Assembly: GCA_965199855.1 (NCBI GenBank)
Contig: OZ241326.1
Coordinates: forward strand, 2,211,908-2,275,907
Direction: 5' to 3'
Origin: a bacterium
Lineage (GTDB): Bacteria; UBA8248
DNA: 64,000 nucleotides
Shown here: one piece after another, positions 1-64,000 of the stretch
How positions within the stretch are numbered: position 1 is the stretch's first letter
Layout: the number at the start of each line of letters is the position of its first letter
Notes under the pieces: generated by a model
Seen by the model: only the letters and a program-made list of their open reading frames with translations
Databases searched by the model: none
What the model was told of the DNA's origin: nothing
Position numbers and translations under genes: made by a program

Positions 1-465
1 CGCCATGCTCATGTTCTCGGCGCCCGTCCCCTTGGCGGCGAAGTAGAGCTTCAGGCGATCCCCGGCGACGACGCGGTAGTGGATGACGGCGGGCGTGTTG
101 TCCTTCGTGTTCACGCGCCGGAGCGGGTCGTTCACCACCGAGCCGCGCAGGTAGCCGTCCCGGTAGCCCTGGCGAATCCCCTCGTTGATGGCGTCCTCCA
201 GAAGCCCGCCCGTCACGCGGACGTCCTGCCCCAGCTCGACGAACACGATGGAGACGCCCGTGTCCTGGCAGTAGGGCACGCGCTCGGCGGAGGCGAGCGC
301 CGCGTTCTCGGTGATCTGGTCGAGCACCATGAGGCCGAGGGCGGAGGTCTCGCGGCCCTTCGCCTCCTCGACCTTCGCCACGTAGGCGGGATCGACGCGG
401 TAGTTCGACTCGATGGCCATCTCGCGGATCCTGGCCGTCACCTCGCCCGCGTCTATCGTTCGCAT
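1..465 (-). CDS. fumA: Fumarate hydratase class I (Fe-S hydro-lyase) alpha subunit/N-terminal domain, 5' portion; gene continues beyond window start
   Basis: Reverse translation from ATG (cat at 463-465) gives MRTIDAGEVTARIREMAIESNYRVDPAYVAKVEEAKGRETSALGLMVLDQITENAA...PYCQDTGVSIVFVELGQDV. This matches the Fe-S type fumarate/tartrate hydro-lyase alpha N-terminus. The gene is not in the ORF track because no stop lies in the window. Confidence 0.7.
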   Translation of the reverse strand, partial: MRTIDAGEVTARIREMAIESNYRVDPAYVAKVEEAKGRETSALGLMVLDQITENAALASAERVPYCQDTGVSIVFVELGQDVRVTGGLLEDAINEGIRQGYRDGYLRGSVVNDPLRRVNTKDNTPAVIHYRVVAGDRLKLYFAAKGTGAENMSMA

Positions 466-514
466 GGCCCGCCCGTCCCCAAGGCGCTCGCCGCCCGCCG
501 CGGAGGCGGCGCGC

Positions 515-4133
<3,619 letters not shown>

Positions 4134-4259
4134 TCGATATTTCGATTGGGTTGTTGTTCTTTGATACGCCGCTATAATCGGATCGAGCCGATCCTCCAGC
4201 TCGCTTCGGCTGACCAGAAACGCCTTGTTTTCATCGCAGGACCGGCGAAGATTGAAGCC

Positions 4260-6392
4260 TCATGTCCCTCCCGCCTCGACGGCTTCAATGAAGCGGGCGA
4301 GCTCCTCGCCGATGCCTTCCAGCTCGTTATTGTCTGTCGGTCTCCCCGCGGCGTCATAGCCGATATCCCCGGCTACCGCCATGAATACCGGAGAATCGCC
4401 CAATACGCTTCGCTTTCGCTCCGCATATTCCCGCTCCATGGTTTCCCGGAGCGCATCGATTTTTCCCCGGCATTCGGCGCCGACCCGCTTTTTCCATTCC
4501 CTATAGTCTTCGGACAGGCTCAACGCTTTGCCTTCCAGCCCTTCCGGATTGTCAAAGCCTCTGAGTTCCTTGATCCGCCGCTTCTTCTCCGCGTCAATCT
4601 CCCGCAACTGCTCCGGAAAATCATGCTCTTCCCTGATTTCGTCCCGTATCTCCGCTTTCCGGTTGCGGATCTCGGCGGTTGCTTCCGAAGTCCGCTTTTT
4701 CAGGAACAGCACCGAGGTTTTCACCCCCGCCCCTTTCGCCTGAAACGCGGTTTGGGGCATGGACGCCACCGCCACGAGGCGGAAATTCTCCTCCATGCCC
4801 TCCCGCGCGTATTGGAGGCTGGAGTTGGTCAGGATGCCGTCGGGTATGACGATCGCCAGATAGCCTCCCTCGGCGAGAAACCTGTGGCATTGCTCGATAA
4901 ACAGAATTTCGGAGCTCTGGCTGTCCCGGACTGTTTCCTTGCTCTTCGGGTTCAGCCAGTCGGCTTTCTTGAGCGCGTAATCGTAGTGGCGCATGTAGGC
5001 TTGCTCGGTTCGCTTGATCTGGGAGCCGAACGGCGGATTCGTGATGATGAAGTGGAAGCGTCCGTAAACGAATCCGTTGTTTCTCGTGAGAGAAAAAATA
5101 TCGTCAGCGGACATCAGCCCGTCGGCGGCGATCACGTTCGTATGGCCGTCATCGTGGAGAATCATGTTCATCTTGGCGGTTCTGGCGATTCGATCGTTGA
5201 TTTCGATGCCGAATATGTTTTTTTCCGCGAAGCTGCGCCAGTGCCTGTCATAGTCTCTTGATTCCGCCAGATCTGCTTCAAAATTCGGATAGTATTCACT
5301 CGCCTGCCGCCTGACCTTGTCAAGCGCGTGAAGCAGAAACCCGCCGCTGCCGCAGGAGGTATCCAGAACCAGCGAGTCATTGGTTATCGGCAGCGCGTCC
5401 ACGATGAACTTCACGATGGGGCGAGGGGTGAAGAACTGCCCGAACTCTCCACGAAAATAAGAACCCATGAAAGTTTCAAAGGCCTTGCCCCTGCTGTCCA
5501 GATCGGTTTTTCCAAAATCGACGCCTTCCAGATAGCCGACGACGGTGCGCAACTTTTCGCAGCCGAGGCGAATATCCTCCTGAAAGACTTCGGGGTCTTT
5601 TTGCCGCCCCTCGGCATACAGGGCGCGGACGCGCTTTTGCAGTCCCTTGTTCGTCTTGTCTTCCGTGCTTTCGGTGAACACCTGAAAATCGTAGGGTTCC
5701 CCCTTTCTCCTGGGCTTTTTCTCGTCCCACATTTTGCAGAAAATCAGCTTGTTCAACTCGTCGAAGGCTAGCGAGGGGTCGAGTTGCCCACCCCCCCAAA
5801 GCGCCTGATGCGCCTGTCTGAACCTTCTCGTCAGCGCGTCTTCCGTTATGGCTTCGAGCTCGAACAGCCTTTGTCCGTTGGCGGAACCCCCGCCCCGGGC
5901 GTATTTGAACCTGGCGAGCCGGCTGACGCCGTATTGCGGGATATCGGGAATGGGCAAGCGCTTCTTCGGCTCTTTTTCGGGAATCTCGAAGCAGGCGTCT
6001 TTTATTCGGGAGGTTACCCAGAAATACCTGGCCCGGACTGTTCCCGTGGCGGCGTAGCTGAAAGCCTGGGCGACGGCCTGCTCGAACTCGGCTTCGGAGA
6101 CGTCCTCCGCCTTGCACTCGACGACGATATGGGCGGATTCACGCTCATCGTCGTTATAGACGATAATATCCGCCTCTCTGGTGTCCGCGCCGATTTTTAC
6201 CGGAACGAACTGCTCTATGCGCTCCGGGGCGTAGCGATAAACCAGAACCAGTTTGAGGAACGTCTCCGCCTGGACGGACTCTTCCGGCCGCGCGTAATTT
6301 CGCCTCTTGCCCTGGCGAACGTAGGTGATGTATTTCCCGTCGTCATCAAACGCGATCAAGCCTTTGTCTATTCCTTCGCGCAACAGATCCAT
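4260..6392 (-). CDS. Fused restriction endonuclease / N6-adenine DNA methyltransferase (N-terminal HsdR-like PD-(D/E)xK nuclease domain + gamma-class MTase); BcgI-A-like Type IIB/IIG enzyme
   Basis: 710 aa. The N-terminus carries the nuclease motifs ADIIV...VVECK...QAFSY (D, ExK, QxxxY as in HsdR nuclease domains). The MTase domain has motif I VLDTSCGSGGFL and motif IV IITNPPF. It sits 126 bp upstream of the S-subunit gene, and no HsdR helicase gene is nearby. Confidence 0.75.
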   Translation of the reverse strand: MDLLREGIDKGLIAFDDDGKYITYVRQGKRRNYARPEESVQAETFLKLVLVYRYAPERIEQFVPVKIGADTREADIIVYNDDERESAHIVVECKAEDVSEAEFEQAVAQAFSYAATGTVRARYFWVTSRIKDACFEIPEKEPKKRLPIPDIPQYGVSRLARFKYARGGGSANGQRLFELEAITEDALTRRFRQAHQALWGGGQLDPSLAFDELNKLIFCKMWDEKKPRRKGEPYDFQVFTESTEDKTNKGLQKRVRALYAEGRQKDPEVFQEDIRLGCEKLRTVVGYLEGVDFGKTDLDSRGKAFETFMGSYFRGEFGQFFTPRPIVKFIVDALPITNDSLVLDTSCGSGGFLLHALDKVRRQASEYYPNFEADLAESRDYDRHWRSFAEKNIFGIEINDRIARTAKMNMILHDDGHTNVIAADGLMSADDIFSLTRNNGFVYGRFHFIITNPPFGSQIKRTEQAYMRHYDYALKKADWLNPKSKETVRDSQSSEILFIEQCHRFLAEGGYLAIVIPDGILTNSSLQYAREGMEENFRLVAVASMPQTAFQAKGAGVKTSVLFLKKRTSEATAEIRNRKAEIRDEIREEHDFPEQLREIDAEKKRRIKELRGFDNPEGLEGKALSLSEDYREWKKRVGAECRGKIDALRETMEREYAERKRSVLGDSPVFMAVAGDIGYDAAGRPTDNNELEGIGEELARFIEAVEAGGT

Positions 6393-6742
6393 TCGCTTCT
6401 CATTTTCAGGAGGGGCTCGACACTATACGGGGGACGGGAGGGCGGATTCGACCATGCCATGAAAGCGAACCCGGTCGCCCCTTCCATATCACGTTCGCGC
6501 GGCTGACGCCAACCCGATCGGCGGAAATTTTCGATTCCGATGGAGTTTCGCCCCTCGGCTGTGGTAGGGTGGCCGCGCGTCAGCGGGAGGCGCCGCCCTT
6601 GCTCTCGTCACAGCCGCTTCCCGGTTCTTCGCCCGCGAAACGGCGAACCGGCCCGAAAGGCCCGCCGCCCGCGCGCCGATGAGCAAAGTCCGCAGAATCA
6701 ACCCGTTGCGCTCTCCTCCCCCGGCCCGAGGCACGGCCCGCC

Positions 6743-7573
6743 ATGACGCGCCCCGCCAGACGAAGGCTCGGCCAGCATTTCCTGCACGAGAAGAGGTATC
6801 TCTCGCAAATCATTGATTTGGCTGAAATCGCGCCTGGAGAGGACGTGCTGGAAATCGGCGTCGGCGAAGGGGCGCTCACGCGCTTCCTCCTTGACGCGGG
6901 CGCGCGCGTCCACGGCGTGGAGATAGACGACGCGCTCATCCCCCCCCTGCGCTCCCTCGAAGCCGCCAGCGAGCGCTTCCGCCTGATTCACGCAGACGCC
7001 CTCGCCCTCGACTACGACGCGTTGCCCGCCAGGATGAAGGTGGCGGCGAACCTTCCCTACCAAATCGCATCAGGCATCATCCTGCAACTCATTGAAAAAT
7101 ATGAGAAATTTCCCTTCATGATCCTCATGGCGCAGCGCGAGGCGGGCGAGCGGATCTGCGCGGAGCCGGGCGGGAAGGACTACGGCGCGCTCACCCTGCG
7201 GGTGGGCTACCGCTTCGAGGCGCGGCTGTGCGGGACGGTTCCTCCGGGGGCGTTCCGCCCCCCGCCCGGGGTGGATTCCGCCCTCGTCCGCCTCAAGGCG
7301 AGAGAAGCCCCCCAGGTGGAGGTGGGGGACGAGAGCCTCTATTTCCGGCTCATCCGGGCGGGCTTCGCCCACCGCAGAAAGACGCTGCTCAACAATCTCA
7401 GGTCGCTGGATTCGGGCGGGCTTGAGAAAGGAGAGCGCCGGGGCTTGCGCCCGGAGGACTGGCGAGGTCTCCTCGAAGGGCTGGGAATCGACCCCGGAAG
7501 GCGCGCCGAGACCCTCTCGGCCGGCGAGTTCGCGCGAATCGCCCGCGCCGTCGAGTCGAGGGGGCGGCCTTGA
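6743..7573 (+). CDS. rsmA: 16S rRNA (adenine1518/1519-N6)-dimethyltransferase RsmA/KsgA
   Basis: 276 aa: RRRLGQHFLHEK..., VLEIGVGEGALT, NLPYQI motifs. Confidence 0.9.
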   Translation: MTRPARRRLGQHFLHEKRYLSQIIDLAEIAPGEDVLEIGVGEGALTRFLLDAGARVHGVEIDDALIPPLRSLEAASERFRLIHADALALDYDALPARMKVAANLPYQIASGIILQLIEKYEKFPFMILMAQREAGERICAEPGGKDYGALTLRVGYRFEARLCGTVPPGAFRPPPGVDSALVRLKAREAPQVEVGDESLYFRLIRAGFAHRRKTLLNNLRSLDSGGLEKGERRGLRPEDWRGLLEGLGIDPGRRAETLSAGEFARIARAVESRGRP

Positions 7574-8475
7574 GCGGCGGAATCCTGATCTACCGCATGG
7601 GGGCGTTCGGGGACACGCTCCTGCTCGCGCCGCTGCTCGGACGCCTGCGGGAGGCGCGCCCGGGCGTTCGCCTCACCCTGGCGGCGAACCCCGCATACGC
7701 CGCTCCCCTGCTCGACGCGGGGCTGGCGGAGGAGATTCTGGACGGGGGCGCGCCTCCCTTTCATCTTCTCTATGACGGGCGGCCATCGGAGAACGACGCG
7801 CTCGCCCGGCTCATCCGGCGGCATGACGCCTGCGTCTTCTACACCGCCGACCGCTCGGGAGAGCTGGCGAGGCGGCTGCGTTCATCGAGGCCGGAGAAAT
7901 GCCGCGTCCACCCCCCTTTCCCGCCGGAGGGGGAGAGCGTTCACGTCTGCGCGTGGATGACGCGGGCGTGGCCCGGCCTGAGCGCGTCCGCGCCTGAAAG
8001 CATGAAGCTGACGCCTTCGGAAAACAGCCTGTCTGAGGCGGACAACCTATTGAAAAAAAATGGCTTGCGACCTTCCCGCTTCTTCATCCTCCATCCCGGC
8101 GGAGGGGGCGAGAGAAAATGGCCGCCGCCCGACGTTCTCGCGGAGATGGGCCGCGCCCTCGCGCGCGAAACGGGGCATCAGCCGGTCGTGGCGGAAGGGC
8201 CGGCGGATTCGATCGCCAGCGAGAATTTCCAGAAGCTCCCGGGCGCGCCCCTGCCGGTCCTCAGGGAAACGCCGCCCGTCATCCTGGGCGCCCTGCTCTC
8301 GAGGTCGTCCGGGTATATCGGGGGCGATTCCGGCGTCTCCCATCTCGCCTCTCTCTACGCGCCGCGCGCCTCGATACTGTATGGCCCCCATTCCGACATG
8401 AGGGTCTGGCGACCGATAGGCTCCCGAACGCGCTGCCTGTCCTGGGAGGCGGAGCGGAGGAGCGCGTTCGGGTGA
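7570..8475 (+). CDS. Glycosyltransferase family 9 (ADP-heptose:LPS heptosyltransferase-like)
   Basis: 301 aa, ILIYRMGAFGDTLLLAPLL N-terminus typical of GT9. The TTG start overlaps the ksgA stop. Confidence 0.6.
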   Translation: MSGGILIYRMGAFGDTLLLAPLLGRLREARPGVRLTLAANPAYAAPLLDAGLAEEILDGGAPPFHLLYDGRPSENDALARLIRRHDACVFYTADRSGELARRLRSSRPEKCRVHPPFPPEGESVHVCAWMTRAWPGLSASAPESMKLTPSENSLSEADNLLKKNGLRPSRFFILHPGGGGERKWPPPDVLAEMGRALARETGHQPVVAEGPADSIASENFQKLPGAPLPVLRETPPVILGALLSRSSGYIGGDSGVSHLASLYAPRASILYGPHSDMRVWRPIGSRTRCLSWEAERRSAFG

Positions 8476-8558
8476 CGGCGCGATCGGCGCGCGTCGGGAG
8501 ATTTCCCGTCCCGCGGCGTTCATTCCGGCGGGGAGAGACTGCCGCGGCGCGGCGGGCC

Positions 8559-9269
8559 TCAGCCGAGGATGTTCGCCAGCCTGCCCCAGCGCGGCGAGCC
8601 CGAATCCCCGTTCCATGACCAGTAGATCATGAAGGCGGAGCCCCGAATCTTGTCGTCCCAGCAGGGCGCGGACCACAGCGAGCAGGGAAAGGGCAGGCCG
8701 AAGGAGTAATCCCAAAAGCGTATGGGGATGTGATCCGCGCGCTCGCCCACCTTCAGAAAGCCCCAGAAGCGGCTGTCCTGGCTGTTGTTGCGGTTGTCGC
8801 CCAGCATGAAGAGGTGGCCCGGCGGGACCTTGCGGGGGCCCCATTCGCTCTCGAGGCTCCCGGCGGCGCCGTTGGGCTTGAAGCGCGCGTATTTCTCCTC
8901 CAGCGGCTCGCAGTTTCGGGGCGCGTCCGGCGTCGCGCAGTTGATGAAGACCCTTTTTCCGCGAACCATCACCACCTCGCCCGGCAGCGCGACCACCCGC
9001 TTGATGAAGTCCCGCCGCTCATCCTTGGGAAAGCGGAACACGATGATGTCCCCGCGCCTCGGCTTCCGCAGCCAGTAGATGAACTTGTTGACGAGTATGT
9101 GGTCTCCGACGAGGAGGGTGTTCTCCATGGAGCCGGAGGGTATCTTGAACGCCTGCACGACGAAGGCGCGCACGAACAGCGCCAGCAGCAGGGCGATGAC
9201 GATCGCCTCGGCGTATTCCCGAAAAACGGATTTCGACTTTCGCCCGCGCCCCGCCTTCTCGTCCGACAC
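8559..9269 (-). CDS. lepB: Signal peptidase I
   Basis: 236 aa with IPSGSMENTLLVGDHILVNKF (Ser box) and GDNRNNSQDSRFWG (box E). It lies directly downstream of lepA. Confidence 0.9.
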   Translation of the reverse strand: MSDEKAGRGRKSKSVFREYAEAIVIALLLALFVRAFVVQAFKIPSGSMENTLLVGDHILVNKFIYWLRKPRRGDIIVFRFPKDERRDFIKRVVALPGEVVMVRGKRVFINCATPDAPRNCEPLEEKYARFKPNGAAGSLESEWGPRKVPPGHLFMLGDNRNNSQDSRFWGFLKVGERADHIPIRFWDYSFGLPFPCSLWSAPCWDDKIRGSAFMIYWSWNGDSGSPRWGRLANILG

Positions 9270-9273
9270 GCCC

Positions 9274-11076
9274 CTACTCCTTGCCCACGTCCAGAACCGC
9301 CATGAACGCCTCCTGGGGCACCTCGACGGTGCCGATGTTCTTCATGCGCTTCTTGCCCTCGCGCTGCTTTTCCAGCAACTTTCGCTTCCGCGTAATGTCG
9401 CCGCCGTAGCATTTCGCCGTAACGTCCTTCCGCAGCGCGCGAATCGTCTCCCGCGCGATCACCCGGTTGCCGACCGCCGCCTGAATGACCACCTCGAACA
9501 TCTGCTTCGGGATGATCTCCTTCATCTTCCGCACCAGCGCGCGGCCGTGATAATAGGCCTTCTCCTTGTGGATGATGGTGGAAAACGGGTCGATGGGCTG
9601 TCCGTTCAGCAGGACGTCCAGCTTCACCATCTCCGCCGGACGGTAGTCGAGGCGCTCGTAGTCGAAACTCGCGTATCCCCGGGAGGCGGACTTCAGCTTG
9701 TCGTAGAAATCGAAGAGTATCTCGCTGAAGGGCAGCTCATAGACGATCTGCACGGTATTCGTATCGATGTATTCCATGGAGCGCTGCGCGCCGCGCTTCT
9801 CCTGCGCCAGCCTGAGAACGCCGCCCACGTATTCGGCGGGCGCGAGGATGGTGCCCAGAATGAAGGGCTCCTCGATGGCCTCGATTCTCGACAGTTCGGG
9901 CAGCTTCGCGGGACTGTCGATTTCCGCGACCGTCGAATCGCTCAGCAGGACGCGGAAAATCACCGTCGGCGCCGTGATGATGAGCGTGAGGTCGTATTCG
10001 CGCTCGAGCCTCTCGCGGATGATCTCCATGTGCAGAAGCCCCAGGAACCCGCACCGGAAGCCGAACCCCAGAGCGACCGAGGTTTCCGGCTCGTAGGTGA
10101 AGGCCGAATCGTTGAGCCGGAGCTTCTCCAGCGCCGTCCTCAAGTCCTCATACTCGGCGCTGTCCGCCGCATACAGGCCGCTGTAGACCATCGCCTTCGG
10201 CTCCCGGAAGCCCTGAATGGCCTCGCGCGCGGGGTTTTTCGCCAGCGTGATGGTGTCGCCCACCCGGGTGTCGCTCACCTCCCGTATCGAAGCGGACAGG
10301 ATGCCCACCTCGCCCGGCCCGATTTCCTCTCTCCTGATCTCGCGGGGCGTGAACGCGCCCAGACTCAGCACCTGGTATTCCTTGCCGGTGGCCATGAAGC
10401 GGACGCCGTCGCCCTTGCGAATGGTTCCCTCGAACATGCGAAACAGCGGGATGGCGCCCTGGTAGGAATCATACCAGGAATCTATCACGAGCCCCCGCGG
10501 GGAGGCTTCCGGCTCTCCGCCCGGAGGCGGAATCCGCTCCACGATCGCCTCGAGGAGCGCGTCCACGCCCTCCCCCTGCTTCGCGCTCACCGTCAGGCAC
10601 TCCTCCGCGGCGATGCCGATGACGTCCTCCACCTGCCGCATCACGCGATCGGGGTCGGCCGCCGGCAGGTCGATCTTGTTGATCACCGGTATGATGACCA
10701 AGTCCTGCTCCAGCGCCAGATAGGCGTTCGCCATCGTCTGCGCCTGGATGCCCTGGGTGGCGTCAACGAGCAGCAGGGCGCCCTCGCAGGCCTGGAGGCT
10801 TCGGGAAACCTCGTAGCTGAAGTCCACGTGGCCGGGCGTATCGATGAGGTTGAAGACGTATTCCCCGCCCTTCGGCGACCTGTAGAGGATGCGGACCGTG
10901 GCCGCCTTGATGGTGATGCCCCGCTCCTGCTCCAGCGCCATCGAATCCAGCACCTGGGAGGACATCTCGCGCTCTGAAAGCGCTCCCGTCGTTTCGAGAA
11001 TGCGATCCGCCAGGGTGGATTTTCCATGGTCGATATGCGCGATGATGGAAAAGTTTCTGATTCTCTCGATGCTCAC
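9274..11076 (-). CDS. lepA: Elongation factor 4 (LepA)
   Basis: 600 aa, [22 protein letters not shown]..., a full-length GTPase with GTG start. Confidence 0.95.
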
Positions 11077-11362
11077 GGCCGGGAAAAATCTCTCAGGGAA
11101 GGCGAATGGCGCGAATGCCGGAACCGCGTGACGTCAGCTGAAAGCACCGCCCCTCACCTTCGGTTCCCGCGCGGATGACGAAAAGCGACGCCGAAAGAGG
11201 CGCTGAACCCCCCGGCATCGGGCGAACACGCTATATCAGACTTCTCCGCGCCCGGTCAAATGGATTGCCCCCCGGGAACGCGCGGTGCTAGGATGCGCGA
11301 AGGGGCGCGCCTCGCTCACCCGCGCGCATTTCGCACCCGACGGAGCGGGATACCTTCAGCCC

Positions 11363-12760
11363 ATGCGTCGCCGCGGCCGAGACACCCTCATCCGCTTTTC
11401 CCTGCTGTCCGCCTTCGTCCTGTGCGCGCCGCCCGCGTCGGCGGAGAAGGAGCGCCCCTTCGGCGGACGCCTCATCATCGAAGCGGTCAGGAAGCTGCGG
11501 CCCTCCGTCGCGCATATCCGCGCGAAGCCGGGAGGCGCCGCGGCGAATCCCCTGCTCGACTTCTTCGGCAGGGGCAGGCGAAGGGAGGGCCCGCCCCGGT
11601 TCGATCAGGACGAGGCCGCCTACGGCGTAGGCGCGGGGATCATCGTCTCGAAAGAAGGGCACATCCTGACGAACCACCACGTCGTCAGGAACGCCCAGGA
11701 GATTCTGGTCAAACTCCACCGGGGCGAGGAATTCCCGGCCCGCCTGCTCGGCGTGGACGAGAAAACCGACCTCGCCCTCCTGAAGATCAAGCCTCCCGCG
11801 GACCTCCGGCCGGCAACTCTCGGCGATTCCGACAAAGCGGAGGTCGGCCAGTGGGTTCTGGCGATCGGCAGCCCTTTCGGCCTGGCGAATTCCGTATCCG
11901 TAGGCGTCATCAGCGGCAAGGAGCGGGATTTGAAGGAAGGCCCCTTTGACGAGTATCTCCAGACGGACGCCTCCATCAACCCGGGCAATTCCGGCGGGCC
12001 GCTCGCCGACGCGAAAGGCGCCGTCATCGGCGTCAACACGGCGATATTCTCCCGCGGCTCGCGCGCCTGGAGCCTGGGCGTCGGCTTCGCCATTCCGATA
12101 AACCAGGCCAGGGCCGTCATCGACTCCCTGCGCCACAGGGGCTATCCGATACGGGGCCGGCTGGGGGCGGCCGTGGCCGCCGTCCCCCCGAAGGAGGGGA
12201 AAGACCTGGGGCTGGCCCGCTCCCAGGGCGCGAAGCTCGCCGAGGTCGCGCGCGGCGGCCCCGCCCACCACGCCGGCCTGCGCCGGGGGGACGTGGTGGT
12301 CGAATTCGACGGCAAGCCGGTGAGCACCTGGCAGAGCCTTCCCCGCATCGTCGCCCGCGCGAAGCCGGATTCCCTCGTCCAGGTGAAGTTTTACCGCGAA
12401 AAGCGCCTGGAGAGCGTCTATGTCCGCCTGGGGAGCCGGCCCGAGGCGCCGCATTCCCGAAAGACGCCGGGCCGGACGAGCCTGGGCATGAAGGTCGAGG
12501 CGCTCACCCCGCACCTCGCCCGCCGCTTCGGGCTGGATTACGGCGAGAGCAAACTGGTGGTTTCCTCGATTCTGCGGGGCGGGGCGGCGGAGCGCGGCGG
12601 AATCAGGCCGGGCGACGAGATAGCGGAAGCGAACCACAAGCCCGTCCGGACGATAGAGGAGCTTCGGGAGGCCATCGACGCGTCCCGGCTCGACGGCTTC
12701 GTCCTCCTCCTTCTCAAGCGAAAAGGAACCAACCTCTTCGCCGCCCTCCAAATCAAATAG
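11363..12760 (+). CDS. htrA: Periplasmic serine endoprotease DegP/HtrA family (trypsin domain + 2 PDZ)
   Basis: Signal peptide MRRRGRDTLIRFSLLSAFVLCAPPASA, catalytic GNSGGPL, two PDZ regions. The ATG at 11363 is preferred over the 11285 start in the track. Confidence 0.85.
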   Translation: MRRRGRDTLIRFSLLSAFVLCAPPASAEKERPFGGRLIIEAVRKLRPSVAHIRAKPGGAAANPLLDFFGRGRRREGPPRFDQDEAAYGVGAGIIVSKEGHILTNHHVVRNAQEILVKLHRGEEFPARLLGVDEKTDLALLKIKPPADLRPATLGDSDKAEVGQWVLAIGSPFGLANSVSVGVISGKERDLKEGPFDEYLQTDASINPGNSGGPLADAKGAVIGVNTAIFSRGSRAWSLGVGFAIPINQARAVIDSLRHRGYPIRGRLGAAVAAVPPKEGKDLGLARSQGAKLAEVARGGPAHHAGLRRGDVVVEFDGKPVSTWQSLPRIVARAKPDSLVQVKFYREKRLESVYVRLGSRPEAPHSRKTPGRTSLGMKVEALTPHLARRFGLDYGESKLVVSSILRGGAAERGGIRPGDEIAEANHKPVRTIEELREAIDASRLDGFVLLLLKRKGTNLFAALQIK

Positions 12761-12799
12761 CGCCTTCAGGACAGGCCCGGGCCGGCGCCCGCCGAACGG

Positions 12800-13460
12800 A
12801 CGGCTTTCGCAGGGACAACCCCCGTGGTTGTCCCTCGCCGCGTTCGCGTCCCGACGACGCGCAACCATCCCGTAGGGGGCGTTCGGGAACGCCCCGCCGC
12901 CGCCGATGCGAATCTTTCCTGAAAACGGGCGGCCCCGGGGCCCCGCCCTTGCGGAACCGGCGCCCATGGGCGACCCACCCAAACGGGCGGTTCCCGAATT
13001 GCGGGGCGGCCTCGGGGAGGGGTCGCCCCTACGGAACCGTCGCCATCTCCCGCCGTCATTCCGGCGAAGGCCGGAATCCAGGGGATTGTGATCGTTCCCC
13101 ATCGTCAATGAGAGACAACCATAGGGGGTTGTTCCTGCGAAATGATGAAACCCGCGGCCCCATGCCGAAGGACGGGCGGGGCGCATGAATGCGCCCCCTA
13201 CGAAGGCGGGATCGCCGCCCGCCCCCGGAAAACCGGTTGCCTCGACCGTAGGGGACGCATTCATGCGTCCCGTTTCGATCGGTGGCCACGCGCGGGCGGT
13301 TCACGAACCGCCCCTACGGGAACCGTAGCCGCCCTCACCCATAGGGACGCCCCCCTGGGTCGCCCGACAATTCGGGAGCCGCCCGCGCGGGAAAATTCGC
13401 CGGGCGGAGGCGTTTCCCCGGGCGTTTGGAGAAGAACCGCCCGCTCGCCGAAAAGCCGCG
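12800..13460. repeat. Array of short GC-rich hairpin (REP-like) units bounded by CCGTAGGG/CCCTACGG motifs
   Basis: Examples: gggacaacccccgtggttgtccc, ggggcgttcgggaacgcccc, ggggcgcatgaatgcgcccc, gggacgcattcatgcgtccc, gggcggttcacgaaccgccc. Each is a perfect or near-perfect 8-9 bp stem with a 2-5 nt loop, often followed by ctacgg. Confidence 0.7.
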
Positions 13461-13461
13461 C

Positions 13462-13557
13462 GTGAATGTCTACGAATTTCTGCAAAATCAGACAAATTCA
13501 CGGCCTTATCCCGCAAATAGAGAGCTGTTTTCCACCTTTTTAGAGACCCCTTTGACC
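13462..13557. promoter_or_regulatory. Conserved AT-richer block inside IR arm A with imperfect inverted repeat GTGAATGTCT-N20-AGACAAATTCAC; candidate regulator binding site/promoter
   Basis: gtgaatgtctacgaatttctgcaaaatcagacaaattcac...ttgacc seen in sequence. An identical copy is inverted in arm B (about 20283-20378). No function can be assigned from sequence alone. Confidence 0.3.
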
Positions 13558-13688
13558 ATCCCGCCCGGTCCCCGATTCTTCCGTCTTCCTTCCCTCCGGA
13601 GGCGCAATTCCCCCACGCCGGAAATATAACCCGACCCGGCCGCCCCCGCGGAAGCGCAGATGCGCGCAAATGCGGGCAGGCGCGCGCG

Positions 13689-13708
13689 ATTGTTCCACGT
13701 GGAACAAT
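13689..13708. promoter_or_regulatory. Perfect 20-bp palindrome ATTGTTCCACGTGGAACAAT (CACGTG core); candidate dimeric transcription-factor operator, 245 bp upstream of tal
   Basis: Seen directly. A second identical copy is at 20132-20151 in arm B. Confidence 0.35.
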
Positions 13709-13952
13709 TCGGACGCGGAATTTTCGGAGGAAGCGTCCGGTTTTCGGCGCGGCCGCCGCTCCGCAAGCCTCGAAAAGGCGCGGTTCGCCCCGCCCGGCTC
13801 CGCTTTGCTGGCCATGCCCGCCGCCTACGCGCCGGGAGGCTTCCGTCCCGCGCGCGCCGCCTCCGCCTGATTGACATTCGGGCGTGGTGTCGTAATCTGC
13901 GGGGCGTTTCGGGGCTACACGGGAGCGGACGAACGGACGGCGGGGAGCGGAC

Positions 13953-14603
13953 ATGAAGATTTTCATCGATACGGCGAGTCTGGAGGAAATCGAGGAGGCG
14001 GCCTCCACCGGCATCCTGGACGGCGTGACGACGAACCCCTCGCTCATCGCGAAGGAAGGCGCCGACCACCACGCGAGAATCAGGGAAATCTGCGGGCTGG
14101 TGGACGGGCCGGTGAGCGCGGAGGTGATCGCCGTGAAGTGGGAGGAGATGGTCGAGGAGGGGCGGGCGCTGGCCGCCATCCACGAGAACGTGGTGGTGAA
14201 GGTTCCGGTGGGCGTGGAGGGGCTGCGCGCCGTCAAGGCGCTGCGCGAGGAGAGCGTCGACACGAACGTCACCCTCATCTTCAGCCCCGCCCAGGCCATG
14301 CTGGCGGCGAAGGCGGGCGCCTCGTTCGTGAGTCCCTTCGTGGGGCGGCTGGACGACGTCTCAAACCCCGGCATGGAGATGGTGAGCGACATCGCCCGGA
14401 TTTTTCACAACTACGACTACGCCGCCCAGGTTCTGGTGGCGAGCGTGCGCTCGCCGATTCACCTGCTCGAGGCGGCGAAGATGGGGGCGGACGCGGCGAC
14501 GGTTCCCTTTCAGGTCATCGCCCAGCTGCTCAAGCATCCGCTGACGGATATCGGGCTGGAGAAATTCCTGGCGGACTGGCGCCGCGCCGGCGAGATGCGC
14601 TGA
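13953..14603 (+). CDS. tal: Transaldolase (short-form, subfamily 3B) / fructose-6-phosphate aldolase family
   Basis: 216 aa [16 protein letters not shown]...GVTTNPSL...TLIFSPAQA...[11 protein letters not shown]. This is near-colinear with the B. subtilis short Tal. Confidence 0.85.
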
Positions 14604-14622
14604 CTTTCAGGGAGGTTCAGGG

Positions 14623-14853
14623 ATGATGCCGATGTATGAATTTCTGTGCGGAAGCTGCGAGAAGGATTTTGAGAAAATCGTGGCGTCCGTCGAGGCCGCC
14701 GACCGCGTGGAGTGTCCCGAATGCGGCTCGCGCGAGGCGCGCCGGAAACTCTCCCTGTTCGCCAAATCCGCATCGGGCGCCGCGGCCCAGGCCTCGGCCT
14801 TCAGCGGCTACTCCGCCGGCGGCGGCTGCGGCGGGGCGTGCTCGTGCCACTAG
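14623..14853 (+). CDS. FmdB-family zinc-ribbon protein
   Basis: 76 aa MYEFLCGSCEK...ECPECGS and a C-terminal Cys-rich tail, a two-CxxC zinc ribbon. Confidence 0.7.
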   Translation: MMPMYEFLCGSCEKDFEKIVASVEAADRVECPECGSREARRKLSLFAKSASGAAAQASAFSGYSAGGGCGGACSCH

Positions 14854-14937
14854 CCCCGCGGGGGCGCTGAATCCGCGCTTCCGCCGGGCCGATTCGCGCG
14901 CGATCCTTCGGGAATCTTTCAGCAGGGAGGAGAGACC

Positions 14938-16188
14938 ATGCCGCAAGAGGAGCAGGTCAGCGTCTTCGAGACCGCGAGCGCGCAGTTCGACGAGGCGGCG
15001 GCGCACGTCGATCTGGACGATGAGGTTCGCCACCTCCTCAAGACGCCCTTCCGCGAGGTGAAGGTAGAAATCCCCATCCGCAGGGACGACGGCTCTCTCG
15101 GCGTCTGGGAGGGATACCGCATCCAGTTCAACGGCGCGCGGGGGCCGTTCAAGGGCGGAATCCGCTACCACCACGAGGTGGACCCGGACGAGGTGCGCGG
15201 CCTCTCCGCGCTCATGGCGTGGAAGACGGCGCTCGTCAACATTCCGTTCGGGGGCGGCAAGGGCGGCATCTGCGTCAACGTGGGGGAGCTCAGCCGCTTC
15301 GAGCTGGAGCGGCTCACGAGAAAATACACCGCGCGCATCGGGCGCGTCCTGGGGCCCTACCGCGACATTCCCGCCCCCGACGTGAACACGAACGCGCAGG
15401 TGATGGCGTGGATTTTCGATGAATACAGCAGCCGCCACGGCTACGCGCCGGCCTGCGTCACGGGAAAGCCCGTGTCCATGGGCGGCTCCCCGGGGCGCGA
15501 GGCCGCCACCGGGCGGGGCGCCGTGATGGCGTTCGGGGAGGTCGCCAAAAAGGAGGGCTGGGAGCCCGCCACCATGACGGCGGCGATTCAGGGCTTCGGG
15601 AACGTGGGCGCCTTCGCCGCCAGGTTCATCGGCGATCTGGGGGTGAAGGTGGTGGCGATATCGGGCAGCCGGGGCGCCTGCTTCAACGGGGACGGCGTCG
15701 ACGTCGAGGCGGCCGCCGCCCACCGCAGGGAGCACGGGACGCTGGAGGGCCTCGCGGGAGCGGAGGAGATCACCAACGAGGAGCTTCTCGCCCTCGACGT
15801 GGACGTCCTGGTTCCGGCGGCTCTCGGCGGCGCGATTCACGCGGGCAACGCGGCGGACGTGAAGGCGCGCGTCATCGTGGAAGGGGCGAACGCTCCCGTA
15901 ACCGACCGGGGCGAGAAGACGCTGGCCGAGAGCGGCCGCGTCGTGGTGATACCCGACGTGCTGGCGAGCGCGGGCGGCGTCACGGTCTCCTACTTTGAAT
16001 GGGCGCAGAACATCCAGCAGTTCGCCTGGGACGAGGAGCGGGTGAACGCCGAGCTGGGCAGAATCATGGCGCGCGCCACGGCCGAGGTGCATGAGCTGGC
16101 GAAGGAGAAAGGCGTCTCGCTGCGCGCGGCGGCCTTCATCATCGCGATTGAAAGGGTGGCGGAGGCGGAGCGCCTTCGCGGCGTATAG
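14938..16188 (+). CDS. gdhA: Glutamate dehydrogenase (Glu/Leu/Phe/Val dehydrogenase family)
   Basis: 416 aa; PFGGGKGGI active-site motif, and GFGNVG NAD(P)-binding Rossmann motif. Confidence 0.9.
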   Translation: MPQEEQVSVFETASAQFDEAAAHVDLDDEVRHLLKTPFREVKVEIPIRRDDGSLGVWEGYRIQFNGARGPFKGGIRYHHEVDPDEVRGLSALMAWKTALVNIPFGGGKGGICVNVGELSRFELERLTRKYTARIGRVLGPYRDIPAPDVNTNAQVMAWIFDEYSSRHGYAPACVTGKPVSMGGSPGREAATGRGAVMAFGEVAKKEGWEPATMTAAIQGFGNVGAFAARFIGDLGVKVVAISGSRGACFNGDGVDVEAAAAHRREHGTLEGLAGAEEITNEELLALDVDVLVPAALGGAIHAGNAADVKARVIVEGANAPVTDRGEKTLAESGRVVVIPDVLASAGGVTVSYFEWAQNIQQFAWDEERVNAELGRIMARATAEVHELAKEKGVSLRAAAFIIAIERVAEAERLRGV

Positions 16189-16214
16189 CGTCCGCCGCCC
16201 CGCTGGAGCTTTCG

Positions 16215-17129
16215 TTGGCTGGTCTCGTCATAGACGCCCGGGGCATCGAAAAATCCTTCGGAACCCTCCGGGCCGTCGCCGGCGTCTCGCTCCAGGTGGA
16301 GCCCGGAGAGTGCTTCGGCATTCTGGGCCCCAACGGCGCGGGCAAAACCACGACAATCAAGATGCTGCACGGCGCCGTTCAGCCCGACGCGGGCGTCCTG
16401 CGGGTGCTCGGCCTCGACGTGGCGACCCAGAGCCGGCTCGTTCGGGAGGGGATGGGCGTCGTATCGCAGGAGGACACGCTGGACCGCGATTTGACGGTAT
16501 ATGAGAACCTCTGGGTCTATGCGGGATTTTTCGGCATCTCGAGGAAGGCGTCGCTCTCCCGCATCGAGCATCTGCTCGACTTCCTGCAGCTTCGGGAAAA
16601 GTGGGACTCGAAGATCAAGACCCTCTCGGGCGGAATGAAGCGCCGCCTCCACATCGCGCGCGCCCTGATCCATGAGCCGAAGTTCCTGATTCTGGACGAA
16701 CCCACCACGGGCCTCGATCCGCAGGCGAGGCATCTCGTCTGGCGCAGGCTCCGGGAGCTCGGCGACCGGGGGCTGACCATTCTTCTCACCACCCATTACA
16801 TGGAAGAGGCGGCGCGGATGTGCGATCGCATCGGCATCATGGACGGGGGGAGATTTCTTCTCGAAGGCGCGCCGCAGGCGCTGGTGCGCGAACATGTGGG
16901 CGATGAGGCGTATGAACTCAAGGGCGGCGCGCCGCGGGAACTGCTCGACTCCCTGAAAAGCCTCCACGTCGGCGCCGAGGTCGCCGCGGACAGGCTGTAT
17001 CTCTACAGCCGCAACGGAGCGGGGCTGATGGAGCGCCTGATCGCCTCGGGGCGGAAGGATTTTCTGAGAAGGCCCGCGACCCTGGAGGATTTGTTCCTGC
17101 GGCTCACGGGCAGGGAATTGAGGGATTGA
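16215..17129 (+). CDS. ABC transporter ATP-binding protein (NodI/ABC-2 export type)
   Basis: 304 aa; Walker A GPNGAGKTT, signature LSGGMKRRL, Walker B ILDEPT; TTG start. Confidence 0.85.
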   Translation: MAGLVIDARGIEKSFGTLRAVAGVSLQVEPGECFGILGPNGAGKTTTIKMLHGAVQPDAGVLRVLGLDVATQSRLVREGMGVVSQEDTLDRDLTVYENLWVYAGFFGISRKASLSRIEHLLDFLQLREKWDSKIKTLSGGMKRRLHIARALIHEPKFLILDEPTTGLDPQARHLVWRRLRELGDRGLTILLTTHYMEEAARMCDRIGIMDGGRFLLEGAPQALVREHVGDEAYELKGGAPRELLDSLKSLHVGAEVAADRLYLYSRNGAGLMERLIASGRKDFLRRPATLEDLFLRLTGRELRD

Positions 17130-17902
17130 CGCTCCTCCCCCAGGCTCCGAGCCGCCGCGCCCTCCGCGTCTGGGTTCGCCATCTGGTCTATTACCGCTCC
17201 TTCTATCTGGCGGAATGGGCGGGCAATCTGGGGGAGCACGTTCTGTGGCTCGTGGCGTTCGGCTACGGGCTGGGCAGGCTGGTGCCGAGCCTGGACGGCG
17301 TCTCATACGCGCAGTTCATCGGCCCCGGGCTGATGGTTTCCGTCGCGATGTGGAACGCGACGTATGAATCCACCTACGGCGCCTATTCGAGAATGCGGAT
17401 TCAGAACATCTACGAGTCCATGCTGATGGCCCCGCTCACGGTGGGCGACATCGTGCTGGGCGATCTTCTCTGGTGCGCGAGCCGCGCGCTGATCGGCTCG
17501 ACGCTGATGCTGCTCGTCCTGAGCCTGTTCGGGCTGGTCGGCTCGTGGTGGGCGGCGGCGATCCTTCCGGTTCTGTTCGTCGAGGCGGTGATGTTCGCGG
17601 CCCTGGGGCTGATCGCGACCTCGCTGGCGCCCAGCTTCTCGTTCTTCAACTTTTACTTCTCCGCCGTCGTCATGCCCATGTTTTTCTTCGCGGGCGCCCT
17701 GTTTCCCATCAAGGGCCTGCCGGCGTGGGTGGAGCGCATATCCGACGCCCTCCCGCTGACCCACGCCGTGAGAATCTCGCGCGGCCTGTTCCTTTACGGG
17801 CGGGTCGAGCATTTTCTCTGGCACTTTTCCTTCCTGCTCGGCTTCACGCTCCTGTTTCTCGCGGTCGCCTGCTTTCTGGTGGGCAGGCGCATGGCGGAAT
17901 GA
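17126..17902 (+). CDS. ABC-2 type transporter permease (NodJ-like)
   Basis: 258 aa with six predicted hydrophobic segments. It overlaps the upstream ATPase stop (TTGA). Confidence 0.7.
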   Translation: MTLLPQAPSRRALRVWVRHLVYYRSFYLAEWAGNLGEHVLWLVAFGYGLGRLVPSLDGVSYAQFIGPGLMVSVAMWNATYESTYGAYSRMRIQNIYESMLMAPLTVGDIVLGDLLWCASRALIGSTLMLLVLSLFGLVGSWWAAAILPVLFVEAVMFAALGLIATSLAPSFSFFNFYFSAVVMPMFFFAGALFPIKGLPAWVERISDALPLTHAVRISRGLFLYGRVEHFLWHFSFLLGFTLLFLAVACFLVGRRMAE

Positions 17903-18870
17903 GCGTGGGCGCCGCGGCGAAAATCCTGCATCCGCCGGAGCCGTTCCTGTTCCATGAGAGTCTGCTGCGCTTTCGCGCGTCGAGCGGGGAGCTCGTCAAT
18001 TCCTACGCGGACGGGGCGTATCGCAGGGTGGTGGAGACCGCCGCCGGCGCGCTGGTTCTCCTGGAGGCCAGGAGCGGGGAGGAGGGGCGAGGCGGCCCGA
18101 TTCGGCTTCAGATGACCGCCGAGGGACGGATGAGCGAATCGCTCCAAGGCGCGGGGCTGGACGCCATCAGGCACATTCTGGCTTTTGATCTCGATTTGAA
18201 GCCGTTTTACGGGATGGCGGGGCGCGACGCCGACCTGGCGCCGATTGCGAGGAAATTCAGGGGTCTCAGGCCGGTGCGCTACCCGAGCGCGTTCGAGGCG
18301 CTCGTTACGGCGATTACGGCGCAGCAGGTGAACCTGACCTTCGCCGGGACGATACGCGGGCGCATGGTGAAGCGATGGGGCGGAAAGCTGCGCGTCGGCG
18401 GACGGACGCGCTACGCCTTTCCGCGCCCGGAGCGCCTGGCGCGGGCGCGCGTCTCCACCCTGCGCGCCATGCAGTTCTCGGAGCGAAAGTCGGAATACGT
18501 GATTGGCGTGGCGCGCGCCGCCCTGGAAGGACGGCTGGACGAGGGCGAGCTGCGCGCTCTGCCCGTTGAGGAGGCGGTGGCCCGGCTCGCCGGAATACGG
18601 GGCGTGGGCCGCTGGACGGCGGAGCAGACGCTGTTTCGGGCGCTTGGCCGCGTGGAGGTTTTCCCCGGGGGCGACCTGGGGGTGCGGAAGGTCGTGGCGC
18701 GCTATTGCTTCGGAGAGGAGCGCGTGGACGAGGAGCGCGCGCGCGGGCGGGCGGACGCATGGCATCCCTGGGCTTCGCTGGCGACGACCTATCTGTTCGC
18801 CGCGTGGCGCGCGGGCGTTGCGCCCGCGGGCGAAGCGAAACGGCGCATCGGGAATCGGGCGCGCGGATGA
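17899..18870 (+). CDS. alkA: DNA-3-methyladenine glycosylase II (AlkA-like, HhH-GPD)
   Basis: Frame containing MSVGAAAKILHPPEPFLF...AFEALVTAITAQQVNL...GIRGVGRWTAEQTLF (HhH-GPD). The ATG at 17899 overlaps the permease stop. The upstream part of the track ORF 17473-18870 is antisense/out of context. Confidence 0.75.
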   Translation: MSVGAAAKILHPPEPFLFHESLLRFRASSGELVNSYADGAYRRVVETAAGALVLLEARSGEEGRGGPIRLQMTAEGRMSESLQGAGLDAIRHILAFDLDLKPFYGMAGRDADLAPIARKFRGLRPVRYPSAFEALVTAITAQQVNLTFAGTIRGRMVKRWGGKLRVGGRTRYAFPRPERLARARVSTLRAMQFSERKSEYVIGVARAALEGRLDEGELRALPVEEAVARLAGIRGVGRWTAEQTLFRALGRVEVFPGGDLGVRKVVARYCFGEERVDEERARGRADAWHPWASLATTYLFAAWRAGVAPAGEAKRRIGNRARG

Positions 18871-20015
18871 GCGGCTTTCGGGCCTCCATCGAACGGCGGG
18901 AAGAAGAGCTGCTGGCGCCCTGCGCGGCGCGCAGCGCCGAGAGTCTCGGGCGAAGGCACCCGGAAGCCGAGCACGGGATGCGGACGGCGTTTCAGCGCGA
19001 TCGCGACCGGATCATCCACACGCAGGCCTTCCGGAGGCTTGAATACAAGACCCAGGTCTTCGTGAACCACGAAGGGGACCATTACCGGACGCGCCTGACG
19101 CACACCATAGAGGTGAGCCAGATCGCGCGCTCCATCGCCCGCGCGCTCTCCCTGAACGAAGACCTCGCCGAAGCGGTCGCGCTCGCGCACGATTTGGGCC
19201 ACCCCCCCTTCGGCCACGCCGGGGAGAAGGTTCTGGACGCCCTCATGGAGGAGCGCGGCGGGTTCGAGCACAACCTGCAGGCGCTGCGGATCGTCGAGGC
19301 GCTGGAGAGGCGCTACCCCGCCTTTCCGGGCCTGAACCTGACGTGGGAGACGCGCGAGGGAATCATCAAGTATCTGGATCGCTATGACGGCCCGATGCCC
19401 CGGGGGCTGACGAACGCGATCGCCCCCGGCCTGGAGGCCCAGGTGGTCGACGCGGCGGACGAGATCGCCTACAACAACCACGACCTGGACGACGGCCTCT
19501 CCTCCCGGCTGTTCGGCCTTGAAGACTTGCGGGACGCCCGCCTTTGGCGCGAACACCACGAAAACTCGAAGAAAGCCTTTCCCGAAGCTCCCCGGCGGGA
19601 GCGCAAGCACGACGTCATCCGCCGCATCATCAACGCGCAGGTTCAGGACATCATCGCGTCCGCGCGCGAGCGCGTTCGGCGCCGGGGGCTGCGCCGCATC
19701 TCGGACGTGCGGGAAGGCGGGCATGACGCGGTTGTCTTCAGCGAGGAGATGCGCGGGAAGAACGCCGAGCTCAAGCGCTTCCTGATGGAGCGGATGTACC
19801 GGAACGAGCGGGTGCTGAGACTGGAGGAAAGCGCCCGGGAAACGCTGAGCGGGCTGTTTCGCCTCTACGTCGCCGAGCCTCGCAGGATACCGGAGCACGC
19901 CCGCAGGCGCGAGGAAACGGACGGCCGGCATCGAATGGTCTGCGACTACGTCGCCGGCATGACGGACCGCTACGCCCTCCAGCAGCACGAGCGGTGGCTG
20001 GGCGCCGGCGCGTAG
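18867..20015 (+). CDS. dgt: dGTPase-like deoxynucleoside triphosphate triphosphohydrolase (HD domain)
   Basis: MSGFRASIERREEELLAPCAARSAES...RTRLTHTIEVSQIARSIA...HDLGHPPFGH. The ATG at 18867 overlaps the alkA stop (ATGA). The stop codon lies inside IR arm B. Confidence 0.8.
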   Translation: MSGFRASIERREEELLAPCAARSAESLGRRHPEAEHGMRTAFQRDRDRIIHTQAFRRLEYKTQVFVNHEGDHYRTRLTHTIEVSQIARSIARALSLNEDLAEAVALAHDLGHPPFGHAGEKVLDALMEERGGFEHNLQALRIVEALERRYPAFPGLNLTWETREGIIKYLDRYDGPMPRGLTNAIAPGLEAQVVDAADEIAYNNHDLDDGLSSRLFGLEDLRDARLWREHHENSKKAFPEAPRRERKHDVIRRIINAQVQDIIASARERVRRRGLRRISDVREGGHDAVVFSEEMRGKNAELKRFLMERMYRNERVLRLEESARETLSGLFRLYVAEPRRIPEHARRREETDGRHRMVCDYVAGMTDRYALQQHERWLGAGA

Positions 20016-20727
20016 GCGGCGGGCATGGCCAGCAAAGCGGAGCCGGGCGGGGCGAACCGCGCCTTTTCGAGGCTTGCGGAGCGGCGGCCGCGCCGAAAAC
20101 CGGACGCTTCCTCCGAAAATTCCGCGTCCGAATTGTTCCACGTGGAACAATCGCGCGCGCCTGCCCGCATTTGCGCGCATCTGCGCTTCCGCGGGGGCGG
20201 CCGGGTCGGGTTATATTTCCGGCGTGGGGGAATTGCGCCTCCGGAGGGAAGGAAGACGGAAGAATCGGGGACCGGGCGGGATGGTCAAAGGGGTCTCTAA
20301 AAAGGTGGAAAACAGCTCTCTATTTGCGGGATAAGGCCGTGAATTTGTCTGATTTTGCAGAAATTCGTAGACATTCACGCGCGGCTTTTCGGCGAGCGGG
20401 CGGTTCTTCTCCAAACGCCCGGGGAAACGCCTCCGCCCGGCGAATTTTCCCGCGCGGGCGGCTCCCGAATTGTCGGGCGACCCAGGGGGGCGTCCCTATG
20501 GGTGAGGGCGGCTACGGTTCCCGTAGGGGCGGTTCGTGAACCGCCCGCGCGTGGCCACCGATCGAAACGGGACGCATGAATGCGTCCCCTACGGTCGAGG
20601 CAACCGGTTTTCCGGGGGCGGGCGGCGATCCCGCCTTCGTAGGGGGCGCATTCATGCGCCCCGCCCGTCCTTCGGCATGGGGCCGCGGGTTTCATCATTT
20701 CGCAGGAACAACCCCCTGTGGTTGTCC
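20005..20727. repeat. Inverted repeat arm B (reverse complement of 13113-13835)
   Basis: See arm A. It contains the palindrome at 20132-20151 and a REP-like hairpin array at about 20380-20760. Confidence 0.85.
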
Positions 20728-20760
20728 TTCGCCGCGTTCGCCAGTCCGGGCGTTTCCCCC

Positions 20761-21042
20761 TTACCCGAACCGCCCGGCATTCAGCCGCCAATAGACCTCC
20801 GTCCCCTTGAGCGCGGCGTTCTCTTTGGCGTGATGCCACGGCGTCTTGCCCTCTTTATCCTCCGCCGCGGGATCGGCTCCGGCGGCGAGCAACGCTTCCG
20901 CGACCGCGGGGGTTTTGCTGAACTTCGCCGCCGCCACATGCAGGGGCGTCCGTCCATCCTTGATCCGCGCGTTCGGGTTCGCCCCGGCGGCGAGCAAGCC
21001 TCCTCCGCCGCCCGCTCCCCCGCCGAAGAAGAAGTAAGGCAT
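20761..21042 (-). CDS. Small ankyrin-repeat protein
   Basis: 93 aa with ANK-like DGRTPLHVAAAKF..ALLAAGADPAAEDKEGKTPWHHA. Confidence 0.5.
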   Translation of the reverse strand: MPYFFFGGGAGGGGGLLAAGANPNARIKDGRTPLHVAAAKFSKTPAVAEALLAAGADPAAEDKEGKTPWHHAKENAALKGTEVYWRLNAGRFG

Positions 21043-21084
21043 CCGGTTCGGGAGGCTGAAGGGAGGAAGAACGCCCCCGCCCCC

Positions 21085-21345
21085 CTACTCCTCCGGCGGG
21101 CCGCCCCTTCGGGCGAACTTCTCCGCGCAGGCGCCGCTGCAGAAGGCGCGCCTGCCGCCGCCCGCCCGTCTGGAGACGCCCATGCGGGAGGGGAAGAAGG
21201 TCGCGCATTCGGGGCAGTTCAGCATTTCGTCGTCCACGTCCTCCCCCGCTTCGGGGGCGACCGCGCTCCCCGCGCCGGCGAACAGGCCGCGGACGAGGCG
21301 GTAAATCCCCCAGGCCACCGCCATATAGAGCAGAAGTCGAAGCAT
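21085..21345 (-). CDS. Small membrane-anchored zinc-ribbon protein (hypothetical)
   Basis: 86 aa; N-terminal TM helix MLRLLLYMAVAWGIYRLV; C-terminal CPEC...CSGAC. Confidence 0.4.
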   Translation of the reverse strand: MLRLLLYMAVAWGIYRLVRGLFAGAGSAVAPEAGEDVDDEMLNCPECATFFPSRMGVSRRAGGGRRAFCSGACAEKFARRGGPPEE

Positions 21346-21475
21346 GGGCCTCAGCCTCGCCGCTTCTTCCGGGAACGGGGAGATTTCATCGCGCGTCCCG
21401 GCGTCCTCGGGCGGGCGGGGCCGCTCCGCGCGCGCTCCCTGAAAGGCGTTCGCCCCGGAAACTCCGGAAACCCTC

Positions 21476-21921
21476 TCATCGATACGTCTTTCCGCGATGG
21501 CGTATCCAGCCGCCCGCGCGCCCGCCCCTCGGGTCCCGGTGCGTCCAGTGGAGAACCCCGCCCTTGCGGTTCCACTCGTAGAGACCGCGCATCACCACCT
21601 CGCTGCCCGCTTCCACCGGAACGCGGGGCGCCAGGTCGATGTTGTGCGCGGCGAGCAGGGTATGTCCGTCGGCAAGGCGCACGATGAAGCGCTGGTGCCG
21701 CCTCCCCCGGAGGTCGTCCTTCAAGATTCTGACGACCTCCCCGCGCGCGGTGAGCCAGACGCGCGAGCGGCGCGCCTCGAAGAGCGCGCGGGCGCGGGAG
21801 ACTTCGCGCGCGGCGGGCGCGGCGGGAGGCTCGGCCGCCCGGGCGGGGTGAAGCGCGGCCGCCGACGCGAGAGCGAAGAGCAGGAGGCGCGCGGCGAGGC
21901 GGCCGGGGCTCGGAGGCGCCC

Positions 21922-21925
<4 letters not shown>
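21476..21925 (-). CDS. Secreted DUF3465-like protein
   Basis: 149 aa with signal peptide. The start overlaps the carB stop (ATGA). Confidence 0.4.
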
Positions 21926-25173
<3,248 letters not shown>

Positions 25174-25279
25174 GGGCTACCTCCCCCCGGCCGGAGAGGA
25201 CGCGGAAGCCTCCCCGCCCGGAAGAGGCCTTCCCCGCCCCGGCTTCGTCGAACCCGCGCGCGTCCGCCCGCCCACGGGC

Positions 25280-26371
25280 TCACTCCCCCACGCAGAAGCT
25301 GAAGAATTCGTCGAACAGCGCGCCCGCGTCATGCGGGCCGGGGCGGGCCTCGGGGTGATACTGCACGCTGAAGACTTTGGGGGCGTCCGAGCGAAGCCCC
25401 TCGCAGGTTCCGTCGTTCAGGGAGGAATGCGTGACGGCGACGCCCGCCGGCAGGCTTTCGGGGTCCACGGCGAAGGAGTGGTTCTGGGAGGTGATGGCCA
25501 CCTTCCGCGTGGCCGCGTCCCGGACGGGGTGGTTCGCCCCGTGGTGGCCGAACTTGAGCTTGTAGGTTCTGCCGCCCAGCGCCCGGGCGAGGATTTGATG
25601 CCCCAGGCAGATGCCCACGACGGGAACCCGGCCGATGATGCGCCGCGCGCTCTCGACGACGTAGCCGAGGGCGGCGGGGTCTCCCGGGCCGTTCGAGAGG
25701 AAAACGGCCGCGGGCCTCCTCGCCAGGACGCTGTCCGCCTCCTCGGAGGCCGGCACGACCTCCAGGTCGAACCTTCGGCTGAGCTCCCGGAAGATGTTGT
25801 CCTTCGCGCCCAGGTCGTAGGCCACGCAGAGCGGGCGGCCCCTTCTCTCGCCGTAGGCGCGCGCGGCGGCGCAGGTCACGTCCTTCACCAGGTCGCGCCC
25901 GTCCAGCCCGGGGCTCTCCCTGGCGCGCCTGACGAGGCCGTCCTCGTCCGGCTCCCGCGTGGAGAGCGCGGCGCGCAGGGCGCCCGCCTCCCGGATGTGG
26001 CGCGTGAGCGCGCGGGTGTCCACGCCCTCGATGCCGGGGACGCCCTCCCTCTTCAGGTAGGCGTCCAGGCTCTCGCTCGCCCGGAAGTTGCTGTGCCGCC
26101 GGCAGACCTCCTTCACGATGAACGCCTCGACCCAGACGCGGCGGGATTCCCCGTCGCCCGGAATGACGCCGTAGTTCCCGACGTGGGGATAGGTCATCAC
26201 CACCATCTGGCCGCGGTAGGAGGGATCGGTGAGCGTCTCCTGATAGCCCGTCATCGCCGTGTTGAAGACGAGCTCGCCCTCGGCGTCCGCCTCCGCCCCG
26301 AAGCCCGCGCCCCGGAAGACCCTGCCGTCCTCCAGCGCCAGGAGCGCCGGCCTGGCTTTTCGCCCCCTCAT
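25280..26371 (-). CDS. carA: Carbamoyl-phosphate synthase small subunit (glutamine amidotransferase)
   Basis: C-terminal 363 aa of the merged ORF, from MRGRKARPALLALEDGRVF...GICLGHQ (GATase Cys). The ATG at 26369-26371 overlaps the pyrC stop. Confidence 0.9.
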   Translation of the reverse strand: MRGRKARPALLALEDGRVFRGAGFGAEADAEGELVFNTAMTGYQETLTDPSYRGQMVVMTYPHVGNYGVIPGDGESRRVWVEAFIVKEVCRRHSNFRASESLDAYLKREGVPGIEGVDTRALTRHIREAGALRAALSTREPDEDGLVRRARESPGLDGRDLVKDVTCAAARAYGERRGRPLCVAYDLGAKDNIFRELSRRFDLEVVPASEEADSVLARRPAAVFLSNGPGDPAALGYVVESARRIIGRVPVVGICLGHQILARALGGRTYKLKFGHHGANHPVRDAATRKVAITSQNHSFAVDPESLPAGVAVTHSSLNDGTCEGLRSDAPKVFSVQYHPEARPGPHDAGALFDEFFSFCVGE

Positions 26372-27690
26372 GGCGCGAGCGCCCCCCGCGCGGAGATTCG
26401 GAGCTCCCCGTCGAGCCGGCTCATCCGCACCTCTCCGCCGACGACGGCGGCCGCGGCGCAGCCCCTGAGCCTCCAGCCCGCGAAGGGCGTGTTCCTGCCG
26501 CGGCTCTCGAAGGCGTCCGGCTCCACGACCACCTCGCGCGCGGGGTCGAGCAGGGTCGCGTCCCCGGGCGCGCCCTCCCGCAGGGTGCCGTAGGGCAGGC
26601 CCAGCGCCTCGCAGGGCCCGGTGGTGAACTTCGCTATCATCTCGGCGAGGGTGAGCGCGCCCGCGCCCACCAGCCTGTCCAGGGCGAGGGAGACGGCCGT
26701 CTCCAGCCCCACGACGCCGAACGGCACGGCGTCGAACTCCCGCTGGGTCTCCGCCTCGTAGTGCGGGGCGTGGTCGGAGGCGATGACGGAGATGGTCCCG
26801 TCCTTCAGGCCCTCCAGGAGCGCGCGCCTGTCCTCCTCGCCGCGGAGCGGAGGCGCCATCTTCGCGGAGGAGTCGAACCCGCGCGTCGCCTCGTCCGTGA
26901 GGGAGAAGTGGTGCGGCGTCGCCTCGCCCGTCACCCGGAGGCCGCGCGCCCGCGCCCGGCGAACCATGTCCACCGCGCCGGCGGAGGAGAGATGCAGGAG
27001 GTGGAGCTTGCCCCCCGTCAGCTCCGCCAGCCGGATGTCCCGATAGACGCAGATGTCCTCGCTCGCCGCCGGGTTTCCGGCCAGGCCGAGCATGGTGGAC
27101 ACCGCGCCCTCGTTCATCACCCGGCCGGCCGAAAGCGAGGCGTCCTCCGCGTGGTCGAGCACGCTCACCCCCAGCATTCCGGCGTATTCGAGCGCGGAGC
27201 GCATGAGCGCGGCCGTCCGCACCGGCACGCCGTCGTCGCTGAAGGCCACCGCGCCGGCCTCCACCTGCTCGGCCATCTCGCTCAGCGCCTCTCCCTCCAG
27301 CCCCACCGAAACCGAGCCGACGGGAAACACGCGGCACGCCCCCACCTCGCGCGCGCGCTTGAGGATGCGCTCGGTGATCGAACTCGTGTCGTTCACCGGG
27401 TCGGTGTTCGCCATGCACGCCACGCCGGTGAAGCCGCCGGCGGCCGCGGCGCGGGTGCCGCTTTCGATGTCCTCCTTGTATTCCTGCCCCGGCTCGCGGA
27501 AGTGGACGTGCATGTCGATGAAGCCGGGCGCCACGACGAGGCCCGCGGCGTCGAGCACCTCGTCCCCCTCGCGCGGGGCGATGCTCCTCTCCCTGCGCGC
27601 GACCCTGCCCTCCTCTATCAGGAGGTCGCTCTCCTCATCGACACCCTGGGAGGGATCGACGACGCGCCCGCCCTTAATGAGCAACGGCAT
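26368..27690 (-). CDS. pyrC: Dihydroorotase (multimeric, type I)
   Basis: MPLLIKGGRVVDPSQG...GFIDMHVHFREPG...ASDHAPH. The ATG at 27688-27690 is internal to the merged track ORF. Confidence 0.9.
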   Translation of the reverse strand: MPLLIKGGRVVDPSQGVDEESDLLIEEGRVARRERSIAPREGDEVLDAAGLVVAPGFIDMHVHFREPGQEYKEDIESGTRAAAAGGFTGVACMANTDPVNDTSSITERILKRAREVGACRVFPVGSVSVGLEGEALSEMAEQVEAGAVAFSDDGVPVRTAALMRSALEYAGMLGVSVLDHAEDASLSAGRVMNEGAVSTMLGLAGNPAASEDICVYRDIRLAELTGGKLHLLHLSSAGAVDMVRRARARGLRVTGEATPHHFSLTDEATRGFDSSAKMAPPLRGEEDRRALLEGLKDGTISVIASDHAPHYEAETQREFDAVPFGVVGLETAVSLALDRLVGAGALTLAEMIAKFTTGPCEALGLPYGTLREGAPGDATLLDPAREVVVEPDAFESRGRNTPFAGWRLRGCAAAAVVGGEVRMSRLDGELRISARGALAP

Positions 27691-28693
27691 CCCGCGCCCC
27701 CCTTCGCGCCCTCTCCGGGGCGGCGTCCGCCTCCCCATCCGGCTCCGCCTCCTCCCGCTCCTCCTCCCTCCTGCCCGAGAGGAGATAGAGAATCGCCATG
27801 CGGCAGGCGACCCCGTATTCGACCTGCTCCAGAATGACGGAGAAGGGGCCGTCGGCCACGTCGGGAGCCATCTCCACCCCCCGGTTGATCGGCCCCGGGT
27901 GCATGATGAGCAGGTCCCGCCCGGCGTCCCGCAGCTTCTTCCTGGTGATCCCGTAGGAGCTGGCGTATTCGCGCTCGCTGGGAAAGGCGCCGCCGGCACC
28001 CCTCTCCAGCTGGATTCTGAGGGCGATGAGGACGTCCGCCCCGTCAATCGCCTCGTCGATCCGCGTCGTCGCGCGCGCGCCCAGGCATTCGACCTCGGCC
28101 GGCAGCATCGTGGAGGGGCCGCAGAAGGTGACCTCGGCGCCGAGCTTCAGGAGGCCGGCCGCGTTCGAGCGCGCCACGCGGCTGCGCGCGATGTCTCCCA
28201 CGATGGAGACGCGGAGCCCCTCGAACTTCTCCTTGTGCGCCCGGATGGTGTAGAGGTCGAGGAGCGCCTGGGTGGGATGCTCGTGGCAGCCGTCGCCCGC
28301 GTTCACGACGGCGCACCCGAGTTCGCGGCCCAGATAGGCGGGCGCGCCGGACGCCCAATGCCGCACGACGAGGACGTCCGTGGCCATCGCCTCGATGTTT
28401 CTCGCCGTGTCCCGCAGGGTCTCCCCCTTGCTCGCCGAGCTCGCGGCGACGGAGAGGTTGATGACGTCCGCCGAGAGGCGCTTGCCGGCGATCTCGAAGG
28501 AGGCGCGCGTCCTCGTGCTGTTCTCGAAGAACAGGTTGACGATCGTCTTGCCCCGCAGGGTGGGAACCTTCTTGACGGCGCGCTCGTTGATCTCGCGGAA
28601 GGAATCCGTCTGGTCGAGGAGAAACAATATCTCCCCGGGCTCGAGCTCCCGAATCGAGAGCAGATCCTTTCTCCGGTACGGCTCCGTTTTCAT
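27674..28693 (-). CDS. pyrB: Aspartate carbamoyltransferase catalytic subunit
   Basis: MKTEPYRRKDLLSIRELEPGEI...STRTR...HPTQALLD...HPGP. The ATG at 28691-28693. Confidence 0.9.
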   Translation of the reverse strand: MKTEPYRRKDLLSIRELEPGEILFLLDQTDSFREINERAVKKVPTLRGKTIVNLFFENSTRTRASFEIAGKRLSADVINLSVAASSASKGETLRDTARNIEAMATDVLVVRHWASGAPAYLGRELGCAVVNAGDGCHEHPTQALLDLYTIRAHKEKFEGLRVSIVGDIARSRVARSNAAGLLKLGAEVTFCGPSTMLPAEVECLGARATTRIDEAIDGADVLIALRIQLERGAGGAFPSEREYASSYGITRKKLRDAGRDLLIMHPGPINRGVEMAPDVADGPFSVILEQVEYGVACRMAILYLLSGRREEEREEAEPDGEADAAPERARRGARDAVAH

Positions 28694-28715
28694 GGCGTCT
28701 CCCCCGCGGGCGTTT

Positions 28716-29252
28716 TCATTCCGGCTGCCGGAATCGCTTGAAGACGGCGTCCTCGCCGTCGGTCTCCTCAAGATGCACCCGCACCTCCTCGCCCCGCGCC
28801 GCCTCGACGTTCCTGCCGACGAAATCGGCGCGAATCGGCAGTTCGCGCCCCCCCCTGTCCACCAGAATCGCGAGCCGCGCCCTGCGGGGCCGGCCGAAGC
28901 TGACCAGCGCCGCCAGGGCGGCGCGCGCCGTCCGCCCCGTGCAGAGCACGTCGTCGACGAGAATCACGTCCTTCCCCTCGCAGGAGAAGGGAAGCTCCGT
29001 CTTCTTGAGCTTCGTCCGCGCGCCGCCGCCCCGGTTCAGGTCGTCCCGATAGAGGGTGACGTCGAGCGCGCCCACCGGCGGGCGCGAACCCGCCAGCGCG
29101 CGCAGCTCCCCGGCCAGCCTCTCGGCGAGCGGCGCGCCCCTCGTGCGGATGCCGATGAGCGCGAGCGCCGGCAGCTCCGCCGTCTGCTCGAGAATCTCGT
29201 GCGCGAGGCGCCTCAGCGTCCGCCTCAGCTGCCCGCCGTCGAGCTGCTTCAT
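28716..29252 (-). CDS. pyrR: Bifunctional pyrimidine operon regulator / uracil phosphoribosyltransferase PyrR
   Basis: MKQLDGGQLRRTLRRLAHEILEQ...VILVDDVLCTGRTARAAL (PRTase motif). This is the first gene of a pyrR-pyrB-pyrC-carA-carB operon. The start at 29252 is chosen so the leader hairpin and T-tract stay upstream. Confidence 0.85.
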   Translation of the reverse strand: MKQLDGGQLRRTLRRLAHEILEQTAELPALALIGIRTRGAPLAERLAGELRALAGSRPPVGALDVTLYRDDLNRGGGARTKLKKTELPFSCEGKDVILVDDVLCTGRTARAALAALVSFGRPRRARLAILVDRGGRELPIRADFVGRNVEAARGEEVRVHLEETDGEDAVFKRFRQPE

Positions 29253-29290
29253 CTTCGGGGCGAAGGCCGCCGGCCTGCCGGCCGCGCGCG

Positions 29291-29400
29291 AAAAAAAACG
29301 CCACGCCCCGGGGGGCATGGCGTTCGGACGATGAGCGAAAAGACACCGGGCATCCGCGCTTCCTCCTTCGCCGCCTCACGGGACGGCATTAAAGGGGAAT
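29291..29400 (-). promoter_or_regulatory. PyrR-dependent transcription attenuator in pyr operon leader (binding loop + intrinsic terminator)
   Basis: On the minus strand the leader reads ...ttaatgccgtcccgtgaggcggcgaagg. It matches the PyrR binding consensus UCCNGNGAGGYU (established knowledge). A hairpin cgccaugcc-ccccgg-ggcguggcg and a U8 tract follow (29291-29325 on + coordinates). Confidence 0.6.
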
Positions 29401-29487
29401 CCCACGCTGTTCTCGTTCGGCGGCGGGCGCGCCGAGACTATTTGGCCGAACCTAGCAGTATTCTCCGCCGGGGGCAAGCGGAATTCC

Positions 29488-29802
29488 TTACGCGCGCTTC
29501 AGAAAATCCATCGCCTCGCCCGAAGCCTCCCCGCGCGCGTCCGCCGGGGGGGCGGATTCCTCCAGAATCTCGAACAGGGCGGCGGCTTCTTTCTTCGACA
29601 TCCGGCGTCCGGCCTCGCCCAGCACCCGAACGCGCAGCGTCCTGCTTTCGAGCCGCACCCTCAGCACGTCCCCGACCTCGACCCGCGAGGAGGCTTTCGC
29701 CGCCCTTCCGTCGATGAGAACGGCGCCCTCATCCACGAGGCTCCTGGCCGCCGAGCGCCGCTTCACCAGGCGGCTGTCGCGCAAAAAGCGATCCAGGCGC
29801 AT
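29488..29802 (-). CDS. S4-domain RNA-binding protein (Hsp15/YlmH-like)
   Basis: 104 aa MRLDRFLRDSRLVKRRSAARSLVDEGAVLIDGRAAKASSRVEVGDVL, an S4 fold signature. Confidence 0.7.
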   Translation of the reverse strand: MRLDRFLRDSRLVKRRSAARSLVDEGAVLIDGRAAKASSRVEVGDVLRVRLESRTLRVRVLGEAGRRMSKKEAAALFEILEESAPPADARGEASGEAMDFLKRA

Positions 29803-29811
29803 CGCGCGCCG

Positions 29812-31290
29812 TCACCGGGAGATTGCTTTCGGGTCCGCCGAGATGCTGCGCGTCCTCTCCACCTCCGCCTCGAACTCGAACCGCGCGGAGCCGGTGTCCG
29901 TGCCGAACGCGAGATTCCTCTTTCCCTCGCCGTCGGCCCGCAGCGAGAACGCTTTGATGACGTCCGCGAAGCTTATCTTCCCCATATACGTGTTCGGCAG
30001 CAGGTAGCTGTGCCGGAACAGGTAGAGATTCGCGGCGGGGCTGGGGTTGACGAACAGCCGGTGCTTCGCGCCCAGCGCGTCGATGGCGTCCTTGTCCAGG
30101 CTGAGGGCGCGGCCCACGGTCAGCCTGTCGGACCGCCAGCGCGGGCTTTTCCGGTTCGAGCCATACGCCCAGAAAATCCTGCCCTGACCGAGAAGGGCCC
30201 CGCCCTTCGCCTCGGCGAGGGTGATTCCGACCAGACGGAAGGATATCTGCTCGCGCACGTCCCGGAAAAGGGAGGCGAGCCCGCCGCTCGCCGCGCCGGG
30301 GTCGTAGTTGATTTCCAGAAAGGCGCCCCGCCTGAGATCCGCCACCCACTCGCGGCGGCGCTTCGTGAATTTCTCGCCGAAAATCTTGCCGCGGATTTCG
30401 CCCGCCACGCGATCCAGGGTGACCGGCCGCCCCGGATTCACCTTCTCGACGCGGATGACGTGATAGCCGACCCTCGTTCTCGTGGGCCGGCTCGTCCCGC
30501 CCTCCTCCGTCGAGAAGACGAGCTGCTCCAGTTCCGGGAAAACCTCGCCCTTCTTCAGGGCGCCCAGCAGCCCGCCCCGGCTCGCGGCGGGGCCCTCGGA
30601 GGCCTTCCGCGCCACTTCGGCGAAATCCGCGCCGGGCGCGGCGGCCCGCTCGTAGGCGCGCTGCGCCTTCGCGCGCTGCGCCTCCGCGTCGGCGGCGGAG
30701 GCCCCCTCGGCGAGAGGAAAGAAAATCTGGCGCGCCACCCGGGTCTCGCCCTCGCGGTAGTCCTCCGAATGGGCGGCGTAGTAGTCCGCGACTTCCTGCT
30801 CGCCCACGGAGACGCGCGAGCCGACCTCCATGCGCTCCACCTTGCGCGCCAGCATCCTCCTGCGCATCTCCTCGCGGTATTTCTCGAACGACGTCCCCCG
30901 CGTCGAGAGGTAGCGGCGCAGCTGGGCGGTCGTCATCTTGTTCTTGCGGAGCATGTCCGCGATGGCGCTCTCGAGCTCCTTCTCATCGACCTCCGCGCGG
31001 ATGGCGGCGGCGCGCGCCAGGATGAGCTTGTTCTCCACCATGGCGTCGAGCGCCCGGAGCTCCAGTTCGCGGACGCGGCGGTTCAGCTCCTCTCCCTTGT
31101 AGGCTTTCTTCAGCTTGTCGGCGTTCGGCTTGACCAGATCCTGAAGCTCGGACAGCGTGATGATCTCGTCGTTCACCTTGGCGATGATCCTCTCGATCGT
31201 CACCAGCGCCGGCATCGCCGGCGCTGGCGCTCCCGCGAGAGCGCACATCGCCATCCCCAGAATCCGGAGCCGCCTAGCCCGATGCGCCAT
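29812..31290 (-). CDS. Peptidyl-prolyl cis-trans isomerase, SurA-like (PpiC/parvulin domain) with long C-terminal extension
   Basis: 492 aa; signal peptide; SurA_N-like chaperone region and parvulin motif (GYHVIRVEK). Confidence 0.65.
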   Translation of the reverse strand: MAHRARRLRILGMAMCALAGAPAPAMPALVTIERIIAKVNDEIITLSELQDLVKPNADKLKKAYKGEELNRRVRELELRALDAMVENKLILARAAAIRAEVDEKELESAIADMLRKNKMTTAQLRRYLSTRGTSFEKYREEMRRRMLARKVERMEVGSRVSVGEQEVADYYAAHSEDYREGETRVARQIFFPLAEGASAADAEAQRAKAQRAYERAAAPGADFAEVARKASEGPAASRGGLLGALKKGEVFPELEQLVFSTEEGGTSRPTRTRVGYHVIRVEKVNPGRPVTLDRVAGEIRGKIFGEKFTKRRREWVADLRRGAFLEINYDPGAASGGLASLFRDVREQISFRLVGITLAEAKGGALLGQGRIFWAYGSNRKSPRWRSDRLTVGRALSLDKDAIDALGAKHRLFVNPSPAANLYLFRHSYLLPNTYMGKISFADVIKAFSLRADGEGKRNLAFGTDTGSARFEFEAEVERTRSISADPKAISR

Positions 31291-32260
31291 TTTCGAGATT
31301 TTCCCAATGATATTGAACGTTCGCGCTTCGCCTCAGTTTCCCGATCCAGTCCTTGAGCCTCTCCCTGCCCTTCTCGGCCAGCAGCCGCTTCCGGATATCC
31401 TCGCGCGCGGACGCCAGCGTCCGCAAGCTCGGCAGCCTTCTCTCCGAAACCTCCAGCAGGTGGAAGCCCAGGGGACTCTTGAATACCCGGCTCGTCCCGC
31501 CCTGCTTCAGGGACTTCACCACGCTTTCGATGTTCTCGGGCAACTCCCCTCTCTCAAAATACCCCAAATCGCCGCCCGCGTCACGCCCGGGGCCGCGGGA
31601 ATGCCTTCGCGCGAGAGAGGCGAACGACTCGCCATCCAGAATCCGCTTCCTCAATTCGGAAGCCACCTTGCGCGAGCCGACGATGATCTGGCGGATCCGC
31701 CAGCGCCGCCCGACCCGGAATTCCTCCCTGTTCCGCTCGTAGTAGGCCGCTATCTCGGCCTCGGAGACGCTCAGGCCGGAATACACCTCTCTCTCCAGGA
31801 GCTGCTCGATCTCCAGCGTCTCGCGCATGGCCCTGAGCCACCGCTCCCTGTCGATTCCCTCCTCCTTCATCACCGCGTCCAGGTTCCGGCCGCCATACTG
31901 GCGGCGAACGAACTCGACGAAGCGCTCCACTTTGCCCTCGCTCACGTATTCGCCCGTCTCCCGGAAGCGCTGAAGCAGAAGGCGCTTCTCCACGAGCTGC
32001 TCCACCGGGACCCTGGCGGCGGAGCCTCCGGCCGCGCCCGCGCGCCCGCCCCGCGCCATCAGGTGCGCGCGCACGTCCGCCCTGGTGATCGGCTCGCCGT
32101 TCACCTCCGCGACCAGCTCGCCCCCGCTCCCCGTCCGAAGCGGGGAGTCGCACCCGGCCAGCGCGAGCGGCGCCGCCAGGCAGAGGCGCGCCGCCCAGGC
32201 GCCGCCGCGCGAAAGCAGGCGCCGCGCGGCGATCCCGCCTTTCGATGACGCGATCCTCAT
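31274..32260 (-). CDS. Peptidyl-prolyl cis-trans isomerase, SurA/PpiC family lipoprotein
   Basis: 328 aa; lipobox LALAGC; parvulin motif DLGYFERGELP...GFHLLEV. Confidence 0.7.
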   Translation of the reverse strand: MRIASSKGGIAARRLLSRGGAWAARLCLAAPLALAGCDSPLRTGSGGELVAEVNGEPITRADVRAHLMARGGRAGAAGGSAARVPVEQLVEKRLLLQRFRETGEYVSEGKVERFVEFVRRQYGGRNLDAVMKEEGIDRERWLRAMRETLEIEQLLEREVYSGLSVSEAEIAAYYERNREEFRVGRRWRIRQIIVGSRKVASELRKRILDGESFASLARRHSRGPGRDAGGDLGYFERGELPENIESVVKSLKQGGTSRVFKSPLGFHLLEVSERRLPSLRTLASAREDIRKRLLAEKGRERLKDWIGKLRRSANVQYHWENLENGASG

Positions 32261-35200
32261 GCCTCCTCCGCCGCCAATTCCTCCCCGGAGACCCTGCGCA
32301 TCTCCAAAGCATCCATGACCTGGACGAGAAAGTCAAAATCCTCCGCCCAGCGCCCCCGGACGCCCGCGCGGAAGGCGCGCGCGTCGATGGGCTCCACCCC
32401 CGGCGCGTCCAGGAAGGCGGCCGCCAGCTCGTAGTCTCCCGGAAAAACCTCGAAGCGCGCCTCCTTCCCGCGCACGTGGATCGCCTTGATTCCGCAAAGG
32501 CGGGCGCGCAGGCGGATTTCCCCCAGCTGCAGGAGGTGGAGGGCGCGCGCGGGCAGCTCGCCGAACTTGTCCCGCAGCTCGACCGCCAGCTCCCGCAGCT
32601 CGCCCGGCGCTCGCGCGGACGCGATTCTCCGATAGACCTCCAGGCGCTCGGCCCGCGCCGGAATCCACGAGGAAGGCAGCGCGCCCGCCACCGGCGCGAC
32701 GACGTCGGGCTCGAGGCGCTCGACGGCCTCGCCCTTCGTCTCCTGAACGACCTCCTCCAGCAGCCGGCAATACATGTCGAACCCCACGGCCGAGATTTGC
32801 CCCGACTGCCGATGCCCCAGCAGATGCCCGGCGCCGCGAATCTCCAGATCGCGCATGGCGAGCCTGAAGCCGCCCCCCAGCTCGCTCAGCTCCTCGAGCG
32901 CGCGCAGCCGCTCCTTCGCCCGCCTCGTCAGGGATTCCGCCGCCGAGACCAGCAGATAGGCGTGCGCCTGGAACCTGTCGCGCCCCACCCGGCCGCGCAG
33001 CTGGTAGAGCTGCGCCATGCCGAAGGTGTCCGCCCGGTTGATCATGATGGTGTTCACCGAGGGAATGTCGAGGCCGCTCTCGATGATCGTCGTGCAGAGC
33101 AGGACGTCGGCCCGGCGGGTGACGAACCGCTCCATCACCTCCTCGAGCTCCTTTTCCTTCATCTGTCCGTGCCCCACCAGAATGCGCGCGTCCGGCAGAA
33201 GCCTCGCCAGAAGCCTGCGCATGGCGGGCAGGCTGGTCACCCGGTTGTGCACGAAAAACGCCTGGCCGCCGCGGTCGATCTCCTTCGTGATGGCCTCCCG
33301 TATCAGCTTCTCGCTGAAGCGCGAGATGTAGGTGCGCGGCGCGACCCTGTGGAGCGGGGGCGTTTCGATGACGCTCAGGTCCCGCGCGCCGGAAAGCGCC
33401 ATCTGCATGGTTCGGGGAATGGGCGTCGCGGTCAGGGTGAGAACGTCCACGGCCACGCGGAGCTTCTTGAGCTTCTCCTTGTGGGAGACGCCGAAGCGGT
33501 GCTCCTCGTCGACGATCAGCAGCCCCAGGTCGCGGAACGCCACGTCCTTCTGCAGGAGGCGGTGGGTGCCGATGACGATGTCCACGCTTCCATGGGCGAG
33601 GCCCTCCGCCACCTCCTTCTGCTCCTTCCGGCTCCGGAAGCGCGAGAGCGTCTCCACGCGGACGGGCAGCGGCTCGAAGCGCTTCCCGAAGGTTTCGCGG
33701 TGCTGATGCGCCAGCAGCGTCGTCGGCACGACGACGGCGACCTGCTTGCCCGCCGAAACCGCCCGGGCGGCGGCGCGGAGCGCCACCTCCGTCTTCCCGT
33801 AGCCCACGTCCCCGCAAACGAGGCGATCCATCGGCCGGGCGCGCTCCATGTCCTCGAGCACGTCGCGAATCGCCTGATCCTGATCCGGCGTCTCCTCGAA
33901 CTCGAAGCCGGCGGATATTTCCCGGTCGAACGCCCCCTCCCCCGAAAAGGCGTGCCCCCGGGCGGCGCTTCGCTCGGAGTAGAGGCGCACCAGGTCGCGC
34001 GCGATGCCCCGGAGCGACTTCTTGACGCTGTTCTTCGTCCTGCCCCAGCGGGTTCCCCCCAGCCTGTCCAGAGGCGGAGCGGCGCCCGCCCCGTGATACT
34101 TGTGGATGCGCTCCACGTCGTCCATCGGCACGTAGAGCCTGTCGCCGCCCGCGTATTGCAGGGTGAGAAACTCATCCTCCCCGTCCCGGTGCTCGATCAC
34201 GCGCGTGCCCACGTAGCGCCCCACGCCGTGCTCCGCGTGCACCACCAGGTCGTTCTCGCTCAAGTCCCTGAAGCCCTCGCCGGGCCTCAAGCGGGGCGCG
34301 CTGCGGGCGCTCCCCCCCGGGGCGCCGGCCAGCAAATCCTCCGCGCGGAAGAACACCCTCCCCTCGTCGGGCAGCCGGAAGCTGGCGCCGAGCCTGCCCT
34401 CGACCAGGGCGGCGTCGCGGCGCTCGTCCAGCAGCGGGGCGCCCCTGGGCAGAATCTCCACGCCCAGCTCGTGTTCGCGCAGGAGCGTCCGGACTCTCAG
34501 GGCGAGGGTCTTCTCCCCGGCCGCGATGACGACGCTTTCGTCCCGCTCGCGCCACGCGCGCAACTGCCGGACGAACGCCTCCACGCGCCCCCGGAAGGGA
34601 TTGATGATTTCCGCGGAAAAAGTCTCGCCCGCCTCCGGCGCCTCCTCCCCGCCGCCGGAGTCCAGCCCCAGGGAGTCGAACGCGAGGCGCGGCCAGATGG
34701 AGAGCTCCTCCCGAACCTCCTCCGGCCCGAGCCACAGGAGGCCCGGCTCGAAGGAGACGAGGCCCCGCTCGGGCGCGAGCCGCAGCTCCTCGTTCACCTC
34801 CTCCCACAGGCGCTCCACCGCCTCGTTCAGGCTTTCCGGCTCGTTCAGAACCCACAGCGCGTCGCCGGGCGCGGCGTCGAACAGCGTGCTCATCTCGGCG
34901 AGAAACATCGGCGCGAGGCCCTCGATGCCCGAAAAGCGCCCCTCCGCCTCCAGGTGATCGAGGAGGCGCTCTACCCTCGCGCCCGTCCCGGCGCCGGCGG
35001 CCTCCATGAGCGCGCGGCGGCCGTCTTCGAGCTCCTCCGGCGAGAGAACGATCTCCCGGGCGGGGAAAGCCTCGACGCTCCGCCGCGTGTTCAGGTTGCG
35101 CTGCGTCTGGGGATGGAAATCCCGCAGGGAGTCGAGCTCGTCGCCGCGAAACTCCAGGCGCGTCGGCCAGGCGCTCTGGGGGGAGAAGAAATCCAGAATG

Positions 35201-35727
35201 CCGCCCCTCACCGCGTATTCGCCGGGAGATTCCACGACCGATCTTCTCAGATACGTCAGCGACTCGAGCGAGCCGATGAACCCGTCGCGATCCAGCTCCA
35301 TCCCCTCGCGCAGGGGAATCACGGCGGCGTCCAGCCGGGCGGGCGGAGGGATGCGCGTCGCCATCGCGGCGGCCGTCGTCAGGACGACGCCCCGCCCCCC
35401 GCCGCGCAGAAGCCGCAACGCGGCCATCCTCGCGCCGACGACCTCGCTGGAGGGCGACAGCCTCGAAAACGGATACGCATCCCACGCCGGGAAGCTCGCC
35501 GCCGGCAGGCCGGGCGCGCCCGGGTCGCCCACGAACAGCCTCATGCCCGCCTCTATCGTCTTGAGGCGGCGCGCGTCCTCCTCCACGAAAACGACGGGGC
35601 CCTCGCGCTCGCGCGCGATTCCCGCCAGCCACCAGGCGATGGCCGCCCCGTTCGCCCCCCGCAGGCGAACGCGCTTCTCCCCCTCGAACGCCCACCGAGA
35701 GGCCGGGGGCTTATCCGCCACGCGCAT
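32257..35727 (-). CDS. mfd: Transcription-repair coupling factor
   Basis: 1156 aa; DEAD/helicase motifs (GDVGYGKTEVALRAA, DEEHRFG) and a TRCF C-terminal domain. Confidence 0.95.
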   Translation of the reverse strand: MRVADKPPASRWAFEGEKRVRLRGANGAAIAWWLAGIAREREGPVVFVEEDARRLKTIEAGMRLFVGDPGAPGLPAASFPAWDAYPFSRLSPSSEVVGARMAALRLLRGGGRGVVLTTAAAMATRIPPPARLDAAVIPLREGMELDRDGFIGSLESLTYLRRSVVESPGEYAVRGGILDFFSPQSAWPTRLEFRGDELDSLRDFHPQTQRNLNTRRSVEAFPAREIVLSPEELEDGRRALMEAAGAGTGARVERLLDHLEAEGRFSGIEGLAPMFLAEMSTLFDAAPGDALWVLNEPESLNEAVERLWEEVNEELRLAPERGLVSFEPGLLWLGPEEVREELSIWPRLAFDSLGLDSGGGEEAPEAGETFSAEIINPFRGRVEAFVRQLRAWRERDESVVIAAGEKTLALRVRTLLREHELGVEILPRGAPLLDERRDAALVEGRLGASFRLPDEGRVFFRAEDLLAGAPGGSARSAPRLRPGEGFRDLSENDLVVHAEHGVGRYVGTRVIEHRDGEDEFLTLQYAGGDRLYVPMDDVERIHKYHGAGAAPPLDRLGGTRWGRTKNSVKKSLRGIARDLVRLYSERSAARGHAFSGEGAFDREISAGFEFEETPDQDQAIRDVLEDMERARPMDRLVCGDVGYGKTEVALRAAARAVSAGKQVAVVVPTTLLAHQHRETFGKRFEPLPVRVETLSRFRSRKEQKEVAEGLAHGSVDIVIGTHRLLQKDVAFRDLGLLIVDEEHRFGVSHKEKLKKLRVAVDVLTLTATPIPRTMQMALSGARDLSVIETPPLHRVAPRTYISRFSEKLIREAITKEIDRGGQAFFVHNRVTSLPAMRRLLARLLPDARILVGHGQMKEKELEEVMERFVTRRADVLLCTTIIESGLDIPSVNTIMINRADTFGMAQLYQLRGRVGRDRFQAHAYLLVSAAESLTRRAKERLRALEELSELGGGFRLAMRDLEIRGAGHLLGHRQSGQISAVGFDMYCRLLEEVVQETKGEAVERLEPDVVAPVAGALPSSWIPARAERLEVYRRIASARAPGELRELAVELRDKFGELPARALHLLQLGEIRLRARLCGIKAIHVRGKEARFEVFPGDYELAAAFLDAPGVEPIDARAFRAGVRGRWAEDFDFLVQVMDALEMRRVSGEELAAEEA

Positions 35728-35808
35728 TTTCGGATTCGGCGCGGCGGCGCGCGGGAAGAGAGAGCGGGCGGATCGTTTCTGGCGGCATGAAAATTTCCCG
35801 GAACCGGC

Positions 35809-36933
35809 CTAGTTCAGCGATTTTCTGGTGATGACGAAATCCCGAAGCACGTTGGAGGGGTTTTTGGGCAGGGCGACGTTCGCGCCGTTCAGCGATACCC
35901 GCGCTCCCGCGATGTTTCCCAGGGTGAGGGTGAATTTCCCGGACGCCCTCCAGCTCTTCTCCTCGCCCGCCAGCAAAAGGAATTCTTCCACGCCTTCCGC
36001 GTCGGCGATGATCCGCACCCACGTATCCCCGAGGGCGAAAATCCTCAGCGTGAGCGGAAAAGCGGCGGTCTCCGGGGTTCGACGCTCCCGCGGCGCGCCG
36101 GCAGCGGGAGGGTTCTCCCGCGTCGGGGGATTCCCGCCGGCCGGCGCGCTCGCCGCCGGGGGAGCGTCTTGAGCGGCAGGCGTCTTCTCCGCCGGGGCCC
36201 GCTCCGCGGGCGGAGAATTTCCCGGCGGGGCGCTTTCCCCGCCCGAAGCGTCCTCCCGCGCCCGCGGAGGCGCGCCGGGCGACGGGTTCTCCTTCTCCTC
36301 ACCAGGGGACGCCTGCGGCGCGGCCGGGAGGGAGGAGCGAGCCCGCTCCGGCGCCTGCTCCTTCACCACGGAGGCGGTCGCCTCCCGCTCCCGCGCGTCC
36401 CGGCCGCCGTCCGCCTTCGTCATCAAGGGGGGAGCGTTGGCGGCGGGCGTGAGCGCGGCCCTGATTCTGGCGGGGAGCGACCCGACGAAAGCGAGCGGGT
36501 TCGTCTCTCCCTTCACGAGCCAGAGAGCCCCGCCGCCGGCGAGAAGAAAAAGCAGCACGGGCAGGGCGGCCGCCACGAATTTGACGCGCTGCTGCCGGCG
36601 GGAAGGACTGAAGCGGGCCTGGAGGTCGGAATCCGCCCCCGGCCGGTTCAACGCGGGGCCGAGCCCGATTTCCCGCCTGAAGGCGGCGGCCGCGGCGTCG
36701 GCGTCCACGCCAATCTCCTCCGCGAAGGCGCGAACGAACCCCACGCCGACCGGGCCCCTCGGCAGTCGGTCGAAAGACCCGCTTTCGATGCCTTCGAGAT
36801 AATACGATCGGATTCGCGTCCGGTCGGATATGACGCGAAGGGACAGCGCCTTCTCCTCGCGGGCGCTCCGCAGGAAAGGCCCTATCCCCTCCTCTTCCAT
36901 CCGCGCCATGATTTCCGGGTCGGTTTCCGCCAT
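35809..36933 (-). CDS. rodZ: Cytoskeleton protein RodZ-like (HTH_XRE + TM + Pro-rich linker + DUF4115)
   Basis: N-terminal HTH (LSLRVISDRTRIRSYYLEGIE), one TM segment (VAAALPVLLFLLAGGGALWLV), a proline/alanine-rich linker, and a C-terminal beta domain. The ATG at 36931-36933 has a GAGGGG SD. Confidence 0.7.
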   Translation of the reverse strand: MAETDPEIMARMEEEGIGPFLRSAREEKALSLRVISDRTRIRSYYLEGIESGSFDRLPRGPVGVGFVRAFAEEIGVDADAAAAAFRREIGLGPALNRPGADSDLQARFSPSRRQQRVKFVAAALPVLLFLLAGGGALWLVKGETNPLAFVGSLPARIRAALTPAANAPPLMTKADGGRDAREREATASVVKEQAPERARSSLPAAPQASPGEEKENPSPGAPPRAREDASGGESAPPGNSPPAERAPAEKTPAAQDAPPAASAPAGGNPPTRENPPAAGAPRERRTPETAAFPLTLRIFALGDTWVRIIADAEGVEEFLLLAGEEKSWRASGKFTLTLGNIAGARVSLNGANVALPKNPSNVLRDFVITRKSLN

Positions 36934-37081
36934 CACCCGTCCCCTCTTCTCGAAGCCCAACGAAACAAGTCGGGGCCGGAAGGAGCAGTATACGCGCAAG
37001 GAGGCCGAAAGTCAACGCTCGGGAGGCGCCGCCCCTTCGCGTCGGGGAGAATCCCCCCCGCGCGGCGCGCGAAGCGGCGGC

Positions 37082-37951
37082 TCAGGGAAGGATGGAGAGA
37101 ATCGCGGGCGTCACGTCGCGGATGCTGGGGTTCGCCGCGTCCGCGAGCAGGACGTCGGCGTGTTTGCCGTAGAGCAGTATCGGGACGGGGTTTTTCGTGT
37201 GGGAGGAGGTCGAGGCGTCCTCCACGTTTCCGTGATCGCTGCTCAGGACGAACGTATCCTCCCCCGCGTCGAGCCGCCGCAGCGCGGCGCGCAAAAACCC
37301 GTTCAAATCCCTTAAAACCTCGAAGGCGTCGTCCGCGCCTCCGCGGTGGCCGACGTGGTCGGTGTGAAAAAACTCGTAGATCAGCAAATCCCTTCTCTTC
37401 GCCAGTTTTCCGAGGCGATCGCCCGCCTCCGCGGCGTCGAGCCCCGCCACCTCGTGGCCCTGCTCCGCCGCGATCCCGTTCGTGTAGTCCCGATAGACGG
37501 CCTCTCCCCGCGCGAGATCCTCCAGGCGGTTCAGGGGGATTCCCGCGCTTTCGGCCATCACCGTGGTCACGGAGCGTCTGCGGGCGCGCCCGCGCGCGAA
37601 GAAAGGGGGCGTATAGGCGTTGGCGAACCCGACGAGCGCGCCCCGCTCCCGCGCGCGCCTGAGCAGGCCGCTTCGGCAGACGAGGCGGCGCAGGCGCTCG
37701 TTCGGCAGCCCCTGGCGGTGGCCGCCCTCCAGTTCGGGCGCGTTCGCGCCCGTGAACAGCGCGGCGCCTCCCGTCGCGCTCTGGGGAACGCCCCCGACGC
37801 CGAGGCGGGCGTCCGCCTCGATGAGCCTGAAGCCGGGCGCCCGCCCGCCGCGCAAAAGCGCCAGCGGCGGCTCCTCCAGCCCCGAGAGGGGATTGTCCGG
37901 CCCCGGCGGGGCGACGCCCAGGCCGTCCACGAACACGAAAAGAACGGCCAT
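37082..37951 (-). CDS. Alkaline-phosphatase-superfamily metalloenzyme (cofactor-independent phosphoglycerate mutase/phosphopentomutase-like)
   Basis: 289 aa; metal-binding motifs VFVDGLG, HTDHVGH and SSDHGN. Confidence 0.5.
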   Translation of the reverse strand: MAVLFVFVDGLGVAPPGPDNPLSGLEEPPLALLRGGRAPGFRLIEADARLGVGGVPQSATGGAALFTGANAPELEGGHRQGLPNERLRRLVCRSGLLRRARERGALVGFANAYTPPFFARGRARRRSVTTVMAESAGIPLNRLEDLARGEAVYRDYTNGIAAEQGHEVAGLDAAEAGDRLGKLAKRRDLLIYEFFHTDHVGHRGGADDAFEVLRDLNGFLRAALRRLDAGEDTFVLSSDHGNVEDASTSSHTKNPVPILLYGKHADVLLADAANPSIRDVTPAILSILP

Positions 37952-37952
37952 G

Positions 37953-38973
37953 CTAGAGCGTTCGTCCGACGGCCTCTGCGAACGCCCGCAGCTCCCCGAG
38001 CAGGGCGGCGAACCGCTCGGGCTTGAGCGACTGCGGCCCGTCGCTCATCGCCTTTTCGGGCTCGGGGTGGAGTTCGAGCATCAGGCCGTCCGCCCCGACG
38101 GCCACGGCCGCCTTCGCCAGGGGCGCGACGAACCGCCAGGCACCCGCCGCGTGGCTCGGGTCCACCACCACCGGCAGGTGCGTCTGCTCCTTGAGCACCG
38201 GCACGGCGCTGATGTCCAGCGTGTTGCGCGTGGCCGTCTCGAAGGTTCGTATCCCCCGCTCGCACAGCACCACGTTCGGGTTTCCCTGGCTCATGACGTA
38301 TTCCGCCGACATCAGGAACTCCTCGATCGTCGTGGACATGCCGCGCTTGAGGAAGATGGTCTTGTTCGTCCGGCCGACCTTCTTCAGCAGGGAGAAGTTC
38401 TGCACGTTGCGCGCGCCGATCTGCAGGACGTCCGCGTAGGCGCAGCACGCCGCGATGTCCTCGGAGTCCATCACCTCCGTCTGGACGGGAAGCCCCGTCC
38501 TCTCGCGCGCCTCCGCGAGGAGCCTGAGGCCCTCCTCCGCCATGCCCTGGAAGCTGTAGGGCGAGGTGCGCGGCTTGTAGGCGCCGCCCCGCAGCACGTG
38601 GCCGCCGCCCGCCTTCACGGCCTCGGCGGACTTCAGTATCTGCTCCCGGTTCTCCACCGAGCACGGCCCGCCGATGACGACGATGCGCTCGCCGCCGATT
38701 TCCACCCCCTCGCCCATCGGCAGACGGCTGGGCTCGGACCTGCCCTCCGCGCTCGCCAGCTTGAAGGGCTTGAGAATGGGCGTCACGCTCTCCACGCCGT
38801 TCAGCGAGACGAGCGACTCCAGCATGTATTTTCCGCGCTCGTCCCCGATGGCGCCGATCACCGTGCGCTCCACCCCTTCCATGACGTGTTCCTTGTAGCC
38901 GAGTTCGTTGATGCTCCTGATGGCGTTTTTCACCTCATCCTTCGTCGCGCCGCGCTTCATCACGATAATCAAG
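37953..38973 (-). CDS. aroF: 3-deoxy-7-phosphoheptulonate (DAHP) synthase, class I-beta with N-terminal ferredoxin-like regulatory domain (Thermotoga type)
   Basis: (M)[25 protein letters not shown]...[10 protein letters not shown]...[11 protein letters not shown]. The TTG start at 38971-38973 is preceded by a GGAGG SD. It is colinear with the T. maritima DAHPS N-terminus MIVVLKPG. Confidence 0.8.
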
Positions 38974-39195
38974 CCGAACCTCCTTCCATCCGCGCGGAAC
39001 CCGCGCGCGTCTCCCCAAAAAAATCGCCGCGAGGCCGGAAGCCCACGGCGAACGTTCCTGCTCAGCGTCCGGTGGCGGGCGGCTCGTCCGCCCCCCGCCG
39101 CTCGGGTCTTACGAAACGGCGGGCGGACGGACGGTGATAAAGCCGAAAAAGAAGCGCCCGCCAATCGCCCGCATCGCGTCCGTCTCCCGGAAATT

Positions 39196-40566
39196 TCATC
39201 TTTCGCCGAAAAACAAGGGCTTACGATAATCCCGAAGGGAGGGAGCGTCAACCCCCGACGGCGGCGATTCCCGGATGGGCGGCGAGGGGGGCGATCCCCG
39301 GTCATCGCCCCGCGCCCGAGGAGCCGCCGGAAAAGAGACGGGTTCGGGAGAAAAGCCGCCCGCCCGCGCGTGAAAAAACGGTCGGACGCGCGAACCCCCG
39401 CGCGCTATTTCCTCGTTCTTCCCGCTCCGGCGGCTCCGCCCCGCCCGGGGCGGCCGGACGAGCCTGCCGCCCAGAACCACGTGCGCGGCCTCGAGCATCC
39501 GGCTCCCCGCGCGCCGCGCCCCCATGCAGTCCTCGAAGGAGAACCTGCCCTCCTTCATCCGGAACACGGCGACGTCGCCCCGGGCGCCCTTCTTGAGCGT
39601 CCCCACCTCGTCTTTCAGGCCAATCCACTCCGCCGCCGTCTGCGCGCTGAGCCGCACCACCTCGGAGAGGGGAAAGCCGAGCGCCAGAAACTTGCTCATC
39701 AGGGTCGGAAAGTCATACACCGGCCCATGAAGGCAGTGGGCATGGAGGTCGGTGCTCAGGTTGCCCGGCATGAGGCCCTGGGCCATGGCCCTCTCCAGAA
39801 TCTCGAAGCTGAAGCTCGAGCGCCCGTGGGCTACGTCGAGCAGGACGCCCGCATCCCGCGCCTCCCACACCGCGCGGCGCACCCGGCCCCGCCTGTCCAG
39901 AATGTTCTCGCGCCGGCCGTGAAACGCATGGGTGAGCACGTCGCCCGGGCGGAGTTTCCTGAGAATTCTCGAGAGGGGGACGGGCGTATCCCCCACGTGC
40001 GCCATGAGCGGAACCTTGAGGAACTCCGCCGCCTCGAGCGCCGCGTCCAGGGGCCTGGCGCCGCTGCCCTCCACCACGTTGCGGCTCAGGCGCACCTTCA
40101 TGCCGATGAGATGCTCGCGGTTCCTCTCGTAGCACTCCACCGCCCTGTCCACCCGAAGCGCGCGCATGTCGACGTTCTCGCCCAGGCCGTCGATGAGAAG
40201 CCCGCCCTCGGAGATGTTCAGATAGGCGCGAACCGTCGGCCGCGCCTTCTCCAGGAACCATTTCCGGAAGGCCGGATAGGTCTGCGCGCCGGCGCTGCCC
40301 GTGTCCACCGCCGTCGTCACCCCGCGCGCGAGCATCGCCGCCTCCAGGCTCACGCCGTAGTGGGTCACGCCCTCGTAGAAGTGGCAGTGGAGATCGACCA
40401 GGCCCGGTGTGACGATTTTCCCCGCGGCGTTCAGGGCGCGCCTCCCCGCGGGATCGATGCGGGGCGCCACCCTCCGCACGCGGCCGCCGGCGATTTCCAC
40501 GTCCATCGTCCCCTCCAGCCCCTGGGAGGGATCGATGACGTAGCCGCCGCGTATGACGATGTCCAT
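39196..40566 (-). CDS. Amidohydrolase-family metallohydrolase (dihydroorotase-like fold), with low-complexity C-terminal tail
   Basis: [16 protein letters not shown]...[10 protein letters not shown] (HxH metal site) and a later HAHC motif. The C-terminal roughly 80 aa are low-complexity, so the annotated end may be over-extended. Confidence 0.55.
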
Positions 40567-40748
40567 CCCCGAAGCTCCCCGGAGAAGCGAGGCGCGCGCC
40601 GGAATCCCCGGCGAGGCCCGGCGCAATCCCGAATCGCCGGGACGCGGCGCCGCTCCGCCGGGCGCGTTGACACGCAATCGCCGCAGGGTGGATCATGGCG
40701 GGCGTCGAGCGCAACCATCATCCCAAACCAGCCTGCGGGAGCCGCGAG

Positions 40749-41921
40749 ATGAGCCTGCAAACCGAAGCCGCGCTTCAGTTCGACCTGGACGACACGCAAA
40801 AGATGCTTCGCCGGACGGTGCGGGAGCTCTCCGAGCGCCACATCGCCCCGCGCGCCGCCGAAATCGACGAGAACGAGGAATACCCCGAAGACATCTATCA
40901 GATGCAGAAGGAGCACGGCCTCCTCGGCATCTTCTTCCCCGAGGAATACGGCGGCGGCGGAATGGGCTTTCTGGGCGGCTGCGTCGCCATCGAGGAGATC
41001 GCGCGCTTCTGCTCGAACTCCCCGCTCTTCATCGTGCTCAACATGCTCTCGAGCCGCGTCATCGACCTGAGCGGCACGCCGGAGCAGAAGACGCATTATA
41101 TGACGGGCCTCGCCAGGGGCGAACTTCGGGGCTCCTACGCCCTCACGGAGCCCCACGCGGGCTCCGACGCCGGGAACATCCGCACGCGCGCCGTCCGGGA
41201 GGGCGAGGAGTGGGTCATCAACGGGACGAAATGCTTCTGCACGGGACCCGACAAGGCGGACTTCATCACCGTCGCCGCCAAGACCGACCCCGGCGCGGGC
41301 GCGCGGGGCATCACCTACTACGTCGTCCCCACGGACGCGCCCGGCTTCAGCATCGACAAGCACGAGCGCAAGATGGGGATGCGCGGCATCTCGACCTGCA
41401 TGCTGCGCTTCGACAGCGTGGCCGTGCCCCTCGAGAACCAGATCGGCGAGCTGAACCAGGGCTTCAGAACCGCGATGATCGGCTTCAACCAGATGCGGCC
41501 CGCCATCGGCGCGCGCGCGGTCGGCCTCGCCCAGGGGTGCCTCGACTACGCCGCGGGCTACGCGAAGGAGCGCGAGGCCTTCGGGAAGCCCATCGCCCGC
41601 CACCAGGCCGTCCAGTTCATGCTCGCCGACATGTTCATGGACATCGAGGCGTCGCGCCTGCTCGTCTATCGCGCCGCCTCGATGGTGGACGCCGGACAAA
41701 TCGGCAAGGAGAACGCCCGGTATTTCTCGACGGCCAAGACCTACGCGGCCGACATGGCGATGAAGTGCGCGATAGACGGCATCCAGGTGCTGGGCGGGGC
41801 GGGCTACATGAAGGATCACCCGCTCGAGCGCTTCATGCGCGACGCCAAGCAGATCCAGATCGTCGAGGGGACGAGCCAGATTCAGCGGATCATCATCGCC
41901 CGCAACCTGCTCGACCTCTAG
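40749..41921 (+). CDS. Acyl-CoA dehydrogenase (short/branched-chain type)
   Basis: 390 aa; the catalytic glutamate lies in IQIVEGTSQIQR. Confidence 0.85.
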   Translation: MSLQTEAALQFDLDDTQKMLRRTVRELSERHIAPRAAEIDENEEYPEDIYQMQKEHGLLGIFFPEEYGGGGMGFLGGCVAIEEIARFCSNSPLFIVLNMLSSRVIDLSGTPEQKTHYMTGLARGELRGSYALTEPHAGSDAGNIRTRAVREGEEWVINGTKCFCTGPDKADFITVAAKTDPGAGARGITYYVVPTDAPGFSIDKHERKMGMRGISTCMLRFDSVAVPLENQIGELNQGFRTAMIGFNQMRPAIGARAVGLAQGCLDYAAGYAKEREAFGKPIARHQAVQFMLADMFMDIEASRLLVYRAASMVDAGQIGKENARYFSTAKTYAADMAMKCAIDGIQVLGGAGYMKDHPLERFMRDAKQIQIVEGTSQIQRIIIARNLLDL

Positions 41922-41933
41922 GAGCGCGCGGAG

Positions 41934-43103
41934 GTGGGGCCGGGGGCGGAGCCGCCCGCCGCGTTCGGGCTGAGCCGGGCGCAGCGAGCGCTGGGAGAGA
42001 GGGTCTATGCGCTGAGCCGCCGCCGCGTCGCGCCCCGCGCCGCCGACATCGACGAAAGCGGGGAATACCCCGAGGATATTTTCCAGCTCCTGAAGTCCCG
42101 CGGCCTCCTCGGCCTCTACGTCCCCGAAGAATACGGCGGGGCGGGCCTCGGCGTCCTGGAGACGTGCGTCGCCATCGAGCAGATGGCGCGCTTCTGCTCG
42201 AACTCTCCCCTTTTCTTCTCCGTCCACCTGCTCGCCACCCGCGCCGTCGCCATAGGCGGAACCGGGGCGCAGAAGAGCGTCTGGCTCCGCGGCGTAGCCC
42301 GGGGCGAGCTGCGCCCCGCCTTCTCGCTCACCGAGCCGCACGCGGGCTCCGACGCCGCGAACATATCGGCGCGCGCGGCGCGGGAGGGGGACTCGTGGGT
42401 CATCAACGGCCAGAAGTGCTACTGCACCGGCGCGAGCGTCGCCGACTTCCTCACCGTGGCGGCGAAGACCGAGGCCGGGGCGGGGGCGCGCGGCGTCTCC
42501 TTCTTCATCGTTCCCAAGGGCGAATTCCGGGTGGGCCGCCGCGAGAGGAAGATGGGGATGCGGGGAATCCCCACCTGCGAGGTGTTTTTGGAGAACGCCC
42601 ACGTCCCCCTCGAAAACATCATCGGCGATCGGGCGACGGGCTTCAGAACCGCCATGCTCGGCTTCAACCAGGCGCGGCCCGCCATCGGCGCGCGCGCGGT
42701 CGGCCTCGCCCAGGGGTGCCTCGACCACGCCGCGGGCTACGCCAAGGAGCGCGAGGCCTTCGGGAAGCCCATCGCCCGCCATCAGGCCGTCCAGTTCATG
42801 CTCGCCGACATGTTCATGGACGTCGAGGCGTCGCGCCTGCTCGTTTACCGCGCCGCCTCGATGGTGGATAATGGGCGCTATCAAAAGGAGGACGCGCATT
42901 TCATCTGCGCCGCGAAGTGCTTCGCGTCCGACGCGGCCATGAAGGCGGCCGTGGACGCGGTTCAGACCCTGGGCGGGGCGGGCTATACGAGGGATCACCC
43001 GCTCGAGCGGTTTATGAGAGACGCCAAGCAGCTGCAAATCATCGAGGGGACGAACCAGATTCAGCGCATGGCGATCGCCCGGAATCTGCTGGGCCTGAAC
43101 TGA
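41934..43103 (+). CDS. Acyl-CoA dehydrogenase, tandem paralog
   Basis: 389 aa. The C-terminal half is almost identical to the upstream ACAD (QARPAIGARAVGLAQGCLD.AAGYAKEREAFGKPIARHQAVQFMLADMFMD). It retains EGT catalytic Glu (LQIIEGTNQIQR); GTG start. Confidence 0.85.
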   Translation: MGPGAEPPAAFGLSRAQRALGERVYALSRRRVAPRAADIDESGEYPEDIFQLLKSRGLLGLYVPEEYGGAGLGVLETCVAIEQMARFCSNSPLFFSVHLLATRAVAIGGTGAQKSVWLRGVARGELRPAFSLTEPHAGSDAANISARAAREGDSWVINGQKCYCTGASVADFLTVAAKTEAGAGARGVSFFIVPKGEFRVGRRERKMGMRGIPTCEVFLENAHVPLENIIGDRATGFRTAMLGFNQARPAIGARAVGLAQGCLDHAAGYAKEREAFGKPIARHQAVQFMLADMFMDVEASRLLVYRAASMVDNGRYQKEDAHFICAAKCFASDAAMKAAVDAVQTLGGAGYTRDHPLERFMRDAKQLQIIEGTNQIQRMAIARNLLGLN

Positions 43104-43133
43104 CGCCTCGCTTCCCGCCGCCGGAGGTTACGG

Positions 43134-43754
43134 ATGAGCCGGACCATTGAAATTCTCACGCCCACCTCGTTCGTCCGCGCGGGCGATCATCCCCTGGCGG
43201 CGCGGCCGGGAGAGCTCGGCGGACTCAGAATCGGCTTTTTCCACAACAACAAGCCGAACGCCGACGCCCTCCTGGAGCGCATCGAGGAGCTCCTCGCGCG
43301 GGAGGACGAAACCCTCCGCTTCGTCCGCTGGGGAAAGCCGAACCCGACGCTGCCGGAGGCGCGCCTCGGCGAGTTCATCAAGCAGGTGGACGCGGCCGTC
43401 TGCGCGGTGGGCGACTGAGGCAGCTGCACGTCGTGGAGTATCCACGACGCGGTGGAGATGGAGAAAGCGGGGATTCCGACGGCCACGTTCTGCTCCAGCG
43501 AATTCTCCGCCCTGGGCGCGAACGAGCGGGTCGCCCTGGGGATGCCGGGCCTTCCGATAGTCGTCGTGCCGCACCCCGTGGGGGGGATTCCGCCCGAACG
43601 GGCGCGCGCCCTGGGGGACGCGGCGCTGGACGAGGTTCGGCGCGTCCTCACGGAGGACGCGGAATCGCTGCGAAGGGAATACCGCGAGCGCGCCTACGCC
43701 CCGCCCCGCCGGACGGTGCGCCACAAGGCGCTTTTCGCCCGGGGGTCGGCGTGA
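43134..43754 (+). CDS. UGSC-family selenoprotein; in-frame TGA at 43416-43418 decoded as selenocysteine (merges track ORFs 43134-43418 and 43452-43754)
   Basis: Both track ORFs share one frame. The sequence across the stop reads AVCAVGD-U-GSCTSWSIHDAVEMEKAG, so TGA GGC AGC TGC spells the U-G-S-C motif. A stem-loop follows 10 nt after the UGA. Confidence 0.8.
43429..43449 (+). promoter_or_regulatory. Bacterial SECIS-like hairpin (cgucgugg-aguau-ccacgacg) 10 nt downstream of the UGA codon
   Basis: Perfect 8-bp stem with a 5-nt loop containing GU. The position matches SelB-dependent SECIS elements (established knowledge of bacterial Sec insertion). Confidence 0.65.
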
Positions 43755-43800
43755 GACGCCGGACGGACGGGAGCGCGCGCGGCGCAAGCGGGAGCGCGGC

Positions 43801-44892
43801 ATGAGCGATCCCTCCTCCGAAGCGCCTCCAGAAGCGGCGTCCCTCCCGAGCGAGCGGGTGAAGGTTCGGGACGCGCCCGAGGCGCTCGCGCGTCTCCTCG
43901 AGGCGAGGGGATGGGGCGACGGCCTGCCCGTCGTTCCCCCCACGCCCGGGCGCGTCGCCCGCATGGTGGAGGGGGCGGGGCTGGCCGCTGGGGAGGAAAT
44001 CGGCCGGATGCCGCCCCGCCAGGGAGTCGTCACGGTCGAGGCGCTCGCCGTCAACGCCGTGATGGCCGGATGCCTCCCGGCCTACATGCCCGTTCTCGTG
44101 GCGGCGGCGCGGGGGGCGCTCCAGCCGGAATTCTCGCTCCACGCGCTCCAGGCGACGACCCACCCGGTGGCGCCCCTGATCATCGTGAACGGCCCCGTCG
44201 CCGCGAGAATCGACATGAACGCGGCGTATGGATGCTTCGCCCCCGGAAACCGGGCGAACGCGACGATTGGCCGCGCGATGCGCCTGACGCTCCTGAACGT
44301 AGGCGGGGCGAGCCCGGGCGTTCTGGATCGCGCCACCCAGGGCTCGCCCGCGAAATACGCATTCTGCATCGCCGAGAACGAGGAGGAATCCCCCTGGGAG
44401 CCGCTGCACGTCGAGCGCGGCTTCGCGCCCGGGGAGAGCGCCGTCACGGTCGTGGGCTGCGAGGGGCCCCACAACGTCAACGATCACGTGAGCCACGCGG
44501 CGGAGGGCATTCTCGCCGCCGCCGCCGACACGATGTCCGTCATGGGCGGCAACAACTTCTATCTGAGGGGCGAGCCGCTCCTCGCGCTCGGCCCCGAGCA
44601 CGCGGCGACGATAGCGGGGGACGGGCTGTCGAAGGCGGACGTGAAGCGAAGGATTTTCGAGCTCGCCCGAAAGCCCGCGCGCCAGCTCCGGCGCGGCGCC
44701 ATGTGGGGGATGCAGACCTGGGGGGAGGAGATAGCGAGAAACGAGGGAGATGACGACTACGAGATTCCGCTTCTGGATCGGCCCGAAGACCTCATCGTCA
44801 TCGTGGCGGGCGGCGCCGGCAAGCACTCCTCCTACCTGCCGACGTTCGGCCCCACGCGCTCGGTGACCACCCGGGTCGATTCGCCGGCCTGA
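43801..44892 (+). CDS. Hypothetical protein (363 aa), unrecognised family, immediately downstream of the selenoprotein gene
   Basis: Clean 363-aa ORF MSDPSSEAPPEAASLPSERVKV...TVEALAVNAVMAGCLPAYMP...; GC-typical codon usage; no family recognised by eye. Confidence 0.5.
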   Translation: MSDPSSEAPPEAASLPSERVKVRDAPEALARLLEARGWGDGLPVVPPTPGRVARMVEGAGLAAGEEIGRMPPRQGVVTVEALAVNAVMAGCLPAYMPVLVAAARGALQPEFSLHALQATTHPVAPLIIVNGPVAARIDMNAAYGCFAPGNRANATIGRAMRLTLLNVGGASPGVLDRATQGSPAKYAFCIAENEEESPWEPLHVERGFAPGESAVTVVGCEGPHNVNDHVSHAAEGILAAAADTMSVMGGNNFYLRGEPLLALGPEHAATIAGDGLSKADVKRRIFELARKPARQLRRGAMWGMQTWGEEIARNEGDDDYEIPLLDRPEDLIVIVAGGAGKHSSYLPTFGPTRSVTTRVDSPA

Positions 44893-45006
44893 GCGAAAGC
44901 GGGAAAACGAGGCTTCGTCCCCGCCGGGAGCGCCCCCCCTCTCGCCCGGCTTCACGGATTCCCCAAAATCCCGCTCCGCGCGCGGCCCGCGAATTGCGTC
45001 TTCGCG

Positions 45007-45036
45007 TTGCCCGCGGCTTCGCCTCCGTGCTAGATT
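45007..45036 (+). promoter_or_regulatory. Candidate sigma70-type promoter (TTGCCC-N18-TAGATT) upstream of ridA and the co-directional maturation-gene string
   Basis: Seen in sequence 35-65 bp upstream of the ridA ATG. The ridA RBS is GAGGGAG. This is a weak match. Confidence 0.25.
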
Positions 45037-45069
45037 CCCGCTTCCGTAGAGCCTCAGAGGGAGAAAGCC

Positions 45070-45471
45070 ATGCCGAAGCAGCAGATCGACTCGGAGAAGG
45101 TGAGGCCGGTGGCCGCGTATTCCACGGGCTGGAAGGTGTCGAACGGGCATCTCGTCATGCTGGCGGGCCAGGTGGCGACCGACACGGAGGGCCGCACCGT
45201 CGGCGGAGACGACATCAAGGCCCAGGCGCGGCAGGTCTATGAGAACGTCAAGGCCGCGCTCGAGGCCGCCGGCGCCGGAATGGAGGACGTCATCCGCCTC
45301 ACCGTCTATCTCACGGATCGGGCGAATTTTCCGGGAAGCGCGGAGGTGCGGCAAGCCTACTTCAGCCCGCCCTATCCGGCGAGCACGCTCCTCATCGTGA
45401 GCGGACTGGCGAACCCGGAATGGCTCATCGAAATCGACGCCGTCGCCTTCGTGGAGGACGGGACGCCGTGA
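45070..45471 (+). CDS. ridA: RidA family protein (YjgF/reactive enamine-imine deaminase)
   Basis: 133 aa; YSTGWKVSNGHLVMLAGQVA...RLTVYLTD. Confidence 0.8.
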   Translation: MPKQQIDSEKVRPVAAYSTGWKVSNGHLVMLAGQVATDTEGRTVGGDDIKAQARQVYENVKAALEAAGAGMEDVIRLTVYLTDRANFPGSAEVRQAYFSPPYPASTLLIVSGLANPEWLIEIDAVAFVEDGTP

Positions 45472-46325
45472 GAGGCGGCAGGGCGGTTTCCGAGACGCTC
45501 GTTCTCGTGAAGGGGGGCGGCGACCTCGCCACCGGCGCGGCGCACCGCCTGCGCCGCTCGGGCTTTCCCGTGATGATGACGGAAATCGAGCGTCCGACCA
45601 TGGTCCGCCGCGCCGTCTCCTTCGCCGAATGCCTCTACGCCGGCGAATGGCGGGTGGAGGGCGTGGCTTCCGCGAGGGCGGAGGGCGGCTCCCTGGAGGA
45701 GAAAATCGCCGGCGCGCGCGCGCTGATGGAGGCGGGCGCCGTTCCCGTGATGGTCGATCCGCGCGCCGAGGCGGTCGCCCGCGTCCGGCCCGCCGTCGTG
45801 ATCGACGCGATTCTCGCCAAGCGAAACCTCGGCACCCGCATCGAGGACGCCGAGGTGGTCATCGGCCTGGGGCCCGGCTTCACGGCGGGGGTCGATTGCC
45901 ACGCCGTCATCGAGACCGCCCGGGGGCACGACCTGGGGCGGGTGATACTCGAAGGGGCGGCGAAGCCGGACACGGGCGCGCCGGGCGCCATCGCGGGCTA
46001 CGCCGCCGAGCGGCTGCTGCGCGCCCCGCGCGCCGGCGCGTTCGCCTCCGCCGCCCGCATCGGGGACGCGGTGCGGGCGGGACAGGCCGTCGCCCGGGTG
46101 GACGGGGAGGAGGTGACGGCCCGCATCGACGGCGTCCTGCGCGGCCTGCTCAGGGACGGCATCGAGGTGAGCGCGGGCTTCAAGGTGGGCGACGTCGACC
46201 CCAGGGCCGAGCCTTCCCACTGCGTGACGATATCGGACAAGTCGCGCGCCGTCGGCGGCGGCGCGCTCGAGGCCGTCATGATGTTCCTGTTCGGCGTCTC
46301 CCCGGCCGCGGAGCGCGCGAATTGA
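45468..46325 (+). CDS. YqeB/EF2563-family protein (selenium-dependent molybdenum hydroxylase system accessory protein)
   Basis: (V)RGGRAVSETLVLVKGGGDLATGAAHRLRRSGFPVMMTEIERPT... This is a Rossmann-like N-terminus characteristic of the short YqeB family. The GTG start overlaps the ridA stop (an in-frame upstream ATG at 45420 is possible). The family call is from recall, not a search. Confidence 0.5.
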   Translation: MRGGRAVSETLVLVKGGGDLATGAAHRLRRSGFPVMMTEIERPTMVRRAVSFAECLYAGEWRVEGVASARAEGGSLEEKIAGARALMEAGAVPVMVDPRAEAVARVRPAVVIDAILAKRNLGTRIEDAEVVIGLGPGFTAGVDCHAVIETARGHDLGRVILEGAAKPDTGAPGAIAGYAAERLLRAPRAGAFASAARIGDAVRAGQAVARVDGEEVTARIDGVLRGLLRDGIEVSAGFKVGDVDPRAEPSHCVTISDKSRAVGGGALEAVMMFLFGVSPAAERAN

Positions 46326-47206
46326 GTCCCGACATTCTGGCGGAAACGGTGGAAAGCGGCGCCTACCGCATCGGGCGCAGCGAAATCCCGATCAACCAGG
46401 CGAACGGCAACGCCTTCGTCCCCCCCGCGCAGTTCTATCTGGCGGCGGGCGACGCGCTCGAGCGCATCGCGTGGGCGGTGAGCCAGAACCTCCCCGTCCT
46501 GCTCGTCGGAGAGACCGGCGTCGGCAAGACGCTCTCGGTGCGCTACCTCGCCCACATGACGAACAACGGCTTCAGGCGCGTGAACCTCAACGGCATGACC
46601 ACGGTCGATGAATTCGTGGGCAAGCTGATGATCAACGAGCAGGGCACCTACTGGGTGAACGGCATCCTGATCGACGCGATGCAGTCGGGAGACTGGCTGC
46701 TCATCGACGAGATCAACGCCTGCCTGCCCGAAATCGCCTTCTGCCTCCACAGCCTGCTCGACGACGACCGCATGATCGTCCTCTCGGAGTATGACGGCCG
46801 CGTCGTCAAGCCCCATCCGGACTTCAGGCTCTTCGCCAGCATGAACCCCCACGAGGACAGGAGATACGGCGGCACGAAGCCCCTGAACGAGGCGCTTCTG
46901 GATCGCTTCCCCGTCACCGTGAGGATGGACTACCTGCCCTTCGAGGCGGAGGTCGAGGTCATCATGCGGCAGAGCGGGAACGGCGACGAGGAGCTCGTCC
47001 GGCGCATGGTGCGCGTGGGCCACGACGCGCGCGAGGCCATGAGGAACGAAAAGGTGTTCTGCACCTTCAGCACCCGGCGCCTGATTGACTGGGCGCGCAT
47101 GGCGGCGCGGTTCGACCCCATGGAGGCCGCCGTCTCGACCATCTTCAGCAAGGTCAACTCGTTCGACGCCAAGGTGCTCGAGGACATCGTGGACAACCAC
47201 TTCTAG
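46322..47206 (+). CDS. MoxR-like AAA+ ATPase (AAA_5; CoxD/CbbQ/NorQ type)
   Basis: Frame with Walker A LLVGETGVGKT, Walker B DWLLIDEINA, and sensor motifs. The probable TTG start at 46322 overlaps the yqeB stop. The upstream part of track ORF 45629-47206 is a GC artefact. Confidence 0.75.
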   Translation: MSPDILAETVESGAYRIGRSEIPINQANGNAFVPPAQFYLAAGDALERIAWAVSQNLPVLLVGETGVGKTLSVRYLAHMTNNGFRRVNLNGMTTVDEFVGKLMINEQGTYWVNGILIDAMQSGDWLLIDEINACLPEIAFCLHSLLDDDRMIVLSEYDGRVVKPHPDFRLFASMNPHEDRRYGGTKPLNEALLDRFPVTVRMDYLPFEAEVEVIMRQSGNGDEELVRRMVRVGHDAREAMRNEKVFCTFSTRRLIDWARMAARFDPMEAAVSTIFSKVNSFDAKVLEDIVDNHF

Positions 47207-47221
47207 CCGGGAGACGCAGGC

Positions 47222-48991
47222 ATGGAGCGCCGACGCGCCCGCCTCGAGACCCTCGCGCAGGTGACGGCGCGCGACTACGGCCTCGCCCTGCTGTTCGGCT
47301 CCCGGACGGAGACCGGGGACGACGCCGTCCTCGTCGAGGACCCGGAGCGGACCCTGGCGCGCCTGGGCGGCGGCCTCGACGACGAGCGCGTCCTGCGATA
47401 CCAGAAGGGCATGACGCTCATCGAGGTGGCCCGCAGGCTCCAGGGGACGCTTCGCTGGGCGGGCCGCGCGGCCCTCGCCAACCGGGAGACGCCGGGCCTT
47501 TTCCACCTCTGGCGCGCCCTCGAGGACGCCAGATGCGAGAACCGCCTCGCCGAGTCGCTGCCCGGCACGAGAAAGAATTTCCGCGCCTTCGTCCGTCCCG
47601 CGATCGAGGACGCCGAGCGAAGCCACGCGCGGGGGGAGCTCCCCCTGCTTCTCCAGATTCAATGGGGCATCTACCTCGCCGGCGTCGGCCAGACGCCCGG
47701 CGCCGCCTCCTCAAGGCCCGGGGATTTGCCCTCGGCCTGGTTCGATTCCGTCATCGCCCAGATTCTTCAGAGGCTCGTCCCGATCATCGACCGCGCCTGC
47801 GCGGCCAAAGAGCCGAAGACCGCCTTCGACTGCGCGAACGAAATCTACGACGCCGTGCGGCGCTTCCTCACCGAGGAGCAGCTCGCGCAGATGCGCGAGA
47901 GCGAGGAGCTCTCGGAGCTTCCGGATGAAATTCTGGAGAAAATCGAGAACCAGAAACTCCAGGGGGAGGAGTCCGAGTCGCCGGAGGCGCTCCACCCGGA
48001 GGCGCTCGACGAGGTGGACGCGGACGAGGGCGAGCAGGTCGAGCTCACGCCCGAGGAGCTCGCCGCCCTGGGCCGCTGGGCGTCTCCCTGGTTCGAGATG
48101 GAGGGCGGCGGGAAGGAAGTCCACCCGACGGCGGAGCATCCCGACGAGCGCACCATCGTCCTGCCCCCGGAGGGCAAGGCGGAGGAATACGCGGCGATCA
48201 TGGACGGCGCGGGCAGCCACATCAAGGTGCTGGCGTGGAAGCTCACGCAGATCATTCAGGAGAGAGCCTACGCCCGCTTCAGCGGCTCGCACCGCTCCGG
48301 CAAGCTGAACGTCCCGAAGCTCTGGAAGCAGCGCCTGGGCAAATTTCATCTTTTTCACCGCAAGGAGGAGCCCGAGAAGCTCGACGTCTGCTTCACCCTC
48401 CTCGTGGACGAGAGCGGCAGCATGAACCGCGAATCGAAATACGTAGCCGCCAGGGAGGCGACCGTGTTCTTCGCGGAAGTCCTCGACCGGCTGGACGTGC
48501 CCTTCGAGGTGATCGGCTACTCCACCGAGAGCTCGGAGGCGGCCATGGCGGCCGCGCTCGGCCACATCCCCGCCTTCAAGTTCAGGCACATCCGGCACTC
48601 CCCCCTTCAGCACCGCATCTACAAGGGCTTCGAGGACGCCTTCCCCCAGGTCAAGAACCGTCTCGTCAACATTTATCCGCGCTTCAACAACTGGGACGAG
48701 GAGCATCTGCTGTTCGCCTACCGAAGGCTCAGCCAGCGGCCCGAGGAGGAGAAGATCATCATCATCACCTCGGACGGCCAGCCCAACGGCGACGCGGCCC
48801 ACCTCGTGAGCGCGGTCGGCCGCCTCCAGGCGCTCGGCGTGCGGATCATCGGCGTCGGCGTGGTGGACCCCTTCGTCGAGCAGATCTACCCGAACCACAT
48901 CGTGGTGCAGGACCTCTCCCAGCTCTCCACGGAGCTGGTGAACATTCTGCGGCGCGAGCTGCTCGGGGGGGCGGAGGGCCGCCCTTGGTAG
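47222..48991 (+). CDS. VWA-domain protein (CoxE/CbbO/NorD-like partner of MoxR ATPase)
   Basis: 589 aa; the C-terminal vWA has a MIDAS motif (LLVDESGSM... TSDGQPNG). Confidence 0.7.
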   Translation: MERRRARLETLAQVTARDYGLALLFGSRTETGDDAVLVEDPERTLARLGGGLDDERVLRYQKGMTLIEVARRLQGTLRWAGRAALANRETPGLFHLWRALEDARCENRLAESLPGTRKNFRAFVRPAIEDAERSHARGELPLLLQIQWGIYLAGVGQTPGAASSRPGDLPSAWFDSVIAQILQRLVPIIDRACAAKEPKTAFDCANEIYDAVRRFLTEEQLAQMRESEELSELPDEILEKIENQKLQGEESESPEALHPEALDEVDADEGEQVELTPEELAALGRWASPWFEMEGGGKEVHPTAEHPDERTIVLPPEGKAEEYAAIMDGAGSHIKVLAWKLTQIIQERAYARFSGSHRSGKLNVPKLWKQRLGKFHLFHRKEEPEKLDVCFTLLVDESGSMNRESKYVAAREATVFFAEVLDRLDVPFEVIGYSTESSEAAMAAALGHIPAFKFRHIRHSPLQHRIYKGFEDAFPQVKNRLVNIYPRFNNWDEEHLLFAYRRLSQRPEEEKIIIITSDGQPNGDAAHLVSAVGRLQALGVRIIGVGVVDPFVEQIYPNHIVVQDLSQLSTELVNILRRELLGGAEGRPW

Positions 48992-49011
48992 CGGAAGGCG
49001 GCCTCGCGCGG

Positions 49012-49812
49012 ATGATCGGCGCCCGAGCGGGGCGGATCGTCGCGGCGGTCGGGGCGGGGGGGAAAACGAGCCTGCTCACGGCGCTCGCCCGGGAGTTTCA
49101 CGCCCGAAGCGGCGCGCCCGCCCTCCTCACGACGACCACCAGAATTTTCGCGCCCCTGCCGGAGGAGGGGATTCCCCTCGCCCTGGGCGACGCCGCCGCC
49201 CTCTCGAGGAGGCTGCGCCCCTACATGAGAGCCTGCGGCGTCTCCTGGCTCGCCCGCGGACGCGAGGGCCGCGCGCCGGTTCCGGGCCGGGAGGGCGAGC
49301 GCCGCATGAAGCTGCGCGGCTTCGCGCCCTCCGAAATCGAGGGATTGCGTCTCGCGGAGGGCCTCACCCTCATCGAGGCGGACGGGGCGAGGCGCCTGCC
49401 CGTCAAGGCGCCCGGCGCGCGGGAGCCCGTCCTGCCCGAAGGCGTGGACGCCGTGCTGGGCGTCGTGGGGCTGGACGCCCTGGGCGCGCCCCTGGACGAG
49501 GCCCATGCGTTCCGCCCGGAGCTGCTCTCGCGGATATGCCGCCTGGACGCCGGCGCGGAGATCACGGCGGAGGCGATCGGGGCGCTGTGCGCGCACCCCG
49601 AGGGGCTGTTTCGCAAGGCGGACGGCGGCGCGCGCAGGTGGATCGTCCTCAACAAGGCCGATTTGGAAGCCTCGCTGGAAAAACGAAGAAAGATCGCCTA
49701 TACTATCCGGGAAATGGCGGGAAAGCCCCATGGGCCGGCGGACGGGGTTCTCCTGACCTCCTGCCTGAAGAACAGGCCGGAAGTTTTGCTGCGAATCGGG
49801 CCGGACGCCTGA
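49012..49812 (+). CDS. YqeC-family protein (probable selenium-dependent hydroxylase accessory protein, P-loop-like)
   Basis: MIGARAGRIVAAVGAGGKTSLLTALAREF...; P-loop-like GAGGKTS at the N-terminus; about 266 aa. The ATG at 49012 is internal to the track ORF 48235-49812. Confidence 0.5.
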   Translation: MIGARAGRIVAAVGAGGKTSLLTALAREFHARSGAPALLTTTTRIFAPLPEEGIPLALGDAAALSRRLRPYMRACGVSWLARGREGRAPVPGREGERRMKLRGFAPSEIEGLRLAEGLTLIEADGARRLPVKAPGAREPVLPEGVDAVLGVVGLDALGAPLDEAHAFRPELLSRICRLDAGAEITAEAIGALCAHPEGLFRKADGGARRWIVLNKADLEASLEKRRKIAYTIREMAGKPHGPADGVLLTSCLKNRPEVLLRIGPDA

Positions 49813-49842
49813 GAGGAGGCGGCCCGCCTGCGCGGAGGAGAG

Positions 49843-50988
49843 ATGAGCGAGGACGTTTTCAGGGAAATGGCGAGGATGAAGGAGAAGGGGCAGGCGGGCG
49901 CGCTCGCCACCGTCGTGGCCCGCAAGGGCTCCGCGCCCATGAGCGGCGACGCGAAGATGCTCGTGCGCGAGGACGGCAGCGCCGAGGGCACCGTCGGGGG
50001 CGGCTGCCTGGAGGCCGAGGTCTGGGAGACCGCGATGAGCGTCCTCGAAACGGGCGCGCCCGAGAAGCTCTCCTTCGACCTCACCCAGAAGGAGGCGGAG
50101 GACAGCGGCCACATCTGCGGCGGCGTGGTGGAGATACTGGTGGAGCCGCTCCGGGCGTTTCCCCGGGAGCTGCTCGATGAGATCAACCGCGTGAAAAACC
50201 GGGGCGGAAGTGCCGCGCTGGCGACCATCGTCCAGCCGGGGGCGCTCGACATCCCGAAGCCCGAGGCCGGGAAAATGCTCTTCAGGCGCGACGGCAGCTC
50301 CGTGGGGGAAATTCCGCGCTATTCGGCGGAAGTCTGGGCGGAGAGCGCGCAGGTGATTCGCCAGGGCAGCCCCACCCTCCTGCACTTCAGCCAGGGCGCC
50401 GCGCGCGGCGGAGGAAAGAAGCCCGCGCCCGGCGAGGCGACCGAAATTTTCGTGGAGCCCATCTCCGGCCAGCCGCTCGTCTATATCTTCGGCGGCGGGC
50501 ACGTATCCTTCTGCGTCGCGCAGGCGGCCTGGCTCGCCGGCTTCCGGGTCGCCATCGTGGAGGACAGACCCTCCTTCGCCAACAAGGAGCGCTTCCCGAT
50601 GGCCGAGGCGTTCCACGTGGGCGATTTCCCGGAAGTTTTCAGGGAAATTCCGGTGGACGAGGCGGACTACCTGGCCATCATCACCCGGGGCCACGCGAAC
50701 GACGAGGTCGTCCTCGAATGGGCGATGAAGACGAAGGCGCGCTACATCGGGATGATCGGCTCGAAGAGCAAGGTGCTGCTCACCTACCGCCATCTTCAGG
50801 AGAAGGGCTTCGCGCGGAGCGAGCTCATCGAGCGCGTCCACGCGCCCATCGGCCTGGACATCGGCGCCGACACGCCGGGCGAGATCGGAATCGCCATCGC
50901 CGCCGAGTTCGTCCGCCATCGCCGCCGGGGCGAGGCGGAAAGCGAGGGCGCGGGCAGCAAGCGGGTGCGCCTGGGAAGAAAGGCGTAA
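49843..50988 (+). CDS. xdhC: XdhC/CoxI-family molybdenum hydroxylase accessory (sulfuration/cofactor insertion) protein
   Basis: 381 aa with duplicated XdhC_CoxI N-domains and a C-terminal Rossmann domain (VYIFGGGHVSFCVAQAAWLAGFRVAIVEDR). Confidence 0.75.
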   Translation: MSEDVFREMARMKEKGQAGALATVVARKGSAPMSGDAKMLVREDGSAEGTVGGGCLEAEVWETAMSVLETGAPEKLSFDLTQKEAEDSGHICGGVVEILVEPLRAFPRELLDEINRVKNRGGSAALATIVQPGALDIPKPEAGKMLFRRDGSSVGEIPRYSAEVWAESAQVIRQGSPTLLHFSQGAARGGGKKPAPGEATEIFVEPISGQPLVYIFGGGHVSFCVAQAAWLAGFRVAIVEDRPSFANKERFPMAEAFHVGDFPEVFREIPVDEADYLAIITRGHANDEVVLEWAMKTKARYIGMIGSKSKVLLTYRHLQEKGFARSELIERVHAPIGLDIGADTPGEIGIAIAAEFVRHRRRGEAESEGAGSKRVRLGRKA

Positions 50989-51032
50989 AAGCCTCTCGCC
51001 TCCGGCCCCCGAGCGGGATTCGCCCGAACGCC

Positions 51033-51845
51033 ATGAGCCACCTGCGCGCGCTCGCCGCGGCGGCGACGGACTTCCTCATCCCCCCGAAATGCCTTTTGTG
51101 CGCGAGCGCCCTGGAAATCGGCGGCGCGCGGACGATATGCGCGCCCTGCGACGAGGCGCTCGATCGCTTCGAGCCGCCCTGGTGCCCCAGGTGCGGCGCG
51201 CCCTTCCCCTCCCACGCCGCCCTGTCGCACTCCCCCGCCCACCACTGCGCGGAGTGCGCGGAAAACGTCTTTCACTTCGACGGGGCGCGCGCCGTCGGCG
51301 CCTTCAAGGGCTCTCTCCGGGAGCTGGTCCACCTGTTCAAATACGGAGGCGTCACCAAGCTGGCGCACGAGTTCGCCCCCCGGCTCGCCGCGCTCGCCGC
51401 GGACGAGCTGGGCGTCGGGCGGGACGATCCGGACGTGATCGTAACCCACGTGCCGATAGCGTCCGCGCGCTGGCGGGAGCGGGGCTTCGATCAAACGCGC
51501 CTGCTCGCGCTCCGGACGGCGAAGAGCCTCGGAGCGCCGCACGCGGACTGTCTGGAGCGCGCGAAGGAGACCCGTCCGCAAACCGGGCTCTCCGCGAGCG
51601 AGCGGCGCCGCAACGTACGGGGCGCCTTCCGGGCGCGCCCGAAGGCGGCGCGGATGCTCGAAGGGAAGACGTGCATCCTCCTCGACGACGTCATCACCAC
51701 CGGCTTCACCGCCTCGGCCTGCGCCCGCGAGCTCAAGCGGGCGGGCGCCGCCGCCGTGCACGCGCTCACCATCTGCCGCTCGCGAGGGCCCGCGCCCCCG
51801 CCGCGCGCGGAGGGGGTCAACGAGAGGGCTACGCATAACCTGTAA
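51033..51845 (+). CDS. ComF-family protein (double zinc ribbon + phosphoribosyltransferase domain)
   Basis: N-terminal CxxC pairs (PPKCLLCASA...CAPC; CPRCGAPF...CAEC) and a C-terminal PRTase motif CILLDDVITTGFTASA. Confidence 0.7.
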   Translation: MSHLRALAAAATDFLIPPKCLLCASALEIGGARTICAPCDEALDRFEPPWCPRCGAPFPSHAALSHSPAHHCAECAENVFHFDGARAVGAFKGSLRELVHLFKYGGVTKLAHEFAPRLAALAADELGVGRDDPDVIVTHVPIASARWRERGFDQTRLLALRTAKSLGAPHADCLERAKETRPQTGLSASERRRNVRGAFRARPKAARMLEGKTCILLDDVITTGFTASACARELKRAGAAAVHALTICRSRGPAPPPRAEGVNERATHNL

Positions 51846-51873
51846 TTTTTCCCGCCCGTCAGGAGGAGCAAAA

Positions 51874-52683
51874 ATGCAGGATCGATACACGGGCGACGTA
51901 GGGGATTTCGGCAAATACGGACTGCTCCGCGCCATCACCCGGCCCGGGATTACGAAAAAAGACGGCCAGGAGACATTGAGCCTCGGCGTCGTGTGGTATC
52001 GCCATCCCGACGAGAAAGACACGAACGACGGCGAGCATATCGACTATCTCGGCCCTTCCGGGCGCGAGAATTTTCGGAAGTGCGATCCTGAACTATATGA
52101 TTGCCTGAGCAAGATCGTCAGATATGACTCCAAAACCAGGAAGGCAAAGGGTCGCAGGGCGATATCGAAGATCGAGAATAGCGAGATACTCGGTTCGCAA
52201 ACTCGTTTTTTCGGCAGGCGATGTCCTTATGACGCGGATGCTCGTAAAAAATGGCGCCGAGAAGCGTTGAACGAAATGAAGGGATGCGATTTGGTATTCC
52301 TCGACCCGGACAACGGGCTCAGGTGCAACCAGAACCTTGACAGCGGAAAACACGCCTACCTTGAGGAAGTCTTGAGCTTTGTTCTTCAAGGCAGCGCAGT
52401 AATTTTCTATCATCATCCTGACAGGTGAAAAACGCATAATGAACAAATCAGAAAACTCGCTCAATATATTGCTCGCAAGTTGGATAAAAATCACCGCGTA
52501 TCCGCTTTCCGTTACCGCAGAGGGAACTCCCGGGCGTTTTTCATCATTTGGCCGCGGGATCGGCAGAAAGTATTCAAGCCCCGCATGAAGGCGATTCGTG
52601 ATGGCCTGTGGGGCCGGGAATGTCGCTTTGAACTCACGGCGCGTTCCATCTCCGGCAAAAGCAGGGGCAACCCGAGTTAGATA
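51874..52683 (+). pseudogene. RlmJ-fold (23S rRNA m6A2030 methyltransferase-like / DUF519-like) protein interrupted by in-frame TGA at 52426-52428; lower-GC islet
   Basis: N-terminal TGDVGDFGKYGLLRAI resembles RlmJ HAGNHADVLKHTVLLSL. LVFLDPDNGL sits where the DPPY motif would be. The same frame continues after the TGA for 84 more codons. No Cys/UxxC context suggests Sec. GC is clearly lower than in the flanks. Confidence 0.4.
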
Positions 52684-52704
52684 AAGGGTTCCGCGCGTTT
52701 CCCC

Positions 52705-53784
52705 TCACCTCCTCCCGCTCCCGGCCATGCGGGCGGCGAGGAGGAGGGCGTCCACCATGCTGGCGTGATCCGCCGCGCCCTCCCCCGCGATGGGAAACCC
52801 CGTCCCGTGCTCCACCGAGGTTCTGACGATGGGCAGGCCCAGCGTCACGTTGACGCCGCGCACGGCGGCGCGCCCGCTCGCGTCGAAGCGAAAGCACATG
52901 AGCTTGCCGGGAATGTGTCCCTGGTCGTGATACATGGCCACGACGCCGTCGTAGCGTCCGCCCCGCAGCTCCGCGAAAATCGTGTCCGGCGGCGCGGGGC
53001 CATGCGCGTCAACCCCCGCCTCCCGCAAATCCGAGACGGCGGGGGCTATCTCCCGCGCCTCCTCCTCCCCGAACAGGCCGGATTCCCCCGCGTGGGGGTT
53101 GAGGCCCGCGACGCCGACGCGGGGCGCCCTGCGATCCAGCCGGCGCAGGGCGTCGGCCAGAACCCGCCCCACGTGGACGATTCGCTTCCTCTTCACGCGC
53201 CTGATCGCCTCCCGGAGCGGGCAGTGGGTGGAGAGGTGGGCGATGCGCATCCTCCCGCGCGCCAGCATCATGACGGGGCGCCCGCCGCCGCACAGGTCGG
53301 CGAGCATCTCGGTATGCCCCGGATAGTCGTAGCCGCCGGCGCGCAGGGCCTCCTTGCTTATCGGCGCGGTCGCCACGGCGTCCGCCAGACCCGCGCGCGC
53401 CATCGAGACGGCCGCCTCGACGCATTCTCCCGCCGCCCTGCCCAGTTCGGGCAGGACTTTTCCGAAAACCCGGCTCCCGGCGGGGACGTTCCCCAGGTCC
53501 ACCACCGGCGTCCGCGCGGACGCCGGACGCGGGGCGCGCGCCTCCTCGCGCGCGATGGATTCCAGCCGCGCGGGAATCCCCATCCTGCGGGCGTGCCTGC
53601 GAAGCGCCGCCACGTCGCCGACGATGAGGGGCGCGCATCTCTTCCGAACGCGGGGTTCGAGGACGGCTTTCAGGCACACCTCCGGCCCCACGCCCGCCGG
53701 ATCGCCCATGGTCATCGCTATGACGGGTCGTCCCTTCACGGCGGCCCCTTCCCTCCCTTCGCCCCCTCGGCTCCGGGAGCGCAT
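52705..53784 (-). CDS. pdxA: PdxA-family NAD-dependent dehydrogenase (4-hydroxythreonine-4-phosphate dehydrogenase-like)
   Basis: RPVIAMTMGDPAGVGPEV...GYDYPGHTE...LNPHAGE...MYHDQG; the start is probably the ATG at about 53784. Confidence 0.75.
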   Translation of the reverse strand: MRSRSRGGEGREGAAVKGRPVIAMTMGDPAGVGPEVCLKAVLEPRVRKRCAPLIVGDVAALRRHARRMGIPARLESIAREEARAPRPASARTPVVDLGNVPAGSRVFGKVLPELGRAAGECVEAAVSMARAGLADAVATAPISKEALRAGGYDYPGHTEMLADLCGGGRPVMMLARGRMRIAHLSTHCPLREAIRRVKRKRIVHVGRVLADALRRLDRRAPRVGVAGLNPHAGESGLFGEEEAREIAPAVSDLREAGVDAHGPAPPDTIFAELRGGRYDGVVAMYHDQGHIPGKLMCFRFDASGRAAVRGVNVTLGLPIVRTSVEHGTGFPIAGEGAADHASMVDALLLAARMAGSGRR

Positions 53785-53876
53785 CGGGGGAAACCCTTGA
53801 CTTCGGCGGCGCGTCCTCCCCAAGATGCGCCTCGCACTATGAAGGCATCCGAAGCCCCCATCAAGAGGAAAACCCC

Positions 53877-54386
53877 TTGGGAGAGAAGGGCGCGAGCGCG
53901 CGGAGGACGACGCGCAAACTCCATGAGCTCGGCTTCACGCACGTCCTGATGATTCCGGACAGCGAGAGCCGGCTCCTTTACGAGGCGCTGGAGCGCGACG
54001 AGAGGATCGACCTCATCACCCCCTGCCGGGAGGGCGAGTCCGTCGCCATCGCCGCGGGGCTCTGGACGGGCGGCCAAAAGCCCCTGCTCGTGATTCAGAA
54101 CACCGGGCTGATGGAGGCGGGAGACGCCCTGCGGGGCTGCGGGACGGGCCCCGGGGCGCCTTTGCGGATGATGGTCGGCTGGCGGGGATACGGCGGGGCG
54201 ACCGCCGGAAAGCTGCCGATTGATTCGGCCTACGCCTTCACGGAGCCCCTGCTTGAGGCTTGGAGAATCCCGACCTGGCGGCTCATGTCCGACGACGACC
54301 TGGGGGCGCTCGACCTGATGGACGAGGCGGCGGCGTCCGCCTCCTACCCGGCGGCCGTCCTCACCGGCTACGGGTTCAGACCATGA
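53877..54386 (+). CDS. comD: Sulfopyruvate/phosphonopyruvate decarboxylase alpha subunit (ComD-like, TPP enzyme N-terminal domain)
   Basis: 169 aa, split TPP-dependent decarboxylase N-domain (LITPCREGESVAIAAGLW). Confidence 0.6.
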   Translation: MGEKGASARRTTRKLHELGFTHVLMIPDSESRLLYEALERDERIDLITPCREGESVAIAAGLWTGGQKPLLVIQNTGLMEAGDALRGCGTGPGAPLRMMVGWRGYGGATAGKLPIDSAYAFTEPLLEAWRIPTWRLMSDDDLGALDLMDEAAASASYPAAVLTGYGFRP

Positions 54387-54399
54387 GGGGCGAATCCTC

Positions 54400-54984
54400 T
54401 TGATAGAGCGCATGGAGCTGTTCCGGGCGCTGGCCGCGCGCAGGACGGACGAAATCGTGGTGATGACCATGACCGCCACCCTCCAGTGGCCGCTGGTCTC
54501 GAAGAGCGACCTCGATTTCGACTTTCTGGCGTTCGGCATGGGCCACGCCGCCGACTTCGGCCTGGGTCTCGCCCTCGCGCGTCCCGAGCGGAAGACCATC
54601 GTCTGGAAAGGGGACGGGGGACTCCTGATGAGCCTGGGTTCGCTGGTGACGCTGGCGCGCTACGCGCCGGGAAACCTCGTCGTCTTCCTGCTCGAGAACA
54701 GGAGCTACGAGATGGTGGGCGGGCAGGCGCTTCCGCCCCGCGCCGATTTCGTGGAGCTGGCGCGCGCCTCGGGCTTCGAGGGCGGCGGCGCGACGGGCGC
54801 GGGCAAGGTCGCGCGCGTTGACTCTCTCGAAGGGTTTCAGGACGCCCTGCCGCGGATGCTCGCCGAGCAAGGCCCCCATTTCATCGTTCTTCCGGTCAAG
54901 AACAGCGAGGAGCTCCCGCCCGTGAACCATTCCGACCACGCCGGGAGAATCAGGACGCTGAGAGGGGCGCTGGGCGTCCAGTGA
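54400..54984 (+). CDS. comE: Sulfopyruvate/phosphonopyruvate decarboxylase beta subunit (ComE-like, TPP-binding domain)
   Basis: 194 aa with TPP motif WKGDGGLLMSLGSLVT...LLEN; TTG start. Confidence 0.6.
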   Translation: MIERMELFRALAARRTDEIVVMTMTATLQWPLVSKSDLDFDFLAFGMGHAADFGLGLALARPERKTIVWKGDGGLLMSLGSLVTLARYAPGNLVVFLLENRSYEMVGGQALPPRADFVELARASGFEGGGATGAGKVARVDSLEGFQDALPRMLAEQGPHFIVLPVKNSEELPPVNHSDHAGRIRTLRGALGVQ

Positions 54985-55027
54985 TCGGCGCGGGCGGAGA
55001 AAGCGCCCGGACCCGCGAGCCTGCGCC

Positions 55028-55717
55028 TCAGTCGAGAGTCAGGACGCTCTCCAGCTCGTCGAGCGAGCGGATTTCCGCGTCGATCTCGTGGGGAACGCGC
55101 TCTTTTTTCTGCGCGAGGCGATTCACCCAGACCACGCGGAACCCGAAGCAGGACGCGCCCGCAACGTCCCACCCGTTCGAGGAGAAGAAGCAGATTCTCC
55201 CGGCGGGAACGCCGAGCCTGTCCGCCGCCAGCCGATAGGCGTCGGGATGCGTCTTGAAAACGCCCGCCTCCTCCACGGAGAGGACGGCTTCGAGGTATTC
55301 CCCGATTCCGGCGCTTTCCACCGCGCTGGCGAGCATTTCGGGCGATCCGTTCGAGAGAATCGCCGCCCGCGCCCGCTTCTCCCTCAGCCTTTCCAGGACG
55401 CCCCGCACCTCGGGATACGCGCTCAGCCGCCCGTAGAGCGCCATGAGCTCCTCCCGAAGCTTCGGGTCGCCCACGTCCAGCGCGTCCAGGGCGAAATCGA
55501 GCGCGTCGCCCGTCACCCGCCAGAAATCCGCGTGGCGGCCCATCAGGCTCCTCAGCCACGAGTACTCGATCTGCTTCGCGCGCCAGAGCGAGGAGAGCTC
55601 CCGCCACCGCTCGCCCAGCTCCGCCCGCTTTTCCTCCGCCGCCGCGGATACGTCGAACAGCGTGCCGTAGGCGTCGAACACGCAGGCGTCAACTTCATGC
55701 TCGCCCAGCAGGATCAT
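55028..55717 (-). CDS. Haloacid dehalogenase type II (HAD superfamily)
   Basis: 229 aa; VFDAYGTLFDV motif I, SNG motif. Confidence 0.75.
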   Translation of the reverse strand: MILLGEHEVDACVFDAYGTLFDVSAAAEEKRAELGERWRELSSLWRAKQIEYSWLRSLMGRHADFWRVTGDALDFALDALDVGDPKLREELMALYGRLSAYPEVRGVLERLREKRARAAILSNGSPEMLASAVESAGIGEYLEAVLSVEEAGVFKTHPDAYRLAADRLGVPAGRICFFSSNGWDVAGASCFGFRVVWVNRLAQKKERVPHEIDAEIRSLDELESVLTLD

Positions 55718-55751
55718 CTCGTCCTCCCCGCGTCGAGGCGCGCGCGCCCTC

Positions 55752-56726
55752 TCAAGGCGTCAGATTCACCTTGCCCAGAAACTTTTCGCCCAGCAGAAGC
55801 TCGTGGGAATCGTTCGCCCGCTCCAGGGGAAGTTCCCGCCCGACGTGGGGCTTGACGGCGCCTCTCTCCAGCAGGGGACGCAGGCGCTTGAGGATGCCCG
55901 GGACGAGCGGATTCAGATTCCCCGAGGAGAGCGCGAGAATCCTGGCGTCGCGGCCCATGGCCGCCGGCAGGGAAATCGCCGCGTCGGGCCCCTTGCCCGT
56001 CCCCGTTCCGACGACGACGATTCGGCCGTTGACGGCGATGAGCTCCAGGTCCGCGGGCAGGTTCTCGCAGGCCGCGGTTTCGACGACCACGTCCGCGCCG
56101 CGTCCGGCACTCAGCTCCATGACGCGCCCGGGGACGCTCTCCTCCCTGTAGTTGACGACCGCCCCGGCGCCCGCCGCGAGGCAGAAATCCGCCTTCTCCT
56201 TCGAGCTCGCGGTGGCGAATACCCGGCAGCCCATCGCGCGCGCCAGCTGAATCGCCAGGTGGCCCACGCCGCCCGCGCCCCCCTGGACGAGGACGCAGTC
56301 GCCCGGCGCCGCCTCTCCCTTGACGACCAGGGCGTTCCAGGCCGTGAGAAGCGGGATGGGCAGGGCGGCGCCCTCGGCGAAGGACATCGCGTCCGGGAGC
56401 CTCCCCGTGGAGGCCGCGGACAGGAGCGCCTTCCCGGCGTATGCCCCCGTCAGGGCGCGGCCCCACACCCGATCCCCCGGGGCGAACGCATCGACGCCCT
56501 CGCCCACCGCCTCCACCTCGCCGGCTACGTCCGTCCCGCACGTGTAGGGCGGGCGCATCTCGCGGGCGCGCGGATGCTTCCCCGAACGAATGGCGATTTC
56601 CAGGGGATTCACCCCGGCGGCCGCCACGCGCGCGAGAATTTCGCCCGCGCCGGGCCGCGGCTCCTCCGCGTCTTCGAGAACCATGGGATGCTCAAGTCCG
56701 AACCGCGTCACCCGCACCGCCTTCAT
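55752..56726 (-). CDS. NADPH:quinone oxidoreductase / zinc-type ADH family (MDR)
   Basis: 324 aa; GAAGGVGHLAIQLA Rossmann motif. Confidence 0.8.
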   Translation of the reverse strand: MKAVRVTRFGLEHPMVLEDAEEPRPGAGEILARVAAAGVNPLEIAIRSGKHPRAREMRPPYTCGTDVAGEVEAVGEGVDAFAPGDRVWGRALTGAYAGKALLSAASTGRLPDAMSFAEGAALPIPLLTAWNALVVKGEAAPGDCVLVQGGAGGVGHLAIQLARAMGCRVFATASSKEKADFCLAAGAGAVVNYREESVPGRVMELSAGRGADVVVETAACENLPADLELIAVNGRIVVVGTGTGKGPDAAISLPAAMGRDARILALSSGNLNPLVPGILKRLRPLLERGAVKPHVGRELPLERANDSHELLLGEKFLGKVNLTP

Positions 56727-56758
56727 GCCGCTCTCCTCATCGCGCCCGGCGCCGCGCC

Positions 56759-57733
56759 TTAGGGGATCAGGACGACCTTCCCGACGAACCGGCCCTCCAG
56801 CACGTGGTCGTGCGCCTCGTTCGCCTCCTCGAAGCGCGCCGTCCTGTCAACGTGGACGCGGAACGCGCCCTCGCGCAGCAGGGGCGCGAAGCGGCGCACC
56901 AGCTCCGGCAGCTTGGGAAACAGGTTCACCACGGCCAGCCCCAGCACCACGGCGTCCTTCGTCATCACGGCCGGAACCCGGAACTCCGCGCCCGGCCCCT
57001 TGCCCGTGCCCGTGCCGATGACGATGATTCTTCCGTCCACGCGGATGGCGTCCAGGTCCCTGTCGAAATTGTCGCACGCGCAAAGCTCGACGATGACGTC
57101 AACGCCGCGCCCGCCGGTGAGCTCCAGGCAGCGCGCGGCGAAGTCCTCCTCGCGGTAGTTGATCACCGCGTCCGCGCCCAGGCTCCGGCAGAATTCCGCC
57201 TTCTCCTCCGAGCTCACCGTCGCGAAAACGCGGCACCCCAGACGCCTGGCGAGCTGAATCGCCGCCATGCCGACGCCTCCCGCCCCGCCCTGCACCAGCA
57301 CCGTCTCGCCGGGGCCCGCCGCCGCCTTGATGACGAGCGCGTTCCAGGCCGTATAGAACGCCACCGTGACGCACGCTCCCTCCTCCCAGGAATAGGCGTC
57401 GGGCAGCTCCGCCGCGGCGTCGGCCGCAAGCCGGACGCGCTCGGCGTAGCTTCCGCCGACGGCGCGGCCATAGACGCGCTGGCCGACTCGCCAGTTCTCC
57501 ACCCCCTCGCCCAGGGCGATGACCTCCCCCGCCGCCTCGGCGCCGGGAACGTAGGGCGGCGAAACCAGTTTGGCGTAGGGGTGCCGGGCGGCGCGGATGG
57601 CCAGGTCCACCGGATTGACGCCCACTGCGCCGGTTCGTATCAGCACCTCGCCGGGCTGGGGCGCGGCGTCCTCCACGTCATCCACCCGCATGGGAACGTC
57701 CAGGTTGAATTCATGTACGCGCACCGCTTTCAT
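56759..57733 (-). CDS. NADPH:quinone oxidoreductase, tandem paralog
   Basis: MKAVRVHEFNL...GGAGGVGMAAIQLA; the ATG at 57731-57733. Confidence 0.8.
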   Translation of the reverse strand: MKAVRVHEFNLDVPMRVDDVEDAAPQPGEVLIRTGAVGVNPVDLAIRAARHPYAKLVSPPYVPGAEAAGEVIALGEGVENWRVGQRVYGRAVGGSYAERVRLAADAAAELPDAYSWEEGACVTVAFYTAWNALVIKAAAGPGETVLVQGGAGGVGMAAIQLARRLGCRVFATVSSEEKAEFCRSLGADAVINYREEDFAARCLELTGGRGVDVIVELCACDNFDRDLDAIRVDGRIIVIGTGTGKGPGAEFRVPAVMTKDAVVLGLAVVNLFPKLPELVRRFAPLLREGAFRVHVDRTARFEEANEAHDHVLEGRFVGKVVLIP

Positions 57734-57829
57734 CAGCCGCTTCGCTCCTCCGTTCGGGAAATCGCCCCGCAAGCCGCCGGACGACAAAAGAGACCTGAAC
57801 CATATCCCATAACCGCGCGCGGGCGAAGC

Positions 57830-58699
57830 CTAGAACGCATCCGACCAGCTTCCGCGGCGGCGCTCGCCCGCGTCGCACGGCGGCGCCGCTCTCGACGCGG
57901 GGAGCGCTCCCGCCGCGGCCGCCGCTCCCGAAGCGAGAAGGGGGGTTCGCTTCGCGCTCCGCGCCGGGCGCGGAGCCGGCGCGCCGACGATCTCCAGCGC
58001 CAGCTTTCTCCTGACGGCGCGCCCGAAGGACCCGAAGCCGTCGGCGACCACCAGAAAGGAGCGCCTGCCCCCGATGACGCATTTTCGATAATACAAATCC
58101 AGGTTCGGCATCGGGGCTCTCCCCCAGGGGCTGGGCCGGCCGTTCATGATGGGGAGTCCGTTGATCGTCACCCCCGCGCGCAGGGCCTTCGCGCGCGCCG
58201 CGGTCACGAAGTCCCCGCTGTTGTTGGGGCCGTCGCCGGAGATGTCGATGACGCGGCGCTCCCCCCTGAAGCCGCTGCCCTCGAACAGCGTCAGCGCGAA
58301 CTCTATCGCGCCGCTTATGGAGGTGTAGGGCCCCCTGCCCACCGGCCTGCGGGCGAGGAGAGCGGCGAACGCCTCGGCACTCGCCCTGTCGTGAATCCCC
58401 CGCCAGCCCACCACGCTGGTCTGAAAATCGTAGCCTGCCCACTCCACGTAGGTCGCCGCGATGCGCTTTCGCCTGCCCGAGCGGATGGCGCGCAGGACGG
58501 AGGGGGAGCGAAAGGCGCTCACGTATCCCATGCGCTGGAGCTTCCCCTCTTCTTCGTCCACGCTGCCGGAGACGTCGATGGCGAGAACCAGCTCCAGGTC
58601 CACGGCGACCTCGGCGGAGCGCGCGAGACCCGCGTGAAGGGAGACAGCGAGCGCCGCCGCCAAAGCCGCCGGAGCGATTCGCGTGAAGGAGCGAGCCAT
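57830..58699 (-). CDS. Secreted DUF1194 (VWA-like) protein
   Basis: 289 aa; signal peptide; DLELVLAIDVSGSVD MIDAS-like motif. Confidence 0.55.
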   Translation of the reverse strand: MARSFTRIAPAALAAALAVSLHAGLARSAEVAVDLELVLAIDVSGSVDEEEGKLQRMGYVSAFRSPSVLRAIRSGRRKRIAATYVEWAGYDFQTSVVGWRGIHDRASAEAFAALLARRPVGRGPYTSISGAIEFALTLFEGSGFRGERRVIDISGDGPNNSGDFVTAARAKALRAGVTINGLPIMNGRPSPWGRAPMPNLDLYYRKCVIGGRRSFLVVADGFGSFGRAVRRKLALEIVGAPAPRPARSAKRTPLLASGAAAAAGALPASRAAPPCDAGERRRGSWSDAF

Positions 58700-58863
58700 C
58701 GCCTCTCCTGAAGCCTGCGCCTTTCCGCGCCGCGCGGGAACGGCCCGCTCCCCGCGGCGCGCCCCCGGCCGGACGCGGCGCCGGAGGCGCCCGGTTCGCT
58801 CGCGCCCGGAACCGGGCTATCGTAATATGAAACGCTGGGTTGCTTCACCATGGAGAGTTGGCG

Positions 58864-60255
58864 ATGCTCGACCTCAAGCCTCCCGACGCGGCGATCGAAA
58901 TCCTCCGCGCCCTGCGCGCCGCGGGCCACCGGGCGCTTCTCGCGGGAGGCTGCGTGCGCGACGCCCTCCTCGGCCGCGAGCCCAGGGACTGGGACATCGC
59001 CACGGACGCGGGCCCCGAAGCCGCGCGGACCCTCTTCGAGAAGACCGTGGCCGTGGGCGCGCGGTTCGGCGTCTCGCGCGTCCTGCTGGACGGCCGGGAG
59101 TTCGAGGTGGCGCAGTTCCGGCGGGACGGCGCCTACGAGGACGGCAGGCGGCCCGCCTCGGTTCTTCCCACCAGCGAGGAGGAGGACGCGAGGCGGCGCG
59201 ACTTCACCATCAACGGAATGTTCTACGACCCGTTCGAGCGCCGCGCGCTCGACTACGTCGGCGGCCTGCGCGACCTCGACGGAAAAATCATCCGCGCCAT
59301 CGGGGACCCGAACCTCCGCTTCCGGGAAGATCATCTGCGGATGATGCGGGCGGCGCGCTTCTCGGCGCGGTTCGGCTTCGACATCGAGCCGGCGACCGCC
59401 GCCGCCGTCCGCGCCAACGCCGGGCGCATCTCCAGAATAAGCCCCGAGAGGATTCAGGAGGAGCTGACGGCGATGCTCACCGGGGAGAATCCCCATCGCG
59501 CCCTCGCCGCGCTGGATTCGCTCGGACTCCTCGAATGCGTCCTGCCCGAGGTCGCCGCCATGAAGGGGGTGGCGCAGCCGCCGGAATTCCACCCCGAGGG
59601 CGACGTCTGGACGCACGTCCTCCTCATGCTGGCGCTCATGCGCGCCCCCTCGCCCGCGCTCGCCTGGGGCGTCCTGCTCCACGACGTCGGAAAGCCCGCC
59701 ACCTACGCGGAGGCCGACCGCATCCGCTTCAACGGGCACGACAGGGCGGGGGCGGAGATGAGCGCGAACGTCTGCGGCAGGCTGCGCATGTCCGGCGCGC
59801 GCGCGTCGAGGATTCGGGAGCTGGTCGCCAACCACATGCGCTTCATGCGCGTGGAGAAGATGCGGGAGAGCCGCCTGAAGCGGCTGCTCCGCGAGCCCTG
59901 CTTCGAGGAGCTCCTGGAGCTGCACCGCCTCGACTGCCTCGCCAGCCACGGCGATTTGAGAACCCATGAATTCTGCGTCCGGAAACGGCGCGCGCTCCGG
60001 GAGGAGGCCCTCCGCCCGCCGCGCCTGCTGGACGGCCGCGAACTGATGAAAATGGGCTATCCGCCGGGGCCGGGGCTGGGGGAGATTCTCGCCGCCATCG
60101 AGGACGCGCAGCTCGAGGGCCGCGTCTCCACCGCCGCGCAGGCCAGGGATTTCACGAGGCGAAACTTCGCCCTTCCGGAGACTCGCCCCTCCGGAAAGCC
60201 GCGCGCTCCCGCGCGGGCCGACCCGCCTCCCGGCGACCGCGGGGAGCGGCCATGA
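58864..60255 (+). CDS. cca: CCA-adding tRNA nucleotidyltransferase / poly(A) polymerase family with HD domain
   Basis: MLDLKPPDAAIEILRALRAAGHRALLAGGCVRDALLG...DWDIAT (pol-beta NT motif); HD domain LLHDVGKP. Confidence 0.85.
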   Translation: MLDLKPPDAAIEILRALRAAGHRALLAGGCVRDALLGREPRDWDIATDAGPEAARTLFEKTVAVGARFGVSRVLLDGREFEVAQFRRDGAYEDGRRPASVLPTSEEEDARRRDFTINGMFYDPFERRALDYVGGLRDLDGKIIRAIGDPNLRFREDHLRMMRAARFSARFGFDIEPATAAAVRANAGRISRISPERIQEELTAMLTGENPHRALAALDSLGLLECVLPEVAAMKGVAQPPEFHPEGDVWTHVLLMLALMRAPSPALAWGVLLHDVGKPATYAEADRIRFNGHDRAGAEMSANVCGRLRMSGARASRIRELVANHMRFMRVEKMRESRLKRLLREPCFEELLELHRLDCLASHGDLRTHEFCVRKRRALREEALRPPRLLDGRELMKMGYPPGPGLGEILAAIEDAQLEGRVSTAAQARDFTRRNFALPETRPSGKPRAPARADPPPGDRGERP

Positions 60256-60785
60256 CGCGAACCTCCATCATGACGGCGCGCGAGCTCGAAATCTCCCTCG
60301 GAAGAATCGCTTCCGAGATGGCGGAGGCGCGCGCGGCGGACGCGGGTCTCGCCCTCGTCGGAATCCTCACGCGCGGCGAGCCGCTGGCGCGGAGGCTCCG
60401 CAGGCGCATTCAGGAGCTCGAGAACGTCGCGCCCGCCCTCGGCGCCCTCGACATCGGAATTCACCGCGACGACGCGGGACACCCCGCGAAGGGGCGCGGC
60501 TTCGAGCCGACGCTCATCGACTTCGACATCACCGACCGCCACGTCTTCCTGGTGGACGACGTGTTCTTCACGGGCCGAACCGCGCGCGCCGCCCTGGACG
60601 CCCTGATGGAGCTGGGGCGGCCGAAGCGCATCTGGCTCGCCGTCCTGATAGATCGGGGACACCGGGAGCTGCCCTTCCGCCCCGACTTCATCGGCAAGAG
60701 CGTGCCCACCTCGCTCGATGAGCGCGTCCAGGTGCGGATGCGGGAGGTGGACGGCGAGGACGGGGTATGGCTCGCGAAAGGATGA
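60252..60785 (+). CDS. PyrR-family protein, second paralog (pyrimidine regulatory protein/UPRTase), start overlaps cca stop (ATGA)
   Basis: 177 aa MTRTSIMTARELEISLGRIASEMAEA...VFLVDDVFFTGRTARAAL. Confidence 0.8.
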   Translation: MTRTSIMTARELEISLGRIASEMAEARAADAGLALVGILTRGEPLARRLRRRIQELENVAPALGALDIGIHRDDAGHPAKGRGFEPTLIDFDITDRHVFLVDDVFFTGRTARAALDALMELGRPKRIWLAVLIDRGHRELPFRPDFIGKSVPTSLDERVQVRMREVDGEDGVWLAKG

Positions 60786-60948
60786 GCCGCTGCGGGGGAG
60801 AGGCGGCCGCGCTTCCCCAGGTTGCCTTTTTTATATTTTGAAGTCCAGGTCGATTTACGCACCCTCAATGCCCTGCAACCTGTCTCGCAGGGCCGCTCGC
60901 TGTTCAGGGGACATAGCCGCCGCTAACTTCTTGAATTCATGTATTTCT

Positions 60949-61422
60949 TTATCCTTTTTCATCCGAATAGGGCATTCTATCGAATCTCTTCAGTTCGACG
61001 TTGATCTTATCAATACGGAGGCAGTCTCCGCGCGATCTGACCATAAACTGATACTGATTTTCTCCTCCTAGTGGAGCTCGAGAAAATTCGTTTCTCGCAT
61101 TTACGAATGGAGCCAAACGTCCGCAGAACGCCTCAAGACTCCGCGTTTTAAGCTGGGCGATGACGAGCCTTCCCTCAATACGCGCTTGTTCTTCATCTTT
61201 CATCATCTCTTCTGGTATGCCGTGCCAATCCTTCTTTCCACCCAGAACCCACCAGTTTCGGCCTGATTCATCTTGCAACCACTTTTGGCGTTTCCCTACT
61301 GGCGTCAGGGTGACGTCGAATTTTGCGTGAATAGCATCTATGACGGGCCGCCTATCAAAATTGTTGAATTTTTCCGATGACTTCTTCATGCTTTCCTCTC
61401 CCAAGCGGCTTGAAAGCTCCAT
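60949..61422 (-). CDS. Hypothetical protein, low-GC islet, downstream partner of HTH gene
   Basis: 157 aa with no recognisable family. Its start overlaps the upstream gene stop by 4 bp (ORF stops at 61425, next ORF begins at 61422). Confidence 0.45.
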   Translation of the reverse strand: MELSSRLGEESMKKSSEKFNNFDRRPVIDAIHAKFDVTLTPVGKRQKWLQDESGRNWWVLGGKKDWHGIPEEMMKDEEQARIEGRLVIAQLKTRSLEAFCGRLAPFVNARNEFSRAPLGGENQYQFMVRSRGDCLRIDKINVELKRFDRMPYSDEKG

Positions 61423-61424
61423 CG

Positions 61425-61955
61425 CTAGTCCTCCTGTCTCTCTTCGTCCTCCTCTCCGGATTGATTGAGGGTCGCCGCGTCCAGCCCCGCTCCCAGGTTG
61501 TCGGCCAGCTCACCCCAGCCGTCCATAAAATCTCTTGCATCGTTGAACACGACGAAGGCAGCGCCGCCAGCCTCATAGAGCTGAGGAGCCGCCGCGAGTA
61601 GAGCGGCATCATCAAGGCTGGATATGTTGTCCGCCACAATCCGACCGACTGGCCCTTGAGTGTCGCAGACGGAATAGCTGGCCCCATTTTTGACGGGGAT
61701 CCAGCTCCGGGGCGGCCGTATGGATCGGCTCAACAGGACGCCGAACGCGAGCTTGGCCAGCACCGGAATCTTCTTGCCCGGCTTGAACCAACCGTTTATA
61801 GTGGTTTCGGGCACATCCAGAACCGCGCTGAGATTGCGTTGCCAGCCGCGTCGCCCGTATCTCCGCTCGAAAGCGGACCTGAGATCCATATCTTTCACAT
61901 AGTTGGTCAGCCCTTCCCGGAAATCAGCGTCGGCGATCATTCTCAAGTTGCCCAT
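61425..61955 (-). CDS. HTH (Cro/CI-like) DNA-binding protein with C-terminal domain of unknown function
   Basis: 176 aa; GWQRNLSAVLDVPETTINGWFKPGKKIP is an HTH_XRE-type motif. An AT-rich promoter-like region lies upstream (61956-62100). Confidence 0.5.
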   Translation of the reverse strand: MGNLRMIADADFREGLTNYVKDMDLRSAFERRYGRRGWQRNLSAVLDVPETTINGWFKPGKKIPVLAKLAFGVLLSRSIRPPRSWIPVKNGASYSVCDTQGPVGRIVADNISSLDDAALLAAAPQLYEAGGAAFVVFNDARDFMDGWGELADNLGAGLDAATLNQSGEEDEERQED

Positions 61956-62101
61956 TCCATCAATCTCCCGCGTAAAATTACGAATCTCATTCTAAAAACT
62001 CTTGTAATACACGAAATTAAGTTTGTCAAGAATTAAAATAACATTTATTTAAGGAATTTCGGGTTTCAAGGGATTCCCCGGAATGAAATCAAAGATTTCC
62101 C

Positions 62102-63007
62102 CTACGCGCTCGCCCAGGCGATCATGATCGTGGCGAAGAACAGCAGGGCCGCCCCCGCCCACTTCTGCCAGGTCAGCCGCTCCTCCTCCCCCAGCCAGAC
62201 GCGCGCCAACGCGAGCGAGAACAGCGGCGCCGTATAGCTCAGGGGCATGACGACGAACACCTCCCCATACTGAAACGCCGAGAAGAACGCCAGATAGGCC
62301 GCGGCGTTGACGGCGCCCGCGACGAGGAGCCACCTCAGCCCGGCCGCGTCCATCCGGAAGCGCTCGGCGGCGGGCAGGGCGGGAGCGAGCAGCAGGAGCG
62401 TGGGCAACGAGACGGCGTTGGCGATGGTCGCGCCGATGAGGGGGTCGCCGTAGAGGAGCAGCCCGTAGCGCCGCAGGGTGGAGGCGAGCGCCATGACGAG
62501 GGCGTGAAGCAGGGGGAAGATCATGTGCGCGCGCCGCCAGTCGGCGTCTCCTTCCGGCTTCATGGTCAGGAACGCGCAGCCCGCCATCACGAAAAAAATG
62601 GCGATCCACGCCGCCGCGCCCGGCTCCTCTCCGAGCCACGCGATGGCCGCCAGGGTCGAGAGAAACGGGGTAATCGTCACCAGGGGCATGGTGCGGCCGA
62701 CGCCTATCGTCCTGAAGCCCAGAAAGAGGAGGAAGCGGCTGAACCCGGGCGCCAGGACGCCGCCGACGACGAACCAGAGCGCCGCCCGGGGCGAGAGCGC
62801 CCCCCAGTCCGAGAAGGCGAGAGAGAGGCCCCCCAGAAGCGGAATCCCCAGCCCCAGGCCGATGAGGGCGCCCACGTAGGGCGAGGTTCCCCCCAGCCCC
62901 TTGCGCGCGACGACGCTGAAGACGGCGAACAGAACCGAGGACGCCAGGCTCAGGCCCACGGCGAGATAATGCTCCAAGGCGTCCCCCTGCGGCGCGCGGG
63001 CGTCCAA
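62102..63007 (-). CDS. EamA/DMT-superfamily transporter
   Basis: 301 aa with ten hydrophobic segments and a duplicated EamA architecture. Confidence 0.75.
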   Translation of the reverse strand: MDARAPQGDALEHYLAVGLSLASSVLFAVFSVVARKGLGGTSPYVGALIGLGLGIPLLGGLSLAFSDWGALSPRAALWFVVGGVLAPGFSRFLLFLGFRTIGVGRTMPLVTITPFLSTLAAIAWLGEEPGAAAWIAIFFVMAGCAFLTMKPEGDADWRRAHMIFPLLHALVMALASTLRRYGLLLYGDPLIGATIANAVSLPTLLLLAPALPAAERFRMDAAGLRWLLVAGAVNAAAYLAFFSAFQYGEVFVVMPLSYTAPLFSLALARVWLGEEERLTWQKWAGAALLFFATIMIAWASA

Positions 63008-63090
63008 AAAAGCCGGGGCGGAAGGCTCGCCCCTCCGCCCCGGCGCGTCAAACGCTCAGGCTTCCGCCCGATTCGGCGATTCCCGCTCCC

Positions 63091-63981
63091 CTAGTAATAC
63101 GCCTGCCCGGGCGCCACCGGCGGCGTCCACTCGCAATCGCCGAAGGGCCCGTCCCCGTTCTCCTTCACGTAGGCGACGCGCGCGTCGCTCACGCTCTCAT
63201 CCATCAGGGCGCGGCGGAGCCAGTCCAGGATGTACTGGTGATTGTCCATGCCGCCCAGGTTCGTGAGGCTCACCAGGGGATGAAACTGGTTCTCGAACAC
63301 CCACAGCTCTTTCCTGCAGGTGAGGTCCTCATACACCTCGATGGCGTCCTCGAGCGGGCAAAGCGGGTCGAACTCGCCCGTCACCAGCAGGGTGGGGCAC
63401 TGTATCTTGTCCATGTAGCCCTTGACGGTCATCGCGCGCGCCATCTCGTCGAACTCGTCCTCATCCTTCATGCCCGCCATGTACATGAAAATCTGCTTGA
63501 AGCGCGGCGAGGACTGCGTGAAGATGGTGTTGTTGGGGTTGAAGCAGGCCACCGCGCTCGCCACCGCCGCCGCCCGGTGGTCGTAGCTCGCCAGACGAAG
63601 CGACCAGAAGCTGCCCATGCTGATGCCGTAGATGCCGATTTTCGTCGGCTCGACTTCCTCGCGGCCCAGCAGGTGGTCGATCACCGCGGCGCCGGCGCGC
63701 TCGTAGTTGTCCCCGACGGCGCGTATCTTCTGCATGTTGGAGTTGCCCTGCCCCGGGCCGTCCATCGCCAGCACGTGAAAGCCCCGCTCGGCGGCGACGT
63801 TGCGCCTCGCGTGGGGAAACACCTCTTTCGTCTGGTCCATGCCCGGCACGTAGATCACGCAGGGCGCCTTTCGGCGATCCGGCAGAAGGTGCAGGAGGCA
63901 CGAGATGGTCTTGCCGTCGTCGAAGGGAACCTCGACGCGCTCGATGGGGTAGGCGGCCGTCTCGGATCGCCTGTCCACCAT
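63091..63981 (-). CDS. Alpha/beta-hydrolase fold protein (dienelactone hydrolase/peptidase S9-like)
   Basis: 296 aa; nucleophile elbow GISMGS, and a later His in NQFHPL. The N-terminus is close to the window edge. Confidence 0.6.
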   Translation of the reverse strand: MVDRRSETAAYPIERVEVPFDDGKTISCLLHLLPDRRKAPCVIYVPGMDQTKEVFPHARRNVAAERGFHVLAMDGPGQGNSNMQKIRAVGDNYERAGAAVIDHLLGREEVEPTKIGIYGISMGSFWSLRLASYDHRAAAVASAVACFNPNNTIFTQSSPRFKQIFMYMAGMKDEDEFDEMARAMTVKGYMDKIQCPTLLVTGEFDPLCPLEDAIEVYEDLTCRKELWVFENQFHPLVSLTNLGGMDNHQYILDWLRRALMDESVSDARVAYVKENGDGPFGDCEWTPPVAPGQAYY

Positions 63982-64000
63982 CTCCCCGAGCTTGTTGTTG

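Follow-up and report, generated by a model that had tools for sequence, protein, structure and literature searches.

A staggered-break inversion is the probable origin of 722-nt inverted repeats with parS palindromes that enclose a seven-gene block

Two nearly identical inverted repeats enclose a block of seven genes in the bacterial DNA analyzed here (a stretch of 64,000 nucleotides, hereafter the window), which raises the question of how such a pair arose and whether it serves to invert the DNA between its arms. A repeat search and blastn placed the arms at 13114–13835 and 20005–20726 (722 nt each). They are separated by 6169 nt and complementary at 721 of 722 positions (blastn); the single mismatch, located nine bases from the outer end, sets a T at 13122 against the complement of 20718. 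The inverted repeat described in an earlier note on this DNA is real, but the limits given there (13113–13835 and 20005–20727, 723 bp) were one base off at the outer ends, and the reported absence of mismatches does not hold. Within the 64-kb window, blastn found the arm sequence (referred to as X) in these two copies only. The features of the locus are as follows.

11285–12760, plus strand: HtrA/DegP protease gene, the left flank gene, pointing into arm A (Pfam)
12761–13113: HtrA 3' spacer, the ancestral dgt-HtrA intergenic DNA
13114–13835, plus strand: arm A, the tal-side copy of spacer X, read from outer to inner end; inner junction with the tal upstream region ancestral, outer junction (13113/13114) with the HtrA 3' spacer novel (repeat search, blastn)
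13462–13539: AT-richer core of the arm (arm B copy at approximately 20301–20378)
13691–13706: perfect canonical parS palindrome TGTTCCACGTGGAACA in arm A (20-nt palindrome at 13689–13708)
13836–20004, plus strand: single-copy block of 6169 nt, inverted relative to related genomes
13953–14603: TAL_FSA, tal (Pfam)
14623–14853: Zn_ribbon_8, FmdB-type (Pfam)
14938–16188: ELFV dehydrogenase, gdh (Pfam)
16215–17129: ABC_tran (Pfam)
17126–17902: ABC2_membrane (Pfam)
17899–18870: HhH-GPD (Pfam)
18867–20015, plus strand: HD/HD_assoc dGTPase, the dGTP triphosphohydrolase gene dgt (Pfam)
20005–20726, minus strand: arm B, the Ank-side copy of X; outer junction with the Ank 3' flank ancestral, inner junction (20004/20005) with the dgt end novel (repeat search, junction comparison)
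20134–20149: second parS palindrome TGTTCCACGTGGAACA, in arm B
20761–21042, minus strand: ankyrin-repeat gene Ank, pointing into arm B

The block consists of 117 nt of tal upstream DNA, tal, an FmdB-type Zn-ribbon gene, gdh, genes for an ABC ATPase, an ABC-2 permease and an HhH-GPD glycosylase, and dgt without the final 11 nt, a seven-gene content that had been read from the sequence before and is borne out by Pfam. Pfam scans of candidate ORFs across the 64-kb window also yielded no recombinase or transposase domain, in agreement with the earlier observation that no such gene lies between or beside the arms. Ank is the last gene in a pyrR-pyrB-pyrC-carA-carB-DUF3465-hyp-Ank string. The HtrA 3' spacer contains REP-like palindromes and a 44-nt hairpin element (12805–12847) that resembles the boundary between the Ank flank and the outer end of X. 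Exact look-ups of the window HtrA and Ank proteins retrieved no identical record, and the look-up of an Ank homologue (P0127) led to an unrelated ankyrin-rich locus.

The arms are non-coding. They had no match in Pfam or Rfam (the latter gave merely sub-threshold chance matches at gathering and permissive thresholds), and the ORFs within them lack Pfam matches and are interrupted by strain indels. Neither sigma-70 promoters nor intrinsic terminators were found in scans over 12600–14100, and a TTGACA at ~13871, spotted by eye, was discarded as evidence of a promoter, its −10 element being poor. X is rich in REP-like palindromes, and the modest fold z-scores of the whole arms (−2.5 and −1.8) are due to these hairpins, so that we do not claim a structured RNA. 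The AT-richer core is nearly invariant, with one or two substitutions across the arm copies in five contigs. It was considered as an oriC owing to DnaA-box-like words, and dismissed as it has no dnaA and no skew switch and is unconserved in relatives.

As the earlier note had suggested, we compared the locus with related genomes, namely three Nitrospinota-like genomes (L091, L092 and the sister species L094/L095), whose dgt genes are 82%, 80% and 88% identical, respectively, to that of the window. In all of them, tal..dgt lies on the strand opposite to HtrA and converges on HtrA; L091 and L092 have carB upstream on the same strand as tal, and L092 has Ank there as well. The dgt-HtrA spacing is 95 nt in the sister species, 180 nt in L091 and 1.2 kb in L092. 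X is absent from this spacer in the sister species and L091, and neither L091 nor L092 contains a long inverted repeat. In contrast to these relatives, the tal-dgt block is inverted and flanked by X on either side in the window and in L103, an independent circular long-read genome of 3.03 Mb. The block is thus flipped in the window lineage, and the polarity of the inversion is clear. The GC skew of the block (+0.07 vs −0.04 to −0.10 in both flanks) is as expected of a flipped segment. X did not align to the Ank-tal or hyp-tal spacers of L091 and L092, where intergenic DNA is unconserved at 80% gene identity. A single ancestral copy of X upstream of tal would follow from the logic of the junctions rather than from an observed ancestral X. 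A genome-contig search with a dGTPase alignment yielded, among the matches listed, only relatives at ≤55% identity, which held no synteny information.

Four junctions (J1–J4) delimit the two copies of X, and their positions are identical in the window, in L103, and in L001, a short-read scaffold from another sample that crosses both arms. Two of them are old: J1 joins Ank to X and J3 joins X to tal, and both Ank-X and X-tal are contiguous in L001. The new ones are J2 (X and the dgt end, 20004/20005), with a microhomology of 2 nt (CC), and J4 (HtrA spacer and X, 13113/13114), with 0–1 nt and no extended homology. The end of dgt indeed lies inside arm B, as had been noticed before: the arm supplies the last 11 nt of the gene including the TAG stop (20005–20015). 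The predicted protein ends in ...ERWLGAGA, two amino acids longer than the ...ERWLGA, GS or EA termini of relatives, which indicates that the rearrangement junction replaced the original stop codon. Since J1 to J4 are the same in three strains, the duplication arose once.

We interpret the locus as the scar of a staggered-break inversion, in which the arms represent the duplicated Ank-tal spacer and were later made uniform through gene conversion, and assign this reading a probability of roughly 0.72. In an ancestor of the species-level lineage, the order would have been carB..Ank > X > tal..dgt > < HtrA. A single illegitimate event could have flipped the segment [117 nt + tal..dgt] and thereby placed a copy of X at each end, the two in inverted orientation, with one new joint landing on the dgt stop codon. 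The outcome would be Ank-X-(dgt..tal)-X'-HtrA, the arrangement of the window. The same product would be expected from a replication template switch, and the molecular mechanism proposed here is deduced from the sequence of the product. The founding inversion would have created the repeats and not been caused by them.

The L-X-rc(B)-rc(X)-R architecture corresponds to the product defined for inversion-associated DNA duplication (DDAI), which was described in 2011 for Helicobacter pylori and equals the staggered-break inversion model of Ranz et al. 2007 for Drosophila (PMC1885836). Compared with the ancestral gene order, the DNA between the copies is inverted, and the ancestral arrangement lacks the duplicated sequence at the second breakpoint (dgt-HtrA). 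Inverted copies with two old and two new junctions are present at the ends, and the new junctions lack extended homology, with no transposable element in the window. As in the known cases, a breakpoint segment would have been copied in inverted orientation to the other breakpoint with everything in between inverted, transposable elements play no part, the joints are non-homologous, and the new near-identical copies would then have recombined. The Drosophila duplicates range from 46 bp to 1.9 kb (PMC1885836), which includes the 722 bp found here. Unlike those cases, the inverted segment is merely 6.2 kb long, the duplicate is purely intergenic and contains parS instead of a gene, and concerted evolution of the copies is strong and strain-specific. 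Documented cases of DDAI have so far come mainly from Helicobacter and Drosophila, and the locus would add a clean bacterial example, base-resolved at every junction, of an inversion that makes its own inverted repeats. Separately, the contig L228 has X joined to unrelated genes (GFO_IDH_MocA); either the history of X is more complex or some scaffolds are chimeric.

The two copies of X had different fates in different strains. The arms of L103 are 85.5% identical to each other, against 99.86% in the window and 100% in L001. A comparison between strains gave a 6% difference and eight indels for the arms, versus a block that is 99.5% identical, and arm haplotypes are mosaic in L002–L004 and L096. 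Because arms with the same junctions share 85.5% identity in L103 yet 99.9% in the window, the data point to recent gene conversion between them. After the founding inversion, homologous recombination would have exchanged sequence between the copies. In the window genome, one copy may recently have overwritten the other almost end to end, resulting in the 721/722 identity, while the copies in L103 probably drifted to ~85% identity. Of the 'very recent duplication or gene conversion' that had been proposed, gene conversion gains support from the range of arm identities (85.5–100%) and the mosaics, whereas the duplication was one event common to the three strains. The locus would thereby document, strain by strain, how such repeats are homogenized via gene conversion or left to decay. 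The arm divergence of 14.5% in L103 is far above the prediction from the 0.5% block divergence, and this excess would need an additional explanation such as imported alleles or REP turnover.

An unlikely alternative identity for X is that of a MITE-like element or IS remnant, mobile but non-autonomous, which inserted twice in opposite orientations before recombination between the copies inverted the block. Its absence from syntenic spacers in related species, its many REP-like palindromes, and the third partner to which it is joined in L228 would agree with mobility. However, neither copy has terminal inverted repeats or a target-site duplication: GACAACCA... at the outer end bears no relation to ...CGCGCCGG at the inner end, and there are no flanking direct repeats. 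In addition, there is no transposase, only two copies exist in 64 kb, and plasmid and phage collections gave no match to X. The end of arm B overwrites the dgt stop with a 2-nt microhomology, which is typical of illegitimate joining, and both old junctions are exactly as expected if X has always been the Ank-tal spacer. The earlier idea of flanking elements of an unrecognized mobile structure finds no support in these results.

Each arm contains a 16-bp palindrome that matches parS (TGTTNCACGTGAAACA / TGTTCCACGTGGAACA). No further site occurs within the 64 kb, where 0.01–0.09 would be expected by chance, and TGTTCCACGTGGAACA is exactly identical over its 16 bp to the published parS2/parS3 of P. 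aeruginosa and parS of P. putida. The site is the same in each spanning arm copy (window, L001, L002, L003, L096, and L103) while the arms differ by 6–15%, and is thus conserved relative to the surrounding non-coding DNA; the rearranged contig L228 contains it with two substitutions (TGCTCCACGCGGAACA). The same parS 20-mer occurs in >120 unrelated metagenome contigs, often in clusters. ParBc, ParA and DnaA domains were absent from the 64-kb window according to Pfam, and parAB and oriC are not in the window. With the staggered-break inversion, a candidate centromere site would have been duplicated, leaving two predicted ParB-loading sites 6.4 kb apart on the chromosome as a side effect. ParB is predicted to bind both. 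Neither this perfect parS in each arm nor the origin of the arms as a breakpoint duplication of the Ank-tal spacer had featured in the earlier note. The locus resembles chromosomal parS clusters (P. aeruginosa parS1-4, M. xanthus, C. glutamicum) in having more than one site within a few kb. It differs from them in that both sites lie inside a recent inverted duplication and are known from sequence alone, with no parAB or oriC nearby within 64 kb. It represents one concrete way for a chromosome to gain a second parS site.

Selection could also have kept the duplication as a two-site centromere that improves ParB/SMC loading, in which case the near-identity of the arms would reflect selection instead of neutral conversion. 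In favor of this view, parS and its surroundings are invariant in the spanning arm haplotypes (except in L228) whereas the remainder of X is variable, other bacteria commonly have clustered parS sites, and both copies are retained in all strains seen. We nevertheless regard it as improbable, as selection on a 16-bp site leaves the identity over 722 nt unexplained, L103 tolerates 15% arm divergence, and the L228 site has two substitutions. Moreover, a single parS is sufficient in P. aeruginosa, as described in a previous study (PMC4368675).

The parS sites may have had a part in the founding event itself, although we find it quite improbable that X is a fragile centromere module in which ParB/SMC loading, or a ParB replication roadblock at parS, triggered the breakpoint duplication. 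This possibility is considered because X is joined to three different partners (tal, dgt, and the GFO_IDH_MocA genes) within one species. If true, it would offer a general route for the birth of bacterial parS clusters and imply a centromere-proximal segment that flips between two isomers.

Whether the block, once enclosed by the products of the staggered-break inversion, kept flipping is a separate question. Near-identical 722-bp inverted repeats 6 kb apart should be a good RecA substrate, and the 721/722 identity, together with the 85.5–100% identity among strains with common junctions, suggests exchange between the arms. Recombination-driven flipping is plausible on these grounds, and the block of the window strain can probably flip both ways. 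The scaffold L001/L097 has the block in the opposite orientation, which may be an arbitrary choice of the assembler as its short reads cannot phase a 722-nt identical repeat. The mosaic arm haplotypes were rejected as a test of this orientation, since crossover and partial conversion predict the same mosaics. Regarding the RecA-dependent inversion proposed earlier, an inversion did occur, as relatives have the opposite order, and later flipping is hinted at by one short-read scaffold, L001. Short-read assemblies cannot resolve how a block is oriented between perfect repeats like these, so that differences in synteny at comparable loci call for cautious interpretation.

Such flipping would be a by-product and not a programmed switch. 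A phase-variation system, in which inversion switches the tal-gdh-ABC-dgt operon or the flanking pyr/Ank or HtrA units, might be suspected as the assemblies of one species include both orientations (window and L103 vs L001) and both flank genes point into the block, so that its orientation determines the upstream unit that reads into tal and the one that is encountered head-on. This is very unlikely. Pfam scans of all candidate ORFs in 64 kb revealed no invertase or integrase gene adjacent to the arms or any other recombinase, the arms are 722 nt long instead of short recombinase core sites, and a flip leaves every promoter-gene junction unchanged because both arms are the same. Furthermore, decay has lowered the arm identity in L103 to 85%, counter to selection for a switch, the cargo consists of housekeeping genes, and the second orientation is known from one short-read scaffold. 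The locus shares with invertons and shufflons a segment bracketed by inverted repeats with two possible orientations, but it has no recombinase, its arms are >10 times longer, and it carries a seven-gene housekeeping operon without altering a regulatory junction. Long inverted repeats also mediate flip-flop inversions, for instance between the isomers of plastid IRs, at rrn operons or IS elements in chromosomes, and in S. aureus; these systems have long near-identical inverted repeats, gene-converted arms and two isomers, and no dedicated recombinase. Our locus resembles them in these respects, the coexistence of its two possible isomers being hypothetical, whereas neither rRNA operons nor IS elements nor genes form its arms.

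Finally, it is hardly credible that the repeat was collapsed or mis-joined when the source contig was assembled: fold-back chimeric long reads can yield perfect long inverted repeats, but independent assemblies from at least eight samples share both arms and both novel junctions, the arms of L103 differ from each other, so that no collapse is possible, and short-read contigs end exactly at the arm boundaries. Among these, the independent metagenome contigs L005–L007 correspond exactly to the 6.17-kb block, and L003 and L004 begin as well as end in arm sequence. The objection raised in the earlier note, an artefact of the window assembly, does not hold, as the independent assemblies and the circular genome L103 carry the same structure.

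The inverted repeat described in the earlier note is real: a repeat search, blastn and global alignment recovered two arms of 722 nt each, located at 13114–13835 (arm A) and 20005–20726 (arm B) and separated by 6169 nt. Their location had been given correctly except that the outer ends were each one base too wide. The arms had been described as free of mismatches but differ at one base (identity 721/722 by blastn and global alignment): 13122 is T while the reverse-complemented base at 20718 is C, a position nine bases in from the outer end. No third copy was found by blastn within the 64-kb window. The seven genes reported between the arms were confirmed by Pfam, and the gene calls on homologous contigs concur; arm B indeed supplies the end of dgt, its final 11 nt with the TAG stop.

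Genes of the block (Pfam) and of its flanks
11285–12760, + strand, HtrA, left flank gene, followed by a 353-nt spacer
beyond HtrA in the left flank, − strand, LepA
13953–14603, tal
14623–14853, FmdB-type Zn ribbon
14938–16188, gdh
16215–17129, ABC ATPase
17126–17902, ABC-2 permease
17899–18870, HhH-GPD glycosylase
18867–20015, dGTPase (dgt)
20761–21042, − strand, ankyrin gene (Ank), right flank gene

HtrA and Ank, one on each side, are both oriented toward the block, and Ank is the last gene of a long minus-strand string (pyrR-pyrB-pyrC-carA-carB-DUF3465-hyp-Ank) behind a PyrR leader. The arms are non-coding. They gave no match to Pfam or to any Rfam family, neither a promoter nor a terminator of consensus type was found, and the ORFs within them are disrupted by indels between strains. 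A Pfam scan of every plausible ORF in the window detected no domains of recombinases, integrases or transposases, nor of ParA/ParB or DnaA.

The inverted repeat is not an assembly artefact. An identical tal protein is present on 20 public contigs, including three short-read metagenome contigs (L005–L007) of 6171–6173 nt that exactly match 13835–20004 and whose ends are assembler breaks at both arm boundaries. Two further contigs (L003, L004) carry arm sequence at each end, one (L002) consists of arm plus block, and the flank contigs L104, L105 and L098 end inside or beside an arm. A circular 3.03-Mb long-read contig from a different sample (L103) contains both arms, with its genes in the order seen in the window.

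Its dGTPase homologues group the organism with MAGs labelled Nitrospinota/Nitrospinae. In outgroup L091 (dGTPase 82% identical), carB, DUF3465 and a small hypothetical gene are followed on the same strand by tal to dgt, which converge on HtrA and then LepA. In outgroup L092 (80%), carB and two Ank genes share the strand of tal and lie upstream of it, followed by tal to dgt, HtrA and LepA as in L091, and dgt and HtrA are also convergent in the sister species (L094/L095; 88%). The comparison with related genomes proposed in the earlier note thus revealed the opposite block orientation, and the arm sequence (hereafter X) is absent between dgt and HtrA in all of these relatives, where this spacer measures 95 nt (sister species), 180 nt (L091) and 1.2 kb (L092). 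X gave no alignment with the outgroup spacers. As tal to dgt converge on HtrA in both outgroups and in the sister species, the window orientation is the derived one, with the tal–dgt segment inverted between fixed flanks. The GC skew (+0.07 in the block, −0.04 to −0.10 in both flanks) agrees with an inverted block, as consistency rather than independent proof because skew at this locus follows the coding strand.

From the Ank side, the window reads Ank, X, dgt to tal, inverted X, spacer, HtrA. The old junctions, Ank/X and X/tal, occur contiguously as Ank-X-tal in scaffold L001 of a same-species strain, matching the outgroups, in which the carB string and tal share a strand and tal comes downstream. 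At one new junction the inner end of X abuts the end of dgt with only CC shared; the dGTPase there ends in ...ERWLGAGA* instead of the ...ERWLGA*, ...GS* or ...EA* of relatives, the ancestral 3' end ...GGC GCC TGA having become ...GGC GCC GGC GCG TAG. At the other, the outer end of X meets the HtrA 3' spacer with 0–1 nt of homology. [quoted passage not shown] 2011, an inverted segment is flanked by inverted copies of the single-copy DNA of one breakpoint, with no homology and no transposable element; Ranz et al. 2007 gave the same mechanism as their staggered-break model (PMC1885836). Our locus is alike in its inverted segment, the inverted duplicate at both ends, the non-homologous joints and the lack of a transposable element. 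We infer that X was single-copy upstream of tal in the ancestor; a DDAI-type event would then have inverted the tal–dgt segment and left inverted copies of X at both ends. The locus is best explained as the scar of such an inversion, with gene conversion keeping the arms similar, RecA-driven flipping possible, and duplication of a parS centromere site in the arms incidental. It is a tidy natural example of a known mechanism, with a parS twist; the mechanism itself is not new.

In the window, L103 and L001 alike, all four junctions fall at identical nucleotides; the duplication therefore happened a single time. The block of L103 and that of L001 are each 99.5% identical to the window, and the arms of the window and L001 share 93.75% identity with 8 indel events. 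Arm-to-arm identity is 721/722 in the window, 85.5% in L103 (77% with gaps counted) and 722/722 in L001, where identical arms, as in other short-read assemblies, may partly reflect repeat collapse, a caveat of which the window and L103 are independent. The inner ~600 nt of the tal-side arm of L103 are identical to both window arms, the inner half of its Ank-side arm resembles the L001/L002 haplotype, and more mosaics occur at the contig ends of L003, L004 and L096. Given this range of identities and these mosaics, the simplest reading is that the arms have undergone repeated gene conversion with each other, one of the options raised earlier. In the window lineage, the Ank-side copy would have been overwritten by the tal-side haplotype across at least 713 nt. 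The 14.5% arm divergence of L103 exceeds what simple drift after the duplication would give and suggests allele import or REP turnover.

The earlier note had also proposed RecA-mediated inversion of the block. A 15-kb scaffold without Ns (L001/L097) reads Ank-X-tal..dgt-X'-HtrA, with the block in ancestral orientation and yet both arms and both new junctions present, which is the expected product of a homologous crossover between the arms of the window arrangement. As a sign of flipping this scaffold is only suggestive, since it is a short-read assembly with identical arms in which the assembler could not phase the block. If flipping occurs, all promoter–gene junctions would remain unchanged because the arms are alike on both sides; only the roles of the two convergent flank units would be exchanged, the one reading into tal and the one meeting the operon 3' end. 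Nothing supports a programmed switch, against which stand the missing recombinase, the long arms, the housekeeping cargo and the decayed arms of L103.

The arms contain a perfect 20-nt palindrome, ATTGTTCCACGTGGAACAAT, which is invariant in every arm copy spanning its position (window, L001, L002, L003, L096 and L103). A 20-mer scan found it in at least 120 unrelated JGI metagenome contigs from many environments and of many GC contents; among the contigs listed, several copies per locus were frequent and flanks were unrelated. This occurrence in diverse flanks and environments marks it as a putative universal protein-binding site. The 16-bp core, TGTTCCACGTGGAACA, matches base for base the chromosomal parS that forms a perfect palindrome in Pseudomonas aeruginosa (parS2/parS3) and P. 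putida; it differs from the Myxococcus xanthus consensus by one base and is among the variants on the general TGTTNCACGTGAAACA (PMC4368675, PMC7022226). Even with 3 mismatches allowed, the window contains only two parS matches (chance expectation 0.01–0.09), and L091 and L092 have none at their syntenic loci. The inversion-linked duplication thus added a second putative ParB-loading site, 6.4 kb away from the first. As in ParABS systems generally, both sites would be expected to bind ParB and to lie near the origin; no ParB gene, parA or oriC was found within the window.

A further same-species scaffold (L228; ERZ23495630 scaffold_4687, 5216–9430; carB 98.8% identical) contains Ank-X, at ~90% identity as far as about position 646 of X, and then runs into two GFO_IDH_MocA genes and a SpoU methylase, genes that the window lacks. 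The scaffold carries a degenerate parS (TGCTCCACGCGGAACA, two substitutions). It represents either a third rearrangement in which X was reused as a breakpoint or a chimera.

Within the arms, a 78-nt, AT-richer core (13462–13539; other copy about 20301–20378) with a nested inverted repeat (GTGAATGTCT...AGACAAATTCAC) is nearly invariant among the arm copies of five contigs, with one or two substitutions, while the surrounding arm varies by 6–15%. The outer third, the most variable arm part between strains, consists of REP-like units similar to the palindromes common to the dgt/HtrA spacers of different species (window 13055–13083 and 12985–13032; L092 11472–11498 and 11932–11979), which are of two types, GTCATTCCGGCGAAGGCCGGAATCC and ...CCCCTACG...CGTAGGGG.... 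At 12805–12847, 45 nt past the HtrA stop, there is a hairpin element of ~44 nt (GGGACAACC-CCCGT-GGTTGTCCC with a conserved tail), which occurs again, 88–95% identical, at 20697–20745 at the Ank 3' flank and outer boundary of X; it resembles a common 3'-end hairpin that lacks a T-tract, and short-read contig L098 ends near it. The small Ank gene (20761–21042, −; L103 8983–10399) varies to an unusual degree between strains in length (92–132 aa) and sequence (84–97% aa identity), its neighbours being ~99% identical in DNA, and L103 has an additional DUF6338 gene inserted before it. The PyrR-binding leader (RF00515, 56.3 bits; 29291–29399, −) heads the pyrR–Ank string running toward arm B, and its match extends over the initial 28 nt of the ORF taken as pyrR (28716–29318).

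Elsewhere in the window, a low-GC region (55% versus about 68%) between ksgA and icd (2841–6392, −) encodes a type I/IIG-like restriction-modification pair (HSDR_N_2 + N6_Mtase + Eco57I, 710 aa; Methylase_S, 430 aa). Strains L098 and L099 carry this pair in a differently fused or rearranged form, and the related species L091 and L092 lack it. At 43134–43754 (+), two adjacent same-frame ORFs, separated by an in-frame TGA at 43416–43418, match Pfam UGSC (PF24696), one its N-terminal half and the other its C-terminal half. Given these halves and the read-through translation ...AVGD*GSCTSW..., they probably form a single gene for a selenoprotein whose U-G-S-C motif holds a selenocysteine encoded by UGA.

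Follow-up and report, generated by a model that had tools for sequence, protein, structure and literature searches.

The UGSC-containing protein is a known selenoprotein family that was first seen in Hyphomonas neptunium (PMC1976440, PMC2398784, PMC9312934, PMC13188914), and no member of the family has an experimentally established function (PMC13188914). In the 2008 literature UGSC proteins were suggested to have a 'likely Trx-like fold' and were described as occasionally fused to a domain named 'Unknown_1', and PrdB was listed as UxxC (PMC2398784).

The locus analyzed here lies in a stretch of bacterial DNA of 64,000 nucleotides (the window), in which gene calling gives two short open reading frames (ORFs) on either side of a TGA. 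The original prediction held that the two ORFs are a single selenocysteine gene that had been split. Our analysis supports this reading: with a probability of about 0.92, the region is one gene encoding a 206-residue UGSC selenoprotein, in which UGA is read as selenocysteine (Sec) by means of a SECIS element. The features of the locus and of the genes around it are collected in Table 1.

Table 1. Position of the UGSC gene, its recoding elements and the neighboring genes in the window
Feature	Position	Strand	Basis or remark
Promoter-like (sigma-70-like) site	40667..40696		Upstream of the acyl-CoA dehydrogenases
Tandem acyl-CoA dehydrogenase paralogues	40695..43103	+	Directly upstream of the UGSC gene; gaps of 12 and 30 nt
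Shine-Dalgarno GGAGG	43123..43127	+	6 nt ahead of ATG 43134, read from sequence
UGSC-family selenoprotein CDS, 206 aa, Sec95 and Cys98	43134..43754	+	HMM match spanning the TGA
UGA recoded as Sec, residue 95 (predicted); opens the U-G-S-C motif (43416-43427)	43416..43418	+	
Bacterial SECIS upper stem-loop, 8 conserved bp (43430-37/43441-48), loop GUA (43438-40)	43430..43448	+	RNAfold and covariation
Partner gene, 363 aa, own Shine-Dalgarno	43801..44892	+	46 nt downstream of UGSC; obligately linked to UGSC genes
RidA/YjgF-family gene (imine/enamine deaminase-like)	45070..45471	+	After the partner
yqeB	45420..46325	+	TIGR03309, 347.6 bits; 1.7 kb downstream of the UGSC gene
MoxR/CbbQ-type AAA ATPase	46328..47206	+	
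VWA/CobT_C protein	47222..48991	+	
XdhC	49843..50988	+	

A single gene across the TGA

The ORFs at 43134-43418 (94 aa, starting with ATG) and 43452-43754 (100 aa, starting with GTG) are both on the plus strand and share one frame, so that coordinates and translation agree with the original prediction. The TGA at 43416-43418 is the sole stop between them, and the next codons, GGC AGC TGC (G-S-C), read directly from the sequence, complete the U-G-S-C motif that had been proposed. Translation of 43134-43754 gives 206 residues with an internal stop at residue 95, where AAVCAVGD is followed by the stop and then by GSCTSWSIHDAVEMEK; the terminal stop of the gene, at 43752-54, is also a TGA. A six-frame scan of the window for in-frame TGA codons with coding-type GC3 on both sides returned three sites, two of which are ordinary gene stops with a same-frame neighbor; the third, 43416, is the sole real candidate. 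Among the Pfam-supported genes of the window, TGA is the ordinary stop used most often (24 of 42), which rules out a general reassignment of UGA; recoding at 43416 would therefore be site-specific, with no change of the code.

The family models were searched with the read-through product, in which Cys takes the place of the stop. NCBIfam NF041046 'UGSC family (seleno)protein' was matched with 136.4 bits (cut-off 125, residues 30-173) and Pfam PF24696 'UGSC family' with 161.8 bits (cut-off 25, residues 6-173). Each match runs across position 95 in one stretch, which bears out the claim that the ORF track had divided one gene, and both models are matched by all 41 aligned homologues. The full-length homologues in the databases (~40-45% identity) are continuous and all have GDCGSCTSW at the TGA position; in an alignment with 13 Cys homologues, C95, G96, S97 and C98 are invariant, so that the Cys of the Cys-type proteins falls at the TGA, as had been anticipated. 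The 11 codons between the TGA and the GTG at 43452 (GSCTSWSIHDA) form the best-conserved part of the family. We regard the single gene and its membership in the UGSC family as established.

Three of the Cys-type UGSC proteins (P0013, P0161 and one member of alignment A3) carry an added NifU-like, carbamoyltransferase C-terminal, or CysD domain, and these added domains are possible hints to function.

Sec-type relatives were collected by scanning one genome per species with the pattern GGN GAY TGA GGN WSN TGY ACN WSN TGG. The GD-TGA-GSCTSW arrangement was found at no fewer than 120 genome loci. Among the matches listed, ~115 loci show clear protein conservation past the TGA (...SWSxHDSVExxKRG.P....S..F), and the listed Sec loci belong to Betaproteobacteria, Acidobacteriota, Binatia, Chloroflexota, Nitrospinota, Bacillota and other groups. 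The nearest relatives among the matches listed (L035, L051 and L083) have ~80-87% protein identity and have kept the TGA. When these three relatives are compared codon by codon, synonymous differences equal or exceed non-synonymous changes in all three segments, the N-terminal one, that from the TGA to 43452 and the C-terminal one, so that purifying selection acts on both halves as coding sequence. Additionally, the independent assemblies ENA ERZ23496159 and JGI 3300006527 (L121 and L122), both found via the identical downstream protein, carry the same TGA, which effectively excludes a sequencing error; in both assemblies the gene is called as two UGSC fragments.

Such calls correspond to a reading with two separate small genes, a 94-aa fragment ending at the TGA and a 100-aa fragment starting from GTG 43452. 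Public gene callers annotate the region in this way, and the halves stand in the databases as 94-98-aa hypothetical proteins. However, we consider this reading very improbable. It would leave GSCTSWSIHDA, the part that the family conserves best, untranslated, it would split the catalytic motif in two where the Cys homologues are continuous, and it would assign no role to a SECIS that is conserved and covaries. Moreover, there is no usable Shine-Dalgarno before GTG 43452: a single GGAG is found 14 nt upstream, within the hairpin stem, and the bases upstream of the GTG are the 3' arm of the hairpin.

The UGSC gene likewise appears as separate 94-98-aa hypothetical proteins in the GenBank and ENA entries for related MAGs (labelled Nitrospinota/Nitrospinae), for example P0195/P0028 (locus tags AABZ64_16840/16835), P0178 and P0181, so that the same mis-split recurs widely in public annotation. 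In the window, both ORFs should be merged into one selenoprotein CDS. Several genomes have two or three Sec-type UGSC paralogues (L063, L013/L066/L077 and L016/L038), and two of these are found within the 8 kb of L063.

A conserved hairpin downstream of the UGA

The stem-loop of 8 bp that had been predicted ~10 nt past the UGA, at SECIS spacing, was recovered by RNAfold and agrees with the bSECIS criteria. RNAfold gives a stem of 9 bp (43429-43437/43441-43449), of which 8 are conserved, at 10-11 nt from the UGA; the conserved stem can be extended here by the pair C43429-G43449, or by a lower stem (43423-27/43449-53). The criteria are those that PMC13188914 (Fig. 2) gives for the bSECIS consensus of Zhang & Gladyshev 2005: 3-9 nt in the apical loop, 4-16 bp in the upper stem, a G at loop position 1 or 2 that is usually followed by G or U, a distance of 16-37 nt from the UGA to the apical loop, and an MFE ≤ -7.5 kcal/mol. 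The window hairpin has a loop of 3 nt (GUA; opening of the closing A-U pair would make it 5 nt) on a stem of 8-9 bp, its loop begins with G and then U, and the reading A-GUA-U fits N1-G-[G/U]-N-N2. The distance is 19 nt (43419-43437), and 43416-43455 folds with an MFE of -17.7 kcal/mol (centroid hairpin alone, -14.6 kcal/mol). As a single sequence the fold is modestly beyond chance: a segment of 61 nt gives z = -1.39 and one of 40 nt gives z = -2.44, where 4 of 200 shuffles reach the same stability, which is suggestive, not decisive.

No SECIS family was returned by Rfam, either at gathering thresholds in the whole window or at E ≤ 10 in 43300-43600. A lncRNA match in the search of 43300-43600 was dismissed as meaningless. 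Like the SECIS of the E. coli fdhF type, the hairpin is a stem-loop inside the CDS just after the UGA, with an upper stem of 8-9 bp here, but the fdhF element has no sequence likeness to it, and a bulged U is not evident in the window hairpin.

Comparison among genomes gave far stronger signals. In 112 non-redundant Sec-type genes among the matches listed, a mean of 7.75 of the 8 pairs is formed and the loop is GUN in 107. As a control, Cys-type genes were collected from metagenomes with the same pattern, TGY replacing TGA. In the 78 non-redundant Cys-type genes, the mean at the same positions is 4.03 of 8 pairs and no loop is conserved, the two sets being drawn from different collections (GC 0.63 for the Sec set vs 0.52 for the Cys set). 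Part of the hairpin conservation reflects protein constraint, as the hairpin sits in a strongly conserved peptide. The answer to this constraint is an amino-acid-matched Cys control, which is small, together with synonymous compensatory pairs. Where the encoded peptide is the same (TSW[SC][IV]HD), 6-8 pairs are formed in Sec genes (all 8 in 57 of 66, among the matches listed) and 3-6 in Cys genes (n = 10); the hairpin is thus no by-product of the amino-acid sequence. Furthermore, codons in the Sec genes are frozen: among the matches listed, Thr is encoded by ACG in 100 of 112, and the second Ser by AGU in all 78 genes that have Ser there. AGU is a rare codon in GC-rich genomes, and at the second Ser it provides the GU of the loop. 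In Cys-type genes, codon choice is free at the same sites.

Covariation was analyzed in 95 distinct Sec genes among the matches listed, in which 97.1% of the pair cells are paired and five of the eight pairs show compensatory (both-sided) changes (examples are U-A 82/A-U 12; G-C 82/G-U 8/A-U 5; A-U 66/U-G 12/G-C 7). Double changes fill 40 cells (shuffles, 6.0 ± 2.2; 0/500), and covariation scores 0.214 (shuffles, 0.085 ± 0.008; 0/500), a significance that the shuffle control overstates because the Sec sequences share ancestry; slid controls were 17-53% paired. On the comparative evidence, the hairpin is far more than a chance fold, and with compensatory changes in the Sec genes and its absence from the Cys-type genes, the SECIS reading of the original prediction holds. 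We consider the conservation of this element established. Its sharply defined, family-specific form offers one handle for finding the function of UGSC proteins. In a distinct subfamily with the motif GSCTTWCSHVT, the hairpin takes a separate, compensated form (GACGUGG...CCACGUC).

In the mechanism that we propose, the hairpin would act as a bacterial SECIS during translation and would recruit SelB·GTP·Sec-tRNA(Sec) to the ribosome, according to the standard bacterial mechanism. The UGA would then be read as selenocysteine at residue 95, not as a stop. A SECIS maintained by compensatory substitutions would imply continued selection for SelB binding. Insertion of Sec in the source organism is predicted.

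The Sec machinery itself was searched for in the window, which covers ~2% of a contig of ~3 Mb: ARAGORN found no tRNA, hence no selC/tRNA-Sec within the 64 kb, and Pfam found no SelA, SelB or SelD domains in the 44 window ORFs. A yqeB gene, for selenium-dependent maturation of the molybdenum cofactor, is present downstream of the UGSC gene (Table 1). We take yqeB to mark the trait of selenium-dependent molybdenum hydroxylases, a trait that requires SelD, and YqeB reportedly co-occurs with SelD, as Haft and Self are said to have found in 2008. The adjoining yqeB therefore argues that the organism makes selenophosphate, and it points to an active selenium metabolism. Conservation of both the TGA and the SECIS in close relatives is further indirect support for a Sec-decoding trait.

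These observations bear on the reading in which the UGA is passed without Sec, by a near-cognate Cys or Trp tRNA, or with Cys inserted via the Sec pathway under low selenium or by a degraded Sec system. The Sec machinery did not appear within the 64-kb window, which would fit such a reading, but the compensatory substitutions that keep the SECIS would imply selection for SelB binding, the neighboring yqeB signals active selenium metabolism, and TGA is the normal stop of most Pfam-supported genes here; we give this alternative very little weight. A pseudogene or a sequencing or assembly error, with a nonsense change of a Cys codon (TGC/TGT to TGA), would need one base change, and the evidence at hand consists of sequence data; yet the TGA stands in ENA ERZ23496159 and JGI 3300006527, in the relatives of ~80-87% identity and in ~115 other genomes among the matches listed, the downstream sequence is under purifying selection and the SECIS occurs in TGA forms only, which together make this explanation negligible.

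The partner gene and the neighborhood

Downstream of the UGSC selenoprotein gene lies a partner gene with no Pfam or NCBIfam match even at E ≤ 1 (37 members searched). Its homologues are all named 'hypothetical'. When the best 8,000 candidates were scored, 7,991 matched, and clustering at 50% identity leaves at least 7,580 family representatives that score E ≤ 1e-3, of which 2,287 reach E ≤ 1e-30. Cys91, Cys189 and several His and Arg residues are invariant. The AF2 model of the partner is confident (pLDDT 88.8) and has no significant match to any solved structure.

The linkage between the two genes was counted over 106 Sec-type loci with downstream DNA, among the matches listed. The partner is fused in frame in 41 of them, directly downstream in 61 and elsewhere in the locus in 4, and none of these 106 loci lacks it. 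In non-fused Sec and Cys loci pooled, the median gap between the two genes is 13 nt. Cys-type loci are alike (68 adjacent, 7 fused), most of the partnerless pattern matches being non-UGSC genes. The partner linkage can be taken as established. Many partner homologues are 410-460 or 530-570 aa long; the shorter class would be what follows the TGA in a Sec fusion, and the longer class a complete Cys-type fusion. Whereas the 2008 literature noted the fusion of UGSC and Unknown_1 as occasional (PMC2398784), the link to the partner is obligate in the loci counted. The partner is probably the 'Unknown_1' domain of the GOS paper of Zhang & Gladyshev 2008.

Because the homologues are fused or adjacent in essentially every genome, the UGSC protein and the partner product almost certainly function together, as subunits or as domains. 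The partner is probably the catalytic half, to which the UGSC protein would supply the selenol/thiol. An uncharacterised kind of selenoenzyme, in which the two are obligate components or fused domains, is slightly favored over the contrary.

The genes here follow one another as two acyl-CoA dehydrogenases, UGSC, partner, RidA-like gene and yqeB, with no terminator-like site between these operon genes. The first acyl-CoA dehydrogenase probably starts at ATG 40749 (390 aa, as called in L121), not at 40695. As the RidA gene overlaps the longest yqeB ORF by ~50 nt, the true start of yqeB is probably later. The RidA/YjgF-family gene is linked to UGSC in the closest relatives only. Neighbors were compared by all-against-all ORF clustering over ~230 loci, and no third universal neighbor was found in them; the other neighbors are lineage-specific and include acyl-CoA dehydrogenase, MmgE/PrpD, SDR, enoyl-CoA hydratase, CoA-transferase, LLM oxidoreductase, ABC and LysR genes. 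Often they come from acyl-CoA or organic-acid metabolism, and given the neighbors at many loci, the substrate of the UGSC-partner pair is perhaps an organic acid or an acyl-CoA.

The genes at 45420-50988 (+) form a maturation-type cluster directly downstream of the selenoprotein operon and represent a second selenium-linked trait. The order of this cluster is conserved in the relative L083, and no molybdenum hydroxylase structural gene was found among the 44 window ORFs scanned.

Several other features of the window were recorded. The only Rfam match at gathering level is a PyrR binding site (29291-29399, minus strand, 56.3 bits), which precedes a pyrR-like phosphoribosyltransferase gene (28716-29318), an aspartate carbamoyltransferase gene (27674-28771) and carB (21922-25173). 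Three stretches (2796-6392, 51874-52428 and 61425-61955) have a lower GC3 (0.61-0.72 vs ~0.9 elsewhere) and may be horizontally acquired DNA; they include a 710-aa N6-adenine methylase/type IIG-like restriction-modification protein (4260-6392), and two of them are ORFs without a Pfam match. Long antisense ORFs (up to 868 aa) are found opposite real genes at 40431-43037, 43128-44054 and 43648-45354, all on the minus strand, and are artefacts of the GC content of 68% that would appear in any naive list of ORFs.

Fold, proposed function and comparison with GrdB and PrdB

The AF2 model of a Cys homologue with 42% identity (P0007) is a Rossmann/flavodoxin-like alpha/beta domain. In this model, the positions of the U95-G-S-C98 motif are at the end of the third beta-strand and in the first turn of the next helix. 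Judged from the model, such a geometry would be typical of a selenol/thiol pair with redox activity and a selenenylsulfide intermediate. The thioredoxin fold, with its beta-alpha-beta-alpha-beta-beta-alpha order and mixed sheet, differs from what the homologue's model shows and was rejected. A fold that is Rossmann/flavodoxin-like and not thioredoxin-like, with U-x-x-C at a strand-helix junction, gives a second handle on function.

Searches of the PDB with single proteins and with profiles of the UGSC and partner families gave nothing credible. Matches to NifN (E 0.1), designed repeat proteins, neuroligin and timeless were dismissed.

In the function that we propose, U95 and C98 would form a redox-active selenol/thiol pair working through a selenenylsulfide cycle, and the UGSC protein would act jointly with the partner product. 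As a best guess, the chemistry may be a reductive or thiol-transfer step in the catabolism of organic acids or acyl-CoA, in loose analogy to GrdB/PrdB. Both the redox role of U-x-x-C, which agrees with the selenol/thiol center that had been suggested, and the substrate class are proposals. An obligate partner that is probably the catalytic half is the third handle on function, and the UGSC-partner pair, which extends outside the coordinates first reported, is the part worth following up.

The protein shows a weak, recurrent similarity around the Sec region to GrdB, a selenoprotein B of the glycine/sarcosine/betaine/D-proline reductases (residues 84-176 of the window protein against model positions 336-416, E = 1.3e-4), and a GrdB-type match was found in 4 of 41 members of the UGSC family (best E 3.7e-5). 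Membership in GrdB/PrdB was rejected, with scores of 21 bits for TIGR01917 (cut-off 602.2) and 15 bits for TIGR01918 (cut-off 65.45) and no match to PF07355.

GrdB and PrdB are also U-x-x-C selenoproteins and are also paired with a second protein, but the window protein is half their size or less and no grd or prd genes are found nearby. The partner, being without any Pfam match, is not GrdE- or PrdA-like. If the two-component reading is true, the UGSC domain would hand its selenol/thiol pair to the partner, in parallel to GrdB/PrdB with GrdE/PrdA. Sec decoding as it is understood is unchanged by the window gene. The gene belongs to the already known UGSC family (NF041046/PF24696; Hyphomonas neptunium ABI76733.1), and nothing essential differs: the GD-U-G-S-C-T-S-W motif and the ~200-aa length class are the same, and the downstream hairpin and the fused or adjacent partner domain are likewise common to the family and the window gene.
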